Assembly (NCBI GenBank): GCA_964544935.1
Contig: CAZJDZ010000004.1
Location: 15,802-79,801 of the forward strand
Source of the DNA: an uncultured Candidatus Saccharibacteria bacterium
GTDB taxonomy: Bacteria > Patescibacteriota > Minisyncoccia > Phycocordibacterales > UBA5272
Direction of reading: 5' to 3'
Length of the DNA: 64,000 nucleotides
Shown: one piece after another, positions 1 to 64,000 of the stretch
How positions within the stretch are numbered: the stretch's first letter is position 1
How the letters are laid out: every line of letters begins with the position of its first letter
Made by a program: the position numbers and the translations under genes
Notes under the pieces: generated by a model
What the model saw: only the letters and a program-made list of their open reading frames with translations
Told to the model about the DNA's origin: nothing
Database searches by the model: none

Positions 1-291
1 TTGCGGGAACAAAAATCTTTCACAACGAAGGAAATGAGGCATTTTTGGAAAACAAAAACCCATATACCTCTAAGCAACCCCTTGGTGAAGAACAGTCCTT
101 CGTGAGGATAGACACAGATGCAACAAGTGCAACCAGATCGTCCTTCGAATTAGAAAGTGAGAGTAAATCCCGATTGTTTAGAGATATATAGGTTCTGACA
201 AATATGTTTAAAATATTGTTTATATTTCAAACGATAGGTCTATTATAGCATATATAAAACTTTTGTCAAATCTTGACCAAATCCATACGTC

Positions 292-1275
292 ATGACACCA
301 CTTAACCCCCCAATTGAATTAGAAGAGACAAGGCATTTAGATAGTACTCTTCGACCTGAGAAATTTTCGGATTATGTTGGGCAGGAAGTCATCAAAAAAA
401 ATTTACATATACTTTTAACTGCTGCAAAAGAGCGAAATACTCCTCCTGAACACATACTTCTTTATGGCCCACCAGGACTTGGAAAGACAACACTTGCACA
501 TTTGATTGCAAAAGAACTCGGCGCAAATCTCAAACTATCAAGTGGCCCAGCAATTATGAAAGTTGGGGACTTGGCGGCAATTCTTACGAACCTCACTCCA
601 GGGGATGTTCTGTTTATTGATGAGATTCACCGTCTCAATAAACTAATTGAAGAAGTTCTCTACCCTGCCATGGAGTCTGGAAAGCTTGATATCGTGATAG
701 GTAAAGGACCAACTGCAAGAACAATACAACTTGATCTTCCTCCTTTTACTCTTATAGGAGCGACAACTCGCATATCTCTCCTATCGTCCCCTCTTCGCTC
801 TCGTTTTTCAGGAGGGGTATACAGATTGCAATATTATACAGAAGATGAAATCGCGACTATTGTAAAACATAGTGGTGAAAAACTTAATACCACTGTTCCA
901 GATGATGCAGCATACGAAATTGCTAAGCGTTCACGCTTTACACCACGTATTGCTAACTATTATCTTAAACGTGCACGAGACTACGCTCAGGTACACAAAG
1001 CGCTTCTTGATAAAGATGTGGTTGACACCTCACTCTCACTCCTTGAGATTGATGAGTTTGGAATTGGTATTTCTGAGAGACTTGTTCTTGAGTGTCTAGT
1101 TAACGTATTTAATGGTGGACCTGTTGGACTTAACACACTTGCTGCCGCAACTGGAGAAGAAGAAGCAACAATTGCTGACGTTACAGAACCATACCTTCTT
1201 CAGATTGGTATGATTGAACGTACTGCGCGCGGGCGAAAGGCAACGGAGAAGGCTATGGTGAGGTTTAAGAAGTAG
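292..1275 (+). CDS. ruvB: Holliday junction DNA helicase RuvB
   Basis: AAA+ Walker A GPPGLGKTTLA, Walker B VLFIDEIHRL, RuvB-like C-terminal winged helix; 327 aa. Confidence 0.9.
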   Translation: MTPLNPPIELEETRHLDSTLRPEKFSDYVGQEVIKKNLHILLTAAKERNTPPEHILLYGPPGLGKTTLAHLIAKELGANLKLSSGPAIMKVGDLAAILTNLTPGDVLFIDEIHRLNKLIEEVLYPAMESGKLDIVIGKGPTARTIQLDLPPFTLIGATTRISLLSSPLRSRFSGGVYRLQYYTEDEIATIVKHSGEKLNTTVPDDAAYEIAKRSRFTPRIANYYLKRARDYAQVHKALLDKDVVDTSLSLLEIDEFGIGISERLVLECLVNVFNGGPVGLNTLAAATGEEEATIADVTEPYLLQIGMIERTARGRKATEKAMVRFKK

Positions 1276-1312
1276 GGAGGTCTAGCCTGTAGTGTGATCA
1301 TACTTAATACAA

Positions 1313-1350
1313 TACAAATGCGTGACGCCGTAGGCGTCACGCATTTGTAT
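1313..1350 (+). terminator. intrinsic terminator hairpin (ACAAATGCGTGACGCC-GTAG-GCGTCACGCATTTGT)
   Basis: perfect 16-bp GC-rich stem with GNRA-like loop after the ruvB stop, followed by T-rich tract. Confidence 0.6.
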
Positions 1351-1401
1351 TAAAGCTAAAAGCTACAAGCTAATAGCTGAAAGTTGTATACTTATATCAC
1401 T

Positions 1402-1917
1402 ATGTCCTCCCCTATTATTCGCATCATGGGAATCGATCCTGGTTTTGATCGGCTTGGTATTTGTATATTAGATAAAGAAGGAACGAAAGAGACGCTAGTA
1501 TTCTCAACATGTATTGTCACCTCAAGAAAAGATATGTTTGAGAAACGTCTTGTTGTGATCGGTGAACAATTAGAAACAATACTTACAACATATACACCCA
1601 CAGAACTTGCTATTGAGACGCTTTTTTTTACAAAAAACCAGAAGACAATTATAACTGTTGCTGAAGTTCGTGGTATATGTATTTATCTTGCACACAAAGT
1701 TGGTGTTGCGCTTTACGAATATTCTCCACCACAAATCAAATTAGCAATCGCAGGCCACGGTAAGGCATCAAAGGATGATATTGCAATTATGGTGCCAAAG
1801 ATTTTAAAACAACCCCTTCTTATACATACACTTGATGATGAAATAGATGCAATAGCAATAGCACTCACCCATAGTGCAAATCGTAATAATCGCCTTATTT
1901 TACAAAGATATTCTTAA
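1402..1917 (+). CDS. ruvC: crossover junction endodeoxyribonuclease RuvC
   Basis: IMGIDPGFDRLG catalytic N-terminus and RNase H-like fold; ORF track start 1384 is TTG, first ATG (MSSPIIRIMGIDPG) is at 1402. Confidence 0.85.
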   Translation: MSSPIIRIMGIDPGFDRLGICILDKEGTKETLVFSTCIVTSRKDMFEKRLVVIGEQLETILTTYTPTELAIETLFFTKNQKTIITVAEVRGICIYLAHKVGVALYEYSPPQIKLAIAGHGKASKDDIAIMVPKILKQPLLIHTLDDEIDAIAIALTHSANRNNRLILQRYS

Positions 1918-1952
1918 ATATTCACACAAAAACTTGCATAGATGTTTGTTAG

Positions 1953-2171
1953 ATGGTATCTTTTCAATACATTAAATTATTTTTGAGTAGTATGCTTATT
2001 GAAGAAGAAGAACCAAAGGTTGGTGGGGACGTAAATCCAGATGCTCTTGAAGCAGTTTTTGAGGAAGATGTTCTTATTGAGGAAGAAGATGTTGTATTTG
2101 CTGTTGTAGACGACGAAGAAGCTGATGAAATAGATATTGCTTTTGCAGCAAATGATGAAGGATACTGGTAA
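1953..2171 (+). CDS. small highly acidic protein (about 40% D/E), function unknown
   Basis: 72-aa ORF (alternative ATG at about 1992 gives 59 aa) followed by a strong hairpin terminator; no recognisable motif. Confidence 0.35.
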   Translation: MVSFQYIKLFLSSMLIEEEEPKVGGDVNPDALEAVFEEDVLIEEEDVVFAVVDDEEADEIDIAFAANDEGYW

Positions 2172-2201
2172 TAAACAGCTATCAGCTTGTAGTGTTTAGT
2201 A

Positions 2202-2236
2202 ATACAAAAGTGGCGCCTACGGCGCCACTTTTGTAT
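2202..2236. terminator. bidirectional intrinsic terminator (ATACAAAAGTGGCGCC-TACG-GGCGCCACTTTTGTAT)
   Basis: 16-bp stem between the convergent acidic ORF (+) and tyrS (-). Confidence 0.6.
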
Positions 2237-2265
2237 TTCGTTATGTATCCCTTAACTCTACTATT

Positions 2266-3459
2266 TTAGCTTACAATTATTTTTACAAATCGTTTCTTCC
2301 CTATTTTAAATGTTGCATTATATGCAAGTTGTTTTGGATCGATAATAGTCCCTTTCTCAACATCAGTAACTGCACCTTCTTGAATAAGTCTACGCCAATC
2401 TGTTTTTGAGGAAACGATTGCATTCTCGACAAGAATATCAGCTAACTCTTTATCGCCTGTTGTTTTTATTTCTGGAACACTATCAGGAACTCCTCCATTT
2501 TGAAATGTTTCAATCCAAGAGTTTTTTGCAAGTGTTGCATCTTTTTCTGTATGATACAACGTTACAAGCTCAGAAGCGAGACGCATCTTAATATCTTTTG
2601 GATTAACGCCGTCTGTTAATTCTTTTGTAAATCCCTCAATATCTGCAAGTGTTACATCAGTACAAAGAGTGAAATATTTAATAATTAAATCATCGTGTAG
2701 TGCCATTACCTTACCAAACATAGTATTTGGGTCATCAACGATAGCAATAATATTACCCCATGAACTCGACATTTTACGTCCATCAATTCCTTCAAGCATT
2801 TGGCATGTAAAAACACTCTGCTTTGGTTGTCCAAAATACTCTTGCATAATACGTCCAGCTTTTAAATTAAACAGTTGATCAAATCCCCCAAGTTCTACAT
2901 CTGACTTAACTGCAACAGAATCATATCCTTGCATAATTGGATACAAAAATTCACGAAGGGAAATTTCTACCCCTGTATCATATCTATCTTTGAAATTACG
3001 ACGAGCAAGCATTTGTTGTACAGAAAAACATTCAGCAAGACGAGTAACTTCCTCGAAAGAAAGTTTTGAGAGCCAATCACTATTGTGAACAAATTCTGTT
3101 TTTGAAAGGTCTAAAATCTTAGAAACCTGACTCTTGTAATCTTTGAGGTTCTCATCAATCTGAGCACGAGTAAGCATTGGACGCTTATCACTTTTATCAG
3201 ATGCATCTCCAACTTGAGCCGTAAAATCACCAACAATAAAAATAACTTGGTGACCTAGTTTTTGAAATTCTCGTAATTTACGAAGAGGAATTGCACGCCC
3301 TAAATGAATCTTTGGCCCTGTAGGATCAACTCCAAGCTTAATGCGAAGCTGTTTTCCAGAAAGGAGGAGTGCTCTTAATTCATCTTTTATAAAAATATCT
3401 TCAACTCCTCGAGTAAGGAGTTCTTCTATTCTTTTTTCATCAGTAATTACCTTATCCAT
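2266..3459 (-). CDS. tyrS: tyrosyl-tRNA synthetase (class I aaRS with C-terminal S4-like domain)
   Basis: GVDPTGPKIHLGR (HIGH-region equivalent) and KMSSS (KMSKS) motifs; 397 aa. Confidence 0.8.
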   Translation of the reverse strand: MDKVITDEKRIEELLTRGVEDIFIKDELRALLLSGKQLRIKLGVDPTGPKIHLGRAIPLRKLREFQKLGHQVIFIVGDFTAQVGDASDKSDKRPMLTRAQIDENLKDYKSQVSKILDLSKTEFVHNSDWLSKLSFEEVTRLAECFSVQQMLARRNFKDRYDTGVEISLREFLYPIMQGYDSVAVKSDVELGGFDQLFNLKAGRIMQEYFGQPKQSVFTCQMLEGIDGRKMSSSWGNIIAIVDDPNTMFGKVMALHDDLIIKYFTLCTDVTLADIEGFTKELTDGVNPKDIKMRLASELVTLYHTEKDATLAKNSWIETFQNGGVPDSVPEIKTTGDKELADILVENAIVSSKTDWRRLIQEGAVTDVEKGTIIDPKQLAYNATFKIGKKRFVKIIVS

Positions 3460-3476
3460 GGGTTGTATACTACCAT

Positions 3477-5711
3477 ATGCACCACTTTTCTTTAAGTGTG
3501 TGCTACTATAGACAAATGTCGGATTCTTATGTACATAGAAAAAAGCGAATAAAACACAGATTCTTTAAAGAATTCTTTCTTGTTATTTTTTCTTTGGGAA
3601 TTATTATACTTGCGTATGGAATAACATGGCTTGCAACCATGCAACTTCCGGATTTTAATAATTTTGAAAATAGAAACATAGCTAACTCAACAAAAATCTA
3701 CGACAGGACAGGTAAAATTGTTTTATATAATATTCATGATAATGTTCGTAGAACTGCAATCCCTATTGAAGATATAAGTCCGTATATTCAAAAGGCTACT
3801 ATTTCTATTGAAGATGCTCATTTTTATGAGCACTTTGGGTTTAGACCAACATCGTTTATTCGTGCTGTAATTACTAATATTACCTCTGGTGGTTATGCTC
3901 AAGGGGGTTCAACAATTGATCAGCAAGTTATAAAAAATGCTCTTCTTTCTCGTGAAAAAACTATTTCTCGTAAATTGAAAGAAATAATTCTTTCAATAAA
4001 ACTTGATCGTGAACTTCCTAAAGATACGATTCTTCAAATATATTTAAATGAAAGCCCTTATGGTGGAACTATTTATGGTGTTGAAGAAGCTTCTCTTACT
4101 TATTTTAATAAAAAAGCAAAGGATGTAACCTTAACCGAAGCCGCATACTTGGCAGCTCTTCCACAAGCTCCAACGTTTTATTCTCCATATGGAAAACATA
4201 GAGAAGAACTTGAAAAGAGAAAAAATCTTGTTTTAGAAAGGATGTATGAACTTAATCATATTACTAAAGAACAAAAAGATTTTTCTCAAAAAGAACAGGT
4301 AGTTTTTGAAAAAGATCTTTCAAACAGTGGTAAAGCTCTTCATTTTGTTATGTATATTCGTGAATATCTTGAAGAAAAGTATGGTATCGATATGGTTCAA
4401 AATGGAGGTCTTCGTGTTATTACAACAATTGATTATACACTTCAAAAACAATTTGAAGATATTGTAAAAGAAGGTGCATTAGAAAACATGAAGAAGTTTA
4501 AAGCTTCAAACTCTGCACTTGTTGCTATTGATCCAAAAACTGGGCAAATACTTTCTATGGTTGGTTCTCGTGATTTTTTTGATACAGAAATAGCGGGTCA
4601 ATTTAATATTGCAACAGCTTTTAGACAACCTGGATCTTCTTTTAAGCCAATTGTATATGCTGCTGCATTTAAACTTGGATACACCCCTGAAACTGTCTTG
4701 TTTGATATTCCTACTCAATTTAGTTCTCTTTGTGATTTTGAAGGAACTCCGTTGCGAGCCGGTGCTGATTCTTCAGTATGTTACATGCCAGAGAATTATG
4801 ATGGTCTTTTTAGAGGTCCTGTTTCTTTACGTGAAGCACTTGCTCAATCTCTTAATATTCCAGCAGTTAAACTTCTATATCTTACTGGTATTAATAATGT
4901 AATTACTCTTGCTCAAGCAATGGGTCTCTCAACAATTAATGATCCTAGTCGTTATGGTCTTTCTCTTGTGCTTGGTGGTGGAGAAATAACATTACTTGAA
5001 CTTACTAATGCGTACGGTGTATTTGCTAATAATGGTATGTATCATAAACAACAAGGTATTCTTGAAATACGAGATAGGGATGGAAGTATTCTTCAAAAAT
5101 TTACACAAGCAGAAACTGAAGTTCTTCCAGAATCAGTAACAACTCTTATTTCAAGTATTCTTTCTGATAATGTAGCACGAACAGCTACATATGGAGCCAA
5201 CTCTGCACTTTACTTCAGAGATAGACCTGTTGCAGTAAAAACAGGTACAACTAATGACTATAGAGATGTATGGGTTGTTGGATATACACCATCTATTGTT
5301 ATTGGTATGTGGGCAGGAAATAATGATAATACTCCTATAGATAAAAGGACAGCTGGGTTTGTACTCGCTCCTGTTTGGCGAAAATCAATGACTGTTGCTG
5401 TTGAAGGTACTCCGGTTGAGTATTTCCCTGATCCTCTCCCTAACACCTCTTCTAAGCCAATTTTAGAAGGAAAGTACTGTTCATTTAATGGTGTTCATAC
5501 TATCCTTGCTTCTGTAATAAAAAATAATCCTGCTGGAGAATACCCTATTAATCCAACAAATGATTCACAATATTTTCTTTGGGAAAATACTCTTCAGAAA
5601 TGGCTAGCAAATCATTCGCTTCCATGTGCAGGTGATACAACATCTCTTTCATCTTCAACTCCTTCAACTATAATTCCTACAGAAATAGCAACAACAACTT
5701 TTACACAATAA
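3477..5711 (+). CDS. class A penicillin-binding protein (glycosyltransferase GT51 plus transpeptidase) with C-terminal Ser/Thr-rich tail
   Basis: GT51 motifs EDAHFYEHFG and QGGSTIDQQ; transpeptidase SSFK, SxN and KTGTT motifs; N-terminal TM helix. Start uncertain (3477 or ATG at 3516) because tyrS starts divergently at 3459. Confidence 0.85.
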   Translation: MHHFSLSVCYYRQMSDSYVHRKKRIKHRFFKEFFLVIFSLGIIILAYGITWLATMQLPDFNNFENRNIANSTKIYDRTGKIVLYNIHDNVRRTAIPIEDISPYIQKATISIEDAHFYEHFGFRPTSFIRAVITNITSGGYAQGGSTIDQQVIKNALLSREKTISRKLKEIILSIKLDRELPKDTILQIYLNESPYGGTIYGVEEASLTYFNKKAKDVTLTEAAYLAALPQAPTFYSPYGKHREELEKRKNLVLERMYELNHITKEQKDFSQKEQVVFEKDLSNSGKALHFVMYIREYLEEKYGIDMVQNGGLRVITTIDYTLQKQFEDIVKEGALENMKKFKASNSALVAIDPKTGQILSMVGSRDFFDTEIAGQFNIATAFRQPGSSFKPIVYAAAFKLGYTPETVLFDIPTQFSSLCDFEGTPLRAGADSSVCYMPENYDGLFRGPVSLREALAQSLNIPAVKLLYLTGINNVITLAQAMGLSTINDPSRYGLSLVLGGGEITLLELTNAYGVFANNGMYHKQQGILEIRDRDGSILQKFTQAETEVLPESVTTLISSILSDNVARTATYGANSALYFRDRPVAVKTGTTNDYRDVWVVGYTPSIVIGMWAGNNDNTPIDKRTAGFVLAPVWRKSMTVAVEGTPVEYFPDPLPNTSSKPILEGKYCSFNGVHTILASVIKNNPAGEYPINPTNDSQYFLWENTLQKWLANHSLPCAGDTTSLSSSTPSTIIPTEIATTTFTQ

Positions 5712-5722
5712 TTATTACAGTT

Positions 5723-5956
5723 TTAAAGTTTAACTATATATCCCTGTTCTTGTAAAATATTTTTAATGTTTTTTTGTATAAGAAATGCTTTTTTTACTGA
5801 TGTTGTTTGTATAGTGATTATTTTTTTAGAAATATGTAGTTCTTTTTGATCTATAGTAATGTTTGTTTTTTCTAAAATAAGAATACAAATCTGTTCTTTT
5901 ATATCATTATTATTTTTAATTTGGGTAGAGTATTTTTTGAAAAGTCCTTGATCCAT
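5723..5956 (-). CDS. hypothetical small protein immediately downstream of dnaN
   Basis: 77-aa ORF 3 nt after the dnaN stop (translational coupling likely); K/I-rich, no motif. Confidence 0.3.
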   Translation of the reverse strand: MDQGLFKKYSTQIKNNNDIKEQICILILEKTNITIDQKELHISKKIITIQTTSVKKAFLIQKNIKNILQEQGYIVKL

Positions 5957-5959
5957 AGA

Positions 5960-7051
5960 TTACCTATTAAGAGGCATAAGTAAATATGTGAAAGTTATAT
6001 CTTGTTGAGAGGTAATAAATACTGGTTTATTAGGTGTTGTAAAATTACAAATAAGAGAATCACCTTTAATATACGGTACAACATCTAAGAAAAACTTATT
6101 ATTATATTTTACTTCTATATCTTCCCCTTCTTTTGTAATAGGAATTGAGTGTGTTACTTGACCAACTTTTTCACTTTTACTATGTACAGTACATTTTCCT
6201 TCTGTAAAAATACATTCAACTTGGGAATACTGTTCATTAAAAAAAGTTGTAAGGAGGAGTGCTTTTTGAAGTTCTTCTTTTGAGAGTGATACTGTAGTTG
6301 TGAACTCCTTCGGGAATAGCTGTCTATAGTCCGGAAAATGACCTGTAATCGTGTGTATTGATAGAGTTAAGGTATTTCCTGTAAGTGATAAAATATTCTC
6401 ACTACGAGAGAGATTTATATCACCTTCTTCTTCGTTAATAATTTGAAGAATTTCTCCTATATGTTTTTGAGGGATAAGGAAAGAAAAATCTAAATCTTTC
6501 TCATTCGGAATATTTTTTTCAGCAAGACGATATGAATCTGTTGCAACAGAATAAATCGAAGAATCTTTTGTATATACAAACACTGAAGAAATTTCTGGCT
6601 TTATATCTGTTGTAGCTGAACAAAAAGAAACTTCACGTAGCAACATATCAATTGATTCTTTTGGAAGAGATCCTAATTGTTCACCTTGGGTTGGTAACAT
6701 AGGAAAGTCTTCGTATGGTGTTGTTTTTATTTCAATAACTCCTTTTTCTGTTGTAATAGTAAATACTCCATTAACTAATTCACAAGTAAGTGTTACATCT
6801 TTTGCATTAAAAGTAGAAATAATTCGAAGTAATGTCTCCCCTTGTAATAAACAAGCACCATTAACCACTCCTTTTACAGGAATACTTTTTTCACAGAATA
6901 ATTCTAAGTTAGTAGCTCGAAGTGAAAGGAGATGATCATTAACTTCAAGATGTATGTCTTGAAGAAAGTTTTGTGACTGTACTTTACTACGTGCACGAGA
7001 TACTTGTTGTACTGCTTTTATAAAGACCTCTCCTTTGCATTCGAATTTCAT
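5960..7051 (-). CDS. dnaN: DNA polymerase III beta sliding clamp
   Basis: 363 aa; MKFECKGEVFIKAVQQVSRA N-terminus typical of DnaN; immediately downstream of dnaA. Confidence 0.85.
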   Translation of the reverse strand: MKFECKGEVFIKAVQQVSRARSKVQSQNFLQDIHLEVNDHLLSLRATNLELFCEKSIPVKGVVNGACLLQGETLLRIISTFNAKDVTLTCELVNGVFTITTEKGVIEIKTTPYEDFPMLPTQGEQLGSLPKESIDMLLREVSFCSATTDIKPEISSVFVYTKDSSIYSVATDSYRLAEKNIPNEKDLDFSFLIPQKHIGEILQIINEEEGDINLSRSENILSLTGNTLTLSIHTITGHFPDYRQLFPKEFTTTVSLSKEELQKALLLTTFFNEQYSQVECIFTEGKCTVHSKSEKVGQVTHSIPITKEGEDIEVKYNNKFFLDVVPYIKGDSLICNFTTPNKPVFITSQQDITFTYLLMPLNR

Positions 7052-7329
7052 AGTACTTAGTATATATAAAATATAATACTAAGTATAGGTATGTGGATGT
7101 TGTGGAAACAGTACAATAATACTTATATATAAAGGATTTTTATTATAATTTATAAACTTTTATATATACTATTCTTTAGTTTTGTTGGGTATATACCGTA
7201 ATTAAAATTACTACAACAAGAACAACATATAGATTTATTATGAGTTTATTCTGTACTTATTCACAGACTTTTCCACAAAAATAATATATATAATAAAAAA
7301 CATACAAAATTGTATGTTTTTTATTTATT
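7052..7329. promoter_or_regulatory. candidate oriC: AT-rich dnaA-dnaN spacer with DnaA-box-like 9-mers
   Basis: TGTGGATG (7092), TGTGGAAA (7101), TTATTCACA (7258), TTTTCCACA (7270) against the consensus TTATCCACA; roughly 80% AT. Confidence 0.5.
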
Positions 7330-8667
7330 TTATACAAGCATTGCTCTTATATCCTCTATTTCTCTACTTAATTGAGGGTTATCTTTAAGTAATCCTTTTA
7401 TTTTTTCATATGAATGGATTACTGTTGTGTGATCTCTTCCTCCTAATCTATCCCCTATCATCGGGTATGATATATCAAAATCTTCACGAAGAATATACAT
7501 AACAATCTGACGAGGTTTTACAACATCTTTTCTACGTGTTTTGTTATAAATATATACATCAGGAATATGATAATAATCAGAAATCATTTTTACTATTTCT
7601 GGAATAGAAATACTTTTTTTAGCACGAACACTATTTTTAAGAAGATTTTTTACATCAAGAAGACTAATAACTTGTTGTTTTACTTGAATATGACCAAGAA
7701 TTGAAGTCATTACCCCTTCTAGTTCTCGAATATTTCCTTGAATTGTTTCTGCAATATATTGTAATACTTCAGAAGGAATTTTTTCACGATAATCCTTTGT
7801 TTTTATTTGTAAAATTGCAAGTCTTGATTCTACAGAAGGTACATTAACATCAACAATCATACCGTGATTAAATCTTGAGCGAAGACGATCCTCTAATCCT
7901 TGAATAAGATTAGGATGTTTATCAGAAGAAAAGATAATCTGTTTATTCATTTCATAAAGAGAATTAAAAAGATGGAATAGTTCGTCTTGAGTACGTTCTT
8001 TACCATTAATAAATTGAATATCATCCATAATAAACACATCAAATTTTCTATATTTTTCTTTAAAACTATTAATTTTATTAAGATTAGTAGCATTTACATA
8101 ATCCATATAGTATTTTTCAAGAGATGTATAAAAAATTTTTCTATCCGGATGTTTTTTCTTAATCGTATTTCCTACAGCTTGTAATAAATGAGTTTTACCA
8201 AGACCTGTGTTTCCATAAATAAAAAGTGGATTATATACAATTCCAAGATTATTAATAACCGCCTGAGAACAAGCATAAGCAACTTCATTAAAAGAACCAA
8301 CAATAAAACTATCAAACGTATATCGTGGATTTAAACCATCATCTTTATTAATGTAAAGGTCATTAAGAGGAAGTGTTTGCCCAATAATAGAAATATGTTG
8401 TGATTTTTTCTGAAGAGCTTCTGGTTTTACAACAGTAAAAATAACAGCACGAACACCTTCATGGATCGTTCGTAAAATACGAAGAATAAATTTGTGATAT
8501 TTTTGATTAAGCCAATCTTTAACGAATTCATTTGGGACACCAATAGTAACTTCCCCATCCTTGTAATCAATAATACGAGTATTTTTGAACCACGTATTAA
8601 AGTTAACTCGAGAAAGTTCTATCTCAATCTGAGATAATGCACTATTCCAAAGTTGTTGATAGTCCAT
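7330..8667 (-). CDS. dnaA: chromosomal replication initiator DnaA
   Basis: Walker A GNTGLGKTHLLQA; DnaA N- and C-terminal domains; 445 aa. Confidence 0.92.
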   Translation of the reverse strand: MDYQQLWNSALSQIEIELSRVNFNTWFKNTRIIDYKDGEVTIGVPNEFVKDWLNQKYHKFILRILRTIHEGVRAVIFTVVKPEALQKKSQHISIIGQTLPLNDLYINKDDGLNPRYTFDSFIVGSFNEVAYACSQAVINNLGIVYNPLFIYGNTGLGKTHLLQAVGNTIKKKHPDRKIFYTSLEKYYMDYVNATNLNKINSFKEKYRKFDVFIMDDIQFINGKERTQDELFHLFNSLYEMNKQIIFSSDKHPNLIQGLEDRLRSRFNHGMIVDVNVPSVESRLAILQIKTKDYREKIPSEVLQYIAETIQGNIRELEGVMTSILGHIQVKQQVISLLDVKNLLKNSVRAKKSISIPEIVKMISDYYHIPDVYIYNKTRRKDVVKPRQIVMYILREDFDISYPMIGDRLGGRDHTTVIHSYEKIKGLLKDNPQLSREIEDIRAMLV

Positions 8668-8879
8668 AGATACCTGTAAGTATACACGTCAATTGTTTTG
8701 TCACAACTTGACAGGAAGGTAGATAATAGACGTTGGGTAATAGAAGATGAAAAATATAAGGTCATTACTAAAATTCCTATTTCTTTTTATATTTATGGAT
8801 AAGAAATATGTAAAGTTAACTTTTAATATTTACAATTTTTACGGTTGATTTTTATCTATTTCTCATGTAGAATAGCGCC

Positions 8880-9014
8880 ATGTCAATTACATATAACCCA
8901 AAAAGAAAGAAGCGAGGAACCACACACGGATTTCTCGTACGTATGGCTACAAAAGGAGGCCGTAAGGCTATTTCTCGTCGTCGAAGTATTGGACGCAAGA
9001 AACTTTCGGTTTAG
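8880..9014 (+). CDS. rpmH: 50S ribosomal protein L34
   Basis: 44-aa [47 protein letters not shown] (below the ORF-track length cutoff); upstream TTGATT-17-TAGAAT promoter; rpmH-rnpA-yidC order. Confidence 0.85.
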
Positions 9015-9056
9015 TTAGTTGAGAATCTGGTGTTACAAACGCCTTAGTTTCACTCT

Positions 9057-9371
9057 ATGCCACCAAAAAACAAACGTTTTACAAAAGAAGACTTTTTAAA
9101 GGCTCGTCCTAAAGTCTTTTTTCGTGGAGCGTTAGTAGATATTGCATATGTACAACTCCCTACCCAAAAGTTTGCTTGTGTTATTTCTAAAAAAACACTA
9201 AAAACAGCAGTTGTAAGAAATAGTGTTAAAAGAAAGATTATGAATTGTCTTTCCACAATTGAAATCCCAACCCAGCACTCATTTGTTATATACCCAAAAA
9301 AAACAACTAAGGACACCCCCTATTCACTCCTAGATGAGGAAATAAAGAAAGCATTTGCTACACTACACTAA
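9057..9371 (+). CDS. rnpA: RNase P protein component
   Basis: 104-aa basic protein directly after rpmH. Confidence 0.8.
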   Translation: MPPKNKRFTKEDFLKARPKVFFRGALVDIAYVQLPTQKFACVISKKTLKTAVVRNSVKRKIMNCLSTIEIPTQHSFVIYPKKTTKDTPYSLLDEEIKKAFATLH

Positions 9372-9372
9372 T

Positions 9373-10095
9373 ATGTTTCATACATTTTTCTACGAACCAA
9401 TTTATAATCTTATTGTGCTTGTGCTCAACCTCGTCCCTCTTCATGATATAGGAGCAACAATTATTATTGTGACACTTATAGTGAAAGGATTACTCCTTCC
9501 TTTTAATCTTTCAGCACTTCGTACTCAATATGCTATGAAACGAGCTGAGCCAGAAATGAAGCGTATCAAAGAGCTTCAAAAGAAAGATCCAGCAGCGGCA
9601 TCAAAAGCAATGATTGAGATTTATAAAAAGGAAAAAATAAATCCATTCTCTAGTTTGTTTGCAATGATATTACAAGTCCCTATCTTCTTTGCACTATACT
9701 TCGTTTTTTCAAAAGGGTTATTTAATGATCCAAAGTCAATATATTCATTTGTAACATTTCCAGAAACTCTCCACACATTAGCATTTGGACTTTTTGATGT
9801 AACACAAAAAAGTATTTTCATAGCACTTCTAGCAGGGTTTTCTTCATATAGACTTGCACTTCGTCAAACACAAGGAATGGGAGAAACGAAAGAGTCACAA
9901 GAAGAGTCATTCCAAAATCAGTTTATGAAATCAATGAAAATACAAATGGTGTATGTACTTCCTGTGATTATTATTTTTTCAGGAATGGTTCTTCCGTCAG
10001 CGCTTTCCTTGTATTGGTTTATTAGTAATATAGCAAGTATTTTTCTTGATATATACACAAAGAATAAGTTGGCACATTTAAAACCAGCACATTAA
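9373..10095 (+). CDS. yidC: membrane protein insertase YidC (short form)
   Basis: multi-TM protein with KRAEPEMKRIKELQKKD and PFSSLFAMILQVPIFFALY; ORF track start 9355 is TTG, first ATG at 9373. Confidence 0.8.
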   Translation: MFHTFFYEPIYNLIVLVLNLVPLHDIGATIIIVTLIVKGLLLPFNLSALRTQYAMKRAEPEMKRIKELQKKDPAAASKAMIEIYKKEKINPFSSLFAMILQVPIFFALYFVFSKGLFNDPKSIYSFVTFPETLHTLAFGLFDVTQKSIFIALLAGFSSYRLALRQTQGMGETKESQEESFQNQFMKSMKIQMVYVLPVIIIFSGMVLPSALSLYWFISNIASIFLDIYTKNKLAHLKPAH

Positions 10096-10157
10096 AAATA
10101 TAGAGGGTAGACCGCCTCGCTGGTAGAAGATGGAGTATAGAGGATAGAGAGGAGATG

Positions 10158-10200
10158 TAAGACAAATGCGCGACACCGAAGGTGTCGCGCATTTGTCTTA
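10158..10200. terminator. bidirectional intrinsic terminator (TAAGACAAATGCGCGACACC-GAAG-GTGTCGCGCATTTGTCTTA)
   Basis: 20-bp stem between convergent yidC (+) and the SLT gene (-); related to hairpins at 1313 and 33157. Confidence 0.65.
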
Positions 10201-10241
10201 CACAGACTTAATAAGAAAGACTTAGGCATAGTTATACGTAG

Positions 10242-11210
10242 TTATAATGAGTCAAGGCAAGTAGTGAGCTCACAGGCATAATTTTTTACACTACACATAT
10301 TAAAAGTACCATCCCCTGGATTGATAGGACAAACCCATTTTGGAACAGCATTTTGAAATCCTGTCTGTGTGGTACAGTCTACACTTGGTGCGTTTGGAGG
10401 GGTTCCATTTCCACAACAGTTGTATGAAGCAAAAACAGAAGCTACTGCAGGGACACTTAAATATGTTTGAGAAGAGGCACTTATTTTTTGTTTCATACGT
10501 CGCACCCCTTCTGTAATATTATCTACTACAGAATATGAAGCATCTGTACAACTGCCATTTTGATTGATTTGCATTAAACCACAATCAAATGTTCCGTTAT
10601 CATTTTGGTGAGATCTGTTTGGAACTGCACCAGACTCTTTACACATCGTTACAATAGTCATTTTTTTAAGCATCGAGTCCCCTCCTGTTGCTTGATCAAT
10701 AATAGATTCATATTGTTTCCAGTTACAACCAGTGAGAGTTTTACATACTGTTCCTGCACAAACATTTCCGGACTGTAGTTTTTGTATAATACCAGCGGAG
10801 GATTCACATGCTTTTGAAGAGCCTCCACTCCCAACACTTGTTCCACTTGGAATAGCTGCAACCCCTCCCCCAAACCTTTTCGTCGCTAACGCCCCTAACC
10901 CTATCTCTCCATTCACTAACCCTTTGTTAACCGTAAACAAGATAAGAAACAAAGAAAACACACCAAGTAGTCCAAGAGTTACTTTCTTAATCTTCTCTTT
11001 ACTTTGTCTAATTGATGCTTCAGAAGCTTGCACCTGTAGCATTCCCGCTCCTACTAGTTGAAAAAAAGCAGCAATCACAATTGCTGTAAAGAAGAGTCCA
11101 TATATAAATGAAGATGTAGCAAAGAATGATATAGATTCCCCTGCTTTAAACGAAGGAGCAGTCATACCAAGAGCGGTGAGGTTGGAGGGTTCGAGAGAGG
11201 TATATTCCAT
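10242..11210 (-). CDS. membrane-anchored lytic transglycosylase (SLT domain), VirB1-like T4SS cell-wall hydrolase
   Basis: N-terminal two-TM hairpin, then Cys-rich domain with ES...GLMQIN (SLT catalytic Glu and GLMQ motif). Confidence 0.6.
   Translation of the reverse strand: MEYTSLEPSNLTALGMTAPSFKAGESISFFATSSFIYGLFFTAIVIAAFFQLVGAGMLQVQASEASIRQSKEKIKKVTLGLLGVFSLFLILFTVNKGLVNGEIGLGALATKRFGGGVAAIPSGTSVGSGGSSKACESSAGIIQKLQSGNVCAGTVCKTLTGCNWKQYESIIDQATGGDSMLKKMTIVTMCKESGAVPNRSHQNDNGTFDCGLMQINQNGSCTDASYSVVDNITEGVRRMKQKISASSQTYLSVPAVASVFASYNCCGNGTPPNAPSVDCTTQTGFQNAVPKWVCPINPGDGTFNMCSVKNYACELTTCLDSL
10878..11201 (-). repeat. 324-bp repeat copy A (5' module of SLT gene)
   Basis: nucleotide-identical to 13110-13433 as far as read; encodes identical 108-aa anchor YTSLEPSNLTALGMTAPSFKAGESISFFATSS...GLGALATK. 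Confidence 0.8.
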
Positions 11211-11215
11211 AACTA

Positions 11216-12511
11216 CTAATTTTCACCAAGAAGATTTGTGTTAAGAAGCCACAAAGAAGAATCTTGCTTCTTTGTAAAGCTTACAAAGAAATTATCTTCA
11301 GATGTAGTTAGTTTAATGATATCAAAAGCGCCCTCTTCCTCTTTAAAGGAATATAAAGAGTATTGTTCACCTGTTCGTACATCAATGGTAAAAAGATCAT
11401 CACTAAAAGAAATTCTTCCTTGGAGCCAGTCATCTGGTAACCCTTCCGTTACTCTGGGTATTGTTCTAGGGATAGCACATACAAAAAAGTCTTTAGTCTG
11501 TATAGCACACTTAGGTGCAAGTGTTGCAAAAGGAAGAACCCGAAGTGTTCCATTTTGAGAAAGAAATGTTGCAAGACCATTTTTCCCCCACATGCTATTT
11601 AACAGAGTTCCTTGGGATAAAGGGAGTGTCATAAGACCTGTTTTTTCAGCAACCTCTCCTTCAAATCGAGGTAAGCTAAGAGTCGCCCCTTCTATATATG
11701 CAGATGGTTTAGTTGTTACATACAGCGTATTCCCTCCGTATGAAATAGCCCATTCCCTAAATGGTGAAGAGGTTATGAATGTAGGATTTTTTGATGCAGT
11801 AACAGAATAGATAGCGCTTCCATTATCTGTCGCGACAACATATGAGCTTTCTGTTTTTGCTTGGTTAACAGCAACAGCAAGTACTTGAGAAGTTAAGTAT
11901 TCAATGTTCCCAAGAGGAGACGCTTCCGTTGATTGATTGATTGAGGGGACATTTGCGATTAGTCCAACAATTGTATTTTTTGTTTGATCTACATAACGCA
12001 TAATCACACGTCTCCCATTATCAAAAAAGTAAGCATCGTGCACCCCAGGGATTACAGAGTTACTTATTTGAAAAACCTGACCAGTCTCTAGTGGATAACC
12101 ATAAATATATCCAGTTGTTGCATCAACAAAGATAACCACAGTTGTTGTCGCACGAATAGTTTTCTTAACTTCAATTGTTGTTGTTCCTTGAGTGCTTGTT
12201 GCAGTAATTTCTTTGAGTACTTGAGTGGTGATAAATGTTTGACCTGTTGCTGGCTTTCCCCAGATTTTTACAAGAGGCATTGCAAGAGGGTTTGTTACTT
12301 CTGTTGTTGAAGAGTTAGTATCTTCACCATTAATCCAATCAGATATAAACTGAAATCGAGGAGGAAATGTTCTTGTCGGGATTGGATCATTTGTTGACTG
12401 TAATGAAGGAGCAATTACTGGTTTTGCATAGAAAAAATACCAAACAAGAACAATAACAACAAAAAATAGTACGAACCCAACAGCTATACGCAAACGACGG
12501 TTACTTTCCAT
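11216..12511 (-). CDS. hypothetical N-terminally anchored extracytoplasmic protein (beta-rich, Thr/Val-rich)
   Basis: single N-terminal TM (VGFVLFFVVIVLVWYFFYA); 431 aa; sits between the two hydrolase paralogs. Confidence 0.4.
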   Translation of the reverse strand: MESNRRLRIAVGFVLFFVVIVLVWYFFYAKPVIAPSLQSTNDPIPTRTFPPRFQFISDWINGEDTNSSTTEVTNPLAMPLVKIWGKPATGQTFITTQVLKEITATSTQGTTTIEVKKTIRATTTVVIFVDATTGYIYGYPLETGQVFQISNSVIPGVHDAYFFDNGRRVIMRYVDQTKNTIVGLIANVPSINQSTEASPLGNIEYLTSQVLAVAVNQAKTESSYVVATDNGSAIYSVTASKNPTFITSSPFREWAISYGGNTLYVTTKPSAYIEGATLSLPRFEGEVAEKTGLMTLPLSQGTLLNSMWGKNGLATFLSQNGTLRVLPFATLAPKCAIQTKDFFVCAIPRTIPRVTEGLPDDWLQGRISFSDDLFTIDVRTGEQYSLYSFKEEEGAFDIIKLTTSEDNFFVSFTKKQDSSLWLLNTNLLGEN

Positions 12512-12641
12512 ATAAAGAAGTATAGCAAGGATAGATAAGAGATTATAGAGTATAAAGTGCTAGAACTAATTACTTTGTATATAGTAAGTACAGTGAATCT
12601 ACTGTATTGTAGTACCTTACAAACCTTACAGCTAAGTTTTT

Positions 12642-13451
12642 TTATTTATATATGTGCCAATGTGCGGCTGTATTTTTTTCATCACAAAAAATATAACCAA
12701 AATTTTTATAGGTTGCTTTACAAAAACCAAGTGTTGGTCCTGGGGTGAAATTACGAACACAAGCATTAAGAGTCACATCATTAATTCCAAGGTCAACAGG
12801 AGTTCTTCCTGGACCATGACTGCTATGACCAGCTTCTGTTCCCCCTGTTACCTGTATAGAACCACCACAGGTACTTTTCAAGCTTTGAAGCATTATAAGT
12901 GTCTCTGGGTGCATTCCACCTACAGTTGTACATTCAGTAGCGGTAGGAGAAGAACATACTGATTTGTTTACAGTAATTCCTAGTTGTCTTAATTTTTCAC
13001 GAACAACAGGGTCTTCGTTAATAGCATTTTGCATACTATTGTTCCCAGATGGGGATCCGGCTCCTCCTGAAGGTGCTTGAGCGCCAATAGAGATACTTGT
13101 GCTAGTCCCTTTCGTCGCTAACGCCCCTAACCCTATCTCTCCATTCACTAACCCTTTGTTAACCGTAAACAAGATAAGAAACAAAGAAAACACACCAAGT
13201 AGTCCAAGAGTTACTTTCTTAATCTTCTCTTTACTTTGTCTAATTGATGCTTCAGAAGCTTGCACCTGTAGCATTCCCGCTCCTACTAGTTGAAAAAAAG
13301 CAGCAATCACAATTGCTGTAAAGAAGAGTCCATATATAAATGAAGATGTAGCAAAGAATGATATAGATTCCCCTGCTTTAAACGAAGGAGCAGTCATACC
13401 AAGAGCGGTGAGGTTGGAGGGTTCGAGAGAGGTGTAGGATACAGATTGCAT
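12642..13451 (-). CDS. membrane-anchored LAS-type (M15/VanY-like) zinc peptidase, putative peptidoglycan peptidase
   Basis: same 108-aa anchor as 10242-11210; C-terminal SSHGPGRTPVD (H-x7-D) and HWH (H-x-H) motifs characteristic of LAS metallopeptidases. Confidence 0.5.
   Translation of the reverse strand: MQSVSYTSLEPSNLTALGMTAPSFKAGESISFFATSSFIYGLFFTAIVIAAFFQLVGAGMLQVQASEASIRQSKEKIKKVTLGLLGVFSLFLILFTVNKGLVNGEIGLGALATKGTSTSISIGAQAPSGGAGSPSGNNSMQNAINEDPVVREKLRQLGITVNKSVCSSPTATECTTVGGMHPETLIMLQSLKSTCGGSIQVTGGTEAGHSSHGPGRTPVDLGINDVTLNACVRNFTPGPTLGFCKATYKNFGYIFCDEKNTAAHWHIYK
13110..13433 (-). repeat. 324-bp repeat copy B (5' module of LAS peptidase gene)
   Basis: identical to 10878-11201; offset 2232 bp, same strand. 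Confidence 0.8.
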
Positions 13452-13466
13452 GTACTCTAGTATAAA

Positions 13467-14438
13467 CTATTTTCTTGTATCAAAAATAAGTTCCGTTTCT
13501 AGTTCTGCATTTTGAAGAACCCTTGTTGGACCTGCTATTTTAATCGTAAGTAATTTTGAACCATAACTATTTTCTTTTGGATGAAGAGCAAGAAGTCTTC
13601 CTCCAAGTGGGGTCGATGGAAGGCCATCCAAAAACCATGTATATGTAGGACTCTTTGTCTCTTTGTCTGATACATAAAAAGGTTCAAGAGAAAGTGTAAA
13701 GTCCTTCACCACTTCAAATCTTCGTTCTATAAGATTCTTGAGTGTTGTACCGAATATCTGATCATATACATACAGAAGTGGCATAACAGGATGAGGAGTG
13801 ATAGTTATTGTTTTTGTTGCAGTAGTTCCATTCGGACTGTATACAACAACTCGGATATCATCACTATCCTGTAAGTAGTTGAGCTCTATGGTTGCTGACT
13901 GTTTACCATACCCAGAATAATTTTTAAGAAGCTGATCATCAATATACCAGCTATATGAAAGTGTTGCTGGGTCAAGCATGACACCTTTGTCACTCATCTG
14001 AGGTATCGCAGTAACTCTCACTGTTGCTCCGTCAGAAGGAAGAGATCTTCCTTCATAGAGTACAGGAACATAACTTTTAGGTGCTTCATAGATAAGTATT
14101 ACTGACGAAGGTGTGATTGAGAGTGTTTTGGTTACAAAGCTACCATCAGCAAGCTCAGCTTTTACAAAAATACGTGAAGTCACTCCAACATCAGCTGTTT
14201 GAAGTGTAAGAGTATCAGCACCTCTACCTTGAAGAATGGTATTTCCATCCATTTGCCATGTAATAAATGCGATCCCAGTATTAAAAGAATAACTCGAAAG
14301 AGTTATACGAACCGTGCTTTTTGGCGATGGGTTCGGTGGATCAAGTGTTATAAACGCATCTGTTTGTTGTGCATATGCGTGTGTACAGAAGAAAAAGAGA
14401 TAGATGCAAGAAGAAAGAATTGTAATTATTTTTTTCAT
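13467..14438 (-). CDS. hypothetical secreted protein (signal peptide), T4SS-associated
   Basis: MKKIITILSSCIYLFFFCTHAYA signal peptide; 4-nt overlap with the VirB4 stop suggests translational coupling. Confidence 0.45.
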   Translation of the reverse strand: MKKIITILSSCIYLFFFCTHAYAQQTDAFITLDPPNPSPKSTVRITLSSYSFNTGIAFITWQMDGNTILQGRGADTLTLQTADVGVTSRIFVKAELADGSFVTKTLSITPSSVILIYEAPKSYVPVLYEGRSLPSDGATVRVTAIPQMSDKGVMLDPATLSYSWYIDDQLLKNYSGYGKQSATIELNYLQDSDDIRVVVYSPNGTTATKTITITPHPVMPLLYVYDQIFGTTLKNLIERRFEVVKDFTLSLEPFYVSDKETKSPTYTWFLDGLPSTPLGGRLLALHPKENSYGSKLLTIKIAGPTRVLQNAELETELIFDTRK

Positions 14439-16264
14439 ACACCTTTTGATTGTTCAACCTCCTCCTTCATTTCTTGAATTTTAAGAAGTTGAGAAGGGTC
14501 ACTTGTGATAATCTGATCCTCTGTATATGAAGCAACAACTTTAAGTGCCACATGTTTAAGACCTGCAAAAAAGATCCCTTCCCCCACACCGGACTCTAGA
14601 AGTAAGAACTTTTCTTCATTAGTAAGATTAAAAGTTTTTTGAACAATATCAATTGAAGACGGGGATTGTTTGAGAAGAATTTGAATTGAAGAGTTGGTAA
14701 TAATTGGAAGACCATATGGAGATTTAAGAAAATCCCCTACGTCTTGTGTAATTGTTGCAAGTCCTAAATAATATTTTCTTCCACGTTTTGCAAGACCAAA
14801 AAGGAAAGATGCTGTATCATCGTTTTTCATCATGATCCACGCTTCATCTACCACAAGGAGTCGCTTACGAAGATTTTTACGAACAGCGTTCCAGATGAAA
14901 TGTGTGATGAGATACATAGCAACTGGCTTGAGGTCATCTTCCATGTCTCGAATAGAAAAACAAACAAGCTTCTTGTTGATGTCCACATTTGAAGGCTGGT
15001 TGATGAACCCTGACCATGTCCCTTTTGTATATTTTGAGATTCTTTGAACAAGACTTTCAGACCCCTCTATTCCTGAGAGTACAGTTTCAAAATCAGAAAG
15101 AAGTGGTGGTTCTAGTTTTGTAAAATCAGTATCACCATTAATATCTTTAAGTGCATACGTTTCGGTAATTGCCTGATCGATAATAGCGTCTTCCTCAGGA
15201 GTAAGACCTCCAAGCATCACACGAAAAAGTCCAACCAAGTTCACAATGTTTGATCTAAGCACCTCTGAAGGAGATTCATCTTGTGTTGGATGTGGCAAGT
15301 CAAATGGGTTGATATGGTGTTCCCCAACAAGTGAAATATCAAAGTAACGGCCACCAACAGATTCTGCAAGAAATTCATATTCGCGTTCTGGGTCAATGAT
15401 AATTACTTCAGTATCAAACATAAGAGTTCGCAGAATTTCAAGTTTTGTAAAATAACTTTTTCCAGAACCAGATTTTGCAAACACAATTGAATTGTAGTTC
15501 TCCATTGAGAAGCGATCAAAGAGAATGAGACTACCATTGTGACGATTAAGTCCATACAAGATCCCTCTATCAGAAGAAAGATCAAAAGAAACAAATGGGA
15601 AAAACGAAGACAAAGGAGATGTGTTAAGCTTGTTTTTTATCTGTAACAAATCTTGTCCAACTGGAAGTGTTGAAATAAAACCTGCATCTTGCTGGAAAAG
15701 TGCCGGCTTAACGTACACAAGTTTACTTTCAAGAATATTTTTAATTTCATTTTCTGCCTTATCTATTTCTTCATTTGTTTTACCATAAAGAGTAATATAC
15801 AAAGATACTTCAAACATCTTCTCTTGAGCTTGTGTAAGGCCGTCACGAAGATCTTCAAGATCTTGGTAAGCAACATCAAGTGTCGGGTCTCTTACCATCC
15901 CCTTTTCATCACGAGTCATGATTTGACTCTGTACCTCTGCCACCTTTCTTTGAAATGTCTTCATGACTTCACTCGTATTAAGTGGAACAATATGAATTGA
16001 AATATCAAAAACCTTATCAAGGTTAATAACTGGACTTAGCCAGTTATCAGTAAGGTATCTAGGGTATGAAATAACAAAAAAAGAACGCGTAATTGACGTG
16101 CCTAAGTTAAGCGCTTTTGATTGCACTTCAAGTGCACTCGGTGCAATAATATCTTTTAATTGCATCTCAGCAATCTTATACACCTGCTCTGGTAATACCG
16201 GAGTGATGAGCGATTTATGTTCAGGCTCTGCCTTTTTTTTGTTTAAAAAATCAAAAAGTCCCAT
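14435..16264 (-). CDS. virB4: VirB4/TrbE-family conjugal-transfer ATPase (Gram-positive PrgJ/TcpF type)
   Basis: Walker A FAKSGSGKSYFTK, Walker B LLVVDEAW; N-terminal DIIAPSALEV...YPRYLTDNWLSPVI region typical of monoderm VirB4. Confidence 0.8.
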   Translation of the reverse strand: MGLFDFLNKKKAEPEHKSLITPVLPEQVYKIAEMQLKDIIAPSALEVQSKALNLGTSITRSFFVISYPRYLTDNWLSPVINLDKVFDISIHIVPLNTSEVMKTFQRKVAEVQSQIMTRDEKGMVRDPTLDVAYQDLEDLRDGLTQAQEKMFEVSLYITLYGKTNEEIDKAENEIKNILESKLVYVKPALFQQDAGFISTLPVGQDLLQIKNKLNTSPLSSFFPFVSFDLSSDRGILYGLNRHNGSLILFDRFSMENYNSIVFAKSGSGKSYFTKLEILRTLMFDTEVIIIDPEREYEFLAESVGGRYFDISLVGEHHINPFDLPHPTQDESPSEVLRSNIVNLVGLFRVMLGGLTPEEDAIIDQAITETYALKDINGDTDFTKLEPPLLSDFETVLSGIEGSESLVQRISKYTKGTWSGFINQPSNVDINKKLVCFSIRDMEDDLKPVAMYLITHFIWNAVRKNLRKRLLVVDEAWIMMKNDDTASFLFGLAKRGRKYYLGLATITQDVGDFLKSPYGLPIITNSSIQILLKQSPSSIDIVQKTFNLTNEEKFLLLESGVGEGIFFAGLKHVALKVVASYTEDQIITSDPSQLLKIQEMKEEVEQSKGV

Positions 16265-16269
16265 ATAAT

Positions 16270-16902
16270 TTATTGTGTAACTTTAGGAGCCGCTCTGTCT
16301 CCTTCACTTGGATTAAAGAGTTTATAGAAGAGCTCAACCACCTCCTCTGTTCCAAGTCTTTGAGCACGAAGCCCAAAACGAGAAAGTCCTTGTAGTACAG
16401 TTGCTGTACGTTGTTCAAGTTGAATACGTGCAGCTTCAAACCCTGTCTCAATATTTTTTGATGAACTGTTGCCCCCTAAAGAAAGAAGAGAAGAAGGGCT
16501 TGTTCCTTGAGCGCTTTGATTGAAGTATGGAACAGTAACAAAAAAGTGTTTGGTCATGATGTTACTTTCTTCGGTGAACTTAGCTATGAATCCCATATAT
16601 TCATGGATCTGGATCTTGAGCAAATCTTCTTTTACCTCCCCACTTCGTTCTTTAAGGAGGTCCATATATGGTTTGATATTAAGTTTTCTTGATTGCACAA
16701 AAATCTCTACAGGAAAATCAAGTGAATTAAGAAAATTTTGAAACTGGGACAGTACTGCTTGCTGCTCATCTTCACTTTTGAGTCCAAGGTTAAGTGAGTT
16801 GGTGAGCAAGATAGCACGAAGTTCCCCTGTCTTTAAAATAACAATACCATCGCGTACACGCTCAATTGGAACAAACTCTTGTGTTGATAGTCCTTTAGCC
16901 AT
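16270..16902 (-). CDS. T4SS-associated protein resembling the extra N-terminal domain of long (Tn916 Orf16-type) VirB4 proteins
   Basis: FVPIERVRDGIVILKTGELRAILLTNSLNLGLKSEDEQQAVLSQF pattern; stop TAA lies 5 nt upstream of the VirB4 ATG in a different frame. Confidence 0.45.
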   Translation of the reverse strand: MAKGLSTQEFVPIERVRDGIVILKTGELRAILLTNSLNLGLKSEDEQQAVLSQFQNFLNSLDFPVEIFVQSRKLNIKPYMDLLKERSGEVKEDLLKIQIHEYMGFIAKFTEESNIMTKHFFVTVPYFNQSAQGTSPSSLLSLGGNSSSKNIETGFEAARIQLEQRTATVLQGLSRFGLRAQRLGTEEVVELFYKLFNPSEGDRAAPKVTQ

Positions 16903-16932
16903 ATCTACAATACAGTATACCCTAAGAATTTT

Positions 16933-17364
16933 TTACTCCCTATCCTCTTTCTGTGAGTTGTGTTCAAAAACATCAAGTCCAAGTGCAAGATCATGAATTT
17001 TATCTCGATTTGTTTTTTGAATAATAATTTCTTTTTGAGTGTTTGCAACAACTTGATCAACTGAAGTTTCATTCTTTTTCATTTCTGGTTGTCTCCATGT
17101 GTAGACTTTTGCACCAGTGTAATAATTAAAAGCACTTTCTAATATTTCACCAAAAGATCTGTTGTTGTATTTTACAAAAGCAAGTGAAAGAAATAGTCCT
17201 GCAACAGGAATAATCAAAAGTATTGCAAGAAATTTAATTGGCATAAATGTCCAAATAAGAAACGAGGTTCCTCCAGCGCCAACTAAGTAGCCAAACTGTT
17301 TTAAGGTAAAAGGGCCGAAGACTTTATCTTCCATATCGATGAATTGTGGTACTCGAAATTGCAT
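16933..17364 (-). CDS. PrgI/VirB3-like small membrane protein
   Basis: VPQFIDMEDKVFGPFTLKQFGYLVGAGG followed by two TM helices; positioned upstream of virB4 as PrgI is to PrgJ. Confidence 0.5.
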   Translation of the reverse strand: MQFRVPQFIDMEDKVFGPFTLKQFGYLVGAGGTSFLIWTFMPIKFLAILLIIPVAGLFLSLAFVKYNNRSFGEILESAFNYYTGAKVYTWRQPEMKKNETSVDQVVANTQKEIIIQKTNRDKIHDLALGLDVFEHNSQKEDRE

Positions 17365-17485
17365 ATAGATAGTATAACAAAAAATACTAGACGTAGATAA
17401 GACATATAAGATAGTAAGATAAAAAGACTGTTTTGCTTACTAGACAAACGGTCTAAAAGTCTTACATTCTTCTTGTCTTGTTTGT

Positions 17486-18226
17486 CTATTCTTCCGAATA
17501 TTCTCTATATGGATCAACGTTATATTTTGTTGGAGCTACACTGTAGGTTGAGTGATTAACTGTTGCGTCAGCAACATCCTTTCCTTTTTCCCCAAACATA
17601 AAGCTTTTAAGGGCGATCTTAGAAGTGAGACTATTATCCTCTTCTTGCTTTTTAATTGCACCAATCTGCTCCTGAATATGCTTGAGACGCTCCCCTATTT
17701 CTTCATCATTTGGAATAGAACTAAGAACTTGTAATTGTTCAAGGAGTTGAGAGCGTGACCCTGGAGCAATCACGGTTGTTTTCTTAGGAAGTGGAGATGA
17801 TTGGTCTTTGTTAATGCCAGACTCTCTTTTTGTTGTATCGAGAATAGACTTACGAAGTTCGTCCTTTGTTTTATCTCCTTGATACTCAAGTGTCTTTACT
17901 TCGCCGCTTTTCTTAAAAAGTGAAATACGAGCCTTCTCAAGGATCGATCCCTCAAGGTCTGTAGCTATATGGATAGCATCCTCACTATTTACATCAACAA
18001 GTTCTTGAAGGGCTTGCACAACATCATCTGGCTGTATTGCTCCAATCAAAATAAAAGAAATGATATTAGAAAGCGCGATTTGCTTACCAATTGGAATTTT
18101 ATATTTTGCTCCAAGGGTGAGAGTTGCTTGGTCTAAATCACCATTAAGAATCAGATCCTGAACAGCAGGCTCTGCGCTATCAAAAAGTTCATCATGGTTA
18201 CTTGCGATGTACGACGGTAGGCTCAT
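17486..18226 (-). CDS. hypothetical protein in T4SS-like block
   Basis: 246 aa, no motif recognised. Confidence 0.35.
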   Translation of the reverse strand: MSLPSYIASNHDELFDSAEPAVQDLILNGDLDQATLTLGAKYKIPIGKQIALSNIISFILIGAIQPDDVVQALQELVDVNSEDAIHIATDLEGSILEKARISLFKKSGEVKTLEYQGDKTKDELRKSILDTTKRESGINKDQSSPLPKKTTVIAPGSRSQLLEQLQVLSSIPNDEEIGERLKHIQEQIGAIKKQEEDNSLTSKIALKSFMFGEKGKDVADATVNHSTYSVAPTKYNVDPYREYSEE

Positions 18227-18252
18227 AACTTATAGTATATAGTATGTCTTTC

Positions 18253-21105
18253 TTAAGCTTGTGCAGTAGCGGTGGATTCTGGTTGGATAGATGTCTCTGT
18301 TTGAGAGGAGTTAGCAGCTGGAGGAACTGGAGGAGTAACAACTTTGGAAGAAGATTGTACTGGGATAGATGAAGGACGCACTTCTGGTGGATGAGGTTGA
18401 CTGATAGAAGCATTCGCTGCCCCTCCGGCATCAGCACGTTGTTGTACAAGTTTTTGTTGCATTTGACGCTTTTGTGCTACGCGTTGTGCAAAGCTACTTG
18501 TGTTGATAGAAAATTCAGCAGCATTTTCTATTGATCGATTTTGTTTATCTTTTGCCTCTGCAAGAATTTTGGTATCAGAATCTACCAAAGTAGAATCTTT
18601 TTGATCGACCACTTTTTGAGCTCTATCAACCTCAGCAGCTCTACCCTCTTCAACTTTCCTTATACGTTCCTCACGAAGTGCTGCACCAGCAAGAGGTCCG
18701 CCTAAGGTTTTGGTTGCTTCTTGGGAAGAAGCTGAGGCAGACCCCCCAGATCTTTTTGCAATAATTGCCTCTTTAACATCTGCACTCTGTCGAGCGAAAT
18801 AGTCTTTCTTTTTTTCTTCACTCATATCCTTGAGTTCATTTTCAACACGAAGAACCTCTTTGTTTAGATTCTCCTGAATTCCTTTCTCCTCTTTTTCTAT
18901 ATCATGCATCACTCGAGAAAGTGCCATACCTCTGTTACTTTCAAGTTTTGGATCGCTCCTCTTAAGCTCATCCATCTCTTTTTTGACTTGTTCAGTGAAC
19001 ATTTTTTTACCATCCTTACCCTCTTTTTTATAGTTGGCAAGTAATTGACCTCCAGTCTCGTCAACATAAGTATCGCCTAGTTTGTTTCTTTGGTCTTTTG
19101 TTAAGAAAAGAGCACCCCCGTTGTTTGAAAGATATTCTTCTCGTCTCTTTACAGCTTCTTCGTCCTCTTCTCCTTTTCTATGCCACTTACCGTCTGAGCC
19201 TATTCCATCTCGTTCGTACTTTGTTTTTATTCTGTCGGCACGAGCCATAACACTTTTAACACGCTTCTCATCTCGAGCATTTTTAATTTCTTCATGACCG
19301 AGTTTTGAACCCATCCCCATCCCCATCCCAAGTTTCTTTGCGGCTCCTGCAACATACGTGCTGTTACGTAGATCAAAGGTACTATTAGCAACAGAGTTAG
19401 AAAGGTCATACGCACGACGTCCAAGGAATGAGTTTTCGTTCTTTTTTACCCACTCACTCTCTCTTGCTTTAAGAGCAAGTCCACCTAAACCTTTTCGCGC
19501 AAGAAGACCTGCTCCACCCGCAGCAACTCCAAGTCCAAATCCTCCAACCTTACCTATTCCTTCAGTTGCCCAAGTTCCTACTGTTCCCGAGACACTAACG
19601 GTTACCTTGATCATGATATGCAGCATGATGAGCATCATGATGATGTTGAAGAATACAGGGATAGTTGTAGAAACAGGACCAGAAAGACTTCCTAAACCAG
19701 AAGAAGTAAGTGCTCCTGTTGTATGGAATACTTCCAAAAATTTAAGCGTAAGAGCAAGCATAATCATAAACACAGGACCAACCGCAAGTTGTTCAAAAAG
19801 AATCTTTCGAAGAAACTTTGCTCTCTCTCCAAGTACTGGAATAACCGCATCAACAAGTAAAAGTGGGGATGCAATAGTAAGAAACACAAGCGATACTGTG
19901 CGCCCTATCATGATAATGGTAACTCGTATAAAAATAAACGCAGCATATGCAACAAAAGCAACTGCTGCAAGAGCTGCAGGGACGCTGCTAAGCTCACCAA
20001 GCATGTTGCCAGTAGTGTTCGTAGTTGCACTAAACACTAAACCACTTAACCCAAGTGCACTCACAATAAGTGCCCCTGCTGTGTTCTCTGATGTTCCAGA
20101 AAGTGCACTACTTCCTACTGCTGAAGCATAAATATTAAGTGAAATAATATTTGAAATATCAATCGCTGTACGGATAAGTGGATATGAAAAGTTAACAAAA
20201 AGTCCAAACATAACCACCCACGGGATATATCGTTCAAATGTCTCCTCCTTTCCTAAGATATACATGAATCCTAAGTAGAGTCCTATGAAGACAATAGCAA
20301 GTGAGATGATTTGTCGAATAATAATCCAAATAGGATAGAGTGTGTCCGGTGCCCAATCGGAGAAATGAAGAATCCCTACTTGAATTGAAGTGTTAAAAAT
20401 ATTTGCAGAAGCCCAGAGTAAGAAACCAGCAAACTCAAGAAGTGTATTCTTAATAATCCAAGTTATTCCTTCATTGATACAGGCCACAAGACTCCATCTC
20501 CAAAGAGTACAAGTTCCTGTATCTTGTGCGCTAACAATTTTATCAGTTTGTGTCTGTGCGTTAGCTATCGCATCAGGATTTGAGTTAAGGTTTCCAGAAG
20601 AACCGCCGCTATTAATTGTTTTTGCTATTTCTAATTCTGTTCGTAACTGAGCTTGAAAAGCATTGTAGATGGACATTGCTTGAATTTTATTCATGTCACC
20701 ACTTAACGGCGGAATACTGCTTCCTAAGCTTTTTTGTGTTTCTGTAAGAGCTTTTATCTGTGCTTCAGGCGGGGAGAGTTTTGTATCATAAGAATTAAGG
20801 TATACGGTTTTAGCGGTACTTACTGCTGTTAGTAATTTAGGTGCTAATGTTTTATATATTTCATATCGAGCTTTACCCTCATCTGTTTGAAGTTTAGAAG
20901 CAGCATCTAAGCCTTGGTTTATTGCTACGGTATAGTTATCAAAAATTTTTGCGACATTACCTTTTGCAGTGTCATGAGTGTAGTTAGTCGAGTTGTAAGA
21001 AATTATGTTTGCTGATTGAGCATGAGTTTTTTGAGGCGTTGAAAAACCACCAAAAAGGCTTACAGAAAGGAGAATAAGAGAGATGACTACACCAAGTCTT
21101 TTCAT
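18253..21105 (-). CDS. VirB6/TrbL-like polytopic membrane protein with long charged coiled-coil C-terminal extension
   Basis: signal peptide, at least 6 central TM helices, K/E/R-rich tail with GMGMGMG and Pro-rich end; 950 aa. Confidence 0.5.
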   Translation of the reverse strand: MKRLGVVISLILLSVSLFGGFSTPQKTHAQSANIISYNSTNYTHDTAKGNVAKIFDNYTVAINQGLDAASKLQTDEGKARYEIYKTLAPKLLTAVSTAKTVYLNSYDTKLSPPEAQIKALTETQKSLGSSIPPLSGDMNKIQAMSIYNAFQAQLRTELEIAKTINSGGSSGNLNSNPDAIANAQTQTDKIVSAQDTGTCTLWRWSLVACINEGITWIIKNTLLEFAGFLLWASANIFNTSIQVGILHFSDWAPDTLYPIWIIIRQIISLAIVFIGLYLGFMYILGKEETFERYIPWVVMFGLFVNFSYPLIRTAIDISNIISLNIYASAVGSSALSGTSENTAGALIVSALGLSGLVFSATTNTTGNMLGELSSVPAALAAVAFVAYAAFIFIRVTIIMIGRTVSLVFLTIASPLLLVDAVIPVLGERAKFLRKILFEQLAVGPVFMIMLALTLKFLEVFHTTGALTSSGLGSLSGPVSTTIPVFFNIIMMLIMLHIMIKVTVSVSGTVGTWATEGIGKVGGFGLGVAAGGAGLLARKGLGGLALKARESEWVKKNENSFLGRRAYDLSNSVANSTFDLRNSTYVAGAAKKLGMGMGMGSKLGHEEIKNARDEKRVKSVMARADRIKTKYERDGIGSDGKWHRKGEEDEEAVKRREEYLSNNGGALFLTKDQRNKLGDTYVDETGGQLLANYKKEGKDGKKMFTEQVKKEMDELKRSDPKLESNRGMALSRVMHDIEKEEKGIQENLNKEVLRVENELKDMSEEKKKDYFARQSADVKEAIIAKRSGGSASASSQEATKTLGGPLAGAALREERIRKVEEGRAAEVDRAQKVVDQKDSTLVDSDTKILAEAKDKQNRSIENAAEFSINTSSFAQRVAQKRQMQQKLVQQRADAGGAANASISQPHPPEVRPSSIPVQSSSKVVTPPVPPAANSSQTETSIQPESTATAQA

Positions 21106-21177
21106 AGCACTAGTGTATCATATAACCTTTATAGAAATGGATTGTTGGTAAACGTAAACAATTTTCTGTAAAGTAAA

Positions 21178-22911
21178 TTATTTCTCTGCATCCTTGCGTG
21201 TATCTATACAGTTTTGATTGAATGTATTAAGGTTTCCTACGTCTACAGATTCTTGTAATGTGGCTTTGTGTATAAGGTACGCACCTTGTTCTACCGCAGA
21301 GGCACTTATACCTTCAGGTAAGCCTTGATTTTTTACTGTAGATTGAAAGTTGTTAAAAATTGAAAGAATTTCTTCTGTTGATTGAGATATATTAATTTTT
21401 GAAATAGTTTCATCAATAAGTGTGATTTCAGTTTGAGCGCGCACTTGATCAGCTAGTAGTTTTCCTCGTGTTGAACTAGATCCATTATATTCTCTTGCAT
21501 AATAGGTGTTATAAAAATTTCTTGCTGCTACAACAGGTCCATTAACTATTATATTATCAGGATAATCTAAAGAGAGTCTTTCAAAACACTGAAGCATGGT
21601 ATCCATCGCAGCTTTTTCATTTTCTATAGATGTAAGATGGTTAGCTTGCCAGCCGAGCAGTCCCCCAAGAGCAGTTTTTTGTCCTGACAAGAAATCAAGA
21701 GGGGTTTTTGTAAGATTAGTTTTTCCGGATGAATCATTTAAAAGGTCGTTAGTATATCCTCCTGTCCCTCCCCCTGTACCAGTTCCTCCCCCACTTCCGA
21801 CACCAAGCTGGCTGCCAATTTGTTGTGTTAAGGAAAGTGTATTCATTGCCACGCCAACAACAGACATGATTCCAGAAGCACTATTACCAATTGTTGCAAG
21901 TTGAGGTTTAATTGTATCAAATGAATTCTTGAAGCTTTCGTTAATAGAGTTTGCTGTCTGTGTTATTTTTTCTTGTACACATGGAGCAGTAAGATCCCCT
22001 GTCTCATATTTTGTGCCATCTATTTTTGTTGCAACTCGTTTTGTACAAGTGGTTACACTGCGAAGCCCTCCCCCTGATTTCAGATCTTCTACAGCTGCTT
22101 GCGCTATCTGGTTTTTTCTCGCCTCAACTTCTTGCTCTATACGCTGAGATCTACAGAACTCATTGTCGCAAGACGTCATAGCAAGAAAACTATCAAGCGA
22201 CGGATTTTGTTTATTGATAGCTGTGAGCGCTGCTCGTGTATTGGGGTCACTGAGATCGCCACAAAGGGCGTCGCTCAGCTCTTTTTTACGGGTTGTATAT
22301 GCGGCACGATACTCTTCTTGTGTGTAGCTGCCACTAGAGTTACTAATGTCTTTTTCTGCTTGAGATGAAAGAGCGGCATCAGTACATCTCCTCTTCTGTT
22401 CCATCGCAGGAATATTTGATTGATTGATGGACGCAATTCTATCATCTAGAGTTCTGTTTTGATATCGTGTTCTTTGGATAAGATTAGCCATAACACTGTC
22501 ACTGTAAGGGCCATTTTGTTCTGTGAGGCTCCCTATTGCTTGTTGAGTAACTCCATTTGATTTGTTACGTAGATATTCCTCAGGGTCTGCCACAAGAAGC
22601 GCATTTTCTTGGCCCATGGTTCCTCGTACCAAATTCTGTATTCCATTGTTAGAGGATATAATTGCTCGTAAAGTAAGAACACTGTTCATAGGAGTAAGAA
22701 CGTCTCTATTAACCTGTGATAGTACATCTAGTGTTGCGCTTGTCATAACACCACTACCAATAACTCCTTGTGTAGCGTAGTCTTTAACCATTTGAACAAG
22801 TGCAGCCGGATCAAAAACAATATCTCCAGCTCCAAAAAGTGTATGAGCTTTGTGTGTCGAAGAAGACGTTATTGCAAGAAGAAGAATTGATGTAAAAAAT
22901 ATTTTTTTCAT
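21178..22911 (-). CDS. hypothetical secreted Cys-containing protein with Gly-rich linker (possible surface or pilus-tip component)
   Basis: signal peptide MKKIFFTSILLLAITSSSTHKA; GVGSGGGTGTGGGTGG segment; 577 aa. Confidence 0.4.
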   Translation of the reverse strand: MKKIFFTSILLLAITSSSTHKAHTLFGAGDIVFDPAALVQMVKDYATQGVIGSGVMTSATLDVLSQVNRDVLTPMNSVLTLRAIISSNNGIQNLVRGTMGQENALLVADPEEYLRNKSNGVTQQAIGSLTEQNGPYSDSVMANLIQRTRYQNRTLDDRIASINQSNIPAMEQKRRCTDAALSSQAEKDISNSSGSYTQEEYRAAYTTRKKELSDALCGDLSDPNTRAALTAINKQNPSLDSFLAMTSCDNEFCRSQRIEQEVEARKNQIAQAAVEDLKSGGGLRSVTTCTKRVATKIDGTKYETGDLTAPCVQEKITQTANSINESFKNSFDTIKPQLATIGNSASGIMSVVGVAMNTLSLTQQIGSQLGVGSGGGTGTGGGTGGYTNDLLNDSSGKTNLTKTPLDFLSGQKTALGGLLGWQANHLTSIENEKAAMDTMLQCFERLSLDYPDNIIVNGPVVAARNFYNTYYAREYNGSSSTRGKLLADQVRAQTEITLIDETISKINISQSTEEILSIFNNFQSTVKNQGLPEGISASAVEQGAYLIHKATLQESVDVGNLNTFNQNCIDTRKDAEK

Positions 22912-22924
22912 ACGTGAGTCATGA

Positions 22925-23866
22925 TTATTCTAAAGTATACCCTATTGTAAACACATACCCAGATTCATTCGCATTAAATACAATATTTTTGAGAGTAAAG
23001 TACTCGCTAAGTTTTTTGTAAATAAGAAGTGTTCCAACAAGTGTGTCTGGGTACTTATCAAGCGCAATCTTTGCTCGAATAGGATCAGAGACCCCTTTTG
23101 ATAAATCAAGGAGCACATCTCTGTAAAGAGTTATCTGATTAAGCATTGTAATATGATAAAGCGATGCAGATGGAGGAACAGAAAGTGCGAGAAGTTTTTT
23201 TAGTATTGCATCTATACGAGCAGACTCTGTTTTGAGGCGGATTATATCAGACACCCCTTCTTGGTCCTGTGACGACGCAAATGCTGCAAGAGCCTCAGCA
23301 TCTTTTGTAATAGTCCCTTCAGTAATTATTCCTTGTATAATAGTGGCAACAGTATTCCCGTATGCTTTGATTGTGTCCCTGCTCTCACTAGACGCTACAC
23401 GAATTTCACTATAAAGGTATTTTTTTGAAGTAACTTTTTGTGCTTCTTGAGTGATGAGTTCTTCAATGATCTTCTGTTGCTCCTCTGCACTCACTCCCCC
23501 TGCGTTAATAATCTGATTTGAAGCAAGATAAATGTTTTTTGAAAATGAAGAAGTGAGATTGTTTGGGTCATTAAGTGCCGCAAGCGTTTCTGCACTTGGT
23601 GGGTTATTCTTTGCTTCAGCAATAATAGCATCTCCATATTTGGTGCTTCTGGTAAGTTCCTCCCACGTTACTTTTCCGTCATCGTCGTTATCGTACGTAT
23701 CAACATCCGAAGCTCTAAGTTGAGTGAAATCAATCGGAGTGTATCCATTTTTTCTTGTCTCTACTCCAAACCAACTTGCAGGAACAAATGCGCTCATAAT
23801 AAAAACTGCAATAAGCAGTGCAAAAAACATGTATGACCTAGATATGTCTTTTCGATCAGGACTCAT
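22925..23866 (-). CDS. hypothetical N-terminally anchored protein with EF-hand-like calcium-binding loop
   Basis: TM helix FFALLIAVFIMSAFV; DNDDDGKVTWEE matches the 12-residue EF-hand loop D-x-D-x-D-G-x-V-x-x-x-E. Confidence 0.4.
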   Translation of the reverse strand: MSPDRKDISRSYMFFALLIAVFIMSAFVPASWFGVETRKNGYTPIDFTQLRASDVDTYDNDDDGKVTWEELTRSTKYGDAIIAEAKNNPPSAETLAALNDPNNLTSSFSKNIYLASNQIINAGGVSAEEQQKIIEELITQEAQKVTSKKYLYSEIRVASSESRDTIKAYGNTVATIIQGIITEGTITKDAEALAAFASSQDQEGVSDIIRLKTESARIDAILKKLLALSVPPSASLYHITMLNQITLYRDVLLDLSKGVSDPIRAKIALDKYPDTLVGTLLIYKKLSEYFTLKNIVFNANESGYVFTIGYTLE

Positions 23867-23958
23867 GCCACCAGTATACTTCTATAACTATGTATCATCG
23901 TATATCTGTCCACATGTAGTGTGTATGGGTATACATACACAAGCAAGGTTTTGGCAGG

Positions 23959-24762
23959 TTATTTGCTAAGTAATGAAGCAAGTAAGAGCCAAGAAGAAAG
24001 AGGCACGTCTTCAGCGCGTACTTTTTCTGAAAGGTCTATTTCTTTAAAAAGTGAAATAACATCATTGTCTACAAAAACAGATTTGATATTTGAAAGTGCA
24101 AACTTTCTTTTGTGAGCAAACGCTGCATGAATGAGTTTAAAAAAAATAGCCTCATGGTACTGGTTTTTAAAATTATTCTTAGAAATATTTTTGATTTGTA
24201 GCACAGCAGAGTCGACAGTTGGAATTGGGTTGAAGCTCCCCTTGTTTACTTTGTAGACAAGTTTTGGCTCGCCGTAGACTTTGACTGAAAGTGAAAGAAG
24301 TGATTCTTTGCCGTCTCGTGCGCAGACACGTTCAGCAACTTCTTTTTGCACAAGAACTACCATTGTACTTGGTTGGTATGTATGAGAGAGAAATTTAGAA
24401 AGAATAGCTCCAGTGATGTAATAGGGAATGTTAGCTATTAGCTTGTAGCTATTAGCTTGTAGCTTGTAGTTTTGAGGCTCAAATTCTAAGACGTCACCCT
24501 CGATGAGAGTAAGTTGATGAGAAGCGATTTCTGATGAGAAGTTTTCGGTAAGTAATGGGAGTAAATCTCTGTCTTTTTCAAGAGCAACAATAGATGCTCC
24601 AGATTCTAAAAGAGCCTTAGTAAGAAAGCCTTTTCCAGGACCAATTTCTAGAATTGTATCAGTAGGAGTTATTTCACCAGCGGAAACAATCTGCATACGA
24701 GCAGGAATAGAAGTGAGGAAGTTCTGTCCGAGAGATTTTTTTGGAGCGTGGTATGACGACAT
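23959..24762 (-). CDS. rsmA: 16S rRNA (adenine1518/1519-N6)-dimethyltransferase
   Basis: LGQNFL, ILEIGPGKGFLT SAM motif, LIANIPYYITG (NLPY motif); ORF track extends to 24783. Confidence 0.85.
   Translation of the reverse strand: MSSYHAPKKSLGQNFLTSIPARMQIVSAGEITPTDTILEIGPGKGFLTKALLESGASIVALEKDRDLLPLLTENFSSEIASHQLTLIEGDVLEFEPQNYKLQANSYKLIANIPYYITGAILSKFLSHTYQPSTMVVLVQKEVAERVCARDGKESLLSLSVKVYGEPKLVYKVNKGSFNPIPTVDSAVLQIKNISKNNFKNQYHEAIFFKLIHAAFAHKRKFALSNIKSVFVDNDVISLFKEIDLSEKVRAEDVPLSSWLLLASLLSK
24433..24468 (-). repeat. AGCT-heptad repeat inside ksgA/rsmA (AGCTACA/AGCTAAT units)
   Basis: minus strand reads AGCTACAAGCTAATAGCTACAAGCTAATAGC; encodes YKLQANSYKLIAN (near-duplicate in frame). Confidence 0.6.
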
Positions 24763-24818
24763 GGTATGAAGAGACTCTAGCATTTTTTCTCGGAAGATTC
24801 TATCTGGTGTAGAGAAAA

Positions 24819-24845
24819 GAAGGCGCGGCCGTAGGCCGCGCCTTC
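24819..24845 (-). terminator. intrinsic terminator (GAAGGCGCGGCC-GTAG-GCCGCGCCTTC)
   Basis: follows the pcrA/uvrD-like gene on the minus strand. Confidence 0.5.
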
Positions 24846-24926
24846 TGTAGCACCCTTTCCATTATTTGTGTGATGTATTTGTCTGACATCTGTCAGCGAA
24901 GCGGTCTATGTTCTCTTGTCTATATT

Positions 24927-26873
24927 CTAAATATACACTATAGCCCCACCATTTTGTTTGTAGTAGAGGTCATGATGAAGAGCTATGTTATCATCTAGAT
25001 CTTCCAAGAATTCACTCGGAGCATTGATCTGTTTTTGTCCGAAAATTGTTCGAAGTTCAGCATACGAAAGATAGAGTTGTTTACGAGCGCGAGTAACTGC
25101 TACATAAAAGAGTCTACGCTCCTCCTCCTCCTCCTCCTTGCTTCGTTTACGATTACCAATATTTTTATGAGGGAAAAGATCTTGTTCAAGTCCTACAATA
25201 AATACATGATTAAATTCCAATCCTTTACTTGCATGTACGGTCATCAAACGTACACCATTTTTTTCTGCAGTGTCATTGTCTTGGTCTGACTGAAGAGAAG
25301 TTTCTTCAAGAAATTGTGTGAGAGCTTCCATGCCTGCTACCCCGTCATAACGTACAGTAAGTGACACAAGTTCTCGTGCGTTCTCAAGGCGTTCTGCATC
25401 TTCGCTTGCCCCTTCTAACATTTCCTTTTCCATACCTCCATCAACGATGATCATCGAAATAACATGAGAGAGAGGTTCAGTTTCAAGTGTGGTCATAATC
25501 TTGTCCAAAAATTCGTACACCTGTCCAATTTTTATAGCTGCTGCTTTTGGTATTTCTTCGCCTGCAAAAATTTTTGCAACCGTCACCTTTCCTATCCCTC
25601 TTTTTGGTGTATCAAATACTCGACGAAGATCTGCTTGAGAAGATCTGTTAAGTGCTGCACGCAAGTAACTCATGACATCTTTAATTTCTTTTCGTTCAAA
25701 GAATTTTGTACCGAGCAAGTTGTAGGCGATGTTTTCTTTAAGAAATCCTTCTTCAAGAACTCGCGACTGAAAATTGGCACGGTATAGTACAGCAATGTTT
25801 TGAGGGTTCTCCCCTCCCTCAATTAGTTCTTTACACTTTCTAGCAACTTGTTCAGCTTCTGACCCCTCGTCCCAACATGGTTGCACCTCTATTTTTTCGC
25901 CACTACCTTGTGAAGTAAAAAGATTCTTTTCAGTACGAACAGTATTTTTCTTAATTGCTGTATTTGCAAGCAAGAGAATGTTTCCTGTTGAGCGATAGTT
26001 TTCTTCAAGAAGTACAGTGTGAGCACCAGCAAAATCCTTTTCGAAGTTAAGAATATTTCTTATGTTTGCGCCACGCCAACTGTAGATGTTTTGGTCAGTG
26101 TCACCAACAACACAAATATTGTTTGTCTCTGGATTAACAAGAAGTTTAATGAATGCATATTGAGCTCCGTTAGTATCTTGGTACTCATCAATGTGAATAT
26201 ATTTGAAACGATTCTGGTAATACCCTCTGATGTCTACGTGGTCTTCAAGCATATAGACTGCACGAACGATTAGGTCATCAAAATCAACTGCCTTTTGACG
26301 CTTCAGCTCCTCTTCATAGATTCTCCATACTGTTGCAACAATATCCATTTGAGCTGTTGCTACTTTCGCTTGGTATTCTTTTTGATTAACAAAGTCACCT
26401 TTTTCACGACTAATGATTGAGCGAATTTTTGAAGGGTCGTTAATCTTCGGATCAAGGCCTAATTGTTCTACTGCACGTTTGATAATTGAGAGTGAATCTG
26501 AAGAGTCTAAAATAGTCGGGTGGCGAAGTAGGTTGAGTCTGTCTGCTTGCTCAGAAAGCATCATAAGACCGAGTGAATGAAACGTCTTAATAACAGGTGT
26601 GTGGTGGTATGGATTTTCTTTTTCAATAATATGCTCCTCCTCTAGACGAGAAACAATTCTTTCACGCATCTCCTTGGCAGCTTTATTGGTAAAAGTCACC
26701 GCAAGAATATTACGAGGGTCCGTACCTTTTTTTACTATGGTTACAATTCGCTCAGTAAGTGTTTTTGTTTTCCCAGCCCCTGCTCCCGCAACGATCAAGA
26801 GAGGTCCTTCCGTACGAATAGATGCTTCATACTGTGCTGGGTTGAGTTCGATTCTGTTGGAGGAAGTCATCAT
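24927..26873 (-). CDS. UvrD/PcrA-family ATP-dependent DNA helicase
   Basis: AGAGAGKTKTL Walker A, superfamily 1 helicase motifs; 648 aa. Confidence 0.85.
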   Translation of the reverse strand: MMTSSNRIELNPAQYEASIRTEGPLLIVAGAGAGKTKTLTERIVTIVKKGTDPRNILAVTFTNKAAKEMRERIVSRLEEEHIIEKENPYHHTPVIKTFHSLGLMMLSEQADRLNLLRHPTILDSSDSLSIIKRAVEQLGLDPKINDPSKIRSIISREKGDFVNQKEYQAKVATAQMDIVATVWRIYEEELKRQKAVDFDDLIVRAVYMLEDHVDIRGYYQNRFKYIHIDEYQDTNGAQYAFIKLLVNPETNNICVVGDTDQNIYSWRGANIRNILNFEKDFAGAHTVLLEENYRSTGNILLLANTAIKKNTVRTEKNLFTSQGSGEKIEVQPCWDEGSEAEQVARKCKELIEGGENPQNIAVLYRANFQSRVLEEGFLKENIAYNLLGTKFFERKEIKDVMSYLRAALNRSSQADLRRVFDTPKRGIGKVTVAKIFAGEEIPKAAAIKIGQVYEFLDKIMTTLETEPLSHVISMIIVDGGMEKEMLEGASEDAERLENARELVSLTVRYDGVAGMEALTQFLEETSLQSDQDNDTAEKNGVRLMTVHASKGLEFNHVFIVGLEQDLFPHKNIGNRKRSKEEEEEERRLFYVAVTRARKQLYLSYAELRTIFGQKQINAPSEFLEDLDDNIALHHDLYYKQNGGAIVYI

Positions 26874-26951
26874 AGGTCTCTAGTGTAACAGAAGACTGGG
26901 TAAAGAAAATAGTGATCTAAAATAGATATGCTTGTAGCAGTATTAAGATAC

Positions 26952-27740
26952 TTAATTTTTGTTTTTAAAAAAATGAACAATAGGCTCTATATTAATGATA
27001 AAAGGGTTATTGGTTTTTGAAAAATGAGCAACACCAAAGTTTTCACTTTCATATTTTTTTGGTATATATGTCCCAAAAATCTTGTCCCAGAATGAGAATA
27101 AAAAACCATAATTCTTGTTACCGTATTTTTCTGTATGATGTAACGCATGAAGGTTAGGTGTAATAAAAATATGCGAAAATATGCGAGGGATGCTGTTACG
27201 AAATAAAAAAGAATGAGTAATAATCTGGTGAAAGAAAATTGTTTGAGCAATTGGAGATAGTAACTGAGGGTTAGCTCCTAGAAAGCTAAAAAAAGCAAAA
27301 GAAGTTATCGTAAAAAATGCAGAAACAATAGGAACACGTATTGTTGTGGAGGCATCAAGATTATTGTCAGAGTGGTGTACTGAATGGAACATCCAAAAGA
27401 AACGAGACGTGTGATAAAGCACATGAGTTGCGTAGCTTATACCGTCAAATATGATGAGCCATAAGAAAAAGTATATCCACGAAACAGGTGTGTAGATAAG
27501 CGAGTAGTGAGACACAAAAGCAAGCACAGAGTCTCGCGTAAGCACATAGTGACTAAAAAAAGAGAAGAGAACAAGACCGATAAACAAAACTCCAAAATTA
27601 GCGAGTGTATGTGAAAATGAGAAATTTTTTTTATTAAATTTCAAAAAAATATATTCACAAAAAATAACTAAAAAGAGAAATAGATAAGGTGCTGGCCCTT
27701 GTACAAAGTGTATATATTCTTCGATACTCATTGCTACCAT
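26952..27740 (-). CDS. fatty acid hydroxylase/sterol desaturase-family membrane di-iron enzyme
   Basis: His boxes HVLYH, HSVHH, HALHH; multi-TM; 262 aa. Confidence 0.65.
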   Translation of the reverse strand: MVAMSIEEYIHFVQGPAPYLFLFLVIFCEYIFLKFNKKNFSFSHTLANFGVLFIGLVLFSFFSHYVLTRDSVLAFVSHYSLIYTPVSWIYFFLWLIIFDGISYATHVLYHTSRFFWMFHSVHHSDNNLDASTTIRVPIVSAFFTITSFAFFSFLGANPQLLSPIAQTIFFHQIITHSFLFRNSIPRIFSHIFITPNLHALHHTEKYGNKNYGFLFSFWDKIFGTYIPKKYESENFGVAHFSKTNNPFIINIEPIVHFFKNKN

Positions 27741-27768
27741 TGTACTACAAGCGGTATACGAGTCAGAT

Positions 27769-28065
27769 CTACACAGATGGTTCTTTGTTGAATGACAGAA
27801 CTACCTTTTTTCGTGCTTCTTGGAAGAGTTCTTCGTAGTTAGGAACAAGATGTTTCAGTGTTGTTGCATAAAATTCTTCCCCCATGTTTGCAGATGCTTG
27901 TAATGCATCAAATTGCTTAGCTCCAATAGCATCATACACATCAAGAAGAAATTGTTTTTGAATTGTTTTTGAAATTTCAAAAAGCATCTCCTCCTTGTCT
28001 TCTTCTGGAAGATCTTTGAGATTAAAATCTGAAATGAGTTGATTATATAGTTCTTGGAAGTTCAT
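27769..28065 (-). CDS. hypothetical 98-aa protein, paralog of 52229-52525
   Basis: shares an LP-ED-KE...EE...KH-P...E-VL-F pattern with the other 98-aa protein; both sit directly downstream of a large membrane or coiled-coil protein. Confidence 0.4.
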   Translation of the reverse strand: MNFQELYNQLISDFNLKDLPEEDKEEMLFEISKTIQKQFLLDVYDAIGAKQFDALQASANMGEEFYATTLKHLVPNYEELFQEARKKVVLSFNKEPSV

Positions 28066-28081
28066 GGATAATGATTATTTA

Positions 28082-31000
28082 TTAAGCATTCTTTGCTTGA
28101 GTGGCGACTTTTAGTGCTCTATCAAATAACTGACTGAGAGTCTCCTCTTTGTTGTTAACAGAAGTATCTTTTTGTTCTGATTCAACAATAAGTTTCAAGA
28201 TCTGAATAATACTGCAAAGATCCCTTCTTTCTTCGTTCGTAATACCATATACACCATCTGATGAATTAAGTAAATCATATACACGCATTGAAGATGTTTT
28301 TGTTAATGTTGCTGCGTTCCCTTTTTCAAGTGTTGTATATGGTGAATACTTTTTTATAAATGTATAGAAGTCATACTGTTTTGTATTGAGAAGATCATCA
28401 ACAAAAGATTCTATAGTAAAATCTTTGTTTTTTTCAAAATCATTTTTTTTAAGTGTAATCTGGTTGTACCGATACTTGAGATCATCTGTCCAAGAAACCG
28501 CCTCCCCAAGAGTAGCTGCTCTTCTTGGTGTGCCAACAGCGGATTCTTCTTCTTTTTTAAGCAATAACCCAACCCCCGCTCCGGATGCCATTACTGCTGC
28601 GGTAGCAATTGCAAAAGCAAACCGTTGCCAAGGTTTTAGATTTTTAAGATCTGTGTTTTTAAAACGAGTTGAACGAGTTGCAAGAAGAGTATCAACAGCT
28701 TTTTGCTTGAGAAGCCTTTCATTATTTGATTCAGGTAGAATAGCAGCTTGCTCTGGAATAGGAATCTCTTCTTCTACAGGGGTTGCACCAGACATAACAA
28801 ATTCTGCGTGTTTGATCCCTTCTTGATGTATGTCATCTCTCGTAACTGAACGCACCATGCCTTCATGATGGTTAGGAACAACTTTTTGAGTAAGTAGAGA
28901 TTCTTCTTTACGCTTCGCACTAAGTTCCTCATCAGTCATATTTTTTTCATCCGGCATTTTTCTACTTCTTTGTGCAAGATCATAATCCATCTTAGCAGAT
29001 AGATTAAACAAACCAGTCGGACGATCTTTTCCAACTGCATCCATAGAGGGGTCATGTGCTGGGCTGTAGGTTTGTCTATATTTTCTATCTATTACACCTG
29101 GAGCATAATCTTTCAGAGGGATGCTCCTCTCTTTGAATTCCCTTCTTTGAGAGAATTCAAAATGTTCGTCTTCCAATTTTGTTATAAGATTTCTCGCTTC
29201 TTCTAGATCTGTTGTTAGTTTCAGTACTTTAGTTACATCTTTGCCTCCCTCCTCTTCAAGTTCTTTTTCCTTATCCCGTATACCGGCCTTTATGGAGTCC
29301 ATCTCTCTTTGTAAATTTTCTAAGTACTCAGCAAAGACAGCCTCAATAGCATCTTTGTTGGGATCATCTCGTCCCCATGTTTTGTTAAGATACAGTTCTT
29401 TGTATTTATCCTTATATTTTTTAAAATTTTCTCTGTGAATATTGATTAGTTCTGCTTGAGCTTGAACCTTCTTGGTGTCTCCTATTTCTTTTATATAAAC
29501 ACCTTTACCTGCTTGTTCTCTCCTCCATTCTCCTGCTGTGGTTCTTCTTCCTCCGGCACGGAGTACTATTGCGGTGTCGGGTGCCCTCTTCACCACCCCT
29601 CCTTGAGTTATCTTGAGATGATTTTCAGCTCCTTTAAGTACGTCACGAAAAGCCTTAACCATATTTTTATATTCCGCAGCAAGCACCCCTACTGTTTCAT
29701 TGAGGGTCATTTGTTGTACAATTTGATCCTGTAAAGCACTTAATTTTATTTCTAGGTTTTGAAGAAAGTTTCTCTCTGTTTCGTTTTCAATTCCATCAAA
29801 CAATGAATTTTTAAGAGCAATACCTTCCATGTGATCTTTCTGGCTTTCCTTAAAAGATACCTCAAGTGCTTTTTTCGCCTCTTCTTGTACCCGAAGTTCT
29901 TCTTGCCTTTTTACCTCTGCTGCTGTGTACTCTTTCCAAGACTCTTCTGCCTCAACTATTCTATTTCGAAATACCTCAAGGAGAACAAAAACACCCTCTG
30001 TGTTTTTTTCAGATAACGCACGTAGAATTTCATTTTTTGCTTCGATAAGTTCTCCATATTTTGCTATTTTCTGTAGACTCTCTCTGGAAGTTTTGCCTTT
30101 AAAAAATGTAAGATATACAGCCATTTCCTGATCAAAATTTGTTTTTATTCTTGCCCAAGCATCACCATCATCAAGCTTCTCTCCACCAAAAAACCAAACA
30201 CCATTTTTGGCTGTAGTGATTGTTTTAGGCCAACCGCTCCAAATATCAAGACTAATACTTGGGTTCTTTGGTTGTTTGACAGGAGCGATTTCTACTGGTT
30301 CAGGTTGTTTAGGTTTTGGCGCATCTTCTAAAAATGTTTTTGCTTTTTCTTGTGCTCCACTGATTTGACGTTCGAGAGTTCTAAGACCTGCTTCAAAAGC
30401 TCCAAAAGCATAAGGAGAAGGGTCTTTTTGTAAGTCGTTACGTAGACGAGTAACGTCCTCTATTTGTTTTTCGATAAAGTCTGTATGAAATATAGGTAGA
30501 TTAAAATCATCCCCTAGAGTTTTTTTGAGAGAATCAGCTTCATCAAGTAAGGCAGTATATTGTTCAGAAAGAAGTTTTATTTTTTCTGCAGTACTTACTA
30601 GTGATTCCTCTCCTTGTGCTTTTTCTCCATCTTTAATAAGCGTTTCAAACTGATCGAGTAATTCCTCAAGAGCATCAAGCGCAAGAGGTGTTTTTTCGGT
30701 GTCGATGTCTATTTCTGGAGATTTTTCTAACCACTCTAGACTTTCAAATGCAGTATTAATAGCATTAAAAATAACAGTCTTTTTGTCTTGGTCTGTTATG
30801 ATACTCATTTTTGGTTGCAGTAATTCAAAACGCTGTTCTAGTTTCCCAAAATGACGAGCGAACATAGTGCGCTCTTGAAGTTTTTTAGCGTCTACTATTT
30901 TCTCATTTTCTGGCTCCTCATCATCAACCTCTTGAACAAGTTTTAGAGGATTACCTTCAGCGTCTCTTTCAATAACAATACCGGCATCCCTTGCCAGTCT

Positions 31001-31300
31001 TCCAAGCTCGAGAAGTTCCCCCTCTTCCTTTCCTCTTTTTTTAGGGCCAAGCTCCATCCCGACATTTTTGCTGTAAGGTGTTTTTAGAATCTTTGCGGTT
31101 GTTTCTTGTGGAAAAGCCTTCTCTTTTTTGGTATATATTGTAAATGTACCTGCTTTCTGTGGTGAAAAACGATTAAACGGGCCAGCTGTTCCAGATTGCC
31201 TCAAGACTCCCCCATTATTAGGAAGTGTCATAGAACTCTCTCCGTAAGACTCTAGGCCTTTGGAAAAGTCATCACTAGAAGCAGGAAGTTTATCGTCCAT
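28082..31300 (-). CDS. large (1072 aa) coiled-coil protein with one TM helix near the C-terminus
   Basis: extensive heptad-like K/E-rich regions; TM AFAIATAAVMASGAGVGLLL; no catalytic motif seen. Confidence 0.45.
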   Translation of the reverse strand: MDDKLPASSDDFSKGLESYGESSMTLPNNGGVLRQSGTAGPFNRFSPQKAGTFTIYTKKEKAFPQETTAKILKTPYSKNVGMELGPKKRGKEEGELLELGRLARDAGIVIERDAEGNPLKLVQEVDDEEPENEKIVDAKKLQERTMFARHFGKLEQRFELLQPKMSIITDQDKKTVIFNAINTAFESLEWLEKSPEIDIDTEKTPLALDALEELLDQFETLIKDGEKAQGEESLVSTAEKIKLLSEQYTALLDEADSLKKTLGDDFNLPIFHTDFIEKQIEDVTRLRNDLQKDPSPYAFGAFEAGLRTLERQISGAQEKAKTFLEDAPKPKQPEPVEIAPVKQPKNPSISLDIWSGWPKTITTAKNGVWFFGGEKLDDGDAWARIKTNFDQEMAVYLTFFKGKTSRESLQKIAKYGELIEAKNEILRALSEKNTEGVFVLLEVFRNRIVEAEESWKEYTAAEVKRQEELRVQEEAKKALEVSFKESQKDHMEGIALKNSLFDGIENETERNFLQNLEIKLSALQDQIVQQMTLNETVGVLAAEYKNMVKAFRDVLKGAENHLKITQGGVVKRAPDTAIVLRAGGRRTTAGEWRREQAGKGVYIKEIGDTKKVQAQAELINIHRENFKKYKDKYKELYLNKTWGRDDPNKDAIEAVFAEYLENLQREMDSIKAGIRDKEKELEEEGGKDVTKVLKLTTDLEEARNLITKLEDEHFEFSQRREFKERSIPLKDYAPGVIDRKYRQTYSPAHDPSMDAVGKDRPTGLFNLSAKMDYDLAQRSRKMPDEKNMTDEELSAKRKEESLLTQKVVPNHHEGMVRSVTRDDIHQEGIKHAEFVMSGATPVEEEIPIPEQAAILPESNNERLLKQKAVDTLLATRSTRFKNTDLKNLKPWQRFAFAIATAAVMASGAGVGLLLKKEEESAVGTPRRAATLGEAVSWTDDLKYRYNQITLKKNDFEKNKDFTIESFVDDLLNTKQYDFYTFIKKYSPYTTLEKGNAATLTKTSSMRVYDLLNSSDGVYGITNEERRDLCSIIQILKLIVESEQKDTSVNNKEETLSQLFDRALKVATQAKNA

Positions 31301-31571
31301 AGATAGCCCCAGTATACTTTAATTTACAAGTCTTTTAGACCACTTCTCCACATCTATAGGGGTACAATTCTATTGTACTTACCAAGTACAATTTGGTATA
31401 CTAGGGGCACACTCCTTACAGGGGGAAATTCTTGACAAAAATTTCTTATGTATTATTACAAAGAAATTTTTTGTCTTCATCAAAAAGAATTATAGTTTCT
31501 ATAATTTTACCAAACTTATTGTAGTAGATACTCAAAAACGCTTCCATAGAGCGTCATATACCGCCCCCTTT

Positions 31572-32582
31572 TTGGCAATTTTGGTTGCTTTTACTCCCGT
31601 CTCCCCTGCATCTGCAGGAGTAATTAGTAATTTTACTGATAAAGTAAAGGCTATTTTTGTCGAAACACCTCTTCCTGAAGAAGAAGTGTCTCTTGCTACC
31701 ACACAAACAATGGCACTATTCAAGCCAACTATTATTGATGGAACAACAACTGATGGCGCTGAAGAAGCTATGAATCTTGAGCAAGATTCTCTTCAAGCAG
31801 TTTCAGGACCACTTCGAGTTTCAACAGAAGATGTTGATTTTCCAACAACTGATATAATTAGTGTGTATGAGGTTAAAAAAGGAGACACACTCCAGACAGT
31901 TGCAAAACTTTTTAATGTTTCAGTGAACACAATTATGTGGGCGAACAATCTCACCTCTAAAACAATTTCAAAAGGAGATACTCTTGTTATTTTGCCTGTT
32001 ACAGGAATCAAGCATCTAGTTAAAAAAGGAGACACTATCGCATCTGTTGCAAAGAAGTACAAAGCTGACGAACAGGATATCGCAAGTTATAACGGTTTAG
32101 CTGTGGATGCAGAACTTGCAGTGAGCGATACAGTTATTGTTCCTGATGGTGAAATTGAAATTATTCAAGCTGCCCCAAAAACATCAAAGTCAAAGTCAAA
32201 GCCGCGAGTTCTCAACAGTTACACATATTCAGCCCCTTCTGGTTTTCTTGTTAGGCCTGTGGTTGGAGGGCGTAAGTCTCAAGGGATTCATGGGCATAAC
32301 GGTGTAGATATAGCTGCAAGTATTGGGACTCCTGTTCTTGCGTCAGCATCTGGTCGTGTGATTATCGCTAGACTTGGTGGATACAACGGAGGATATGGAA
32401 ATATGATTATTATTTCTCATGATAAAGGGGTTCAGACGGTATATGGTCACCTTAATGCTATTAATGTGACACAAGGTCAGACGGTTACACAAGGTCAACA
32501 GATTGGAGAAGTTGGTAATACAGGAAGATCAACAGGTTCCCATCTTCACTTTGAAGTTCGTGGTGCAAAAAATCCATTTTAG
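31572..32582 (+). CDS. LysM-domain M23 family peptidoglycan endopeptidase
   Basis: two LysM repeats (YEVKKGDTLQTVAKLFNVSVNTI..., HLVKKGDTIASVAKKY...); M23 HNGVDIAA...GSHLHFEV motifs; TTG start as called, signal-peptide-like N-terminus. Confidence 0.8.
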   Translation: MAILVAFTPVSPASAGVISNFTDKVKAIFVETPLPEEEVSLATTQTMALFKPTIIDGTTTDGAEEAMNLEQDSLQAVSGPLRVSTEDVDFPTTDIISVYEVKKGDTLQTVAKLFNVSVNTIMWANNLTSKTISKGDTLVILPVTGIKHLVKKGDTIASVAKKYKADEQDIASYNGLAVDAELAVSDTVIVPDGEIEIIQAAPKTSKSKSKPRVLNSYTYSAPSGFLVRPVVGGRKSQGIHGHNGVDIAASIGTPVLASASGRVIIARLGGYNGGYGNMIIISHDKGVQTVYGHLNAINVTQGQTVTQGQQIGEVGNTGRSTGSHLHFEVRGAKNPF

Positions 32583-32593
32583 TTAAATAATAT

Positions 32594-33106
32594 ATGAAAC
32601 CCCTTAAACTCACTATTAAAAAATTTTCATATAGGTATGCTCAAATTTTTTCAAAATTACGAAGAGATATAGATAACGAATCAGAGTATGTGCTTGGGAA
32701 TAAGGGAGAAAGAAAAGAAAATGCTCTACATGTTATTGTTAGACTTTTGATTAGTCAAAGAAGAATGGTTACTTTTTTAGCATTTGATGATGATTTTGTG
32801 ATCGGGTATGTAAGTCTTGTTTTCCCAAGATTTTCAAAAATGAAAGGAAACACATATCTCACTATTTCTGTGCGCGAAGCATACAGAGGTAAAGGTGTAG
32901 GAAGTGCTCTTATGGAAACTGCCGAGAAGTACGCACAAGCACAAGGAATGAGAAGAATAGAGCTTGAAGTTTTTGGAAAAAATAAAAACGCGATTGCGCT
33001 CTATGCAAAGAGAGGGTATGTTGTTGAAGGAACTAAGAAGGATGCTGTGTATAATTTGGGTGCATTTGACGACATCATCATTATGACCAAAAGAATAGGC
33101 GCTTAA
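32594..33106 (+). CDS. GNAT family N-acetyltransferase
   Basis: RGKGVGSALMETAEKYAQAQG acetyl-CoA binding motif; 170 aa. Confidence 0.7.
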   Translation: MKPLKLTIKKFSYRYAQIFSKLRRDIDNESEYVLGNKGERKENALHVIVRLLISQRRMVTFLAFDDDFVIGYVSLVFPRFSKMKGNTYLTISVREAYRGKGVGSALMETAEKYAQAQGMRRIELEVFGKNKNAIALYAKRGYVVEGTKKDAVYNLGAFDDIIIMTKRIGA

Positions 33107-33156
33107 TGTGCTCGATGAAGTACCCTATGATAGGGTTTGAGGAATAAAAGATTAAG

Positions 33157-33188
33157 AAAGGGCGACACCGAAGGTGTCGCCCTTTTTT
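33157..33188. terminator. bidirectional intrinsic terminator (AAAGGGCGACACC-GAAG-GGTGTCGCCCTTTTTT)
   Basis: between convergent GNAT (+) and yifB (-); inner stem identical to the 10158 hairpin. Confidence 0.6.
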
Positions 33189-33227
33189 AATAGTCTTACA
33201 AACAAAGTGTTCTTTTTTATCTTCTTC

Positions 33228-34784
33228 CTATAATCTGTCCTGATACAATTTTGGTCTGTATTGAAATGCCTCAAGAATATCAGCTTCTGCAATGGTTGCT
33301 GATCCTCTGTAGTCTGCAATGGTTCTTGCAAGACGAAGCACGCGGTGATATGCACGTGGAGAAAGTGTATATGTGGTTGCTAGTTTTTTCATGAGCTGTA
33401 AACAGGTTTCATCAAGCATGATATATTTTGCGATATCCTTTGCCCCCATGTCTTTATTTTTTGAGATACGAGTACTTCCAGATGTATGAAAACGGTTTCG
33501 AGCGAAATCTCGTGCATTCTTAACACGCACCCGCACGGTGTCACTCCCTTCAACTTCTTGTGTATGGGCAAGCGTATCATAATCTATATGCTGCACAGGT
33601 ACCCACATATCGATACGGTCCATGATTGGGCCTGAGAGTTTGCGAGCGTATCTATCTATGTCTGATGGTTTACAGATACATTTCTTCTGCTTACTTCCCA
33701 TATATCCGCACGGACATGGATTCATTGATGCGATAAGTGTGCATGATGCAGGAAATGTAAAAGATCCTTTTGCTCGCGAAACAGTGATATGTCCCTCCTC
33801 TAACGGTTCCCTGAGTGATTCGATAACTCGTTTATCGAACTCAGGAAATTCATCCAAGAAAAGTACACCAAGATGAGACAAGGTTACTTCTCCTGGACGA
33901 GGATTAGTCCCTCCTCCAACAAGAGAGACATGCGAAGATGTATGGTGAGGACTGCGAAGCGGTGGATGAGTGATGAGTGTTGTATCTTTGCCGACAAGTG
34001 AATGAATACGAGTGACAACAAGCGCTTCTTCTTCTGTGAGTGGTGGAAGAATTCCTGTGAAAGCTCGAGCAAGCATAGTCTTTCCAGTTCCTGGTGGTCC
34101 GTAGAGTGCAATGTTATGTCCACCAGCTGCCGCTATCTCAAGTGCACGTTTTGCAGATTCTTGACCTTTGATATCTTTGAAATCTAAAAAAGAATTTGGT
34201 CTCTGGTATGTCAGTGTAGTCTTTTTTTCTGGGGTGAGTTCCGCAATTGTTTGGTTATTTTCTAAAGTTCCTCCTACATGAAGAATAATATCAGTAAGTG
34301 TTTTACATCCATACACAGTAAGTCCCTCAATAAGTGCAGCCTCTTCTCTGTTAGTGTAGGGCACATACAGTGCACGAGCCCCATGCTTTTTTGCGTACGC
34401 TGCAATAACAAGAATTCCTTTCATGGGAAGAATTTCTCCAGTAAGTGAAAGTTCTCCTACGAACCATCCGACACCAGAAGCAATTTTGAGCTGTTTTGAG
34501 GCAGCAAGATATGCGAGAGCAATTGGTACATCAAAATGTGACCCTTCTTTTTTAACATTTGCAGGACTGAGTGACACAATTACTTTTTGATTTTCTGTTT
34601 TTGGATTTCGGGCGCCTATATTTTTAAGTGCGGCGATGATTCTATCTTTACTCTCATCAATTGCTTTATCGGGAAGTCCTACAATAGAAAAAGAGTAGAG
34701 TCCTGAAGAGACATCAACTTCAACAGTTACTTTCTCGGCTTCTAACCCAACGATGTGAGCACAGGATATTGTGGCAACACTCAT
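33228..34784 (-). CDS. YifB/ComM-family Mg-chelatase-like AAA+ ATPase
   Basis: N-terminal Lon-protease-like domain, Walker A GPPGTGKTMLA, C-terminal ComM region; 518 aa. Confidence 0.85.
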   Translation of the reverse strand: MSVATISCAHIVGLEAEKVTVEVDVSSGLYSFSIVGLPDKAIDESKDRIIAALKNIGARNPKTENQKVIVSLSPANVKKEGSHFDVPIALAYLAASKQLKIASGVGWFVGELSLTGEILPMKGILVIAAYAKKHGARALYVPYTNREEAALIEGLTVYGCKTLTDIILHVGGTLENNQTIAELTPEKKTTLTYQRPNSFLDFKDIKGQESAKRALEIAAAGGHNIALYGPPGTGKTMLARAFTGILPPLTEEEALVVTRIHSLVGKDTTLITHPPLRSPHHTSSHVSLVGGGTNPRPGEVTLSHLGVLFLDEFPEFDKRVIESLREPLEEGHITVSRAKGSFTFPASCTLIASMNPCPCGYMGSKQKKCICKPSDIDRYARKLSGPIMDRIDMWVPVQHIDYDTLAHTQEVEGSDTVRVRVKNARDFARNRFHTSGSTRISKNKDMGAKDIAKYIMLDETCLQLMKKLATTYTLSPRAYHRVLRLARTIADYRGSATIAEADILEAFQYRPKLYQDRL

Positions 34785-35545
34785 TAGTGAAGTATAGCAC
34801 TCTTGAGTGCAAGAATACCTTCTTTACTATTTGAAATGAGAAGTGTATTGCTTCCTACGAAAGCATAGACAACTGCCTTGCCATCTTTTGACCATACACG
34901 CATATTTTGGTTAGAAATAGTTATATCATAAAAAGCAGAGGTTACAGGAGGAGGTGTCGGCACTTCAACAGGTGTTGATGTTGCTTTAGTTGTTGTTGCT
35001 GTTTTTTGTGTTGAAGTGGCGGTAGTAGTAGTTGCTGTCGTTGTTGTGGCGTTAGTTTGTGTTGGTGTTGTGGTTGCAATAACAGGAGAAACTATACCAA
35101 AAAGTAAAGCAAGTTCATCTATGTACGAGGTTTCATTTCTCGTCATGTATGCAAACACAGCTGAGTAATCGCTAATAGTTACTATGTATCCTTGGTCCTT
35201 CTTTTCAACTTTAGTAATAAAACGCCCTATTTGACCTGAAAGTGTCGGAGAGATAGTTTGCATATCAGAAATTACTTTTGGAATCGTAGGGAGAGGCGTC
35301 TCCTGCGTAACTGGAGCAGCTGTATCTTCTTTAAAATAAAAATAACCAAGAACTCCGAACCCAAGGAGGCAAAGTATAAAAAATGCAACAAGTGCTATTA
35401 AAAAAACAGGCTGCTTTGTAGGAGAATCTGCGGTGGGAATATTACCAACATCGTTTGATGCAGCAGAAATCCCTGTAAGCGAAGCCTCCTTCCTTTTTAT
35501 TTCTGTAGCAATATCTTGTTCAAAGGTGTCGACTTTAGGCATCAT
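34784..35545 (-). CDS. hypothetical membrane-anchored protein with Thr-rich low-complexity repeat
   Basis: TM FLIALVAFFILCLLGFGVLGYFYF; TTTPTQTNATTTTATTTTATSTQKTATTTKATST tract. Confidence 0.4.
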   Translation of the reverse strand: MMPKVDTFEQDIATEIKRKEASLTGISAASNDVGNIPTADSPTKQPVFLIALVAFFILCLLGFGVLGYFYFKEDTAAPVTQETPLPTIPKVISDMQTISPTLSGQIGRFITKVEKKDQGYIVTISDYSAVFAYMTRNETSYIDELALLFGIVSPVIATTTPTQTNATTTTATTTTATSTQKTATTTKATSTPVEVPTPPPVTSAFYDITISNQNMRVWSKDGKAVVYAFVGSNTLLISNSKEGILALKSAILH

Positions 35546-35625
35546 ATGTTTAGTAGTGTATCAGAAAATACACCCACATTTTTATTGTGAGTGTATTTCA
35601 TGTGAATAGATGGAAACCGGTTCTT

Positions 35626-36267
35626 TTATAGTGTTACGTTAGATGATGGAGGAGTATCCCCGCTAAATATTCCAAGGTCTTCATCTGAAAATTCTTTTCG
35701 AACAACTTTTTTACCATGCGGTTTTGTTTTCTTTGCTGCAGACGGAGCACGACGGACACGGTACCCCATAAGATATTTTTCTGGATGGTCACACATATCT
35801 ATAAAATCTTCGCATGCTTCACGGAGTTTTGTAGAAGATGATCTACCAAAAGAAATAACCTCAACTTGGACACCGAAGTGCTCTTTTAAGAAGTTAACAA
35901 GCGGAACGAAGTCCCCATCCCCTGTTGCAAGCACGATAGTGTCTACTTTTGGAGCAAGACGAATTGCGTCAACGGCAAGACCAACATCCCAGTCTGCTTT
36001 CTTTGCCCCTCCATAAAATATCTGAAGGTCTTTTGTTTTTGTTTCGATGCCGAGCTTGGTCAGAGCTTCAAAGAATTGAGTCTCGTCCCCCGCTTCGGTG
36101 GTGATAACATAGGCAATTGCACGGATAAGCTTACGCTTACCGAGTGCGTTTTCCATAATTGCTCCGAAGTTTACTTTGGTATTATAGAGATTTTTTGCGC
36201 TGTGGTATAAATTTTGTGTATCAATAAAAATTGCGACACGCTGGTCGCTGTGTTTAATAACTGACAT
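35626..36267 (-). CDS. NYN/LabA-like (PIN-related) domain protein with basic C-terminal tail
   Basis: VAIFIDTQNLYHS...IVLATGDGDFVPLV pattern of the LabA/NYN family. Confidence 0.6.
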   Translation of the reverse strand: MSVIKHSDQRVAIFIDTQNLYHSAKNLYNTKVNFGAIMENALGKRKLIRAIAYVITTEAGDETQFFEALTKLGIETKTKDLQIFYGGAKKADWDVGLAVDAIRLAPKVDTIVLATGDGDFVPLVNFLKEHFGVQVEVISFGRSSSTKLREACEDFIDMCDHPEKYLMGYRVRRAPSAAKKTKPHGKKVVRKEFSDEDLGIFSGDTPPSSNVTL

Positions 36268-36411
36268 ATATGGTGCTAAGGTGTAGCGTATAGTGCGTAG
36301 CGTATAAAAAAGTACAGCACATAAAAAGCTACACAGGTATAAAAATTATTTAAAAAATAGAAACTATAGTTAGTATACACCTACAAAGAATGTTCTTCCT
36401 GTGTAAATGAA

Positions 36412-36436
36412 GAAATGACGCGTACAGCGTCATTTC
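36412..36436 (-). terminator. intrinsic terminator (GAAATGACGC-GTACA-GCGTCATTTC)
   Basis: downstream of rpsO on the minus strand. Confidence 0.45.
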
Positions 36437-36465
36437 TTCTGGTTAACAGCTGGTGACTGTTGTGT

Positions 36466-36729
36466 TTACTTAAGTCCGAGTTTTGTAACGAGGGCGGTGT
36501 AACGCTTCTTGTTACTGGTCTCAAGATACTTAAGGTGTGAACGACGATCAGCAACCATCTGAATAAGTCCACGACGTGAGTGATTATCCTTTGCGTGTGT
36601 CTTAAGATGATTAGTGAGTTCAGTGATTTTTTTACTCAAAATAGATACCTGAACCTCTGGAGATCCTGTATCTTTTGCGTGAATTTGAACGTTTTTGATG
36701 GCAGTAGCCTTTTTCTTAGATGTAAGCAT
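36466..36729 (-). CDS. rpsO: 30S ribosomal protein S15
   Basis: 87 aa, GSPEVQVSILSKKITELTNHLKTHAKDNHSRRGLIQMVADRR typical S15. Confidence 0.9.
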   Translation of the reverse strand: MLTSKKKATAIKNVQIHAKDTGSPEVQVSILSKKITELTNHLKTHAKDNHSRRGLIQMVADRRSHLKYLETSNKKRYTALVTKLGLK

Positions 36730-37007
36730 AATATATAACTATTGCCACATCATATCATATATTGTATAAAAAAGCAACCCCCAGCGGGCAGGGTTTAGGA
36801 GTTGGGGTTTAGGAGCTAGAAAACTATTAAATATAAGAGTTTTTACAAAATAGAAGAAATTTTAGCTTGGCTAACCCTTTAACCCATTTTTTCCATACTA
36901 TTATTTTCCGACATTGGGATATACTTAAGAGAATATAGAAGACAGAGTATAGAATTTAGTATTTTCTATCTTCTAAAATCTATCCTCTAATTTCTATCCT
37001 CTGCCAC

Positions 37008-37952
37008 ATGTCTTCCCTCTTTTCCCTCAAACAAGATTTTCTTCAGTACATAGAAATTGAAAAAGGTCGCAGTGCTCTTACTGTGCGTAACTACGACCAT
37101 TATCTGACTCGATTTTTGGATTTTGCAAAAGTAGATTCCCCTTCAGATATTACTGAAAGCATGATGCGAGAATACCGCGTGTATCTTAATCGTCATCCAG
37201 CACGGGAAGCAAAAAAAGGACAAGCCCAAGATACTCTTGATAAAAAGACTCAGAACTACCATCTCATAGCACTTCGGGCATTCTTTAAATATATTAGAAA
37301 ACGTGGTGTACAAGGGTATGACCCAGAACGTATTGAGTTAGCTAAGACATCACAGCGTGAGCTTGACCTTATCTCTGAAAAAGAATTAAACGAACTTCTC
37401 TCTGCTCCTGATACAGGAACAATCGCAGGGCTTCGTGATAAAGCTATCTTGGAACTTTTTTTCTCAACAGGGCTTCGTGTGTCTGAGCTATGCTCACTCG
37501 ATAGAGATATAGATCTTGGTAATGGTGAGATATCTGTTCGAGGAAAAGGTGGAAAAATTCGCGTGGTATTTATTTCTGGCTCTGCTCATGCAGCAGTAAA
37601 AGCATATATTAAGAACCGCGTTGATATTGATGAAGCGATGTTCATCGACCACTCCCCTCGTGCACATTCTCGTATGGTGCAAGAAGAGTCAGTCAGACTT
37701 ACCCCTAGGAGTGTCGAACGAACTGTGCAGAAATATGCAGAGCGTGTCGGTATCGCCAAGAAGTGTACCCCTCACGTACTACGTCACTCGTTCGCAACTG
37801 ATCTTCTTTATAACGGTGCTGACCTTCGTACTGTACAGATGATGCTTGGGCATGCATCAATCGCAACAACGCAGATTTATACAAATGTCACTAACAAGTT
37901 CCTCAGAGATCAGTATGAAAAGTTTCACGGGAAGAAAAAGAAAGAAGAGTAG
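37008..37952 (+). CDS. tyrosine recombinase XerC/XerD family
   Basis: HVLRHSFATDLL...LGHASIATTQIYTNV catalytic region (R-H-R-Y), N-terminal core-binding domain; 314 aa. Confidence 0.85.
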   Translation: MSSLFSLKQDFLQYIEIEKGRSALTVRNYDHYLTRFLDFAKVDSPSDITESMMREYRVYLNRHPAREAKKGQAQDTLDKKTQNYHLIALRAFFKYIRKRGVQGYDPERIELAKTSQRELDLISEKELNELLSAPDTGTIAGLRDKAILELFFSTGLRVSELCSLDRDIDLGNGEISVRGKGGKIRVVFISGSAHAAVKAYIKNRVDIDEAMFIDHSPRAHSRMVQEESVRLTPRSVERTVQKYAERVGIAKKCTPHVLRHSFATDLLYNGADLRTVQMMLGHASIATTQIYTNVTNKFLRDQYEKFHGKKKKEE

Positions 37953-38031
37953 CTGGAAACATTTTTTTGACATGTGCATATTTTTATAGTATTATAAAGT
38001 CCGTTCTGATCTTTGAAGAAAGGTTCTCATC

Positions 38032-38736
38032 ATGAGTTCACCACAAGGTACTCAAGAGGTAAGTCATCTGTTTCTTGATATCAGTGGACCCCCATTGTCG
38101 CCCGAAGGTTCTTCTCGCAATGTTGGAAGACTGCTTCGAAACTCTCGTTTAACGATTGTCAAAATTCCAAAAGAAATTTTCTCCCCTATCCCTTTTGAAG
38201 TGACGACGAGCGAATCTACAACCTTGTTAGCTGAGAAGAATAAAGGAATCGCTGTTGGAGATATTGTTCCAAGAACAAATTCTACATTCATTAAGGATTT
38301 GTTTGTCATTGATGATGTCACTTTGATTGCTGTTACTCAGTCAGGAACAGTATTTTTGATGAGAGTGTATGGTGTGCCATACAAAAAATATACCGCAGAC
38401 GCTACGACTGTCATCGAAACACCTGCTCTCTTGGATCATTCAGGTGAAGTAGATGTTTTGTTGCCCCTTGAAGATGTTTATCTGAAAGGTAAGGATATCA
38501 GCGTGGTTCGTTTCGAACCCAAGATTTTTGAAGGAGATGCAATTAAGACATCACAGTCTGCGACAATTGTTCCCCGCACCTTGAATACAGGTGTATCAGT
38601 TGGGTTTCCTGTTCCAAAATCAGGGTCCAATACTGTTATTCAAGTCTTCCCTGTTTCATGCGATAAGGTTATTGCGATCACTGAATCTGGAGCAATGTAC
38701 TTCATCGCAAATCGAGAAAAAATTAAAAAAACATGA
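38032..38736 (+). CDS. hypothetical protein
   Basis: 234 aa, no motif recognised; followed by hairpin terminator. Confidence 0.35.
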   Translation: MSSPQGTQEVSHLFLDISGPPLSPEGSSRNVGRLLRNSRLTIVKIPKEIFSPIPFEVTTSESTTLLAEKNKGIAVGDIVPRTNSTFIKDLFVIDDVTLIAVTQSGTVFLMRVYGVPYKKYTADATTVIETPALLDHSGEVDVLLPLEDVYLKGKDISVVRFEPKIFEGDAIKTSQSATIVPRTLNTGVSVGFPVPKSGSNTVIQVFPVSCDKVIAITESGAMYFIANREKIKKT

Positions 38737-38757
38737 AAAGAAGTATCCATGTCTTGT

Positions 38758-38788
38758 GGAAGCCCGTCGCTTGCGACGGGCTTTTTAT
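38758..38788 (+). terminator. intrinsic terminator (GAAGCCCGTCGC-TTGC-GACGGGCTTTTT)
   Basis: after 38032-38736. Confidence 0.5.
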
Positions 38789-38823
38789 ATGCCTGTTTAT
38801 GAAATTTGGTATACTTCTATACT

Positions 38824-39630
38824 ATGAAGATACTCTCATATAATGTAAATGGTATTCGCGCATCCTATAAAAAAGGTGCATTACAAAATCTTTTTAAACT
38901 AGATGCAGATATTATTGGTATTCAAGAGACAAAATCTACTCCAGATCAGTTAGATGAAGCTATTCGTGTACCACTTGGATACTTTTCATATTTTGATAGC
39001 GCAAAAGAACGCAAAGGGTACTCAGGAGTTGCTGTGTATACAAAGATGCAACCCACAAAAGTCGAGTATGGTTTAGGAGATGAACTCTATGACACAGAAG
39101 GAAGATGTCTTACGCTTCATTTTGATACATTTGCATTTGTCACTGCATATTTTCCAAACGGTGGACGAGATGAAGAACATTTTCAATTTAAACTCAGATA
39201 CTATGATAAGTTTTTGGCACATGTTAAAAAATTAGAGAAAAAATATACCCATGTTATTTTTTGTGGAGACTTAAATGTTGCCCACAATGAGATAGATCTT
39301 GCTCGTCCAAAAGAAAATAGTAAGCAAATAGGATTCTTACCTATTGAACGTGCATGGGTAGACAGAGTAATTGAATCTGGGTTCATCGACACATTTCGTA
39401 GTAAACATGAGAGTGAAGTGAGATACAGTTGGTGGGACCAGAAGACACGATCACGTGAGCGAAATGTTGGTTGGAGAATTGATTATTTTTTTGTGAGCAA
39501 GGCATGTGCGAAGCTTCTTATGTCATCAAAAACAATCGCTACAATTCTAGATGATTTTATGGGTAGTGACCATGCACCCGTGCTTCTTTCTTTTGATGAT
39601 GTTGAATTTAAAAAGGAAACAGGAAAGTAA
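38824..39630 (+). CDS. xthA: exodeoxyribonuclease III (AP endonuclease)
   Basis: MKILSYNVNGIRA, ETK, WWDQ...GWRIDYFFVS, SDHAPV motifs; ORF track start 38806 is TTG. Confidence 0.85.
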   Translation: MKILSYNVNGIRASYKKGALQNLFKLDADIIGIQETKSTPDQLDEAIRVPLGYFSYFDSAKERKGYSGVAVYTKMQPTKVEYGLGDELYDTEGRCLTLHFDTFAFVTAYFPNGGRDEEHFQFKLRYYDKFLAHVKKLEKKYTHVIFCGDLNVAHNEIDLARPKENSKQIGFLPIERAWVDRVIESGFIDTFRSKHESEVRYSWWDQKTRSRERNVGWRIDYFFVSKACAKLLMSSKTIATILDDFMGSDHAPVLLSFDDVEFKKETGK

Positions 39631-39634
39631 ATGA

Positions 39635-39674
39635 AAAGAAATCCGCAGACGAAGTCTGCGGATTTCTTTTTTCA
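39635..39674. terminator. bidirectional intrinsic terminator (AAAGAAATCCGCAGAC-GAAG-TCTGCGGATTTCTTTTTT)
   Basis: 16-bp stem between convergent xthA and 39687-40238. Confidence 0.6.
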
Positions 39675-39686
39675 TTCTATCTTCAA

Positions 39687-40238
39687 CTATTTATCAAACA
39701 ATGATTTGATTACATTGATTACATTTTGAATGCTCCCTACTCCAGAGTCCTCTACAGTTGCTTCTGTTGAAGTTGCTTCAGCATTCTCGAGTGCGTCGTT
39801 TTGAGTCTCACGACATGCTTGTATAGTGTCTTCAAATGTTTCCCAAGCATCTTTTCGTGCCTCTGTTAAATCATTTTGAGCTTTTTTTACGAGATTTTTA
39901 TATGTGTCTACTGAGTTCTTGATTGCAACTTTTTTTGCATCTTTATCTATAATTGCGATTGCTAGCTTCTCTTTATTTTTTCTATCAGTGAGCGCATTTG
40001 CCATAGCAGTGTTGTACAGTGTTCGTGAAGAAGCAATCTGAGTGTCTCGATCCTCGATTGCTTGTTGTTGGCATTGTGTAAACAACTGTTCAGGTGTTGA
40101 TGTCGCGGTCGATGTTGCAGCTGTAGTTGTTGCAGTGATTTCCTGTATTGCAGGAGACGAAGAAGCTGCCTCTGCGTGTGCGGCAAGAGGAAGAGCAAAA
40201 AGAAGTGCTAGTTGTATATGGAGTAAATGGTTCTTCAT
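39687..40238 (-). CDS. hypothetical secreted helical protein
   Basis: signal peptide MKNHLLHIQLALLFALPLAAHA (start chosen at the internal ATG; ORF track extends to 40277). Confidence 0.4.
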   Translation of the reverse strand: MKNHLLHIQLALLFALPLAAHAEAASSSPAIQEITATTTAATSTATSTPEQLFTQCQQQAIEDRDTQIASSRTLYNTAMANALTDRKNKEKLAIAIIDKDAKKVAIKNSVDTYKNLVKKAQNDLTEARKDAWETFEDTIQACRETQNDALENAEATSTEATVEDSGVGSIQNVINVIKSLFDK

Positions 40239-40286
40239 GGTATAAGGGTTATTCATAAAAAGTATATCGTACAACAAAAATGATTA

Positions 40287-40634
40287 CTATAAAGAGTAGT
40301 CACGAATATTGTTTCGATAGTCTTCGTCGTTAATTTGCTGCTCAAAATCCTCTACTTGTTTATCGGTCTCGTAGTATGGATTTTTATGTATGTCATTTGT
40401 GTGGACAATATATGCAGGAAGCACTGCAAAAATAATTGCAGAAAGAGTTACAACTTGAGTGATAGCCAGCCATCTATACGGGGAACGTATCGCACGTCCC
40501 TCTTTAAGTTTTTGTTGCTCTGGTATTTGAGAAAGTATTGCTTGAAAATAGGTTTCTGACGGCGATACGTTCTCCTTATACATAGCTAAGGCATCCTCGA
40601 TATGTGATTGTTGTGTTATTTTAGTTGGGTTCAT
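40287..40634 (-). CDS. putative anti-sigma factor (single-TM protein downstream of ECF sigma)
   Basis: MNPTK start overlaps the sigma stop by about 14 nt; one TM WLAITQVVTLSAIIFAVLPAYIV; assignment by context only. Confidence 0.35.
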   Translation of the reverse strand: MNPTKITQQSHIEDALAMYKENVSPSETYFQAILSQIPEQQKLKEGRAIRSPYRWLAITQVVTLSAIIFAVLPAYIVHTNDIHKNPYYETDKQVEDFEQQINDEDYRNNIRDYSL

Positions 40635-41214
40635 GGAGATGAGACACGAGAATGCGGAGTTTTTTGAGGGCTCGCTCCTTAATCTTACGAATATATGCTT
40701 CTTCTTTTTCAATGACATCACTTATTTCTTTGTAGTTGAGTTCTGCAAAAAAATGAAGACGAATCACTTCTTGTTCATCGTCGGTGAGCGAAGGAAGAAA
40801 GGTTGTGATATGTTCAGCTAGGTGTTTGATGTGTACCTCTTCGATAATAGTTATAGTATCATCACTGTAGATTTCAAAGAGTGTTTCATCAAAAGACTCA
40901 AAGGTCTTCTTTTCTTTATGGTTAATGAGTAACCGTTTTGCTATCGTAAAGAGATATGCAAGCGGAGATTTCTCTGGTTCATAAGAACCAAGAGCTTCAT
41001 AAAACTTCAGAAACGTTTGTTGACAAATATCATTCGCAAGCTCAACGTCATGACTTTTGGAAATGACGTACCTATACAGAGGAACATAGAGTGTGCTATA
41101 CAAAGCCCCAAAGGCTTCAGTATCCCCTTTCTTTGCTTGTAGAATAAGCTTCTTGAGAGCACTATGATCCCCTGCATCTACTATAACAGGTGAGGAGTTA
41201 TTTTGTGACAGCAT
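40621..41214 (-). CDS. ECF-type RNA polymerase sigma-70 factor
   Basis: region 2 (FGALYSTLYVPLYRYV...) and region 4 HTH (LTDDEQEVIRLHFFAELNYKEISDVI); start ambiguous (41214 or 41265). Confidence 0.8.
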   Translation of the reverse strand: MLSQNNSSPVIVDAGDHSALKKLILQAKKGDTEAFGALYSTLYVPLYRYVISKSHDVELANDICQQTFLKFYEALGSYEPEKSPLAYLFTIAKRLLINHKEKKTFESFDETLFEIYSDDTITIIEEVHIKHLAEHITTFLPSLTDDEQEVIRLHFFAELNYKEISDVIEKEEAYIRKIKERALKKLRILVSHLHEPN

Positions 41215-42325
41215 CGATGCCTGGTAGTGTACCAGATACCAAGAAATCAAGCATCGCACCTCCACCTAATGAAACAAAAGTAAATTTATCAAGGAGATGT
41301 AGTGTATTTGCAACAGACACAGTATCTCCTCCGCCAATATATGAAGTTACTGAAGAGTTTGCGAGATTAACAAGAATCCTTTCACTTCCATGAAGCCACC
41401 CTTTTTCGTAGAGTCCAAGAGGACCGTTTGCAATCACTGTATTTGAAAGTCCTACCAGATTATTAACCATATCAGTTGTCTTTGTTCCACAGTCAACTAC
41501 TACACCATCTTTTGGAATATGTTCTACATCAACAGTTTCACCGTTTGCAAGAACAACATCGGTTGGAGTGATGAGAAGCGGATGATTCACAAAACTTTCA
41601 GGAAGATGATATTCAGGATCATAGAGACTTTCCCCAATTTCAATACCGCGTTCTTTCCAGATATTATGCACCATAGCACCGCCGACAAATACTTGAACAC
41701 CTTGATTTAAGTATTGCTTAATAAGATCAAGTTTTGTTGAAATCTTAGCACCTCCAATAATCATGAGTGCTGGTTGCACAGGAGTGAGAGCCTTTGTGAG
41801 ATTTTCGAGCTCATGTTCAAATGTCGGACCAAAATATGAGAGTCTATGTTCTGGGATCCCCACGACACTTGCATGCTTGCGATGAGCAACCGAAAAGGCA
41901 TTGTTGATAAACACATCTCCTAGTTCTGCAAATGATTGTGCAAGTGTCGGACTATTATCTGTTTCACCTTCAAAAAGTCGAACGTTTTCAAGAAGTATTG
42001 CATCTCCTAGTGCAAGCGAAGACACTGAAGCTTGAATGGCTGCAAAATCAAATGTTGGTGTAAAGGTGATAAAAGGAAGTTTTTTTGTTGCATGATTAGC
42101 AATCGGAGTTAAGCTCTCCCCTTTTTCTCCATAATGTGTGAGGAGAATTATTTTTGCTCCAGCGTGTGAAAGATTATTAAGAAATTCTACAGTCACATCA
42201 AATCTACTCGTGTCAGTAACAACACCATCAGTAACCGGCATGTTCCAATCAAGACGCACAATAACTCGCTTATCTCTAAGTGTTCGTAAATCAGGAGCAC
42301 AGTGTTGTTGCCAGTTTGTATTCAT
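41198..42325 (-). CDS. pgk: phosphoglycerate kinase
   Basis: RVIVRLDWNMP, IIGGAKISTKL, GGGDT...GGGAMLDFL motifs; 375 aa. Confidence 0.9.
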   Translation of the reverse strand: MNTNWQQHCAPDLRTLRDKRVIVRLDWNMPVTDGVVTDTSRFDVTVEFLNNLSHAGAKIILLTHYGEKGESLTPIANHATKKLPFITFTPTFDFAAIQASVSSLALGDAILLENVRLFEGETDNSPTLAQSFAELGDVFINNAFSVAHRKHASVVGIPEHRLSYFGPTFEHELENLTKALTPVQPALMIIGGAKISTKLDLIKQYLNQGVQVFVGGAMVHNIWKERGIEIGESLYDPEYHLPESFVNHPLLITPTDVVLANGETVDVEHIPKDGVVVDCGTKTTDMVNNLVGLSNTVIANGPLGLYEKGWLHGSERILVNLANSSVTSYIGGGDTVSVANTLHLLDKFTFVSLGGGAMLDFLVSGTLPGIDAVTK

Positions 42326-42340
42326 ATGAAGTAGCTTATG

Positions 42341-43117
42341 TTATTTTTGTGTATACACTGCATTGAGTATATCAACAAACGTAGAGACTTCTTGTGAACT
42401 TCTTCCAATCAAGAGTCCATCTACTCCCCCTTCCTCCAAAAATGCTTTTGCATTATCTTTAGAAACTGTACCACCGTAAAGAATCTGCACTTTTTTTGCG
42501 TAATCAATTCCGCCAAGTGATGCAAGTGCACGTCTAATTGCAATCACTGCTTCGAAGCATTCACTTGCAGTTGCGGGCACTGCTCCTCCAATTGCCCACA
42601 CTGGTTCGTATGCAACAATAAGATTCGAGAAAAGTTCTCGTTTTACTAAAGAGAGAGTATTTTTTACATCGTTTTCAAGCTCTTCGAGGTATTTACCTTC
42701 TTTGTCACGCTTGTGCTCGCCAAAACAAAGTATTGTAGTAAGTTTTATGTGGAGTGCGTTTGCTACTTTTTGAGCACGAGCTTCCACAGTTTCACCAAGT
42801 TTTCTTACTTCGCTATGACCAATAATAGTAAAGTCTGCCCCTCCTGATTGCAATTGTGAAGGGATTTCCATTCCTGTGTGCTGGCCAAGTTCAAGTCCAG
42901 ATACGTTTTCTGCCCCGATATACCCTCTCTTTGCATGAGGAATTAAGTGAGGGATAAAAATATCAGGTGCTGCGATGAAGTATGCTTTTTTAGGAATTTT
43001 ATTTTTTGAAGTAGCAATTTTTTTTTCGAGTTGCTTAATAAATTTGATCCCTTCTTCTTTTGTTCTTGGTGTTGATTTCCAGTTACCAACAATAATTGGT
43101 GAGGTGCGTTTTATCAT
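42341..43117 (-). CDS. tpiA: triosephosphate isomerase
   Basis: IVGNWKS, IIGHSEVR, AYEPVWAIG, GGTV motifs. Confidence 0.9.
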   Translation of the reverse strand: MIKRTSPIIVGNWKSTPRTKEEGIKFIKQLEKKIATSKNKIPKKAYFIAAPDIFIPHLIPHAKRGYIGAENVSGLELGQHTGMEIPSQLQSGGADFTIIGHSEVRKLGETVEARAQKVANALHIKLTTILCFGEHKRDKEGKYLEELENDVKNTLSLVKRELFSNLIVAYEPVWAIGGAVPATASECFEAVIAIRRALASLGGIDYAKKVQILYGGTVSKDNAKAFLEEGGVDGLLIGRSSQEVSTFVDILNAVYTQK

Positions 43118-43200
43118 AAAAAAGAGTATAGCATGTTCATTTTTTCTTTCCCTGTTTTCCGCGTATAGTTAGAGACATCAATGATATACTTGAGATTAAT

Positions 43201-44823
43201 ATGTCAGAAACAATTTCGAAAACTCCTCAATCTTTTTATAAATCAATTATTCATTTTTTTGCACGTCATAAAACATACACAGCTATCCTTTTTGTGGTAG
43301 CGGTCGTCATTATTTTCTTTGCACTTTTTTCTACACCAAAATCACAAAAAGAAAGTTATACAGTGGCTTTTGGTCCGCTTAAACAGTACGTGAAGATTTC
43401 TGGTCAAGTAGAATCATCAAAAGATGCAAACCTCTCTTTTCAAACCGTTGGAGCAGTTGCTTTTGTTGGTGTAAAAACAGGTGATACAGTCGAGCAAGGG
43501 AAAGTTCTCGCCACCCTATCGGCAGGAGATGCACAAGCTACATTGCTACAAGCACAAGCAAATCTTTCTAATGCACAAGCTGTTCTTGCACAATTACAGC
43601 AAGGTGCTCGCCCCGAAGAAATAGCAATTAAACAGCAAGCAGTAGATAACGCAAAAAGTTCCCTCGATCAAGCATATAACACACTTCCTGATGCGATTCA
43701 AAATGTTGACGCTACAACAGCAGATATTGTTAAAAATAAGTTCTCATCACTTTTTTTCTTAAGTAATGGAGCGTATCATCTTTCGTTTAGTTCATGTGAT
43801 CAGCGTCTTCAGGGAGAAATAGAAATTAAGCGTACGAATCTCGAAAGCACGCTTGCTGATTTTCAAACTAAAAGTTCTGTCATTACTTCTCTTTCTTCAA
43901 CACAAGCAATAGATGTTGCTTTTGACGAAGCGTACAAGGCAGCAATTGCAACCAACGATCTTGTGAACGCACTCTCCAATCTCCTCCTTGCTCCATGTAG
44001 CGCAGGCAATATAAGTCTTGATGGATACAGAGCAACACTCTCTACAGTAAAAGTAAGCATGACAGCACTCTTCTCTGATATTACTGTGAAAAGAAGCGCT
44101 CTTATTACCGCAAAGAATACCTTCAATCAAGCTTCTCGTGACCTTGATCTTACACAAGCAGGAACTGATCCGTATAGAGTTAAAGCACAAGCTGCATCAG
44201 TTTCTCAAGCAGAAGCGCAAGTTGCTTCTGCTCGCTCCGGACTTTCAAAAACAATTATTACAGCCCCTTTCAAAGGCGTGATCAGTAATATTGATCTCTC
44301 ACTTGGAGAGACAGTGACACTTGGAAAGACTGTTGTGAGCATGCTTGCAACGGATGGTTTTGAAATTGAAGCAAAAGTTCCAGAAGCTGATATTGTAAAA
44401 GTAAAAATTGGAGCAGATGTTGATGTAACGCTCGATGCATACGGCAAGGATAGTATTTTCCCTGCAAAAATTACGCGCATTAATCCGACTGCAACTACAG
44501 AAGGAACTGTTCCTGTTTACAAAGTAATTGTTACGTTTCTTGGGAAAGATGAACGTATTAGACAAGGGATGACTGCAAACGTGCAGATTATCACTGAATC
44601 AAAATCAAAAGTAATCGCAATCCCTGCTCGCTTTGTAAAAGTAAATACTGTTGATGAAGGAACAGTAACTGTGTTTGCGCAAGGAAAAGAAGAAAACAAA
44701 TCTGTTCGTTTAGGTATCAGAGGAGTTGATGGATTGATTGAAATTACAAGCGGACTTTTTGAGGGTGATGTAGTTCTCTCACCCTCTACTACAGATCGTC
44801 AGGCACAAAAACAAACTAATTAA
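43201..44823 (+). CDS. HlyD-family periplasmic adaptor/membrane fusion protein (MacA-like)
   Basis: N-terminal TM, long coiled coil, TITAPFKGVISNIDLSLGETV beta-barrel/lipoyl domains. Confidence 0.75.
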   Translation: MSETISKTPQSFYKSIIHFFARHKTYTAILFVVAVVIIFFALFSTPKSQKESYTVAFGPLKQYVKISGQVESSKDANLSFQTVGAVAFVGVKTGDTVEQGKVLATLSAGDAQATLLQAQANLSNAQAVLAQLQQGARPEEIAIKQQAVDNAKSSLDQAYNTLPDAIQNVDATTADIVKNKFSSLFFLSNGAYHLSFSSCDQRLQGEIEIKRTNLESTLADFQTKSSVITSLSSTQAIDVAFDEAYKAAIATNDLVNALSNLLLAPCSAGNISLDGYRATLSTVKVSMTALFSDITVKRSALITAKNTFNQASRDLDLTQAGTDPYRVKAQAASVSQAEAQVASARSGLSKTIITAPFKGVISNIDLSLGETVTLGKTVVSMLATDGFEIEAKVPEADIVKVKIGADVDVTLDAYGKDSIFPAKITRINPTATTEGTVPVYKVIVTFLGKDERIRQGMTANVQIITESKSKVIAIPARFVKVNTVDEGTVTVFAQGKEENKSVRLGIRGVDGLIEITSGLFEGDVVLSPSTTDRQAQKQTN

Positions 44824-44828
44824 TTTTT

Positions 44829-46151
44829 ATGAAGTCTTTTTTTAACACGATTTCGTTAGGATTCTTTCTCGCGATTCGTCAGGTAACACGGTCAAGTAAG
44901 TGGGCAACATCCCTCATCGTGTTTATCATGATGCTTACATTTCTTAACCTTGTAGCAACGAGTGGTTTTCTTGTGGGTATTGTCGAAGGAGCATCTCGTG
45001 CTTTTAAAGAACAATGGACAGGAGATCTCATGATTGTGAATCGCAATGAGAAAACATATATCGAACATACAAATGATATTGTCGAAGTGCTCTCATCATT
45101 TCCGCAGATTGATAGTTATACAACACGTATTGTTGCTGGTGCAAAAGTAGAAGCAAACTGGTGGGAGAAGCGCACAGAAGAAGATGCAAATATTGTATCT
45201 AACCAAATTGCTGGAATCGATCCAGCGCAAGAAGATAGAACAACACATCTCTCAGAAGCAGTTGTCGAAGGAGAGTGGTTGCAAGAAGGAGATACAAATG
45301 GCATCGTTCTGGGGTCTGGATATCTTGATAAATATTCTCGTGTACGTGACCTAGTATCACTACTACGTGATGTCGAACCTGGAACAACTGTGAGAGTTAC
45401 TGTTTCTGGCGCTAAAGTAACTGTTAATCCAGGAAATGAAGGTCAGGAACTTGCTAGTACTATTGATCAAAATACTGCCGTTACTAAAGATTTTATTGTA
45501 CGAGGTATTGTTGATTCAAAAGTAGCGTTTGTTTCTTCTCGAGCATATATTCTTGATAGTGAACTTAAAAAAATGCTTGGCAAAACTGAAGGAGATGTAT
45601 CAGAGATTGCCATTGTTATGAAAGAAGGTGTCGATCCATATGAAGTCAAAACCCCACTTCTTAATAATGGTTTTGGCGAGTATGCAAAAATCAATACAGC
45701 AGAAGAAGGCTCCCCTGACTTTCTTGTAAGCATCAAACTTTTCTTTAATGTGATTGGGACAATTCTTGGTTCTGTTTCTGTGGTTGTAGCACTCATCACT
45801 ATTTTTATTATCATTTATATCAACGCACTTACTCGTCGCCGACAGATTGGTATCATGAAAGCGGTTGGAGTAACTGAGTTTGCTATTGAATTTAGTTATA
45901 TCTGTCAGGCGCTTTTCTATGTATTTGTTGGTTCAGGAATTGCACTGGTGATTATTTTTGCATTTCTTAAACCGCTTATTGATGCTCATCCGATAGATAC
46001 ACCATTTGCGCTTATTGTACTTGTTGCAGAACCGGCATCTGTTGCGCTTAAATTTTTACTCGTGATGGTTGTGTCAGTATTTGCTGGGTACTTGCCTGCA
46101 CGATTTATTGTAAGCACTAACACACTTAACGCTATCCTAGGAAGAAATTAA
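44829..46151 (+). CDS. ABC transporter permease, FtsX/MacB-like
   Basis: N-terminal TM, large extracytoplasmic loop, C-terminal FtsX-like 3-TM bundle. Confidence 0.75.
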   Translation: MKSFFNTISLGFFLAIRQVTRSSKWATSLIVFIMMLTFLNLVATSGFLVGIVEGASRAFKEQWTGDLMIVNRNEKTYIEHTNDIVEVLSSFPQIDSYTTRIVAGAKVEANWWEKRTEEDANIVSNQIAGIDPAQEDRTTHLSEAVVEGEWLQEGDTNGIVLGSGYLDKYSRVRDLVSLLRDVEPGTTVRVTVSGAKVTVNPGNEGQELASTIDQNTAVTKDFIVRGIVDSKVAFVSSRAYILDSELKKMLGKTEGDVSEIAIVMKEGVDPYEVKTPLLNNGFGEYAKINTAEEGSPDFLVSIKLFFNVIGTILGSVSVVVALITIFIIIYINALTRRRQIGIMKAVGVTEFAIEFSYICQALFYVFVGSGIALVIIFAFLKPLIDAHPIDTPFALIVLVAEPASVALKFLLVMVVSVFAGYLPARFIVSTNTLNAILGRN

Positions 46152-46161
46152 TTGTACATCT

Positions 46162-46860
46162 ATGACAACACACACCAGAGAAGCAAAAGAAATGATTATT
46201 GATATACGAGATATCACCAAGAGTTTTACCGATGGAGATACAGTGACACAAGTGCTTAAAGGTATTAACCTTACCGTAGAAAAAGGTGAGTTCGTGGCAA
46301 TCATGGGACGCTCAGGAGCTGGCAAGTCCACCCTCCTCTATCAGATGTCCCTTCTTGATACTCCAACAACTGGTTCTATACGATTAGATGGTAGAGTCGT
46401 TGATGATTTTGGAAATGCAGAAAAAACAAAGTTTCGTCTTCGCGAGCTTGGGTATGTATTTCAGGACTACTCTCTTCTTCCAGAACTTACTGCACTAGAG
46501 AACATTATGGTCCCTCTTCTTATGCAAGGTGTTAGTATGAAGGCCGCAAAATCTCGCGCAGAGGAAGCTCTGACAAGTGTGAACTTGGTACATCGTAAAG
46601 ACAACCTCCCACCAGAATTATCCGGTGGTGAGCAGCAGCGTGTGTCAATTGCGCGCGCTATCACTCATAAGCCAAAGATTGTTTTTGCTGATGAACCAAC
46701 TGCTAACTTAGATACGTTTTCATCAAAGCTCGTTATGGATATTTTCAGAAAGTTAAATAAAGAAGATGGGCTTACTATTGTGATGGTGACGCACGAAGAA
46801 GATTATGGAAAGTTAGCTGATAGAATTATTAGATTGTCGGACGGTGTTGTGGTGAAGTAG
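46162..46860 (+). CDS. ABC transporter ATP-binding protein (MacB/LolD-like)
   Basis: Walker A GRSGAGKST, signature LSGGEQQRVSIARA, Walker B IVFADEPT. Confidence 0.85.
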   Translation: MTTHTREAKEMIIDIRDITKSFTDGDTVTQVLKGINLTVEKGEFVAIMGRSGAGKSTLLYQMSLLDTPTTGSIRLDGRVVDDFGNAEKTKFRLRELGYVFQDYSLLPELTALENIMVPLLMQGVSMKAAKSRAEEALTSVNLVHRKDNLPPELSGGEQQRVSIARAITHKPKIVFADEPTANLDTFSSKLVMDIFRKLNKEDGLTIVMVTHEEDYGKLADRIIRLSDGVVVK

Positions 46861-46865
46861 TTAAG

Positions 46866-46916
46866 CCGCGGAAAGTTGCGGAAAGTTGCGGAATGAACGC
46901 GGACTAATGCGGAAGT
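46866..46916. repeat. five helically phased GCGGAA direct repeats (spacing 10,10,11,10)
   Basis: GCGGAAAGTT GCGGAAAGTT GCGGAATGAAC GCGGACTAAT GCGGAAGTAT immediately after the ABC ATPase stop. Confidence 0.6.
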
Positions 46917-47127
46917 ATCATTCGGAGGAAGTGGCTCCGTTACGATCCCTGCTCGTGGAGCACTAAAAAATATTTATAAATTGTATAGATATTTTTGGTA
47001 TAAGTTAGGTAGGAACCTAACTCACAAAATATTTTTTGATTTAAACATAAAAGTGTTGTAGTGTATCTGCAACGGGTTACGCCTACCCATTCAATTAGGC
47101 GAATTCTATAATTTCTGGAGATGAATT

Positions 47128-47376
47128 GTGGCAGATGACACAAAATACACCATGCTTTTGGACGAAGGTGCAAAACTTGAAGTTGATCGGCTTCAAAGAG
47201 TCTACAGTTTAGAGACCTTAGAGACCAAGGCGGACGTCTATGATCTTGGTCTACGAGTCCTTCTTTGGATGACACAACAACAAGTTCAAGGTCGTGAATT
47301 TGGGTGTTACAGTGAAGAAGAGTTTCGACCACTTATCCTTCCTGTAACTTTGGACAAAAACAAATGGGTAAACTAA
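47128..47376 (+). CDS. small helical protein (possible ribbon-helix-helix-like regulator), GTG start
   Basis: GGAGA RBS 7 nt before GTG; 82 aa; own terminator; higher GC than surroundings. Confidence 0.4.
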   Translation: MADDTKYTMLLDEGAKLEVDRLQRVYSLETLETKADVYDLGLRVLLWMTQQQVQGREFGCYSEEEFRPLILPVTLDKNKWVN

Positions 47377-47389
47377 ATTATCTACACCA

Positions 47390-47423
47390 CCGAAAGCCAC
47401 CGCGCGTCGGTGGCTTTCTTTTT
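47390..47423 (+). terminator. intrinsic terminator (GAAAGCCACCG-CGCG-TCGGTGGCTTTCTTTTT)
   Basis: after 47128-47376. Confidence 0.55.
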
Positions 47424-47456
47424 ATATAGTTACTCTCAATCTTGTTTCACATAATA

Positions 47457-47520
47457 GTTCTAAATCTGTGTACTTTGTGGAGCACTTGAAAAACACACAA
47501 GATCATTGTATTATGTGTGT
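47457..47520 (+). promoter_or_regulatory. promoter module R1: operator-like GTTCTAAATCTGTGTAC, then TTGAAA-17-TATTAT
   Basis: motif shared with R2 and R3; drives 47543-47818. Confidence 0.45.
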
Positions 47521-47542
47521 CTTGTTCGTTTAGGAGAAAATT

Positions 47543-47818
47543 GTGAAACTTGCTGAAATCAAAATCGAAGGCGACGGTATAGTCATGGACCATAATTTCC
47601 CTTGTCCTTGCTGTGGAAAGCGTGCAGCAATTCTCGAAGGAGGACAGTTCAACCCCTGCTACTCATGTCAAGCAGAGGGACTCAACATTGTGAACCTTGT
47701 GAAGTCCCGGCCTTGGTGGATTCCGTTGAAGTTGTGGGAGCAATACTTCGGTGTAAACACATCATCGGCAAAAAGAAACAAGTCGTTCTTCTACAAAGAA
47801 ATGTCTTCAGTAATCTAA
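47543..47818 (+). CDS. small Cys-rich (zinc-ribbon-like) protein, GTG start
   Basis: AGGAGA RBS; CPCCGKR...CYSC four-Cys cluster; basic C-terminal tail; 91 aa; own promoter and terminator. Confidence 0.4.
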   Translation: MKLAEIKIEGDGIVMDHNFPCPCCGKRAAILEGGQFNPCYSCQAEGLNIVNLVKSRPWWIPLKLWEQYFGVNTSSAKRNKSFFYKEMSSVI

Positions 47819-47830
47819 CCGTCTTTCAAC

Positions 47831-47860
47831 GAAACCGTTGGAGGGCGGTTTCTTGTTTTA
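47831..47860 (+). terminator. intrinsic terminator (GAAACCG-TTGGAGGG-CGGTTTC-TTGTTTT)
   Basis: after 47543-47818. Confidence 0.5.
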
Positions 47861-47882
47861 TGTGCCCATCACATGCTCAAAT

Positions 47883-47954
47883 TTCCTCCAATCAAACGTT
47901 CTGAATCTGTGTACCATTTGGAGAACTTGACAAATTATAACAATATGATATACT
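47883..47954 (+). promoter_or_regulatory. promoter module R2: TTCCTCCAATCAAACGTTCTGAATCTGTGTAC, then TTGACA-16-TATACT
   Basis: near-consensus sigma70 promoter preceded by a motif conserved with R1 and R3. Confidence 0.5.
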
Positions 47955-47960
47955 TAATTT

Positions 47961-48185
47961 GTTAGGTTCCACTCCTTGATAGCCTGATGAGTGGTGAGGT
48001 TATCTGCTTGGTCAGCAGATTTCCAAGAAGGCTAGCGGGCCTCGAGGTTGTCGTACTCGAGAGTAACCGATAATGAAAACGACGGACCAATAAATTAAAC
48101 AGCACCAAGTGGTGCGGTCGGAGAAAGGAAAAACACCGACGCAGCGTACGCTGACGAACCCCGAGAGCGATCTCGGGGTTTTTAT
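47961..48185 (+). ncRNA. candidate structured small RNA (about 225 nt, unclassified)
   Basis: transcribed from the R2 promoter, ends in terminator ACCCCGAGA-GCGA-TCTCGGGGTTTTTT; about 50% GC against 36% genome; several local stem-loops; no ORF over 28 codons and no RBS. Confidence 0.35.
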
Positions 48186-48210
48186 ATTTTGGCTACCATA
48201 TTCTCATACT

Positions 48211-48293
48211 TCCTCCAATCAAATGTTCTGAATTTGTTTACAGTTTTGAGCTCTAAGCCTACATCTTGCGCTTTTTTGCACGTATGGTATACT
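48211..48293 (+). promoter_or_regulatory. promoter module R3: TTCCTCCAATCAAATGTTCTGAATTTGTTTAC, then TTGCGC-16-TATACT, heading a roughly 300-nt leader before nusA
   Basis: shares a 32-nt motif with R2 (4 mismatches). Confidence 0.45.
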
Positions 48294-48555
48294 AAAATAG
48301 TTAGTTTGGATGTGAGTTGTGTGTCGGCCTGTTAAGTTCAGCGCCGGCCATTTTTGTTAAAAAAATTAAAAATAAGAAAATTATTTCATCTGCTTTGTTG
48401 CATATAATTTTTGTTCCACGCGTCGTACTAGAAGTACGCCTTGGTCTCAAAAATTGTATGCGCCGCGCATCTAAAACAATTTTCTTGTTTTTTATAGTTA
48501 TACATTATTATTTTACAAACCTTGTTGCTATACGTTTTTTGCAGGATGTATTTTT

Positions 48556-48586
48556 GCTAAAAGCTGCTAGCTACAAGCTAATTGCT
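48556..48586 (+). repeat. AGCT-heptad repeat (GCTAAAAGCTGCTAGCTACAAGCTAATTGCT) just upstream of the nusA start
   Basis: 17/18 match to AGCTACAAGCTAATAGCT at 1361 and to its reverse complement at 24440. Confidence 0.55.
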
Positions 48587-48593
48587 ATTCATT

Positions 48594-49865
48594 ATGTTAG
48601 ACATCAAAGCCCTAAAAGTTGCTCTTGAGCAGCTTGAACAAGAAAAGAAGATCGCTCATGAGAAAGTTGTTGACGCAGTAGAGAAGTCACTCGCTGCTGC
48701 ATACCAAAAAGAGTATGGAAAGCGTGGACAAATTGTTCGCTGTCAGATTAACTTTGAAACAGGAGAAACAAGTTTTGAACAAGTGAAGATCGTTGTTGAT
48801 GAAACAACAGTTCGTATGCCGGTTGAAGGTGAGGAAGAGGAAGTTACTCCAGTTAAGGAAGCTGATGAAACAGCAGAAGGGCTCCTCCCTCGTTACAACG
48901 AAGAGCGTCATATTCTTCTCTCAACAGCAAAGCTTCTCAAGAAGAATGCAGAGCTTGGTGAAGAAATCGTCTTCCCACTTGATAACCAAGATGACTTCGG
49001 TCGTATCGCAGCGCAGACTGCAAAGCAGGTTATCGTCCAGAAGCTTCGTGAAGCAGAGCGTGAGAGTATCGTTGGTGAATTCACTGACAAGGAAAACACT
49101 ATTGTCTCAGGTGTTGTTCAGCGTGTAGAACGCGGAGCAGTGTTTGTTGATCTTGGTCGTACTACTGCTATCCTTCCATATGAAGAGCAGATCACACAGG
49201 AACGTCTTCGTCCTGGAGAGCGTATCCGTGCGTACCTTTTCTCTATTGAAGAAGGGTTCCGTGGACTCTCTATCCGTCTTTCACGTTCACATCCAAAATT
49301 CTTAATCGAACTTTTCAAAAATGAAAGTCAGGAAATCGCTCAAGGAACTGTAGAAATCGTAGCAGTTGCTCGTGAACCAGGAAGTCGCTCAAAGATCGCC
49401 GTAAAATCAAACGATGAACGCGTAGATCCAATCGGAGCATGTGTTGGTCAGCGTGGTGTGAGAGTATCAGCTATTACAGAAGAACTCTCTGGTGAGAAAA
49501 TCGATGTTATCGAATGGTCACCGGATGCTCGTCGTTTTATCGCGACAGCACTCTCCCCTGCTAAGGCAGTCTCTATCGAACTTGATGAAGCAGAAAAGAA
49601 AGCAACAGTTACTGTTACAAGAGATGAGCAGTCACTCGCTATTGGAAAAGGAGGACAGAACGTTCGTCTTGCTGCTAAACTTACTGGATGGAAGATTGAT
49701 ATTGTTTCTGGTGGTGAAATGGTTGCAGAGGCTGATGAAGCTGGCATCCTAACAGCACAGAGTACTGTTACTGATGAAACAATCACAGAAGAAGTAGAAG
49801 AAGTTCTTGAAGCTCTTAATGTTACAGAAGAAGTTGTAGCAGAAACTGTAGAAGAAGCTAAATAG
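48594..49865 (+). CDS. nusA: transcription termination/antitermination factor NusA
   Basis: N-terminal domain, S1 and two KH domains, acidic C-terminal tail; ORF track start 48582 is TTG. Confidence 0.9.
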   Translation: MLDIKALKVALEQLEQEKKIAHEKVVDAVEKSLAAAYQKEYGKRGQIVRCQINFETGETSFEQVKIVVDETTVRMPVEGEEEEVTPVKEADETAEGLLPRYNEERHILLSTAKLLKKNAELGEEIVFPLDNQDDFGRIAAQTAKQVIVQKLREAERESIVGEFTDKENTIVSGVVQRVERGAVFVDLGRTTAILPYEEQITQERLRPGERIRAYLFSIEEGFRGLSIRLSRSHPKFLIELFKNESQEIAQGTVEIVAVAREPGSRSKIAVKSNDERVDPIGACVGQRGVRVSAITEELSGEKIDVIEWSPDARRFIATALSPAKAVSIELDEAEKKATVTVTRDEQSLAIGKGGQNVRLAAKLTGWKIDIVSGGEMVAEADEAGILTAQSTVTDETITEEVEEVLEALNVTEEVVAETVEEAK

Positions 49866-49913
49866 TTTATATTTACTAATCCCTAGTCCTTAAAAACTAA
49901 CTACTATCACCCT

Positions 49914-50444
49914 ATGAATTTACTTCACGATATTACTCCGGGGAAAAATATTCCACAAGAAATTAATGTTATTGTAGAAATTGAAAAAGGTTCAAAGAAC
50001 AAGTACGAGCTCGACAAAGAAACAGGACTTATCAAGCTAGATCGTGTTATGTACACAAGTCAGGATTACCCATTTGATTACGGATTCGTTCCTCAGACAC
50101 ATTGGCATGATGGAGACCCTCTTGATGTGGTCCTCCTCACTACTCATCCGCTTGTCCCAGGACTTCTCCTTACAGCTCGTCCAGTTGGAGTGCTTGATAT
50201 GGTTGATGACGGAGAGAGTGATGCTAAGATAATTGCAGTTCCAGTAAAGGATCCTAGGTGGAATGAAGTGAAGGATCTTAAGGATGTTAATTCTCACACT
50301 CTCGAAGAGATCAAGCATTTCTTTGAAACATACAAGCAGATCCAGAAGAAAGAAGTTACTATCCCAACTATCCGCGACGCAAAAGCTGCGATGGAAGTAA
50401 TTACAGAAGGTGTGGAACTCTACAAGAAAGAATTTAATAAATAA
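49914..50444 (+). CDS. ppa: inorganic pyrophosphatase (family I)
   Basis: DYPFDYGFVPQTHWHDGDPLDVVLL active-site region. Confidence 0.9.
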   Translation: MNLLHDITPGKNIPQEINVIVEIEKGSKNKYELDKETGLIKLDRVMYTSQDYPFDYGFVPQTHWHDGDPLDVVLLTTHPLVPGLLLTARPVGVLDMVDDGESDAKIIAVPVKDPRWNEVKDLKDVNSHTLEEIKHFFETYKQIQKKEVTIPTIRDAKAAMEVITEGVELYKKEFNK

Positions 50445-50521
50445 CTAATTGGCATTGAGTCAGACTGTTTGTTCCTCCACCTGCTGGCTCCGGAACTCTT
50501 CGTCGCTCTTCGCTCCTCGAT

Positions 50522-51643
50522 ATGAAAATTGAAAAGAAAGACTTACCAAAAGGATTGGTAGAATTAAAAATCGTTGTTGATGAAAAAGAACTTGAAGCTT
50601 ATCACGATAAAGCCCTTACTGCTGTACAACAAGCGGTAGAAGTTGATGGTTTCCGTAAAGGAAATGCGCCAGAAGATCTTATCATCAAGAAGTACGGTGA
50701 TATGGTTATCCTAGAAGAGATGGCTAATTTTGCACTTCGTGCAGCATATGTGAAAGCTGTTGAAGATCATAAGCTTAATCCAATCTCAGATCCACAAGTA
50801 ACAATCACAAAGATTGCTAAGAACAATCCCCTTGAACTCACTATCACCGTTCCTGTGATGCCAGACATTACACTTCCTTCATACAAGAAGATTGCAAAAG
50901 AAGCTGTAACAGATGGAGAAAAAATCGAAGTTACTGACAAGGATATCGAAGTTGTTCTTGAAGAACTTCGTAAGGGTCGCGCTACACAGCACGCTCATGA
51001 CCATGAAGGACATGATCATGCTCACGATCATCATGATCACGAAGGTCATGACCACCATGACCATGACCACACTCACGTCGAGGAAGCGAAGGAAGGTGAT
51101 GTGAAAAAAGAAGTTGTCCTCCCTGAGCTTAACGATGAGTTTGCGCAGAGTTTTGGTCCAGAGTTCAAGACACTTGCTGAACTTAAGAGTAAGGTAGGTG
51201 AAAACTTAAAGCTTGAAAAAGAGCAGAAGCTTCGTGAGAAGCGCCGTACTGCAATCATGGAGAAGCTTGTTGCAGAAACAAAGACAGAACTCCCGGATGT
51301 TATCATCGAAGGAGAGCTCAACAACATGCTTGCACAGATGCGTGCAGATATTACTCGTTTCGGTGGAACATGGGAAGAATACCTTGCTCACTCTAAGAAG
51401 ACAGAAGAAGAGATTAAGAAAGACTGGATCTCAGACGCGCATAAGCGTGCTATGAGTCAGCTTCTTCTTCATAAGATCGGACAAGCAGAAAAACTAACTG
51501 CAACAGAAGAAGAAGTAGAAGTAGAACTTGTTCGCCTTCTTGCGACAGTTCAGGATGCTGATGAGGAACGTGCAAAGGCGTATCTTTATCAGGCGCTTAC
51601 CAACGACAAAGTTCTCGCCTTTTTGGAAAAGGTCGCAGACTAA
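50522..51643 (+). CDS. tig: trigger factor-like chaperone lacking PPIase domain, with His/Asp-rich insertion
   Basis: N-terminal ribosome-binding domain VDGFRKGNAPEDLI (GFRxGxxP motif); C-terminal arm domain; HAHDHEGHDHAHDHHDHEGHDHHDHDHTH insert; 373 aa. Confidence 0.7.
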   Translation: MKIEKKDLPKGLVELKIVVDEKELEAYHDKALTAVQQAVEVDGFRKGNAPEDLIIKKYGDMVILEEMANFALRAAYVKAVEDHKLNPISDPQVTITKIAKNNPLELTITVPVMPDITLPSYKKIAKEAVTDGEKIEVTDKDIEVVLEELRKGRATQHAHDHEGHDHAHDHHDHEGHDHHDHDHTHVEEAKEGDVKKEVVLPELNDEFAQSFGPEFKTLAELKSKVGENLKLEKEQKLREKRRTAIMEKLVAETKTELPDVIIEGELNNMLAQMRADITRFGGTWEEYLAHSKKTEEEIKKDWISDAHKRAMSQLLLHKIGQAEKLTATEEEVEVELVRLLATVQDADEERAKAYLYQALTNDKVLAFLEKVAD

Positions 51644-51666
51644 CGCGGACCTCGCAGAAAGATACG

Positions 51667-51704
51667 AATACAAAAGCAGTGCCGTAAGGCACTGCTTTTG
51701 TATT
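51667..51704. terminator. bidirectional intrinsic terminator (AATACAAAAGCAGTGCC-GTAA-GGCACTGCTTTTGTATT)
   Basis: between convergent tig and the DoxX gene; outer stem identical to the 2202 hairpin. Confidence 0.6.
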
Positions 51705-51727
51705 GTATTTAATCTGCTAAGTCCGTT

Positions 51728-52129
51728 CTAGTTCGCGTGTTCTGCAGAAACTCTCTTCTTTGGGTGAACAGCACAATCTTCACAAGCACAACCAATAGCA
51801 GCCATGATACCTCCAATGATTGCAATGTTTTTAAGTGCCATAATTACATTGAGTGCGTTACCAAGATCTCGATGTACAACAACCGTTACAAGTGCGGTGA
51901 ATCCGATAAGAATGTATCCAGAGAGTCTTGTTTTATATCCCCAAGCAAATGCACCTGCAACACCTATTTCAATTGCAATTACAATAAGGGTGGCAAGAGG
52001 CGCAAGTGGTACACCCATACTAGCAATAGAGCCTGAGGTGTCTGTGAAATGCATTAATTTTTGAACACCAGCAACAATAAATAAAAGTGCGATTAAAATA
52101 CGTGAGGTTTGAGCGTAATCAAGTTTCAT
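51728..52129 (-). CDS. DoxX-family membrane protein
   Basis: 4-TM, 133 aa, LFIVAGVQKL... Confidence 0.65.
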   Translation of the reverse strand: MKLDYAQTSRILIALLFIVAGVQKLMHFTDTSGSIASMGVPLAPLATLIVIAIEIGVAGAFAWGYKTRLSGYILIGFTALVTVVVHRDLGNALNVIMALKNIAIIGGIMAAIGCACEDCAVHPKKRVSAEHAN

Positions 52130-52228
52130 ATATGAAATATAATTCTAAGAATAATGCCCTTTCGGGTTGTTCTTAGTGTAGCATGAGATACACTTCCTCG
52201 TCTGTTAGTTGCTATACAAAGTAAAGGA

Positions 52229-52525
52229 TTACCGTAGCTTATCTGTAAACTCTGTAAGTACTTCTTCTACAGTTTGTGAAATAAGCGCATTAAATTCTGG
52301 GTGCTTTCTTGTTATATTGGTAAGTACTTCTTCTATATTTCCTGCCTCCATTTGCTTTGTAAATATTGCAGCTTCATCACCTGTAAGAATTTTTGCAATA
52401 ACAATAAGCGTTCTTTTTAAAATATTTTCTGTAAGTCCTATAACAACAGCCTCTTTAATATCCTCTGGCAGGTTAGCTATAGCAAGCCTTTTCTCTATTT
52501 CTTGTGTAATGTGTGCGTTATTCAT
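52229..52525 (-). CDS. hypothetical 98-aa protein, paralog of 27769-28065
   Basis: see 27769-28065. Confidence 0.4.
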   Translation of the reverse strand: MNNAHITQEIEKRLAIANLPEDIKEAVVIGLTENILKRTLIVIAKILTGDEAAIFTKQMEAGNIEEVLTNITRKHPEFNALISQTVEEVLTEFTDKLR

Positions 52526-52530
52526 ATAAT

Positions 52531-55245
52531 TTATTTGGTAAACAGAGTAACATGCTTAAGAATATCTTCAGGAATCTTTCCATCAAATTGTGAAAAATCA
52601 ACAACATCCCCTGCATGAATATTGTCTATACCATGTGGGAATATTTTTGCTTCTTGTATAGCGGCAAGATATTTTGATATCTCAATATTTTTTGCTTGTT
52701 CTGAAAGAGCTGTAAACGCATCACTCTGCATGAGGTGGTCTTTTACGATAGTCCAAAGATTCTCATCTTCTTCAACTATATGAATCATCTCATGAGCAGG
52801 TGCTGCTACAGCTTCTTGTGCTACTTGTTCACTGGCAGCTTGAGTAATAGCTTCTACATCAGGAGCTGACGCAGCGCTTGCCACCACTTCAGGTACAGGT
52901 ACTGGAGCACTCGCAGCAGACTCTATCTGACTAACATCAAGCCCTGCAGTATGTGGCGCTACATCTGTTGGGAACAAACCACTTATATATTGTCCAATTG
53001 CATAGCCTGCAAAAGCAGATACTGTTATTGCTCCGGCGCCCATAACTTGTTTTCGTAATACTTTTACTTTTCTCCCAGCAGCTTCTTCTTTTGCATATGT
53101 GTTCTCAAGAGCCTTATGTAAGGTCGCATAAAGACCAGCACCTGATGCTACTCTAAACACTGTAGCAAGTGCAAGCGCAGGTACAACAAGAGGCGCGCCA
53201 CTAGCACCAAGTCCTGCAATAGCGATACCAGTTCCGTACCGTACAGATTTTGGAAGCCTATTAAATTTCTCACCAAGAATCTCTACTTTTTCAAGAATAT
53301 TTTTTGCTGCACCTGTTGTTGTTTCTAATGCATTTTGTTGTAGATTATCTGTGCGCTTATCGACGGAACTAAGAGCTTCAAGAGCTTTATGTGATTCTGG
53401 AGATGTTGGAGAAGCAGTAAGAATAGATGCTATTTCTTCAGGATGAACATCAAAAGTATCACCTTCAGGTTGGGTTTCTTTTTTAGAAGCAGTATCTTTT
53501 GTAATAAGTCTATTGAAACCATTCCTAAATTTACTTTGCCACCCAGTAACTTGTTTAGCAAGCTCCTCTTCTTTTTTCTCAACTTTCTCAACAAGCTCTT
53601 CGACTTTCTTACCAAAATTTCTAAGTGTTCCAAGTATTCCGGTTCCTTTTAGGCGATGAGATGGTGGCGCATTTGGTTTAAGCGTAGCAGGTTTTTCCAC
53701 TATCACAGCATCAGGCGCATTTTTCGACTCATATTTCAATGCTTCATGTATTCCATCTCGCAAATTGTCCAAAGCTACATTTTCGTCAGGTAATTTAGGG
53801 AAGTCACTCACCGCTTCTTCTACTCGAGCCTTCACATCTTCCAAGGAAGGTTGTGCCGGTAATGCATCAATAACGATGCCTTTATCGGGGTTGTGAAAAC
53901 CTAAGCCTTCGTTACTTAGGTCCGGAACAGTACTTTCTTCAAAAATCCCCGGAGCAATTTCTATCTGATCTCTTGTGGTAGAGGTATTCACTCCACCGTA
54001 TCCAACCTTTTCTTCTGGAGCAATAAAATTATATGGTCTTGGAATTGAAGCTGTTGATACAGTATCGTTTTCAAGTGTGTCTGAAATGTCAGGTACTCCT
54101 TCGGTAGGCAGACTCTCAGCAGGAAACTCCACTTCCACAGGACGAGTATTTATATCGTCAGGACTTTGAGTAGGAGCAAAACCAGAAGTATCTTCCTCTT
54201 CATCAAGTTCCTTATTTTTAAGAATTAATTGGTTCAAAATATCTTTAAACTTTTGTCCCATGCCACTTATTTCTCCCACTATAAACGTATCAAAAAATAA
54301 GCTACCATCAGGAGATGAACCTTGTTTGGAAATATACTCAAGAATTGATTCTTTAAGTTTTTCGATTTCCAAAAAGTCACCAGAAGTAAGAGGTATTTTT
54401 TGCAACCCCCCTTCGGATAAGAATTTTAAGAATTCTGCAAGGGTTTTTGCTTGAGGAAGATTTTGTCGATTTGATTCAAAAGTTACTCGACAGAGACTGT
54501 CTTCACCCGCTTCTGTAATTTCTTTGAGAATGAGGCGATTAAGAACATCTTTAAATTCTTGACCTATGCCTTGAACCTCACCAATTGAAACAACATCAAA
54601 AAACATTTCACCTGCAGCAGGTATTTTTCCTTTAAGATCAAGTATATATTTGATAATTGCATTATTAAGAGTTTCTGCTGGTATAGAATTTCCACCAGAA
54701 AAAGGTATGTTTTTTATATTTTCTGATTCTAGTATTCCGAAAAATTCCAAACGACTTTTTGCTTGAAGAAGTTTTGGTTTAATTTCAAGTTCTATAACTC
54801 GATTTTCTGCAGACATTTCTTCAACCTGTGCAGCTCTTTTTTCTGCTTCTTTAAAAATAAGTTGTTCAAGAGTATCCTTGAAACTTTTGCCCGCATAGCT
54901 AATTTCACCTATATTGAAAGTATTAAAAAACGTAGCTCCCTTAGCTGGTATTTGTCCATGCAGCCCTTCAAGATATTTTTTAATTTCATTCGCGAGGGTG
55001 CTAACTGCTATCGAGTCACCTTTTTCTAATGGTATTTTTTTTAGCTTCCCTTCTTCAAGTATTTCAAAAAATTCTATAAGTGTGTTTGCTTTACGTAGTC
55101 TTGGTTCAATCTCCAACAAAAACATCATTCGTGCATAGTTTGTAGGGAAAGGGTCTGTTTCTGGCGTTTCTTTAGGTAGAACATCTGGAGAAGTGGTGTT
55201 TGGAACAGGAAGGTCTTCTTTTTTTCTGAAATGAAAGAATCGCAT
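52531..55245 (-). CDS. large (904 aa) membrane protein with three N-terminal tandem roughly 100-aa repeats, central TM region and possible LysM-like C-terminus
   Basis: repeats FFEILEEGKLKKIPL... / FFGILESENIKNIPF... / FLKFLSEGGLQKIPL...; TM segments GTGIAIAGLGASGAPLVVPALALATVF and AGAITVSAFAGYAIGQYISGLF. Confidence 0.45.
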   Translation of the reverse strand: MRFFHFRKKEDLPVPNTTSPDVLPKETPETDPFPTNYARMMFLLEIEPRLRKANTLIEFFEILEEGKLKKIPLEKGDSIAVSTLANEIKKYLEGLHGQIPAKGATFFNTFNIGEISYAGKSFKDTLEQLIFKEAEKRAAQVEEMSAENRVIELEIKPKLLQAKSRLEFFGILESENIKNIPFSGGNSIPAETLNNAIIKYILDLKGKIPAAGEMFFDVVSIGEVQGIGQEFKDVLNRLILKEITEAGEDSLCRVTFESNRQNLPQAKTLAEFLKFLSEGGLQKIPLTSGDFLEIEKLKESILEYISKQGSSPDGSLFFDTFIVGEISGMGQKFKDILNQLILKNKELDEEEDTSGFAPTQSPDDINTRPVEVEFPAESLPTEGVPDISDTLENDTVSTASIPRPYNFIAPEEKVGYGGVNTSTTRDQIEIAPGIFEESTVPDLSNEGLGFHNPDKGIVIDALPAQPSLEDVKARVEEAVSDFPKLPDENVALDNLRDGIHEALKYESKNAPDAVIVEKPATLKPNAPPSHRLKGTGILGTLRNFGKKVEELVEKVEKKEEELAKQVTGWQSKFRNGFNRLITKDTASKKETQPEGDTFDVHPEEIASILTASPTSPESHKALEALSSVDKRTDNLQQNALETTTGAAKNILEKVEILGEKFNRLPKSVRYGTGIAIAGLGASGAPLVVPALALATVFRVASGAGLYATLHKALENTYAKEEAAGRKVKVLRKQVMGAGAITVSAFAGYAIGQYISGLFPTDVAPHTAGLDVSQIESAASAPVPVPEVVASAASAPDVEAITQAASEQVAQEAVAAPAHEMIHIVEEDENLWTIVKDHLMQSDAFTALSEQAKNIEISKYLAAIQEAKIFPHGIDNIHAGDVVDFSQFDGKIPEDILKHVTLFTK

Positions 55246-55276
55246 AGATGCTATTTAGTATAGCCTATTTATTTAC

Positions 55277-56002
55277 TTAAAAGAGCGAGATAACCACAGC
55301 TGCAGTGATTGCAGCTGTTTCTGCTCGTAGTGTTGTTTCACCAAGAGATACGCGAGTAAAACCTTTCTCCTTAAATGTGGTTTCTTCACTGTCTGACCAT
55401 CCGCCTTCTGGCCCAATAAAAAAAGCAACAGAAGCAGAACTATCTTCGGTAAGACTATTTTTTCGACGTACAACCTCTTTTAGTGGTGTACCAAAAAGTG
55501 TTGCAATAAATACGTTCTCTTGTGAGACTTTTTCAGACGCCAGAATATAAGCTTTTTCAAGTGAAATAGTTTCATGGAGAGTAAGCAAGTCCCCTCGCCC
55601 AGATTGTTCACTAGCTTCTTTGATAATAGTCGTGAGTCTCTCGTAGTTAAGGAGTTTCTTTTCGGTTCTTTCGGTAATGACTGGAACAATATCAGTAACG
55701 CCAAGCTCAATTGCTTTTTCAAGAGCAAATTCAAAGAGGTCTTTCTTGATAACCGAGATAAAGAGATAGCTTTTTCGCTTTGGAATATAAGTAGGGTTTT
55801 TTTGTGAGAGAGAAAGAATACATCTAGTACTAGATGTTTCTTGTAATGTGTAGGTATATTCACTGCCGTCACCGTTAAATATAATAACGGAATCACCAGA
55901 TATATATCTAAACACTTTTAACCACTGCTTAATTGTAGGAACGTCTTCTATAACAACTTCTTCACCAAGGGGTTGTGATACGTAGAAGCGATGTAATCGC
56001 AT
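55277..56002 (-). CDS. rsmE: 16S rRNA (uracil1498-N3)-methyltransferase RsmE (SPOUT)
   Basis: MRLHRFYV N-terminus with PUA-like domain; C-terminal SPOUT FFIGPEGGWSDSE...ETAAI; ORF track start 56038. Confidence 0.8.
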   Translation of the reverse strand: MRLHRFYVSQPLGEEVVIEDVPTIKQWLKVFRYISGDSVIIFNGDGSEYTYTLQETSSTRCILSLSQKNPTYIPKRKSYLFISVIKKDLFEFALEKAIELGVTDIVPVITERTEKKLLNYERLTTIIKEASEQSGRGDLLTLHETISLEKAYILASEKVSQENVFIATLFGTPLKEVVRRKNSLTEDSSASVAFFIGPEGGWSDSEETTFKEKGFTRVSLGETTLRAETAAITAAVVISLF

Positions 56003-56095
56003 AACCATTAGCCTACATAAGCTAAAAAGACATTGCAACTAAATGAAAAGACAATCTTTTTAAGAGACAGAATATGTTGTAAAAAGTAAAAGACA

Positions 56096-56104
56096 GTTAT
56101 CCAC
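56096..56104 (+). promoter_or_regulatory. perfect DnaA box TTATCCACA
   Basis: exact consensus 9-mer in a non-coding stretch; isolated. Confidence 0.3.
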
Positions 56105-56413
56105 AGTTGCCCACTTGCATGTAAAAGACATTGTAGTATTATTAAGGACAGGGAAGGAGTAGTGACCAAAAACGCTCACCCGTGCGTTAATCGGGATATC
56201 AAGTTTTGCGCACAAATCCTTCCACAATTGTTCTTTCACATAGCGGACCATAAAGATCATTATTAAGATCTCCGCACATTAAACCCCATAAAGGTTTGCA
56301 TGAAGTTTGTTTCTATCTTTAACAGGTGAGGTTATCTTGTCCTCCTCTGTCAAAATGTTCTTTTTATAAGCTTTTAGGTTGCGATAACCCATGTAGCTAT
56401 AATCTTTCTCAAA

Positions 56414-56471
56414 GCCCCTTGCATTGTGTGTACGAATCCTCTTTCGTACATAGAATGCAAGGGGCTTTTTT
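56414..56471 (+). terminator. long hairpin terminator (23-bp stem, 2 mismatches, loop TCCTCT, then T6)
   Basis: GCCCCTTGCATTGTGTGTACGAA / TTCGTACATAGAATGCAAGGGGC followed by TTTTTT on the plus strand; implies a plus-strand transcript ending here. Confidence 0.55.
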
Positions 56472-56518
56472 ATTTCCCATTTTATATGTATATGTGTTTA
56501 TGAATATGTATATGAAAA

Positions 56519-56542
56519 GGGCGGTTGCTTGCGCAACCGCCC
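56519..56542 (-). terminator. intrinsic terminator (GGGCGGTTGC-TTGC-GCAACCGCCC)
   Basis: directly after the stop of 56559-57569 on the minus strand. Confidence 0.5.
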
Positions 56543-56558
56543 TGAGAACCCCCTTTCT

Positions 56559-57569
56559 TTACTTTTTGCTTCGACCCACAATCACAACCCCCAAGCCTAT
56601 GAGGATCACGAAGATGAATGCAGAGTAGAGCACGTACAGCTCTCCTGCCCAGTCGCCGCCACTTTCTTGGTTTTTTCCAAATGCGCCAAGCGTAAGTATG
56701 GCCATGAGAACCCCCCATGACACAGTGGTTATCAGTGGTCCATGCTTGTTGATGAAGAATCCACCAATGAAGGCAAATACATCTCCCACCCAGCGAGCAA
56801 CTGCCCCCTGCCACCCATTGAGGATGACGATGGAAACTGCAAGCGAGAGTATGGAGACTACCGTCATATACCACCATCCAGTGTCTCCTTGCCAACTCTT
56901 CACGAGCGCCTGAAGCACCGAGAGGTTGGTTTGATGTTTGGTCATCATTCCAACTTCAATGTAGATGTGACCCCCTGCTATCACAAGGACAATTGCCGAA
57001 GCAATAGCCCAAGAGCGAAGTAGATTTCTGAAAACAGCTTGAGCAATGGTGTCCCACTGCTCGAAATGGCTGAGGAAAAATCCAGTCGCAATGAGCAGCA
57101 GTGCGCCTGACTTATGAAACAGGAACGAGTCCTTTTCGGAATATGCATCTAGGAAAACCCAGATCGCGAAGAGAACCAACAGGACACCTGTCCAGAGCCA
57201 AGGTTTGTCCTTGTACTTTGTCCATGCAAAACCAGTAAGTTCTGCTCCTCCTTTAGCAATTCCTGCACCCGCATGACCAACTTTTTGTGCAGCAACGTGC
57301 GTACCATGAAGTACGTGAGGTTGTGCACGGCTAGCCATATGGGAAAAGGATTGTGCTCCAGAAACCAGAGCCGCAGCCATCTTGCTTGCCATTCTTGTGA
57401 TTGCAAGACGAATGGCGATGACGTCCCCAAACAGGAATACGCCATACAGTGCAAGAGCCAAAACAGCGCAGGCACCCAAAGCGTAACTCTTGGTCAAGAA
57501 GAAGACCAAGGCCAGTCCAAGCAAAAATGGCACAGGAATCCAGGCCAGGAGAAACATTCTGAAGTTCAT
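56559..57569 (-). CDS. hypothetical polytopic membrane protein, compositionally atypical (about 50% GC)
   Basis: at least 8 predicted TM helices; GC-rich codon usage (CTG, GCC, GGC) unlike the rest of the window. Confidence 0.5.
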   Translation of the reverse strand: MNFRMFLLAWIPVPFLLGLALVFFLTKSYALGACAVLALALYGVFLFGDVIAIRLAITRMASKMAAALVSGAQSFSHMASRAQPHVLHGTHVAAQKVGHAGAGIAKGGAELTGFAWTKYKDKPWLWTGVLLVLFAIWVFLDAYSEKDSFLFHKSGALLLIATGFFLSHFEQWDTIAQAVFRNLLRSWAIASAIVLVIAGGHIYIEVGMMTKHQTNLSVLQALVKSWQGDTGWWYMTVVSILSLAVSIVILNGWQGAVARWVGDVFAFIGGFFINKHGPLITTVSWGVLMAILTLGAFGKNQESGGDWAGELYVLYSAFIFVILIGLGVVIVGRSKK

Positions 57570-57714
57570 TGGGAAATCTCCAAAAAGATGAAAAAGTTTG
57601 TGAAAGTGCTGTAGATACCTTATTTAGGCAGAGCTACTCTGTTTTATATTGTATCATGTAATAATAGTATTGTCAATACCAATATTCCATAAAACCATTT
57701 ATATATAAACGATT

Positions 57715-58053
57715 TTAGTTATTTCCAATGAGTACTGTAAAGGTTGTAAGTGTGCAGTTTGCTTGTTCAAGACCTCGAAGCGTTTCCAGCAGATAATAAC
57801 AGGTATCAGGTCCTGTAACTTTAAGCATTTTCCCTACCCACTCTAAAATATATTGAGTTTGGTCAGCGAAGAGTAAAAATCCATTCTGTGTAACTGTAAA
57901 AAGAGGCTGTTCCATGATATGTCTGTTATTCTGTCGATAATACCTTTGTACTACCATACTATTTATGATAGTGTCAAACATATACAAGCACGCACGCTTT
58001 TGTGATATAGTGCAAGTAATACAGATATGACAGTCATGAAAGCAAGAATGCAT
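57715..58053 (-). CDS. doubtful small ORF with N-terminal Cys cluster (C-x3-C-x2-C-x2-C)
   Basis: no RBS; lies in the 600-bp clpP upstream region. Confidence 0.2.
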   Translation of the reverse strand: MHSCFHDCHICITCTISQKRACLYMFDTIINSMVVQRYYRQNNRHIMEQPLFTVTQNGFLLFADQTQYILEWVGKMLKVTGPDTCYYLLETLRGLEQANCTLTTFTVLIGNN

Positions 58054-58172
58054 TTTGATTTGATTTGATTTTTTACATTTGTTTTCTTTAATTTATTGGT
58101 GATATATACGGGATTGATTGAAGATTTTGAAAAATCTATCATCTAATCTCTAACATCTATTTTCTATTTACT

Positions 58173-58757
58173 ATGTTAATTCCTACTGTTATCGAAAAAA
58201 GTCAGTTTGGTGAGCGTGCATATGATATCTATTCGCGTTTACTTAAAGAAAGAATTATCTTTCTTCACGATGAAGTTAATCAGCATTCGGCATCACTTGT
58301 TGTTGCACAACTACTCTTTCTTGAAGCCGAAGATCCAAAGAAAGATATTACCCTCTATATCAACTCCCCTGGCGGAAGTATTCAGGCGGGTATGGCAATC
58401 ATCGATACGATGCAGCATATTAAGCCAGATGTAGCTACTGTCTGTACTGGTATGGCAGCATCTATGGGTGCAATGATTCTTTCACAAGGAGCAAAAGGAA
58501 AGCGTTTTGTGCTTCCTAATTCAGAGGTGATGATTCATCAGCCGTTAACTGGTGTTGAAGGACAAGCATCAGATATTGAGATTACTGCAAAGCATATTTT
58601 AAGACTTAAAGATAAGTTATATGAAATGCTTGTTGCTGCGACAGGAAAAACAAAGGCACAGATTGAAAAGGATAGTGATCGTGACTACTGGATGACAGCT
58701 GAAGAAGCAAAGAAATATGGTATTGTAGACCAGATTCTTAAACCTAAGACAAAATAA
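58173..58757 (+). CDS. clpP: ATP-dependent Clp protease proteolytic subunit
   Basis: catalytic Ser in [15 protein letters not shown], His in MIHQPL; 194 aa. Confidence 0.92.
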
Positions 58758-58758
58758 C

Positions 58759-60276
58759 ATGAGCACTACAGTACTTCTTATTGAAGGCGCTGTCACACTT
58801 ATTTTGGGAGGAGCAACGGGATATATTATTCGTCACCATGTTGCTAAGTCTCGACGTGGCTCGCTTGAGGCAGAGCTTGAGGAAAAAATCCTTCAGGCTA
58901 AGCGTGATGCGCGTGCAATAGAAGACGAAGCTCTCTCCCGAGCAAGTGCGCTCCGTGAAGAACTCAAGCGTAACGAAGATAGAGTTGCTAAGCAAGAGGA
59001 GCGTCTTGATCGACGTGAAAGCGAAGTTATACACAAAGAATCACAACTAGATAAAGAATTTGAATCACTCAAACAAAAAGGGAAAGAGCTAGAGTCTGTT
59101 AAAGAAAGACTTCTCGAAAAAGAAATTGAAGTTAGTAAGAGTCTTGAAAAAGCTGCGCAACTTTCACGAGAGGAAGCGAGAGAGCAGTTATTTACTAAGA
59201 TTGTAAAAGAGTCAGAAGAAGATATTCAATCACGAATGCTTAAACTTGCTCGTGATGGTGAAGTTCGTCTTGAAGAAAAAGCTCGTGATATTTTGGTAAG
59301 TAGTATTTACCGTATTGCAAATGGTCCAATTGCACAGTTTATGACTTCAATAGTTGAAATAGAAGATGAAGAAATAAAAGGTAAGGTTATCGGAAAGGAA
59401 GGTCGTAATATAAAAGCTTTTGAGCGACTAGCAGGAGTTGAGCTTCTTGTTGATGAGAATCCAAACGGAATTGTTATCTCTTGTTTTGACCCTGTTCGCA
59501 GGGCAATTGCAACCAATGCTCTTCAAATGCTTATCAAAGATGGACGTATTCAACCAGCAAAAATTGAAGAGTGTATCGATAAGGCGAAAAGAGAGATTGG
59601 GGTCTTTATGCGCAAGAAGGGAGAAGAAGCTGTGCTTGAGTGTGGACTCCTCTCAATGCCAGAGGAACTTATTCCAATCATTGGACGTCTTTATTTTAGA
59701 ACAAGTTATGGACAGAATGTGCTTAATCATTCTATCGAAATGGCGCACATTGCAGGAGTATTAGCACAAGAGCTTGGGGGAGATGTGTATGTTGCAAAAG
59801 CAGGAGCACTTCTTCATGACATTGGAAAAGCTGTTGATCATGAGATTCAAGGGACACATGTGGAGATTGGTCGTAAGATTCTTATGAAGTATGGAGTAGA
59901 TGATCGTGTGATTCTTGCTATGCAAGCTCATCATGAAGAGTATCCATACGAAACAGTTGAGAGTGTTCTTGTACAAGTAGCGGATGCAATATCAGGTGGA
60001 AGGCCTGGAGCACGTCGTGATACAGTTGATAGGTACATACAGCGACTTTCAGACTTAGAGGCGCTAGCAATGTCATTTAGCGGCATTGAGAGGGTCTACG
60101 CTCTTCAGGCGGGGCGTGAAATACGAGTGTTCGTGTCCCCACTTCTTGTTAATGATGTAGAAGCTCGTGATCTTGCACGCAATATCGCACTTCGTGTTGA
60201 GCAAGAGCTTCGTTTTCCGGGTGAGATTAAGATTCATGTTATACGTGAATCTCGTATGATTGAGTTTGCTCGTTAA
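58759..60276 (+). CDS. rny: ribonuclease Y
   Basis: N-terminal TM, coiled coil, KH domain (GKEGRNIKAFERLAGVELLV), HD domain (HSIEMAHIAGVLA...LLHDIGK); 505 aa. Confidence 0.88.
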   Translation: MSTTVLLIEGAVTLILGGATGYIIRHHVAKSRRGSLEAELEEKILQAKRDARAIEDEALSRASALREELKRNEDRVAKQEERLDRRESEVIHKESQLDKEFESLKQKGKELESVKERLLEKEIEVSKSLEKAAQLSREEAREQLFTKIVKESEEDIQSRMLKLARDGEVRLEEKARDILVSSIYRIANGPIAQFMTSIVEIEDEEIKGKVIGKEGRNIKAFERLAGVELLVDENPNGIVISCFDPVRRAIATNALQMLIKDGRIQPAKIEECIDKAKREIGVFMRKKGEEAVLECGLLSMPEELIPIIGRLYFRTSYGQNVLNHSIEMAHIAGVLAQELGGDVYVAKAGALLHDIGKAVDHEIQGTHVEIGRKILMKYGVDDRVILAMQAHHEEYPYETVESVLVQVADAISGGRPGARRDTVDRYIQRLSDLEALAMSFSGIERVYALQAGREIRVFVSPLLVNDVEARDLARNIALRVEQELRFPGEIKIHVIRESRMIEFAR

Positions 60277-60333
60277 AGAAAAAAGTATGCATGTGCTGGT
60301 AACTGTGAATAGGATAGTATGAGATGTAGAAAA

Positions 60334-60361
60334 TAGCGCGCAACCGAAGGTTGCGCGCTAT
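60334..60361. terminator. bidirectional intrinsic terminator (TAGCGCGCAACC-GAAG-GTTGCGCGCTA)
   Basis: between convergent rny and the Gam-like gene. Confidence 0.6.
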
Positions 60362-60405
60362 TGATTTTGTAATGCTCACTTGAGCATCTTGAGATATCTT
60401 GAAAG

Positions 60406-60981
60406 TTAGACGTCGATTGCCTCGGTCTTGCCTTCGTCCGGAAGAGCGATCGAAAGCTCTTCTGCACTGCCGTCGACCTTGCTTATGAGCTTCGGCTTGG
60501 CGAAGAACTCTTCGCGCGACAAGTACGAAACACCAGGTACATCAGGTCGATCAGAGAGTAGTGCTTCACGGTCGAGTTCATACTTCACACGGACGTACTT
60601 CGTCATGTTGTGGGCACGTAGATAGGCAACGACAGAAGCGTCGTCCTCACCCTCATCAAGCTCCACATATGGTGGCGTAAAGCGCCAACCAAACGTCCCC
60701 TGTTCAGTCTTCACTGAGCGAAGCTTGGCAGTGAGCTCCCCCTTCTTTCCTTGTGCGAAGGTGTAGAGTGCCGTGAAGAAGGTGTCACGCTCTTTGACAA
60801 GAGGAGTAAGCTCGACTTCGAGATCACTTTTGATCTTGTCGATCGCTTCCTTGGCTTTCTTCTTGGCAAGGTTGATCTTCTTCTGCTCTTGTCCGATTGA
60901 CAAGAGGTAGTGTGCAGCGTGGATGACGCTTTGAGGAACTGCGGTAAAACTCTTCTTCAGGCGATTGATAGTTGTTGAGGC
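60406..60981 (-). CDS. phage Mu Gam-like host-nuclease inhibitor / DNA end-binding protein
   Basis: MASTTINRLKK...FTAVPQ and GTFGWRFTPPYVELDEGEDDASVVAYLRAHNMTKYVRVKYELDREALLSD align with Mu Gam (SWRVRPPSVSIRGMDAVMETLERLGLQRFIRTKQEINKEAILLE); about 52% GC; ORF track extends to 61083. Confidence 0.7.
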   Translation of the reverse strand, partial: ASTTINRLKKSFTAVPQSVIHAAHYLLSIGQEQKKINLAKKKAKEAIDKIKSDLEVELTPLVKERDTFFTALYTFAQGKKGELTAKLRSVKTEQGTFGWRFTPPYVELDEGEDDASVVAYLRAHNMTKYVRVKYELDREALLSDRPDVPGVSYLSREEFFAKPKLISKVDGSAEELSIALPDEGKTEAIDV

Positions 60982-61113
60982 CATGGCAACATCTCCTAGT
61001 TGATTACTGGTGAAAGAACATTTGTCTTCCATAACTTTACTAGAGTACAAGTAAAATGTTAAACTGTCGGCGAAAGTCGACAAATATACTCAATCTTTAT
61101 ATTTCTTACACAC

Positions 61114-61875
61114 ATGAACACAACCCTTGAATCAATTCTACGTGACCTTGATCTCCACCCTACTTCGTCAAAAATTTATCGTGAGTTACTTGAACACGGT
61201 GAGACAACACCACGTATTCTTTCGGAGAGGTTGCATATCACACGCCCGTCTACTTATGATCATCTAACAATTCTTAAAAAGAAAGGATTGATTGTAGAAA
61301 GAAAAATAGAAAACAAAGCATATTTTGCGGTTGATGATGTTCGCAGTATCAAAAGTGCTCTTTCTGAAAAAATAAGCACACTGACTGATCATGAGAAAGT
61401 TTTTACCACAATGCTTCCAGAACTCCTTAAACAAACAAAAACAGAGACACCTGTGATTAAGTTTTTTGAAGGAAAAGAGGGCTTACACTTCATTATCCAT
61501 GATCTATTATGGAGTAAAGGTGAAACCGTGTATACCATGTGGCCTCATGAGGAGATGCAAAAAGTTATTGATAAAGAAACACTTATTCGTTTTAACGATA
61601 GACGCATCAAAGATAAGATAACGATTCACGCACTGTGGCCACAAGATATGGTCCCAAAAGGAGAGTATATATGGAAAAATAAGGATATTTTGACAAAACG
61701 AAAATATTTACCACAAGGAATGGATTGGAAAATGGGGTATACAATTTATGGAGATAAAGTATCTTTTATTTCTTCTTACAAAGAAGTTTTTGGTTTTATT
61801 GTGCAGTCAAAAGAATTTGCAGCACTGATGAGATTACAATTTGAAGTGCTTTGGACTATAGCAAAAGAAAAATAA
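61114..61875 (+). CDS. TrmB-family transcriptional regulator (wHTH plus C-terminal effector domain)
   Basis: N-terminal ILRDLDLHPTSSKIYRELLEHGETTPRILSERLHITRPSTYDHLTILKKKGLI resembles the TrmB HTH. Confidence 0.55.
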   Translation: MNTTLESILRDLDLHPTSSKIYRELLEHGETTPRILSERLHITRPSTYDHLTILKKKGLIVERKIENKAYFAVDDVRSIKSALSEKISTLTDHEKVFTTMLPELLKQTKTETPVIKFFEGKEGLHFIIHDLLWSKGETVYTMWPHEEMQKVIDKETLIRFNDRRIKDKITIHALWPQDMVPKGEYIWKNKDILTKRKYLPQGMDWKMGYTIYGDKVSFISSYKEVFGFIVQSKEFAALMRLQFEVLWTIAKEK

Positions 61876-62041
61876 TTTTTTTGACAAAAAATAATAGTGT
61901 GTTTATAGGACTTGCCAAAAACCCTGTGCGTACTATACTTATTGTATCCTTTCGTTTGCGTAATGCATACGAGGAGTTTAATAAATTTATTTTTTGATGA
62001 TGTGGTCCTAGGAAAACATGTCATCATAATCAATCACTCAT

Positions 62042-62314
62042 ATGAACAAAGCAGGTCTCGTTGAAGCAGTACATGCAGTACTCGGCTCAACAAAGGTACA
62101 AGCAGAAGAAGTAGTAGAAACAGTTTTCGGTACAATCGTTAAGACTCTTTCTAAAGGAGATGAGGTAGCAATTGCTGGAATTGGAAAGTTCACAGTAAAA
62201 CTACGTAAGGCTCGTGAAGCTCGTAACCCAAAGACTGGTGAGACAGTTAAGGTTCCTGCAACAAAGGTTCCTAAGTTCTCAGCCGCAAAAGCTCTTAAGG
62301 ATGCAGTTAAGTAA
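62042..62314 (+). CDS. hup: DNA-binding protein HU
   Basis: 90 aa, GFGKF-type arm (AIAGIGKFTVKLRKAREARNPKTGETVKVPA). Confidence 0.9.
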   Translation: MNKAGLVEAVHAVLGSTKVQAEEVVETVFGTIVKTLSKGDEVAIAGIGKFTVKLRKAREARNPKTGETVKVPATKVPKFSAAKALKDAVK

Positions 62315-62366
62315 TTGACTCCACAATGCTAAGCAGTTCTTATAACTAAGAATGTGATGCAAAAAC

Positions 62367-62394
62367 AAAAGCGCGACCTTCGGTCGCGCTTTTG
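62367..62394. terminator. bidirectional intrinsic terminator (AAAAGCGCGACC-TTCG-GTCGCGCTTTT)
   Basis: between convergent hup and 62406-62780. Confidence 0.6.
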
Positions 62395-62405
62395 TTTATT
62401 TGAAC

Positions 62406-62780
62406 TTAACTTCTGAAACCGCGCCCTTCTTGTGATTGTCCAACATCCTTCTTAACGTCTCCACCTGTTGCTCCAGTCTCATTCCAAACATTTTCTGTAG
62501 ATTTTGATTTTACAGTATTCTGTAATGCAAGTATTTCCGCATCAATTTTTGTAAGCTTTTCTTCTGTTTCAATAAGAAGAGTTCTATATGCTCGCAACTT
62601 TCCTGCCGCTTGTGCGATATAGTCTTCGCCCCCATCTTTAATATCCCCTAGCCTTGCAATATCAACTCGTAGCTTAGTTGCTTCTTCCAGTAGTTCAGTT
62701 TTTCTTGCTTTGAGAGTTTCTAATGTTTCTGGGGATCTATTTCCTTCTTGTGGTTGTGGCGCATTGTTCATTGATGTCAT
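62406..62780 (-). CDS. hypothetical coiled-coil protein
   Basis: 124 aa; no motif. Confidence 0.35.
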   Translation of the reverse strand: MTSMNNAPQPQEGNRSPETLETLKARKTELLEEATKLRVDIARLGDIKDGGEDYIAQAAGKLRAYRTLLIETEEKLTKIDAEILALQNTVKSKSTENVWNETGATGGDVKKDVGQSQEGRGFRS

Positions 62781-62862
62781 GTTACAAAGTATAGCTTGTG
62801 TTTATGAAAAGTAAACTCTTATAAAGGGTTTAGCATATATAACAAAGGTCTGACACAATGTG

Positions 62863-63105
62863 TCAGACCTTGGGGACTTCTCGCAGTAAAGAAATGCTGT
62901 GTGCCTCCTGTGTTGCTCTCGTTGTTGCTACAGAAAGCGGCAACGTTGTTTCTGCTAAACGCCGAAGTATCTGGTATGAAGCCGTATCCGTCAGGGATTC
63001 ACAGTCAAGTATACGTTGGCGGAACTCTCGCAAGGCAATTGCCTGTTGATCAAGTAGTCTTAGCAGCTCCTCTTGTCCTTGTTCAGGAGTAATGTTTTCA
63101 GGCAT
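62863..63105 (-). CDS. hypothetical small helical protein (higher GC)
   Basis: 80 aa; followed on the minus strand by hairpin GGTCTGACACA-ATG-TGTCAGACC (62850-62872). Confidence 0.3.
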   Translation of the reverse strand: MPENITPEQGQEELLRLLDQQAIALREFRQRILDCESLTDTASYQILRRLAETTLPLSVATTRATQEAHSISLLREVPKV

Positions 63106-63172
63106 CTGAATCTCCTTTAGAAGGATGGTGGTATTTGAATGAAGGTCTTTGATTATTCTGCATTATTTGAAA

Positions 63173-63598
63173 TTATCTGTCAACTTCTTCTTGTTTTTCA
63201 AGAAGAAGTTCTTTTATTGACTCAGGATGCACCATGAGTTCATCGAGTTCAGATAGTGGAACCCACATTGGAGTAAAAAACTGCTTCTCGTACTCAGCTG
63301 GATTTACCTCAGGTAAGAGTATTTCTCCGGCAGAGTATATACAGGTATAAAAATATTCAGCTTCATCAATATCTTCTTTAGAGTAGAAGATGTCACCTGT
63401 TTGAATGATTAGCCCAAGTTCTTGAAAGCTTTCATGAAGCGCTTCATCAGTACTTTCGTCGTCTTCAACCGCTTTTCCAGGAAAAACAAAATATTCTTGA
63501 TTAAAAAGCCTCTCCTTGTTTATTCGATGAATAAGTAGAACTTTTTCATCTCTCTTGCAAATACCCCCTACCCATTTCTTTTGAAGATCTTCATTCAT
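63173..63598 (-). CDS. possible degenerate NUDIX hydrolase
   Basis: FPGKAVEDDESTDEALHESFQELGL approximates the Nudix box G-x5-E-x7-REUxEExGU, with His in place of Arg. Confidence 0.35.
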   Translation of the reverse strand: MNEDLQKKWVGGICKRDEKVLLIHRINKERLFNQEYFVFPGKAVEDDESTDEALHESFQELGLIIQTGDIFYSKEDIDEAEYFYTCIYSAGEILLPEVNPAEYEKQFFTPMWVPLSELDELMVHPESIKELLLEKQEEVDR

Positions 63599-63610
63599 AG
63601 AGATACTTAG

Positions 63611-63886
63611 TTAGTGGTTTTGTTTCTTAACAATTTCATTAATTGAAGCAAGATTTCTCATTTTTTTATCTTTCATAATATTAAGCTGCATCGTGAAGCG
63701 CACAGTGTCAGCTGGAGTCCACTTGCCTTCATTATCTTTCTTAAATATTTCAATATCCGCAGTTAATCCTTTGATGAGAGCATCAAGGGTTCTATTTTGA
63801 AGGATAAGATCTTCAACGAGCTCCCTCTCCTCCTCGTTTACTTCATGAGGAAGAGATTCATCTTGGTTGTTGTCAGTTGTTGACAT
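63611..63886 (-). CDS. hypothetical small protein
   Basis: 91 aa, acidic N-terminus; no motif. Confidence 0.3.
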   Translation of the reverse strand: MSTTDNNQDESLPHEVNEEERELVEDLILQNRTLDALIKGLTADIEIFKKDNEGKWTPADTVRFTMQLNIMKDKKMRNLASINEIVKKQNH

Positions 63887-64000
63887 ACGATTTTATTACG
63901 TACAGTGTAGCATTTCTTATTTGTTTAGGAATAGGAAGAATTACTAGAAAGGTATACCACTGGAAATAAATTCTAAAATATAGTAGTATATCTTCTACAA

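Follow-up and report, generated by a model that had tools for sequence, protein, structure and literature searches.

The block of genes at positions 10242-23866 of the window (the whole 64-kb stretch of DNA analysed here) very probably encodes a resident, vertically inherited T4SS of a Paceibacteria (Patescibacteria/CPR) bacterium, probably a member of the MPF_FATA-derived 'Patescibacteria clade'. This interpretation is supported but was previously published for the class (Quinonero-Coronel et al., 2025, Microb Genom, PMC12102498), and the locus is no new kind of system; it reveals the make-up of the Paceibacteria version. The pilin-like modules occur solely as fusions to two putative wall-cutting enzymes and are kept identical per genome, an arrangement that we did not find in the literature searched. 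Few machines besides the Patescibacteria T4SS are known to be indispensable to the epibiotic lifestyle.

The block comprises 11 open reading frames, all on the minus strand and at exactly the coordinates proposed in a sequence-only reading of this DNA, with intergenic gaps of at most 130 nt (Table 1). It is bounded by yidC and ksgA, with dnaA-dnaN close by. The earlier description of the block as lying 'right after' yidC is accurate as to adjacency, but the orientation is convergent with yidC and not same-direction downstream. The 22-nt inverted repeat between yidC and g1 is likely to be a bidirectional terminator of both; it was not called by the terminator scan because it lacks a T-run. At the opposite end, the hairpin in the uvrD-ksgA interval suggests a transcription unit beginning at ksgA or g11. 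The GC content of the block (0.37-0.42) is similar to that of the remainder of the window, in agreement with the native composition claimed earlier. The DnaA-box-like motifs that had been singled out near dnaA-dnaN are not enriched (16 observed versus 17.2 expected), so oriC cannot be placed by them; the spacer between dnaA and dnaN has just two one-mismatch boxes, and a third lies upstream of dnaA. Neither the Rfam nor the tRNA scan gave a match in the 64-kb window.

Table 1. Coordinates of the block, its flanks and associated DNA features.
Feature	Description	Position	Strand	Basis or remark
dnaN		5960-7051	-	flank
dnaA		7330-8667	-	flank
rpmH		8881-9015	+	flank
rnpA		9057-9371	+	flank
yidC		9355-10095	+	flank
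Inverted repeat	perfect, 22 nt, between convergent yidC and g1	10156-10202	.	repeat search
g1	VirB2-like pilin hairpin, linker and Cys-rich SLT-type lytic transglycosylase (putative)	10242-11210	-	leaderless
Exact repeat, copy 1	5' part of g1, encodes pilin module	10875-11201	-	324-327 nt
g2	N-terminal TM anchor and 7-bladed beta-propeller, extracytoplasmic	11216-12511	-	AF2 and Foldseek
g3	VirB2-like pilin hairpin, disordered linker and LAS-type zinc peptidase domain (putative)	12642-13451	-	leaderless
Exact repeat, copy 2	5' part of g3	13107-13433	-	324-327 nt
g4	secreted, three tandem Ig-like domains	13467-14438	-	signal-peptide-like N-terminus
g5	VirB4 ATPase without N-terminal domain	14435-16264	-	Walker A GSGKS and Walker B VVDE present
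g6	TrsD-like, separately encoded VirB4 N-terminal domain	16270-16902	-	NCBIfam TrsD 1.8e-7
g7	PrgI/VirB3	16933-17364	-	PF12666 1.6e-11, 45 bits versus cut-off 27
g8	conserved protein	17486-18226	-	helical N-domain, linker, C-terminal D-P-Y-x-E motif
g9	extended VirB6/TrbL	18253-21105	-	PF04610 via orthologues; TM profile
g10	secreted, Cys-containing, fast-evolving, lineage-restricted family	21178-22911	-	homologue searches
g11	TM anchor, TSP3-like Ca-binding motif (DNDDDGKVTWEE) and conserved helical domain	22925-23866	-	PF18884 via orthologues
ksgA		23959-24783	-	flank
Terminator-like hairpin	strong, between uvrD and ksgA	24818-24846	-	13 pairs, 10 G-C
uvrD		24927-26873	-	flank

The membrane core contains a VirB4, a TrsD, a PrgI/VirB3 and a VirB6. 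The g5 product is a VirB4 of the MPF_FATA lineage, with a score of 378.5 bits against NCBIfam conju_CD1110 (curated cut-off 325) over model positions 183-733 of 752; it also matches Pfam P-loop_TraG (2e-24) and PDB entry 4ag5 (3e-40), and its alignment with TrwK starts at residue 286. The g6 product aligns with positions 2-127 of the CD1110 VirB4 model and 103-233 of VirB4_plasma and has a precomputed annotation as PF26593 (TraC-like). Both g6 and g7 adjoin virB4, and the HMM matches bear out the earlier VirB4 and PrgI/VirB3-like calls. The g9 protein has a signal peptide, an outer domain of ~190 aa, a polytopic core and a charged tail of 406 aa, with ~7 hydrophobic helices. Its assignment in the sequence-only reading as VirB6/TrbL with a charged tail is upheld by eight of 47 aligned orthologues, which match PF04610 (best 6.5e-7), and by the tail, but not by g9 itself, which has no Pfam match; a PDB profile search with g9 gave nothing meaningful. 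Residues W260, R264, N305, F306, S307, D316, N319 and R402 are invariant in the orthologue alignment. The remaining protein of this region, g8, is a conserved, probably cytoplasmic protein: its positional orthologues across Paceibacteria align and its C-terminal motif is near-invariant (DPYRE in the window protein), with no Pfam match and no meaningful match in a PDB profile search. No VirB8-like component was identified in the window, and the small polytopic gene found 3' of virB4 in 38 distant loci has no homologue there.

The order dnaN-dnaA-yidC-(block)-ksgA-uvrD was seen in ~50 or more Paceibacteria genomes and marks the block as resident and passed on vertically. VirB4 has at least 547 relatives; the loci compared are those of the best 80 (70-93% identity), all of which are CPR-type MAGs, in keeping with membership of the Patescibacteria clade, and the specifically titled genomes among these 80 are mostly Paceibacteria or Parcubacteria. 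The conserved order reads ksgA-g11-g10-VirB6-g8-PrgI-TrsD-VirB4-(g4)-(pilin fusion)-g2-yidC-dnaA-dnaN. Over 65 more distant loci the median identity is 72% for VirB4, 51% for DnaA, 50% for UvrD, 48% for KsgA and 31% for DnaN, a comparison that is biased in that the loci were picked as best VirB4 matches. The higher conservation of VirB4 than of DnaA argues that the machine is part of core physiology and not an accessory.

A degenerate integrative conjugative element, stripped of its relaxase, coupling protein and integrase, is an extremely improbable reading of the block in view of the synteny and the lack of boundaries, and is already largely refuted. The VirB4 does belong to the conjugative CD1110 (MPF_FATA) family and a tyrosine recombinase is encoded at 37008-37952, but the latter lies 13 kb off amid housekeeping genes, the insertion slot and gene order are constant across dozens of species, purifying selection on VirB4 is very strong, the composition is native and there are no flanking direct repeats, tRNA or adjacent integrase at the block. 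Virtually every other ORF of appreciable size in the 64-kb window was scanned against Pfam, which returned housekeeping families only, with two mid-sized ORFs without a match and a few larger unknowns; no VirD4/T4CP, VirB11 or relaxase family was found among the scanned ORFs, as had been claimed. The hallmarks of such an element (relaxase, coupling protein, integrase and att repeats) were not found bounding the block, and the related loci show synteny conserved across species, not a patchy distribution. The view that the machine is resident and not conjugative, put forward in the sequence-only reading, thus holds on the HMM-backed core, on the lack of T4CP, VirB11 and relaxase in the window and on a slot and gene order conserved in dozens of Paceibacteria.

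Two proteins, g1 and g3, carry VirB2-like pilin modules, each with two hydrophobic helices and a short basic loop as in VirB2/TrbC pilins (PF04956, PF18895). In g1, which contains 14 Cys residues, the hairpin spans approximately residues 1-111 and its TM helices are residues 35-53 and 77-95. A pilin HMM derived solely from distant loci matches g1 at about 4.7e-8, hhalign gives 97.4% (E 1.5e-11) for the module, and PF18895 is matched by 28 of 50 positional homologues. The cleaved leader and small mature pilin that are hallmarks of VirB2/TrbC are absent: only 4-5 codons precede the ATG, and the fusion proteins are 269 and 322 aa long, enzyme domains included. Distant homologues do carry leaders. 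There is no stand-alone pilin in the 64-kb window, where the modules are present only as fusions.

Judged by their motifs, g1 is a putative glycan-strand cutter (SLT) and g3 a putative peptide cutter (LAS-type). The g1 match to PF01464 is below threshold (E 0.016, 15.2 bits versus 21.3); six orthologues pass it (1.4e-9), many database homologues carry PF01464, and g1 shows ES, GLMQIN and ASYNCC in correspondence with the SLT catalytic motifs E-S, GLMQ and AYNxG. The peptidase domain of g3 is MepA/VanX/Hedgehog-like, with H-x(n)-D and H-x-H zinc motifs on the LAS fold. The two anchored cell-wall hydrolases of the earlier reading are thus retained, with the reservation that g1 itself is under the PF01464 threshold. 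Both are indeed borne on membrane hairpins, but these anchors are VirB2-like pilin modules, which had not been recognised. The two modules, encoded by the exact repeat (Table 1), are 88-100% identical inside each of 10 genomes and 46-69% identical between genomes, a pattern that points to gene conversion in these 10 genomes.

Gram-positive conjugative T4SSs (pCF10 Prg, pIP501 Tra and C. difficile CTn2 CD1110) share with the block a CD1110-family VirB4, PrgI, a PrgH/VirB6-like protein and membrane-anchored hydrolases with glycan- and peptide-cutting activities. PrgK/TraG unite both activities, whereas in the window they would be divided between two proteins, a VirB2-like hairpin serves as anchor, VirB4 is split and there is no relaxase, T4CP or oriT context. 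To our knowledge, no Gram-positive system has VirB2-like hairpin anchors.

The similarity to T4SS loci of CPR/Saccharibacteria noted earlier is confirmed by the class description in PMC12102498, while S. epibionticum is the one organism in which the growth requirement has been demonstrated (Wang et al., 2023, Cell, PMC10633639). In that class the relaxase is absent, Paceibacteria loci lie near dnaA/dnaN/rnpA/rpmH/ksgA, and VirD4-like genes occur in 2,918 of 3,035 Patescibacteria genomes, mostly distant from virB4 (PMC12102498). The block agrees with it in the MPF_FATA-type VirB4 with adjacent TrsD, PrgI/VirB3, VirB6, a VirB2-like module and a putative VirB1-like hydrolase, in the lack of a relaxase and of an adjacent T4CP (over the 64 kb of the window) and in the dnaA/dnaN/rnpA/rpmH/ksgA vicinity; a VirD4-like gene may lie elsewhere in the genome. 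It differs in that VirB2 and VirB1 are separate components of the published class, with pilin arrays of at most 54% identity, whereas the sole pilin modules of the window are hydrolase-fused, leaderless and ~100% identical within the genome. The cluster of Southlakia epibionticum ML1 (SEML1_0006-0019; PMC10633639) is likewise origin-proximal, has VirB6 and, further along, PrgI-TrsD-VirB4 followed by wall hydrolases, and is without a recognisable relaxase or coupling protein. Its six small stand-alone pilins (PF18895, 104-185 aa), its large three-domain lysozyme-like protein without pilin fusion and its NTF2-like (VirB8-like) protein are absent from the window, which in turn has propeller, Ig-like and TSP3 proteins, unlike S. 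epibionticum.

From this gene content we infer that VirB4 would power the building of an envelope-spanning channel or short pilus-like stalk, at which the hairpins (N-out, loop-in, C-out by the positive-inside rule) may dock or co-assemble both hydrolases so that the peptidoglycan is opened; the machine would serve contact-dependent exchange with a host cell and not conjugation. A stronger version, in which one set of molecules acts in this Paceibacteria lineage as both pilus subunit and wall-degrading enzymes, is distinctly unlikely. In such an enzyme-bearing stalk, VirB4 would extract the two fusions from the membrane and co-polymerise them, and the stalk would cut glycan strands and peptide cross-links of the host's (or its own) peptidoglycan. 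Through repeated gene conversion the hairpins would stay identical and co-assembly-competent while the module evolves fast, and C-terminal domain swaps on one hairpin (SLT, LAS, NlpC/P60 or CHAP) would retune specificity. Two putative hydrolases of complementary specificity on identical pilin-like hairpins, homogenised by gene conversion in the 10 genomes examined, offer a testable handle. Were the hairpins assembly modules, pilus biogenesis would be linked to wall breaching in a monoderm T4SS, and this would point to how Paceibacteria cells reach their hosts.

An apparatus for DNA uptake like H. pylori ComB or archaeal Ced, in which VirB4 and VirB6 import host DNA as a nucleotide source, is compatible with the window since import needs neither relaxase nor coupling protein, and neither was found in the 64 kb; we consider it unlikely. 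ComB and Ced are also VirB4-driven and lack both proteins, Ced uses a VirB2-like pilin, the g3 hairpin resembles an A. pernix conjugation/Ced-type pilin, and ComM is encoded 10 kb from the block (33228-34784). The VirB4 has a weak similarity to CedB (2.2e-9), but at 36.5 bits this is far under the cut-off of 700 and represents generic P-loop similarity, and no homologues of ComB7-10 or CedA/CedA1/CedA2 were detected in the window. The idea has been raised in PMC11665869, and ABY1-class loci are co-localised with comF/recG/radA (PMC12102498). Against it, the T4SS of S. epibionticum is essential and comEC dispensable (PMC12857230), which implies an essential role independent of ComEC only and is still compatible with DNA import.

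The accessory proteins g2, g4, g10 and g11 are anchored or secreted surface proteins. Five accessory proteins had been listed as without homology; g2, g4 and g11 can now be assigned a propeller, Ig-like domains and a TSP3 motif, while the g8 and g10 families stay unassigned. The g2 family (185 homologues, none with a Pfam domain; found at 55 of 80 related loci) gave an AF2 model with pLDDT 83.6, for which the top Foldseek PDB matches are generic WD40 propellers (5e-8) and include no T4SS component. The g4 protein, found at 73 of the 80 loci, has T4 Hoc as its best PDB match (1e-4); BiPBP_C is matched by 15 of 48 orthologues, with PKD_6 and Ig_3 matches too. In g11 the TM helix is at 13-31 and 11 of 46 orthologues match PF18884 TSP3_bac (2.8e-10); a PDB profile search gave nothing meaningful.

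Export of proteins, perhaps the hydrolases among them, to the interior or surface of the host cell for nutrient extraction (PMC10633639; PMC11665869) is doubtful, if somewhat less so than DNA uptake. The locus codes for several secreted or anchored Cys-containing proteins and the two hydrolases, and g10 evolves fast, like host-interaction proteins. However, no substrate-recruiting T4CP was found in the 64-kb window and no candidate cytoplasmic effector was identified; the N-termini resemble signal peptides in g4, g9 and g10 and form a TM anchor in g2 and g11, so these five could exit by Sec, and only g1 and g3 are leaderless.

The g10 N-terminus (GDIVFDPAxLxQ) resembles that of TrbJ/VirB5. An assignment of g10 as VirB5/TrbJ-like found no support: Pfam matches to VirB5 or DUF4141 were absent among 43 positional homologues, and a PDB profile search was empty. 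A word-index search with g10 returned three matches, and 140 cluster representatives were found among 1.84 billion proteins. The protein and its positional homologues have a W-x-N-x-G-F-x-G-x-P motif region in common, and a few homologues contain F5/8-type-C or Ig-like domains. One close homologue has a precomputed PF13605 tag.

The block comprises eleven co-directional ORFs, numbered g1–g11 by coordinate and transcribed from g11 to g1. An ORF listing reproduced exactly the coordinates of the sequence-only reading (10242–23866, minus strand), with gaps of at most 130 nt, and the native composition that it described was also borne out (GC 0.37–0.42, like the remainder of the window). The neighbouring yidC is convergent with g1, whereas ksgA and uvrD on the high-coordinate flank run in the direction of the block. 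The locus contains a membrane core of VirB4, TrsD, VirB3 and VirB6 together with several surface proteins, with no conjugation-specific parts nearby.

Window coordinates of the block, its flanks and other features
Feature	Position	Strand
dnaN		
dnaA	7330-8667	-
rpmH	8881-9015	
rnpA		
yidC	9355-10095	+
Perfect 22-nt palindrome, between yidC and g1	10156-10202	
g1	10242-11210	-
g2	11216-12511	-
g3	12642-13451	-
g4	13467-14438	-
g5	14435-16264	-
g6	16270-16902	-
g7	16933-17364	-
g8	17486-18226	-
g9	18253-21105	-
g10	21178-22911	-
g11	22925-23866	-
Strong terminator-like hairpin, between uvrD and ksgA	24818-24846	
Fatty-acid hydroxylase family gene	26952-27740	-
1072-aa ORF	28082-31300	-
904-aa ORF	52531-55245	-
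336-aa ORF	56559-57569	-
Phage Mu Gam-like gene	60406-61083	-

The VirB4 call for g5 was upheld by NCBIfam conju_CD1110 (378.5 bits; cut-off 325) and Pfam P-loop_TraG (2e-24). The protein also matches the C-domain of T. pseudethanolicus VirB4 (4ag5; 3e-40), and its Walker motifs A (GSGKS) and B (VVDE) are both intact. Its alignment covers only positions 183–733 of the 752-position VirB4 model, and TrwK is aligned from residue 286. Positions 2–127 of the same model are matched by g6, which also matches TrsD (1.8e-7; precomputed Pfam tag PF26593, TraC-like). VirB4 is thus split, with the N-terminal domain absent from g5 and supplied by the separate g6. The PrgI/VirB3 call for g7 was confirmed (PF12666, 1.6e-11). 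The VirB6 call for g9, which itself has no Pfam match, stands by transitivity only, through PF04610 (TrbL/VirB6) in 8 of 47 aligned orthologues (best 6.5e-7); on this basis g9 is an extended VirB6, which has a signal peptide, roughly seven hydrophobic helices and a charged tail of 406 residues. No VirB8-like protein was recognised in the block.

Practically every other ORF of appreciable size was scanned against Pfam, and no VirD4/T4CP, VirB11 or relaxase family was found in the window; the claimed absence of a coupling protein holds within these 64 kb and applies to the window only. The other ORFs with Pfam matches belong only to housekeeping families, including RuvB, RuvC, TyrRS, class A PBP, M23/LysM peptidase, ComM, Xer-like recombinase, PGK, TIM, HlyD/FtsX/ABC, NusA, trigger factor, RNase Y, ClpP and a sigma factor. 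A few window ORFs lack any Pfam match; the 904- and 336-residue ORFs are sizeable examples. No tRNAs (tRNA scan) or Rfam matches were found in the window, and no direct repeats bracket the block.

In a scan with one genome per species, g5 had at least 547 relatives. Of these loci, the best 80 are all from CPR-type MAGs (identity 70–93%); many bear generic or automatic titles only, and those specifically titled are Paceibacteria/Parcubacteria (e.g. Nomurabacteria, Kaiserbacteria, Wolfebacteria and Adlerbacteria). By tblastn and ORF mapping, the recurring order in these 80 is uvrD-ksgA-g11-g10-VirB6-g8-PrgI-TrsD-VirB4-(small polytopic gene, distant lineages)-g4-pilin-module protein-g2-(g1)-yidC-rnpA-dnaA-dnaN, with gene positions retained even where sequence similarity has faded. 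An integrative conjugative element is ruled out by this conserved slot, the native composition and the absence of element boundaries taken together; the same slot and gene order across related loci instead support the resident machine proposed from the sequence, and inheritance of the block is strictly vertical. In the 65 more distant loci, the median identity to the window protein is 72% (range 70–75) for VirB4, 53% for TrsD, 51% for DnaA, 50% for UvrD, 48% for KsgA, 39% for PrgI, 34% for YidC and 31% for DnaN. VirB4 is better conserved than DnaA, UvrD, KsgA and DnaN, a contrast inflated by the choice of loci as best VirB4 matches, but even allowing for this bias the constraint on VirB4 is clearly very strong. 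In 38 of the distant Paceibacteria loci a small polytopic protein (115–250 aa; e.g. L067:11817-12359 and L060:11866-12237) with motifs F-x-D-x-L-Q and L-P-x-W-T lies between VirB4 and g4; it is missing from the window and its 15 closest relatives.

A survey of 3,035 Patescibacteria genomes by Quinonero-Coronel et al. (2025; PMC12102498) described a VirB4 clade that is monophyletic and MPF_FATA-derived, with TrsD, VirB3/PrgI, VirB6, VirB2-like pilins and VirB1-like hydrolases near virB4; relaxases were almost absent, and T4CP homologues were common but seldom adjoined virB4. Their Paceibacteria and Microgenomatia neighbourhood, rich in dnaA, dnaN, rnpA, rpmH and ksgA, is exactly the context of the present block. 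In S. epibionticum, SEML1_0006-0019, also origin-proximal, are essential for epibiotic growth (Wang et al., 2023; PMC10633639). The sequence-only interpretation is therefore right, though not novel, this kind of system having been described in 2023–2025. Putative pilin–hydrolase fusions and their gene conversion add new details for specialists and leave the classification unchanged.

Both g1 and g3 begin with the same module of about 110 residues, in which two hydrophobic helices are combined with a basic loop; we assign it as a VirB2-like pilin. In other Paceibacteria, the proteins occupying this position have the module behind a signal peptide and match T4SS_pilin (PF18895) in 28 of 50 cases (best 4.7e-10) and TrbC/VirB2 in four of 50. 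Profile–profile comparison of window-lineage with distant modules gave a probability of 97.4% (E 1.5e-11), and an HMM built from distant modules only finds g3 (4.1e-8) and g1 (4.7e-8), with no further match in the six-frame translation of the window. The window-lineage module is leaderless, as no more than four or five codons precede the ATG in the open frames. The C-domain of g1 retains the SLT motifs E-S, GLMQIN and ASYN, and PF01464 (SLT) is borne by its orthologues and many database homologues; g3 carries a LAS-type zinc peptidase. The two identical pilin-like hairpins would carry hydrolases whose specificities complement each other. In one close locus (L014:12793-13611) the g3 orthologue keeps the hairpin but has a C-terminal domain without the LAS motifs present in other g3 orthologues; this and the fusion of the hairpin to NlpC/P60 or CHAP domains in positional homologues from other genomes suggest that the hairpin stays constant while its enzyme domains are exchanged. 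In contrast, S. epibionticum has six stand-alone pilins (104–185 aa), and a distinct protein carries three lysozyme-like domains.

In their 5′ parts, g1 and g3 agree nucleotide for nucleotide over 324–327 nt (10875-11201 and 13107-13433), and the sequences flanking the two copies on each side are unrelated. In ten independently assembled genomes the within-genome module pairs are 88–100% identical in DNA (at least 98% in nine), whereas modules are only 46–69% identical between these genomes, a pattern that is the signature of recurrent gene conversion acting on a fast-evolving module. Assembly can turn near-identical repeats into 100% identical ones, but such an artefact is excluded because a few differences are kept in several genomes and the pattern recurs across studies. 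Within the pilin arrays of PMC12102498, by comparison, identity is at most 54%, and 'fusion' or 'fused' is used there for VirB3-VirB4 only; full-text literature searches found no published description of fused, homogenised pilin modules.

By the positive-inside rule, the basic loop would be cytoplasmic and both hairpin termini outside, placing the enzyme domains in the wall. In Gram-negative systems VirB4 acts on VirB2 pilins. Here it could plausibly dock or extract the hairpins, confining wall cutting to the machine, and the assembled structure may mediate contact-dependent exchange with the host cell. Transport could consist of import of DNA or nutrients or of export of proteins, the sequence being compatible with either direction. 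The function has been called unknown, with effector delivery or uptake from the host mentioned (2025 review PMC12857230; perspective PMC11665869).

Among the accessory proteins, g4 is a secreted protein with three Ig-like domains; its orthologues match BiPBP_C, PKD and Ig_3, and T4 Hoc is the top hit in the PDB (1e-4). The structure model of g2 shows a TM anchor and a seven-bladed β-propeller (pLDDT 83.6), and none of its 185 homologues has a Pfam domain. A TM anchor and a TSP3-type calcium-binding motif are found in g11 (PF18884 in 11 of 46 orthologues), whose conserved helical domain gave no match. The secreted, Cys-containing g10 belongs to a lineage-restricted family (140 cluster representatives in 1.84 billion proteins), a few members of which have carbohydrate-binding or Ig-like domains. 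The g8 family is conserved, with no known relatives found; its C-terminal D-P-Y-x-E (DPYRE, residues 238–242, in the window protein) hardly varies among 42 positional orthologues that have otherwise diverged greatly, and this motif could be a docking peptide.

The cumulative GC skew over the window (1-64000) has its minimum near 31–32 kb, where gene orientation flips at about 31300-31570 from minus (10242-31300) to plus (31572 onward); beyond it the skew remains positive even across minus-strand genes. Replication may therefore start about 23 kb away from dnaA and not next to it; under either placement, about 20 kb at most separates the origin from the block. The Gam-like gene (PF07352, 3e-23) sits amid housekeeping genes. 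The fatty-acid hydroxylase family gene (PF04116, 2e-22) is the second gene upstream of ksgA, beyond uvrD, and is unexpected, since the lineage reportedly lacks fatty-acid synthesis. The 1072-residue ORF, without a Pfam match, is extremely charged (165 K/R, 188 D/E); a single hydrophobic segment occurs around residue 900, and the AT skew at this ORF is strong (-0.22 to -0.24).

Follow-up and report, generated by a model that had tools for sequence, protein, structure and literature searches.

The window, the whole 64-kb stretch of DNA that was analysed, carries a probable T4SS operon, at the downstream end of which lie two genes, A and B, that are predicted to encode cell-wall hydrolases and that share an identical stretch of DNA. 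The features concerned are the following:

10242..11210, minus strand: gene A, 322 aa, with an N-terminal pilin-like hairpin, a Gly/Ser linker and a C-terminal lysozyme-like/SLT domain (ORF and orthologues).
10245..10814, minus strand: predicted lysozyme-like/SLT catalytic domain of gene A, residues ~133-322, Cys-rich (invariant motifs, PDB profile matches).
10878..11201, minus strand: repeat copy 1, gene A codons 4-111, a pilin-like two-helix module identical to 13110-13433.
11216..12511, minus strand: M431, 431 aa, an N-terminal TM helix and a large extracytoplasmic domain, always between B and A (position kept in ~20 loci).
12642..13451, minus strand: gene B, 269 aa, with a pilin-like hairpin as in A, a disordered linker and a C-terminal LAS-fold zinc-peptidase-like domain (ORF, AF2 model).
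12645..13046, minus strand: LAS-like (Hedgehog/DD-peptidase fold) domain of gene B, residues 136-269.
13110..13433, minus strand: repeat copy 2, gene B codons 7-114, identical to 10878-11201.
13467..14438, minus strand: U323, 323 aa, putatively secreted or membrane-anchored, between VirB4 and B (weak BiPBP_C match only; position conserved).
14435..16264, minus strand: VirB4-like ATPase of CD1110 / MPF-FATA type (NCBIfam conju_CD1110 6.5e-113, Pfam P-loop_TraG 2e-24).
16270..16902, minus strand: TrsD-like protein, the N-terminal part of VirB4 as a separate ORF (NCBIfam VirB4 N-terminal region and TrsD matches, all far under curated cut-offs).
16933..17364, minus strand: PrgI, VirB3-like (Pfam PrgI 1.6e-11).
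18253..21105, minus strand: 950-aa polytopic membrane protein, candidate VirB6/PrgH analogue (signal-like N-terminus, ~6 TM-like segments by hydropathy).

The gene order PrgI-TrsD-VirB4-U323-B-M431-A is syntenic in ~20 independent Patescibacteria MAGs, with gene A as the final gene of the operon, and the VirB4-like ATPase retains 84-93% amino acid identity across most related loci and 79-80% in the two most distant. M431, which has one TM-like segment, matches nothing in Pfam or NCBIfam, and the 950-aa membrane protein has no Pfam match. Genes A and B place predicted wall-degrading domains inside a T4SS operon, as is expected of VirB1-type proteins, and this operon is kept in ~20 genomes.

In-register comparison confirms the identity reported in the first-pass annotation: 10878-11201 and 13110-13433 form one unbroken exact 324-bp match, a direct repeat at an offset of 2232 bp, with flanks at background identity. 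In codons the repeat is exactly 108 long, running from T4 to K111 in gene A and from T7 to K114 in gene B, and in BLASTP the two proteins align at the N-terminus only (115/131 identities), their C-domains being mutually unrelated. Given that the 64-kb window contains no second long repeat, chance is excluded. The plus-strand antisense ORFs at 10732-11061 and 13099-13293 have their final ~60 aa in common because the underlying DNA is repeated, and they were rightly set aside as spurious. The repeat sequence is also present without mismatch in a Logan short-read assembly (SRR13208904), a run that may share the window's sample.

Searched directly against Pfam, NCBIfam and PDB sequences, the A and B proteins of the window return nothing above threshold, and their domains were assigned through family profiles and a predicted structure. 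The gene A orthologue family numbers ~130 proteins. The window's gene A protein scores 15.2 bits against Pfam SLT (PF01464, GH23-type), under the 21.3-bit cut-off, while 32 of 34 orthologues match SLT (best 3.9e-11) and 19 of the 34 match SLT_3. Among these 34 sequences E192-S193, D209-C-G211-L-M-Q-I-N and S262-Y-N-C-C (S/A-Y-N-C-C) are invariant or nearly so, and the order of a catalytic Glu in E-S, then G-L-M-Q and A/S-Y-N is that of SLT/lysozyme-like enzymes. In the PDB, the family profile matches EtgA and lysozymes of the g and c types (E 4e-4 to 6e-3). Further, D209, which is invariant, falls on the second catalytic Asp in the alignment with c-type lysozymes, so that the reaction may be that of either a hydrolase or a lytic transglycosylase. 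On family profiles, therefore, the gene A C-domain is a lysozyme-like/SLT domain with a predicted glycan-cleaving activity, much as the first reading of the sequence had proposed.

Gene B belongs to a family of ~110 proteins. In the full-length AF2 model, helices at residues 32-63 and 67-97 precede a linker (112-132, pLDDT <50) and a C-domain of pLDDT >90 that has the LAS fold, in agreement with the LAS/M15-type domain called at the outset. LAS enzymes bind Zn through a His and an Asp spaced H-x3-6-D and through the His of an H-x-H motif; of the candidate ligands in the gene B family, H212 and D220 never vary and H264-W-H266 hardly does, the His and Asp being spaced H-x7-D (x6 in the distant member P0112). 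The family is further marked by an FCDE motif and by cysteines conserved at three positions. The C-domain has no Pfam or NCBIfam match (E<=1 for the window protein, E<=0.01 among 39 family members) and stands outside the existing Pfam Peptidase_M15, VanY and NCBIfam sequence families; gene B has no PDB sequence match, and the B-family profile meets only spurious GPCR/TM matches in the PDB. The wider LAS-like family that includes gene B comprises at least 572 clusters at 50% identity. This predicted zinc-peptidase-like domain presumably cleaves peptide stems or cross-links.

The shared module had been described as a two-helix membrane anchor. The hairpin stands, since two TM-like segments and an AF2 helical hairpin with a basic loop (QSKEKIKK) are present; it is, however, probably no generic anchor, its remote homology to T4SS pilins having been overlooked. 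Although the window's A and B proteins have no match to PF18895 at E<=1 in hmmscan, three distant members of the gene B family and most of the longer relatives do. Aligned with these PF18895-positive segments, the module reaches an hhalign probability of 97.5% (E 5e-12), and an HMM built solely from the positive segments matches genes A and B at E 2-4e-9. Beyond A and B this HMM has no match in the window or across 18 related loci, nor did a search for further pilin-like genes in the window and related loci find any, and the sole pilin-like modules of the locus are those fused to the two hydrolases. The two genes follow VirB4 at a distance of 2-4 genes, and a two-helix hairpin whose loop is basic, in such a T4SS locus, is what is expected of a VirB2-like protein, even as the module has no leader peptide and bears bulky C-terminal cargo. 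Family profiles and predicted structure together indicate that it is a remote VirB2-like T4SS_pilin (PF18895) homologue. Its predicted topology has a short N-tail outside, the Lys/Arg-rich loop in the cytoplasm and the C-terminus outside.

How the two copies remain alike is evident from self-BLAST of 39 related genome loci and a codon alignment of 20 genomes (40 anchors). A direct repeat ~2.2 kb apart, of 81.6-100% nucleotide identity, is found in every locus that carries both genes on the contig except L038; by genome, 20 of the 21 with both genes have A/B N-terminal modules 82-100% identical in DNA. Identity between the A and B modules of one genome has a median of 0.93, against a median of 0.55 and a maximum of 0.70 between genomes, and 38 of the 40 modules are nearest to the paralogue of their own genome. 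L041, the closest relative, carries a 365-bp pair of its own at 100% identity; compared with the window's pair, 62 of 108 codons differ (35 by a synonymous and 27 by a non-synonymous change), and in each of these two genomes both copies bear that genome's own version. Between genomes the module is no better conserved than the catalytic domains, median amino acid identity being 0.47 for the module, 0.49 for SLT and 0.34 for LAS. In L039, which has a different gene arrangement, a pilin+SLT gene and a pilin+unknown C-domain gene share 374 bp at 99.2%; in L038, the most divergent locus, the modules are fully diverged and both genes are still present. The homogenisation spans a deep clade with orthologues only 35-60% identical, in converted tracts of ~230-400 bp that run from a few codons past the initiation codon to a point in the linker. 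A comparison of GC3 between module and C-domains in the 20 genomes, as a sign of GC-biased conversion, gave no difference.

Given identity at synonymous sites, divergence between genomes and conserved synteny, the copies must have been written over one another repeatedly, that is, by gene conversion. This is evidently concerted evolution: the paralogues cluster by genome, synonymous sites included, while their flanks are orthologous. Within a genome the module consequently evolves in concert, while between genomes it diverges like the catalytic domains. The first-pass annotation had offered recent gene conversion, concerted evolution and assembly collapse as explanations, and it is conversion that the comparative data select, with collapse strongly opposed.

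We therefore consider it likely that A and B are two peptidoglycan-cutting accessory enzymes, by prediction, of a chromosomal monoderm-type (MPF-FATA-like) T4SS in an ultrasmall Patescibacteria (CPR) bacterium, probably a Paceibacteria-like one, and that their hairpin modules are homogenised by recurrent intrachromosomal gene conversion. Each protein would consist of a VirB2-like hairpin, a flexible Gly/Ser/Thr/Pro linker and an extracytoplasmic catalytic domain, and the shared module may bring both enzymes to one site, either at the VirB3/VirB4/VirB6 platform in the membrane or where pilin is assembled. There, glycan and peptide bonds might be cut together, as by single-chain VirB1 analogues, and identical modules would preserve one partner interface on both enzymes. 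The earlier notion of a split VirB1, in which a putative glycosidase and a putative peptidase are carried on two proteins of one T4SS operon, is supported by the operon position directly downstream of VirB4 and by Rosetta-stone proteins (P0221, P0241, P0305) that hold pilin, LAS and SLT parts in a single chain. Likewise, the pilin+LAS combination is widespread in CPR, and a pilin module lies upstream of the LAS domain in 123 of its 150 best cluster representatives.

Conversion may also be real yet neutral, the hairpin being a mere membrane anchor and its homogenisation a by-product of 2.2-kb proximity, with neither selection nor a link to pilus or docking; we regard this as possible but doubtful. 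In any organism with RecA-type recombination, homologous tracts that lie close together are expected to undergo short-range conversion. Identity that ranges from 82% to 100% among genomes further implies that perfection is not required, both genes persist in L038 despite its diverged modules, and neither GC bias nor any other signature was detected. However, homogenisation has been kept across the deep clade and recurs in the different arrangement of L039, and the module is homologous to T4SS pilins rather than a generic signal anchor. In addition, the stand-alone pilin arrays of other Patescibacteria are highly divergent, at <=54% identity (PMC12102498), and proximity by itself thus does not homogenise pilin genes.

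A bolder proposal, to which we give rather little credence, takes both hydrolases as bona fide pilin subunits, the sole VirB2-like proteins of the T4SS locus, located in or at the tip of the filament and displaying the glycosidase/peptidase pair on flexible linkers to breach the wall of a host bacterium in epibiotic attachment, with conversion keeping the polymerisation modules interchangeable. If this were true, the modules would be diversifying rapidly from one lineage to another, with pressure from hosts or phages as one possible cause.

It is improbable that the direct repeats serve as a substrate for programmed or frequent rearrangement, in which deletion/excision of 2.2 kb or tandem amplification would yield chimeric genes and altered enzyme dosage. 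One Logan contig, L001, does join window positions 11262->10878 to 13109->11986 at 100% identity, the junction that would form if the 2232-bp unit were excised as a circle or duplicated in tandem. Nevertheless, this contig is just 1.5 kb long, a low-coverage de Bruijn graph that cycles from repeat to B C-domain to M431 to repeat yields the same junction trivially, no recombinase gene was noted among the annotated ORFs from ~7.3 to 31.3 kb, and all long contigs have the canonical order.

We think it very improbable that a short-read assembler collapsed two diverged copies, or duplicated a single one, so that the perfect identity is not biological. The window is a metagenome-assembled contig, the Logan contig of SRR13208904 threads A-upstream, repeat and then the B C-domain in the 'wrong' way, a sign that assemblers struggle at the locus, and 15 of the 39 related loci have their contig end within or at the module, repeats being where assemblies break. 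Against this, the equivalent repeat lies in the same place in ~20 MAGs from different studies at identities from 81.6% to 100%; several pairs show 1-8 mismatches and were therefore assembled separately, on contigs of 50-775 kb; each copy is flanked by unique sequence and keeps its reading frame intact; and the identical pair of the closest relative is of different sequence. The assembler could have masked no more than a few SNPs that distinguish the two copies in the window's genome. Least credible is an identity without conversion, through extreme purifying selection or a single very recent duplication in the window's genome, for although both proteins presumably require a functional hairpin and the module has conserved positions, the identity includes all synonymous sites, the module keeps pace with the catalytic domains in diverging between genomes, and it is borne by both genes in every genome with conserved synteny. 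Purifying selection, single recent duplication and assembly collapse were accordingly rejected, on the comparative data, as the cause of the identity.

The preferred reading, two conversion-linked wall enzymes of one T4SS, has several implications. One large clade appears to hold a conserved solution in which glycan- and peptide-cleaving enzymes, a pair linked also by the Rosetta-stone fusions, are each placed on a pilin-like module and kept alike by conversion, which suggests the testable hypothesis that the pilin module serves to target or assemble wall-degrading cargo. A LAS-like peptidase family without an existing model is now delimited, nearly always downstream of a pilin module. More practically, the repeat breaks many CPR assemblies exactly at the T4SS hydrolase locus.

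The locus is also an unusually clean natural case of domain-restricted concerted evolution in streamlined genomes. RecA-type gene conversion holds part of paired paralogues identical within a genome as orthologues diverge, as in tufA/tufB and in the 5'/3' parts of Helicobacter pylori babA/babB. The partial homogenisation of two paralogous genes is common to these cases and the present one; unlike in them, conversion here affects only the domain that two otherwise non-homologous enzymes have in common, takes place within the operon of a secretion system and is conserved over a deep clade. Among LAS proteins, the metallopeptidases MepA, VanX/VanY, the Streptomyces albus Zn DD-peptidase and phage L-Ala-D-Glu endolysins, and the Hedgehog N-domain, have no sequence-level match to the gene B C-domain (Pfam M15, PDB chains), from which they differ in that gene B forms its own family with H-x7-D spacing, three conserved cysteines and FCDE. 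With VirB2/TrbC pilins and Pfam T4SS_pilin the module shares a two-helix hydrophobic hairpin, a basic connecting loop, a T4SS locus and profile-profile homology, and its relatives have an N-P-x-L-like motif after helix 2 as VirB2/TrbC pilins do. Canonical pilins, however, are stand-alone proteins of ~70-130 aa with a cleaved leader, whereas the module here is leaderless and has a 15-20 kDa enzyme at its C-terminus. Similarly, the array pilins of Patescibacteria average 25% identity with a maximum of 54% (PMC12102498), in contrast to the 82-100% of the two hydrolase modules.

Patescibacterial T4SSs, on which the epibiotic lifestyle reportedly depends, lie near dnaA (PMC12102498; PMC10633639 supplement) and are without relaxases and coupling proteins; they have VirB2-like pilins, unusual for monoderms. 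As described by Wang et al. 2023 (PMC10633639), the T4SS locus of the Saccharibacterium Southlakia epibionticum (SEML1_0006-0019) is chromosomal, with PrgI, VirB4 and a VirB6-like protein; the lysozyme-like SEML1_0006 and SEML1_0007, a structural match to Peptidase M15B, adjoin virB4, and six stand-alone PF18895 pilins form a separate array. The lysozyme and peptidase homologues beside virB4 are reported to be essential for epibiotic growth (PMC12102498), the sole analogy for a possible requirement of A and B in T4SS assembly or function. The present locus is alike in being a chromosomal Patescibacterial T4SS with PrgI, VirB4, a candidate VirB6 analogue and lysozyme-like and peptidase-like proteins near virB4, but in the window's clade no stand-alone pilin was found in the locus and the pilin-like modules are only those on the two hydrolases. 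The literature searched, on PF18895, pilin-hydrolase fusions and gene conversion in T4SS loci, yielded no earlier description of the paired-hydrolase arrangement, which we take, by its presumed function, as a variant of T4SS-associated wall hydrolases. Of these, PrgK (pCF10) and TraG (pIP501) resemble A and B in that their MPF-FATA-type operons also encode PrgI and a VirB4-like ATPase, and in combining an N-terminal membrane anchor with SLT/lysozyme-like glycan-cleaving and peptidase domains (PMC12102498 and general knowledge). PrgK and TraG, though, are single polypeptides with one ordinary TM anchor and a CHAP/NlpC-P60 or LytM peptidase, whereas here there are two polypeptides, a LAS-fold peptidase and a VirB2-like hairpin present twice, its copies evolving in concert.

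Genes A and B of the type IV secretion system (T4SS) operon share an exact, uninterrupted 324-bp match (window 10878-11201 and 13110-13433), and in-register comparison thus bears out the two identical segments, one in each hydrolase gene, that the first-pass annotation had described. The two copies lie in direct orientation, offset by 2232 bp, with only background identity on either flank, and the 64-kb window contains no other long repeat. The repeat spans exactly 108 codons, T4-K111 of A and T7-K114 of B. The two genes differ in their start codons, in their opening residues (MEY... for A and MQSVSY... for B) and in all that follows K111/K114. The antisense ORF found on both copies was rightly called spurious, as its common tail follows trivially from the DNA being repeated. 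Smaller repeats lie elsewhere in the window, namely a 61-nt direct repeat of 79% identity and 327-bp spacing (47863-47923 and 48190-48250) and an imperfect inverted repeat of 50 nt (51634-51737) whose arms are 72% complementary across a 4-nt loop. The genes around the repeat run as follows, in minus-strand order, with an upstream gene listed last.

16933-17364, minus strand, PrgI, first in the T4SS gene order
16270-16902, minus strand, TrsD-like protein, counterpart of the VirB4 N-terminus, preceding VirB4
14435-16264, minus strand, VirB4 of the CD1110 type, preceding U323
13467-14438, minus strand, U323, an unassigned 323-aa protein between VirB4 and B
12642-13451, minus strand, gene B, 269 aa
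11216-12511, minus strand, M431, an unassigned 431-aa protein between B and A
10242-11210, minus strand, gene A, 322 aa
following gene A in this order, yidC, rnpA and dnaA
18253-21105, upstream, a 950-aa polytopic protein, candidate VirB6 analogue by hydropathy only

A monoderm-type T4SS adjoining dnaA is a described feature of Patescibacteria (PMC12102498). Homologues of these genes carry the names Paceibacterota, Parcubacteria and Nomurabacteria, together with auto-labelled "Saccharibacteria" MAGs, which places the source bacterium in the CPR/Patescibacteria. VirB4 is apparently split, a 210-aa ORF that matches VirB4 N-terminal models and TrsD, all far under curated cut-offs, standing directly before the 609-aa ATPase; this arrangement is kept in all related loci. 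M431 and U323 are conserved extracytoplasmic proteins without family assignment; their genes always alternate with the two hydrolase genes, and M431 is in every case the one between the two repeat copies.

A one-genome-per-species scan recovered 39 loci encoding a relative of A. The A and B families are conserved and co-occur on the same contigs, and the seven-gene operon, or the part of it held by the contig, is syntenic in about 20 of the 39. When each locus is compared with itself by BLAST, the direct repeat reappears at a spacing of about 2.2 kb, with within-genome identity of 100% in four loci (over 230-383 bp), 99.3-99.7% in five, 97-98.5% in four, and 94.3, 92.5, 86.0, 83.4 and 81.6% in the remainder; the modules are unrelated only in L038, the most divergent locus. 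Across 20 genomes aligned by codon, the A and B modules have a median identity of 0.93 within a genome and 0.55 between genomes (maximum 0.70), and the nearest neighbour is the same-genome paralogue for 38 of 40 modules. The closest relative, L041 on a 147-kb ENA contig, has its own pair identical over 365 bp, yet differs from the window module at 62 of 108 codons (35 synonymous, 27 non-synonymous; 72.8% nucleotide identity). Given that each pair is internally identical, every substitution separating the two lineages is present in both copies of its genome. Judged from this contrast within and between genomes, the identity is the product of recurrent intrachromosomal gene conversion, i.e., concerted evolution, as the first-pass annotation had offered among its options. 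Conversion tracts extend over approximately 230-400 bp, starting between codons 3 and 35 and ending in the linker. A GC-bias signature of conversion was looked for and none was found. Evolutionary rates contrast sharply inside the operon: among loci L003-L032, U323, B, M431 and A are 23-67% identical across genomes where VirB4 is 84-93% identical.

Assembly collapse, the other explanation put forward initially, can have masked at most a few SNPs in this one genome. Copies with 1-8 mismatches between them came out of assembly as two distinct sequences on contigs of 50-775 kb, and the repeat recurs across loci. In 15 of 39 loci the contig breaks off within the module or at its edge, as expected where a real repeat interrupts short-read assembly. 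Two further assemblies touch the repeat. The two ends of CAZNZQ010000005.1 (53,032 bp; loci L025 and L026) mirror each other perfectly, as inverted copies, for at least 7654 bp, each starting in the pilin-module tail of gene A; the repeat probably seeded a palindromic assembly artefact here. A 1509-bp Logan contig (L001, SRR13208904) joins window 11262-10878 to 13109-11986 at 100% identity, leading from the end of M431, the A start and the repeat into the B C-domain and the M431 start. Such a junction would form if the 2232-bp unit were excised as a circle or duplicated in tandem, and a low-coverage de Bruijn assembly that took a wrong path around the repeat cycle would yield it too. Purifying selection is ruled out as the cause of the identity, since the module is no better conserved between genomes (median amino acid identity 0.47) than the catalytic domains (SLT 0.49, LAS 0.34).

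The module so homogenised had been taken for a two-helix membrane hairpin. The helices and membrane segments are indeed predicted, with helices at 32-63 and 67-97 and a disordered linker after them in the AF2 model and two transmembrane segments with a Lys-rich loop by hydropathy, but the hairpin is not a generic one. Distant family members and longer relatives match T4SS_pilin (PF18895) directly, hhalign aligns the module with these PF18895-positive segments at 97.5% probability (E 5e-12), and an HMM built from those segments alone matches A and B at E 2-4e-9. Beyond A and B, this HMM has no match in the window, and none within 7 kb of 18 related loci. By these profile comparisons the anchor is best read as a remote homologue of VirB2-like pilins, the only domains of this kind in the locus being those of A and B.

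The SLT assignment of the A C-domain, residues ~133-322, stands: Pfam SLT matches 32 of 34 orthologues (SLT_3, 19 of 34), E192-S193, D209-CGLMQIN and SYNCC are invariant in the family, and its profile matches, in the PDB, lysozymes of the g and c types and EtgA, a T3SS transglycosylase. D209 (codon at 10584-10586), invariant in the A-family alignment, matches the position of the second catalytic Asp in c-type lysozymes (1gd6, KDYGLFQIN), and the domain may for this reason act by hydrolysis, as a muramidase, and not as a lytic transglycosylase. The LAS-like domain of B, residues 136-269, with 572 clusters at E<=1e-3 (phmmer, 1.84 billion cluster representatives), is on this search a large family without an existing profile model. 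Two subtypes of about 30% identity are apparent in the B-family alignment (e.g., P0061-P0072 versus the rest), one with ...NKxVC...HWH and the other with an insertion and HFHV, both preceded by the same kind of pilin module.

At this locus an identical VirB2-like hairpin precedes each of two extracytoplasmic, wall-hydrolase-like domains encoded in a conserved T4SS operon, and the comparison of modules across genomes shows this hairpin to be homogenised by gene conversion. A pilin module lies upstream in 123 of the best 150 LAS-like domain representatives, and three proteins of 773-801 aa (P0221, P0241 and P0305) carry pilin, LAS and SLT on a single chain. These Rosetta-stone fusions, together with the T4SS operon position, support the earlier idea of a split VirB1, in which A and B would work jointly, as PrgK and TraG do in the form of single-chain VirB1 analogues, although here the glycan and peptide domains are on separate proteins. 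In a distant lineage (L039, record labelled Bdellovibrionales; 6311-9206), a pilin+SLT protein of 518 aa adjoins a 427-aa protein with a pilin module and an uncharacterised C-domain of about 190 aa; their modules are 99.2% identical over 374 bp, and module-restricted homogenisation therefore recurs in another arrangement. The hairpin would place both enzymes at the same T4SS site, which may be the membrane platform or else the place of pilin assembly, such that glycan and peptide bonds could be cut together, and module identity might keep a single partner interface. The target wall may be the cell's own or that of a host, and conversion between the modules may be either selected or neutral.

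A and B are classified as a variant of the T4SS-associated peptidoglycan hydrolases; the T4SS literature searched mentions neither pilin-hydrolase fusions nor gene conversion. Southlakia epibionticum has separate lysozyme-like and M15B-like proteins by virB4, plus a stand-alone PF18895 pilin array (PMC10633639 supplement; PMC12102498). Patescibacterial pilin arrays are reported to be highly divergent, with identities that average 25% and reach 54% at most (PMC12102498), whereas the A and B modules are 82-100% identical.

What the first reader, a model, noticed from the sequence alone, without database searches (positions are those of the whole stretch)
16255..16905. VirB4 N-terminal-like domain encoded as a separate upstream ORF, 5 nt and one frame away from the VirB4 start
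The 210-aa ORF (16270-16902) has the sequence signature of the extra N-terminal domain found fused in long Tn916 Orf16-type VirB4 proteins. The 609-aa ORF is a complete PrgJ-like VirB4. The two are separated by TAA-ATTAT-ATG in different frames, and the frames overlap only within 16273-16282. This may be a natural domain split with translational coupling, a recent frameshift, or a sequencing indel. The combined length of about 819 aa matches long VirB4s.
Basis: inference. Interest (0 to 1): 0.55.

Follow-up and report, generated by a model that had tools for sequence, protein, structure and literature searches.

The report
Split VirB4 ATPase: known trsD–virB4 pair
The small gene just upstream of the secretion-system ATPase VirB4 really does encode the missing front part of that ATPase, but this two-gene split is an ancient, conserved and already published feature (TrsD plus short VirB4) of ultra-small Patescibacteria, not a frameshift or a sequencing error.

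Summary
On the minus strand a 210-aa ORF (16270-16902) ends in TAA. Five nucleotides later, in another frame, the 609-aa VirB4 ORF begins (14435-16264).

The 210-aa protein is a TrsD/"TraC-like" (PF26593) protein. It corresponds to the first ~180 residues of a full-length VirB4. Its predicted fold matches only the R388 VirB4 (TrwK) among solved structures. The 609-aa protein starts where TrsD ends (PrgJ residue ~225, CD1110 profile position 183), so it is not a complete PrgJ-like VirB4.

The split is old and maintained:
- All 78 related Patescibacteria loci that hold both genes keep two ORFs, with spacers of about -4 to 14 nt in all three relative frames.
- Four loci have a whole extra gene inserted between the two.
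- Both genes are under strong purifying selection.
- The junction is nucleotide-identical in four independent assemblies.

Frameshift, indel and programmed recoding are therefore rejected.

The pair is published: TrsD is the most abundant type IV secretion component in Patescibacteria, usually lies next to virB4, and is listed as essential in Ca. Southlakia epibionticum ML1 (PMC12102498). The same split occurs in pGO1/pIP501-type plasmids of Bacillota.

What I add is small. The two genes are colinear and complementary with fused VirB4. The operon appears to have a near-leaderless trsD and an SD-less, promoter-less virB4, so virB4 is probably translationally coupled.

Low interest; already known.

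The parts
16933..17364 (-). PrgI family (VirB3-like) small membrane protein gene, directly upstream of trsD
   Evidence: Pfam PF12666 PrgI, E 1.6e-11, 45 bits against a cutoff of 27. The same position is occupied in L085-L088.
16914..16919 (-). TATACT (-10-like) box ending 11 nt before the trsD ATG; putative promoter of a leaderless or near-leaderless trsD-virB4-orf323 transcript
   Evidence: A box of this type lies 6-13 nt before the trsD start in 64 of 79 related loci, but before only 1 of 64 virB4 starts. Promoter function is inferred, not shown.
16270..16902 (-). trsD-like gene (210 aa): the detached first part of the VirB4 N-terminal domain
   Evidence: NCBIfam: TrsD/TraD profile positions 16-200 of 201 (E 1.8e-7); VirB4 CD1110 profile 2-127 of 752; Mbov_0397 VirB4 profile 103-233 of 894. 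PF26593 'TraC-like' is on record for the identical protein. AlphaFold2 model pLDDT 84; its top 14 Foldseek PDB hits are all TrwK/VirB4. Residues 7-199 align to 8-210 of a fused 797-aa VirB4.
16265..16269 (-). 5-nt spacer ATTAT between the trsD stop and the virB4 start; no SD and no -10 box
   Evidence: Orthologous spacers are mostly 1-14 nt (mode 4) and fall in all three relative frames.
14435..16264 (-). Short virB4 (609 aa): second half of the N-terminal domain plus the C-terminal ATPase domain (Walker A GSGKS near residue 265)
   Evidence: NCBIfam CD1110 VirB4, 378.5 bits against a cutoff of 325, covering profile positions 183-733 of 752. Pfam P-loop_TraG, AAA_10, DUF87, and TraC_F_IV positions 263-373 of 375. 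PDB 4ag5 VirB4 C-terminal domain, E 3e-40; TrwK residues 286-741. PrgJ residues 225-772.
13467..14438 (-). 323-aa ORF whose ATG overlaps the virB4 stop by 4 nt (ATGA); third cistron of the same unit, function unknown
   Evidence: It has no -10 box of its own. The same gene follows virB4 in L085 and L086. Only a weak BiPBP_C-like hit was found.

Best explanation
This is the chromosomal type IV secretion locus of a Patescibacteria (CPR) bacterium, located next to dnaA. Its VirB4 ATPase is encoded as two polypeptides because of an ancient gene fission. TrsD (210 aa) carries the first part of the VirB4 N-terminal domain. The 609-aa 'short VirB4' carries the rest of that domain plus the ATPase domain. 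Both are real genes under selection. I infer that the two proteins associate non-covalently to rebuild a complete VirB4 protomer. I also infer that the TrsD part supplies part of the surface that, in R388, is wrapped by VirB3; here that partner would be the PrgI-like protein encoded just upstream. Expression is probably from one short-leader transcript starting at a TATACT box 11 nt before the trsD ATG. virB4 has no Shine-Dalgarno sequence and no box of its own. It is therefore probably translated by ribosomes that have just terminated on trsD 5 nt upstream (termination-reinitiation coupling), which would keep the two halves in balanced amounts. Shown here: homology, colinearity, conservation of the split, purifying selection, fold match. 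Inferred: physical reassembly, PrgI contact, leaderless transcription, translational coupling.
For: Colinear complementarity:
- TrsD matches VirB4 CD1110 profile positions 2-127, and the 609-aa ORF matches 183-733.
- Against the fused 797-aa relative P0222, TrsD residues 7-199 align to 8-210 and VirB4 residues 36-601 align to 230-796.
- The 609-aa ORF aligns to PrgJ only from residue 225 and to TrwK 286-741 from its own residue 114.

Fold: the model has pLDDT 84. The top 14 PDB matches are all TrwK/VirB4 (probability 1.00, TM 0.52-0.59, except two 7o42 chains at 0.36-0.38), and the next hit is insignificant.

Conservation of the split:
- The 120 closest homologues are all 202-239 aa.
- 149 of the 150 best cluster representatives lack the VirB4 ATPase part (105-443 aa, a few of them fragments).
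- All 78 loci holding both genes keep the split, with a stop codon and spacers mostly 1-14 nt in all three frames.

Selection: trsD pN is 0.09-0.28 against pS 0.63-0.85. virB4 pN is 0.04-0.13.

Not an error: the junction is identical in GCA_013558375.1 and three SRA assemblies.

Expression: the window's genes lack SD sequences, and 17 of 47 carry a TAYAMT box 5-11 nt before the start codon, against 0.85 expected. The box is present at 64 of 79 trsD starts but at 1 of 64 virB4 starts. SD-like motifs occur at 3 of 79 and 4 of 64.

Literature: TrsD is the most abundant T4SS component in Patescibacteria. 1,664 of 2,272 homologues lie next to virB4. It has remote homology to the VirB4 N-terminus, and a homologue is listed as essential in Ca. 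Southlakia epibionticum ML1 (PMC12102498). In R388, VirB3 wraps the VirB4 N-terminal domain (PMC9259494).
Against: - No experiment or complex model shows that TrsD binds the short VirB4 or PrgI.
- In four related loci a whole PF05635 gene sits between trsD and virB4, and the literature reports non-adjacent trsD in Gracilibacteria. Tight coupling is therefore not obligatory.
- The sigma-70 consensus scan found no significant promoter in this region, so the TATACT box is supported only by positional enrichment.
- The TrsD hit to the curated NCBIfam TrsD/TraD model is far below its cutoff (31 bits against 200).
- The direction of the event (fission rather than secondary fusion in P0222) is inferred from full-length VirB4 being the norm in other T4SS classes, not from a phylogeny made here.
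Confidence: 0.87

Rival explanations
1. A recent frameshift mutation (pseudogenisation) or a sequencing/assembly indel split a normal ~819-aa virB4.
For: The two ORFs are 5 nt apart in different frames, and their combined length matches full-length VirB4.
Against: The same two-gene state occurs in 78 of 78 related loci, down to 53% TrsD identity, with different spacers and frames. The virB4 ORF always starts at its own conserved Met (MG[LI]FDF...). Synonymous sites are saturated while pN stays low in both genes. The junction is nucleotide-identical in four independent assemblies. There is no long homopolymer in 16265-16285.
Confidence: 0.01
2. Programmed ribosomal frameshifting or stop-codon readthrough makes a fused full-length VirB4 from the two ORFs.
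For: The two ORFs are close together. One fused 797-aa relative exists (P0222).
Against: Recoding sites need a conserved slippery sequence and a fixed frame relation. Here the spacer sequence, its length (about -4 to 14 nt) and the relative frame (32, 23 and 16 loci in the three classes) all vary, and four loci have a 440-500 nt gene inserted between the ORFs. The virB4 N-terminus MGLFDF is conserved as a true start.
Confidence: 0.01
3. TrsD is an independent accessory T4SS protein, a diverged duplicate of the VirB4 N-terminus with its own role such as regulator or adaptor. It is not the missing piece of the ATPase, which would work without it.
For: The literature assigns TrsD no function. TrsD evolves about twice as fast as virB4. 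Some homologues carry long disordered C-terminal tails or N-terminal TM helices. Genes can be inserted between the pair.
Against: The short VirB4 lacks exactly the segment that TrsD supplies (profile positions 2-127 against 183-733; PrgJ from residue 225). There is thus no second copy of that segment, as a duplication would leave. The fused relative is colinear with the pair. The pair co-occurs in all 78 loci. A TrsD homologue is reported as essential in Ca. S. epibionticum ML1, as other T4SS genes are.
Confidence: 0.1

Closest known systems
TrsD homologues of the Patescibacteria T4SS (Quinonero-Coronel et al. 2025, Microb Genom, PMC12102498)
   Same: Same protein family and the same context: prgI-trsD-virB4 on the chromosome near dnaA, dnaN and ksgA, as in the window. 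The paper reports 2,272 TrsD homologues, 1,664 of them next to virB4, with remote homology to the VirB4 N-terminal portion, and a homologue listed as essential in Ca. Southlakia epibionticum ML1.
   Different: Nothing substantive; the window locus is one more example. The paper assigns no function. In the passages I read it does not state that the accompanying VirB4 is N-terminally truncated and complemented by TrsD. That complementarity is shown here.
TrsD/TraD of pGO1/pSK41/pIP501-type conjugative plasmids of Bacillota (NCBIfam NF041427), with TrsE/TraE as the short VirB4
   Same: A ~200-220-aa protein is encoded immediately upstream of a ~620-670-aa VirB4 and downstream of a small VirB3-like gene. 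In pWCFS103, trsD (219 aa) is followed after 11 nt by a 672-aa DUF87 ATPase. A Pontibacillus plasmid and C. perfringens pJFP838A show the same order. The window-derived TrsD profile hits these proteins at E 1e-16 to 5e-50.
   Different: Identity is only 25-29%, and the score against the curated model is 31 bits against a cutoff of 200. The Pontibacillus and C. perfringens TrsD-like proteins examined have an N-terminal transmembrane helix that the window protein lacks. The plasmid systems are conjugative and carry a relaxase. The window locus is chromosomal, next to oriC.
N-terminal domain of full-length VirB4 (TrwK of R388, PDB 7O41/7O43/8RTD; PrgJ of pCF10; TraC of F)
   Same: Same fold by structure search and sequence-profile homology to the first ~130 positions of VirB4 models. 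In R388 this domain mediates VirB4 dimerisation and is wrapped by VirB3.
   Different: Here the first part of the domain is a separate polypeptide. Sequence identity to TrwK is ~15%.

Membership tests
TrsD/TraD family conjugative transfer protein (NCBIfam NF041427) | Whole-protein score above the curated cutoff (200 bits) | tested here: not met
   31.2 bits, E 1.8e-7, although the alignment spans profile positions 16-200 of 201. This makes it a distant relative, not a member of the curated subfamily.
TrsD/TraD family conjugative transfer protein (NCBIfam NF041427) | A ~200-aa protein encoded between a VirB3-like gene and a short (~600-670 aa) VirB4 | tested here: met
   Window order is prgI (16933-17364), trsD (16270-16902), virB4 (14435-16264). 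pWCFS103 has the same order.
Pfam PF26593 'TraC-like' | Match to the family model | tested here: met
   A precomputed PF26593 hit is recorded for the identical protein P0001, for all 120 closest homologues, and for the gene in L085-L088. My own hmmscan of the local Pfam copy returned no PF26593 hit, so I did not reproduce the score.
VirB4 N-terminal domain (structural) | Fold match to the N-terminal domain of a solved VirB4 | tested here: met
   The top 14 Foldseek PDB hits are all TrwK/VirB4 chains, with probability 1.00, E 1e-4 to 6e-3 and TMq 0.52-0.59 for most chains (0.36-0.38 for two 7o42 chains). The tool does not report which TrwK residues were aligned.
VirB4-like conjugal transfer ATPase, CD1110 family (NCBIfam NF045971), for the 609-aa ORF | Score above the curated cutoff (325 bits) and P-loop ATPase motifs | tested here: met
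   378.5 bits, Walker A GSGKS present, and 4ag5 C-terminal domain at E 3e-40. The match covers only profile positions 183-733 of 752, so the protein is N-terminally incomplete relative to the family.
Patescibacteria chromosomal T4SS (PMC12102498) | virB4 with trsD and prgI, chromosomal, near dnaA, no relaxase in the cluster | tested here: inconclusive
   prgI, trsD and virB4 are present. dnaA (7330-8667), dnaN and ksgA are nearby. No relaxase was found among the 19 neighbouring ORFs scanned, but not every ORF of the window was scanned. All close relatives are Patescibacteria MAGs.
Programmed ribosomal frameshift / recoding site | Conserved slippery sequence and a fixed frame relation between the two ORFs across orthologues | tested here: not met
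   Spacer sequence, spacer length and relative frame all vary, and four loci have a gene inserted between the ORFs.

The most novel reading that the evidence does not exclude
The fission may be functionally exploited rather than neutral. As a free polypeptide, TrsD could act as a separately dosed adaptor that docks only a subset of VirB4 protomers to PrgI/VirB3 in the membrane; in R388 only the 'central' VirB4 of each dimer binds VirB3. In SD-less Patescibacteria, production of TrsD and VirB4 would then be tied together by a leaderless first cistron followed by termination-reinitiation. This would make the locus a natural model both for VirB4 N-terminal domain function and for SD-independent translational coupling.
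Probability: 0.25. Interest if true: 0.45.

Novelty: already known. Interest (0 to 1): 0.15.

Why it matters
The finding matters little as a discovery, because the trsD-virB4 pair of Patescibacteria and of pGO1/pIP501-type plasmids is already described. It has some practical value:

- Annotation pipelines and readers should not flag this junction as a frameshifted virB4 or pseudogene.
- 'Short' VirB4s in these lineages should be analysed together with TrsD as one functional ATPase.
- The T4SS is reported as essential for the epibiotic lifestyle of Ca. Southlakia epibionticum ML1, so knowing that TrsD is the detached front of VirB4 gives a concrete hypothesis for a protein that the literature lists as having no assigned function.

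Tried and rejected
- phmmer of TrsD against PDB sequences gave no meaningful hit. Only the fold search found VirB4.
- hhalign of the TrsD family profile against the single PrgJ sequence gave no significant alignment. An HMM built from alignment A1 also failed on PrgJ, although it hit the Bacillota TrsD-like proteins and the fused P0222. The link to full-length VirB4 therefore rests on the NCBIfam profiles, on P0222 and on the fold match.
- The local Pfam copy returned only noise for TrsD. The PF26593 assignment comes from precomputed annotations.
- I tried to build a block alignment to model the fused P0222 as a proxy for the complex. MAFFT spread the TrsD rows across the whole length, so I did not run that structure job.
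- The sigma-70 promoter and terminator scan of 13300-17600 was uninformative: 8 promoter-like sites against 11.7 expected, and no terminator between trsD and virB4.
- Literature searches for leaderless translation in CPR found nothing specific.
- Frameshift, indel and recoding readings were considered and rejected (see the rival explanations).

Full report
**1. Observation**

On the minus strand, a 210-aa ORF (16270-16902, ATG start) ends with TAA at 16272-16270. It is followed by ATTAT and then by the ATG (16264) of a 609-aa ORF (14435-16264) in a different frame. The anatomy is as described.

**2. What the two proteins are**

- The 609-aa protein is a VirB4 ATPase of the CD1110 family (378.5 bits, cutoff 325). 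It matches that profile only from position 183 to 733 of 752.
- It aligns to the C-terminal domain of Thermoanaerobacter VirB4 (4ag5, E 3e-40) and to TrwK residues 286-741 starting at its own residue 114.
- It aligns to pCF10 PrgJ (796 aa) only from PrgJ residue 225. It is therefore not a complete PrgJ-like VirB4; it lacks roughly the first 190-225 residues.
- The 210-aa protein fills that gap. It matches positions 2-127 of the CD1110 VirB4 profile, positions 103-233 of the Mbov_0397 VirB4 profile, and positions 16-200 of the 201-position TrsD/TraD family profile.
- The identical database protein and all its close relatives carry Pfam PF26593 'TraC-like'.
- An AlphaFold2 model built on a 66-sequence alignment has mean pLDDT 84. 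Its 14 best Foldseek matches in the PDB are all chains of R388 TrwK/VirB4 (probability 1.00, TM 0.52-0.59 for most chains). The next hit is insignificant.
- A rare fused relative (P0222, 797 aa) is colinear with the pair. TrsD residues 7-199 align to its 8-210, and VirB4 residues 36-601 align to its 230-796.

**3. Mutation, error or a maintained state?**

It is a maintained state.

- The 120 closest homologues (73-100% identity) are all 202-239 aa.
- Of the 150 best 50%-cluster representatives, 149 lack the VirB4 ATPase part (105-443 aa, a few of them fragments) and one is fused. In all, 2134 representatives match at E<=1e-3.
- A scan of one genome per species found relatives in 418 genomes. 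All of the 80 fetched loci come from Patescibacteria/CPR MAGs.
- In all 78 loci that contain both genes, the small ORF ends in a stop codon. In about 74 of them virB4 starts at its own conserved Met (MG[LI]FDF...).
- Spacers are mostly 1-14 nt (mode 4) and there is one 4-nt overlap. The relative frames fall into all three classes (32, 23 and 16 loci).
- Four loci (L060, L063, L066, L072) have a 440-500 nt insertion between the two genes. It encodes a PF05635 '23S rRNA intervening-sequence protein'.
- Synonymous sites between the window and 14 relatives are saturated (pS 0.63-0.85). Non-synonymous divergence stays low: trsD 0.09-0.28 and virB4 0.04-0.13.
- The 71-nt junction is identical in an NCBI assembly and three independent SRA assemblies.

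Recent frameshift, sequencing indel and programmed recoding are therefore rejected.

**4. Context**

Upstream of trsD lies a PrgI-family (VirB3-like) gene (16933-17364). Further upstream are a 246-aa ORF and a 950-aa ORF. A 323-aa ORF overlaps the virB4 stop by 4 nt. dnaA (7330-8667), dnaN (5960-7051), ksgA (23959-24783) and a UvrD-like helicase flank the cluster. This is a chromosomal, origin-proximal T4SS locus, as described for Patescibacteria.

**5. How it probably works**

*Established from the literature.* In R388 the VirB4 N-terminal domain (residues 15-400) mediates VirB4 dimerisation and is wrapped by VirB3 (PMC9259494).

*Inference.* TrsD and the short VirB4 reassemble non-covalently into a full VirB4 protomer. 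The TrsD part would contribute to the contact with the PrgI/VirB3-like protein.

*Expression.*
- The window's genes have essentially no Shine-Dalgarno motifs.
- 17 of 47 ORFs carry a TATACT-type -10 box ending 5-11 nt before the start codon, against 0.85 expected. This points to leaderless or near-leaderless mRNAs.
- trsD has such a box (16919-16914, 11 nt before its ATG). virB4 and the 323-aa ORF do not.
- Across relatives the box precedes 64 of 79 trsD starts but only 1 of 64 virB4 starts. SD-like motifs are rare at both (3 of 79 and 4 of 64).
- The most economical reading is a trsD-virB4-orf323 transcript in which virB4 is translated by termination-reinitiation.
- Coupling is not obligatory. 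In L063, one of the four insertion loci, virB4 has its own TATAAT box about 7 nt before the ATG; the other three show only weaker box-like hexamers.

**6. Comparison with what is known**

Quinonero-Coronel et al. 2025 (PMC12102498) report the following:
- TrsD is the most abundant T4SS component in Patescibacteria, with 2,272 homologues, 1,664 of them next to virB4.
- It has no assigned function.
- It is otherwise present only in the pGO1 subclass of MPF_FATA.
- A homologue is listed as essential in Ca. Southlakia epibionticum ML1.

I confirmed the Bacillota counterpart:
- pWCFS103 has trsD (219 aa), then 11 nt, then a 672-aa DUF87 ATPase.
- A Pontibacillus plasmid has a weak TrbL/VirB6-like gene, a weak PrgI/TraL-like gene, a 274-aa TrsD-like gene and a 621-aa CD1110 VirB4.
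- C. perfringens pJFP838A has PrgI, a 312-aa gene and a 641-aa ATPase.
- A TrsD profile built from the window's family hits these proteins at E 1e-16 to 5e-50.

The window protein is a distant relative of the curated TrsD/TraD subfamily (31 bits against a cutoff of 200) and a typical member of the Patescibacteria TrsD group.

**7. Verdict**

The 'natural split' reading is right, and the frameshift and indel readings are wrong. The arrangement is already known. My increments are modest:
- Explicit colinear complementarity, showing that the short VirB4 lacks what TrsD supplies.
- Structural confirmation against TrwK.
- The leaderless-plus-coupling reading of the operon.

Interest is low.

Noticed in passing
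whole window; e.g. 16914-16919, and upstream of the ORFs starting at 17364, 18226, 21105, 23866, 12511, 13451, 3477: Genes lack Shine-Dalgarno motifs. 17 of 47 ORFs of at least 150 aa have a TATACT-type -10 box ending 5-11 nt before the start codon, against ~0.85 expected. This suggests leaderless or near-leaderless mRNAs as the main initiation mode. Several of the box-less genes follow the previous gene by 10 nt or less, or overlap it by 4 nt.
   Followed up: partly
L060 4315-4756, L063 4640-5130, L066 4616-5112, L072 4631-5096: In four related Patescibacteria loci a ~120-140-aa PF05635 gene (23S rRNA intervening-sequence protein, bAvd-like four-helix bundle; E 9e-15 to 1e-39) is inserted between trsD and virB4 on the same strand. 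In L063 virB4 then has its own TATAAT box.
   Followed up: partly
L089 544-2937 (GCA_964615945.1, CAZTUR010000004.1): This is the only fused TrsD-VirB4 (797 aa, P0222) among the 150 best representatives. It lies next to PrgI and near rnpA, yidC and dnaA. The linker keeps an internal 'MG' where split forms start, which hints at a secondary re-fusion. It is known from a single contig, so an assembly artefact is not excluded.
   Followed up: partly
P0202, P0216, P0177, P0168 (TrsD homologues of 378-443 aa): Some standalone TrsD homologues carry 150-230-residue low-complexity tails, rich in P, Q, T, A and E, after the conserved ~200-aa domain.
   Followed up: no
L082 4884-5705; L083 4872-5807: Bacillota TrsD-like proteins (Pontibacillus 274 aa, C. 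perfringens 312 aa) begin with a hydrophobic, transmembrane-like segment that the window TrsD and its Patescibacteria relatives lack.
   Followed up: no
window 16244-16264 (first 7 codons of virB4) and the same position in L001-L078: The N-terminus of the short VirB4, MG[LI]FDF[LI] followed by a Lys-rich stretch, is nearly invariant across loci even though the flanking spacer varies. PrgJ (MNLFKKK...) and the C. perfringens short VirB4 (MKFGFKKK...) start similarly. Its function is unknown.
   Followed up: no
window 5960-8667 and 23959-26873: dnaN, dnaA, ksgA and a UvrD-like helicase flank the T4SS cluster. The cluster therefore sits beside the presumed replication origin, as reported for Patescibacteria.
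   Followed up: partly
window 12642-13451, 13467-14438, 17486-18226, 18253-21105, 21178-22911: Several large ORFs of the cluster (269, 323, 246, 950 and 577 aa) have no significant Pfam family. The 950-aa ORF contains long hydrophobic stretches and sits in the position where a VirB6-like gene is expected. The 269-aa ORF has an 'HSSHGPGRTPVDL' motif reminiscent of cell-wall peptidases. Neither assignment was verified.
   Followed up: no
L085 (GCA_013558375.1, contig JACCDG011725915.1): The window's trsD-virB4 segment (identical 210-aa protein, 71-nt junction and gene order) occurs in an NCBI assembly whose contig numbering exceeds 11 million. That suggests the organism was sequenced as part of a very large metagenome or as a contaminant of another genome project.
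   Followed up: no
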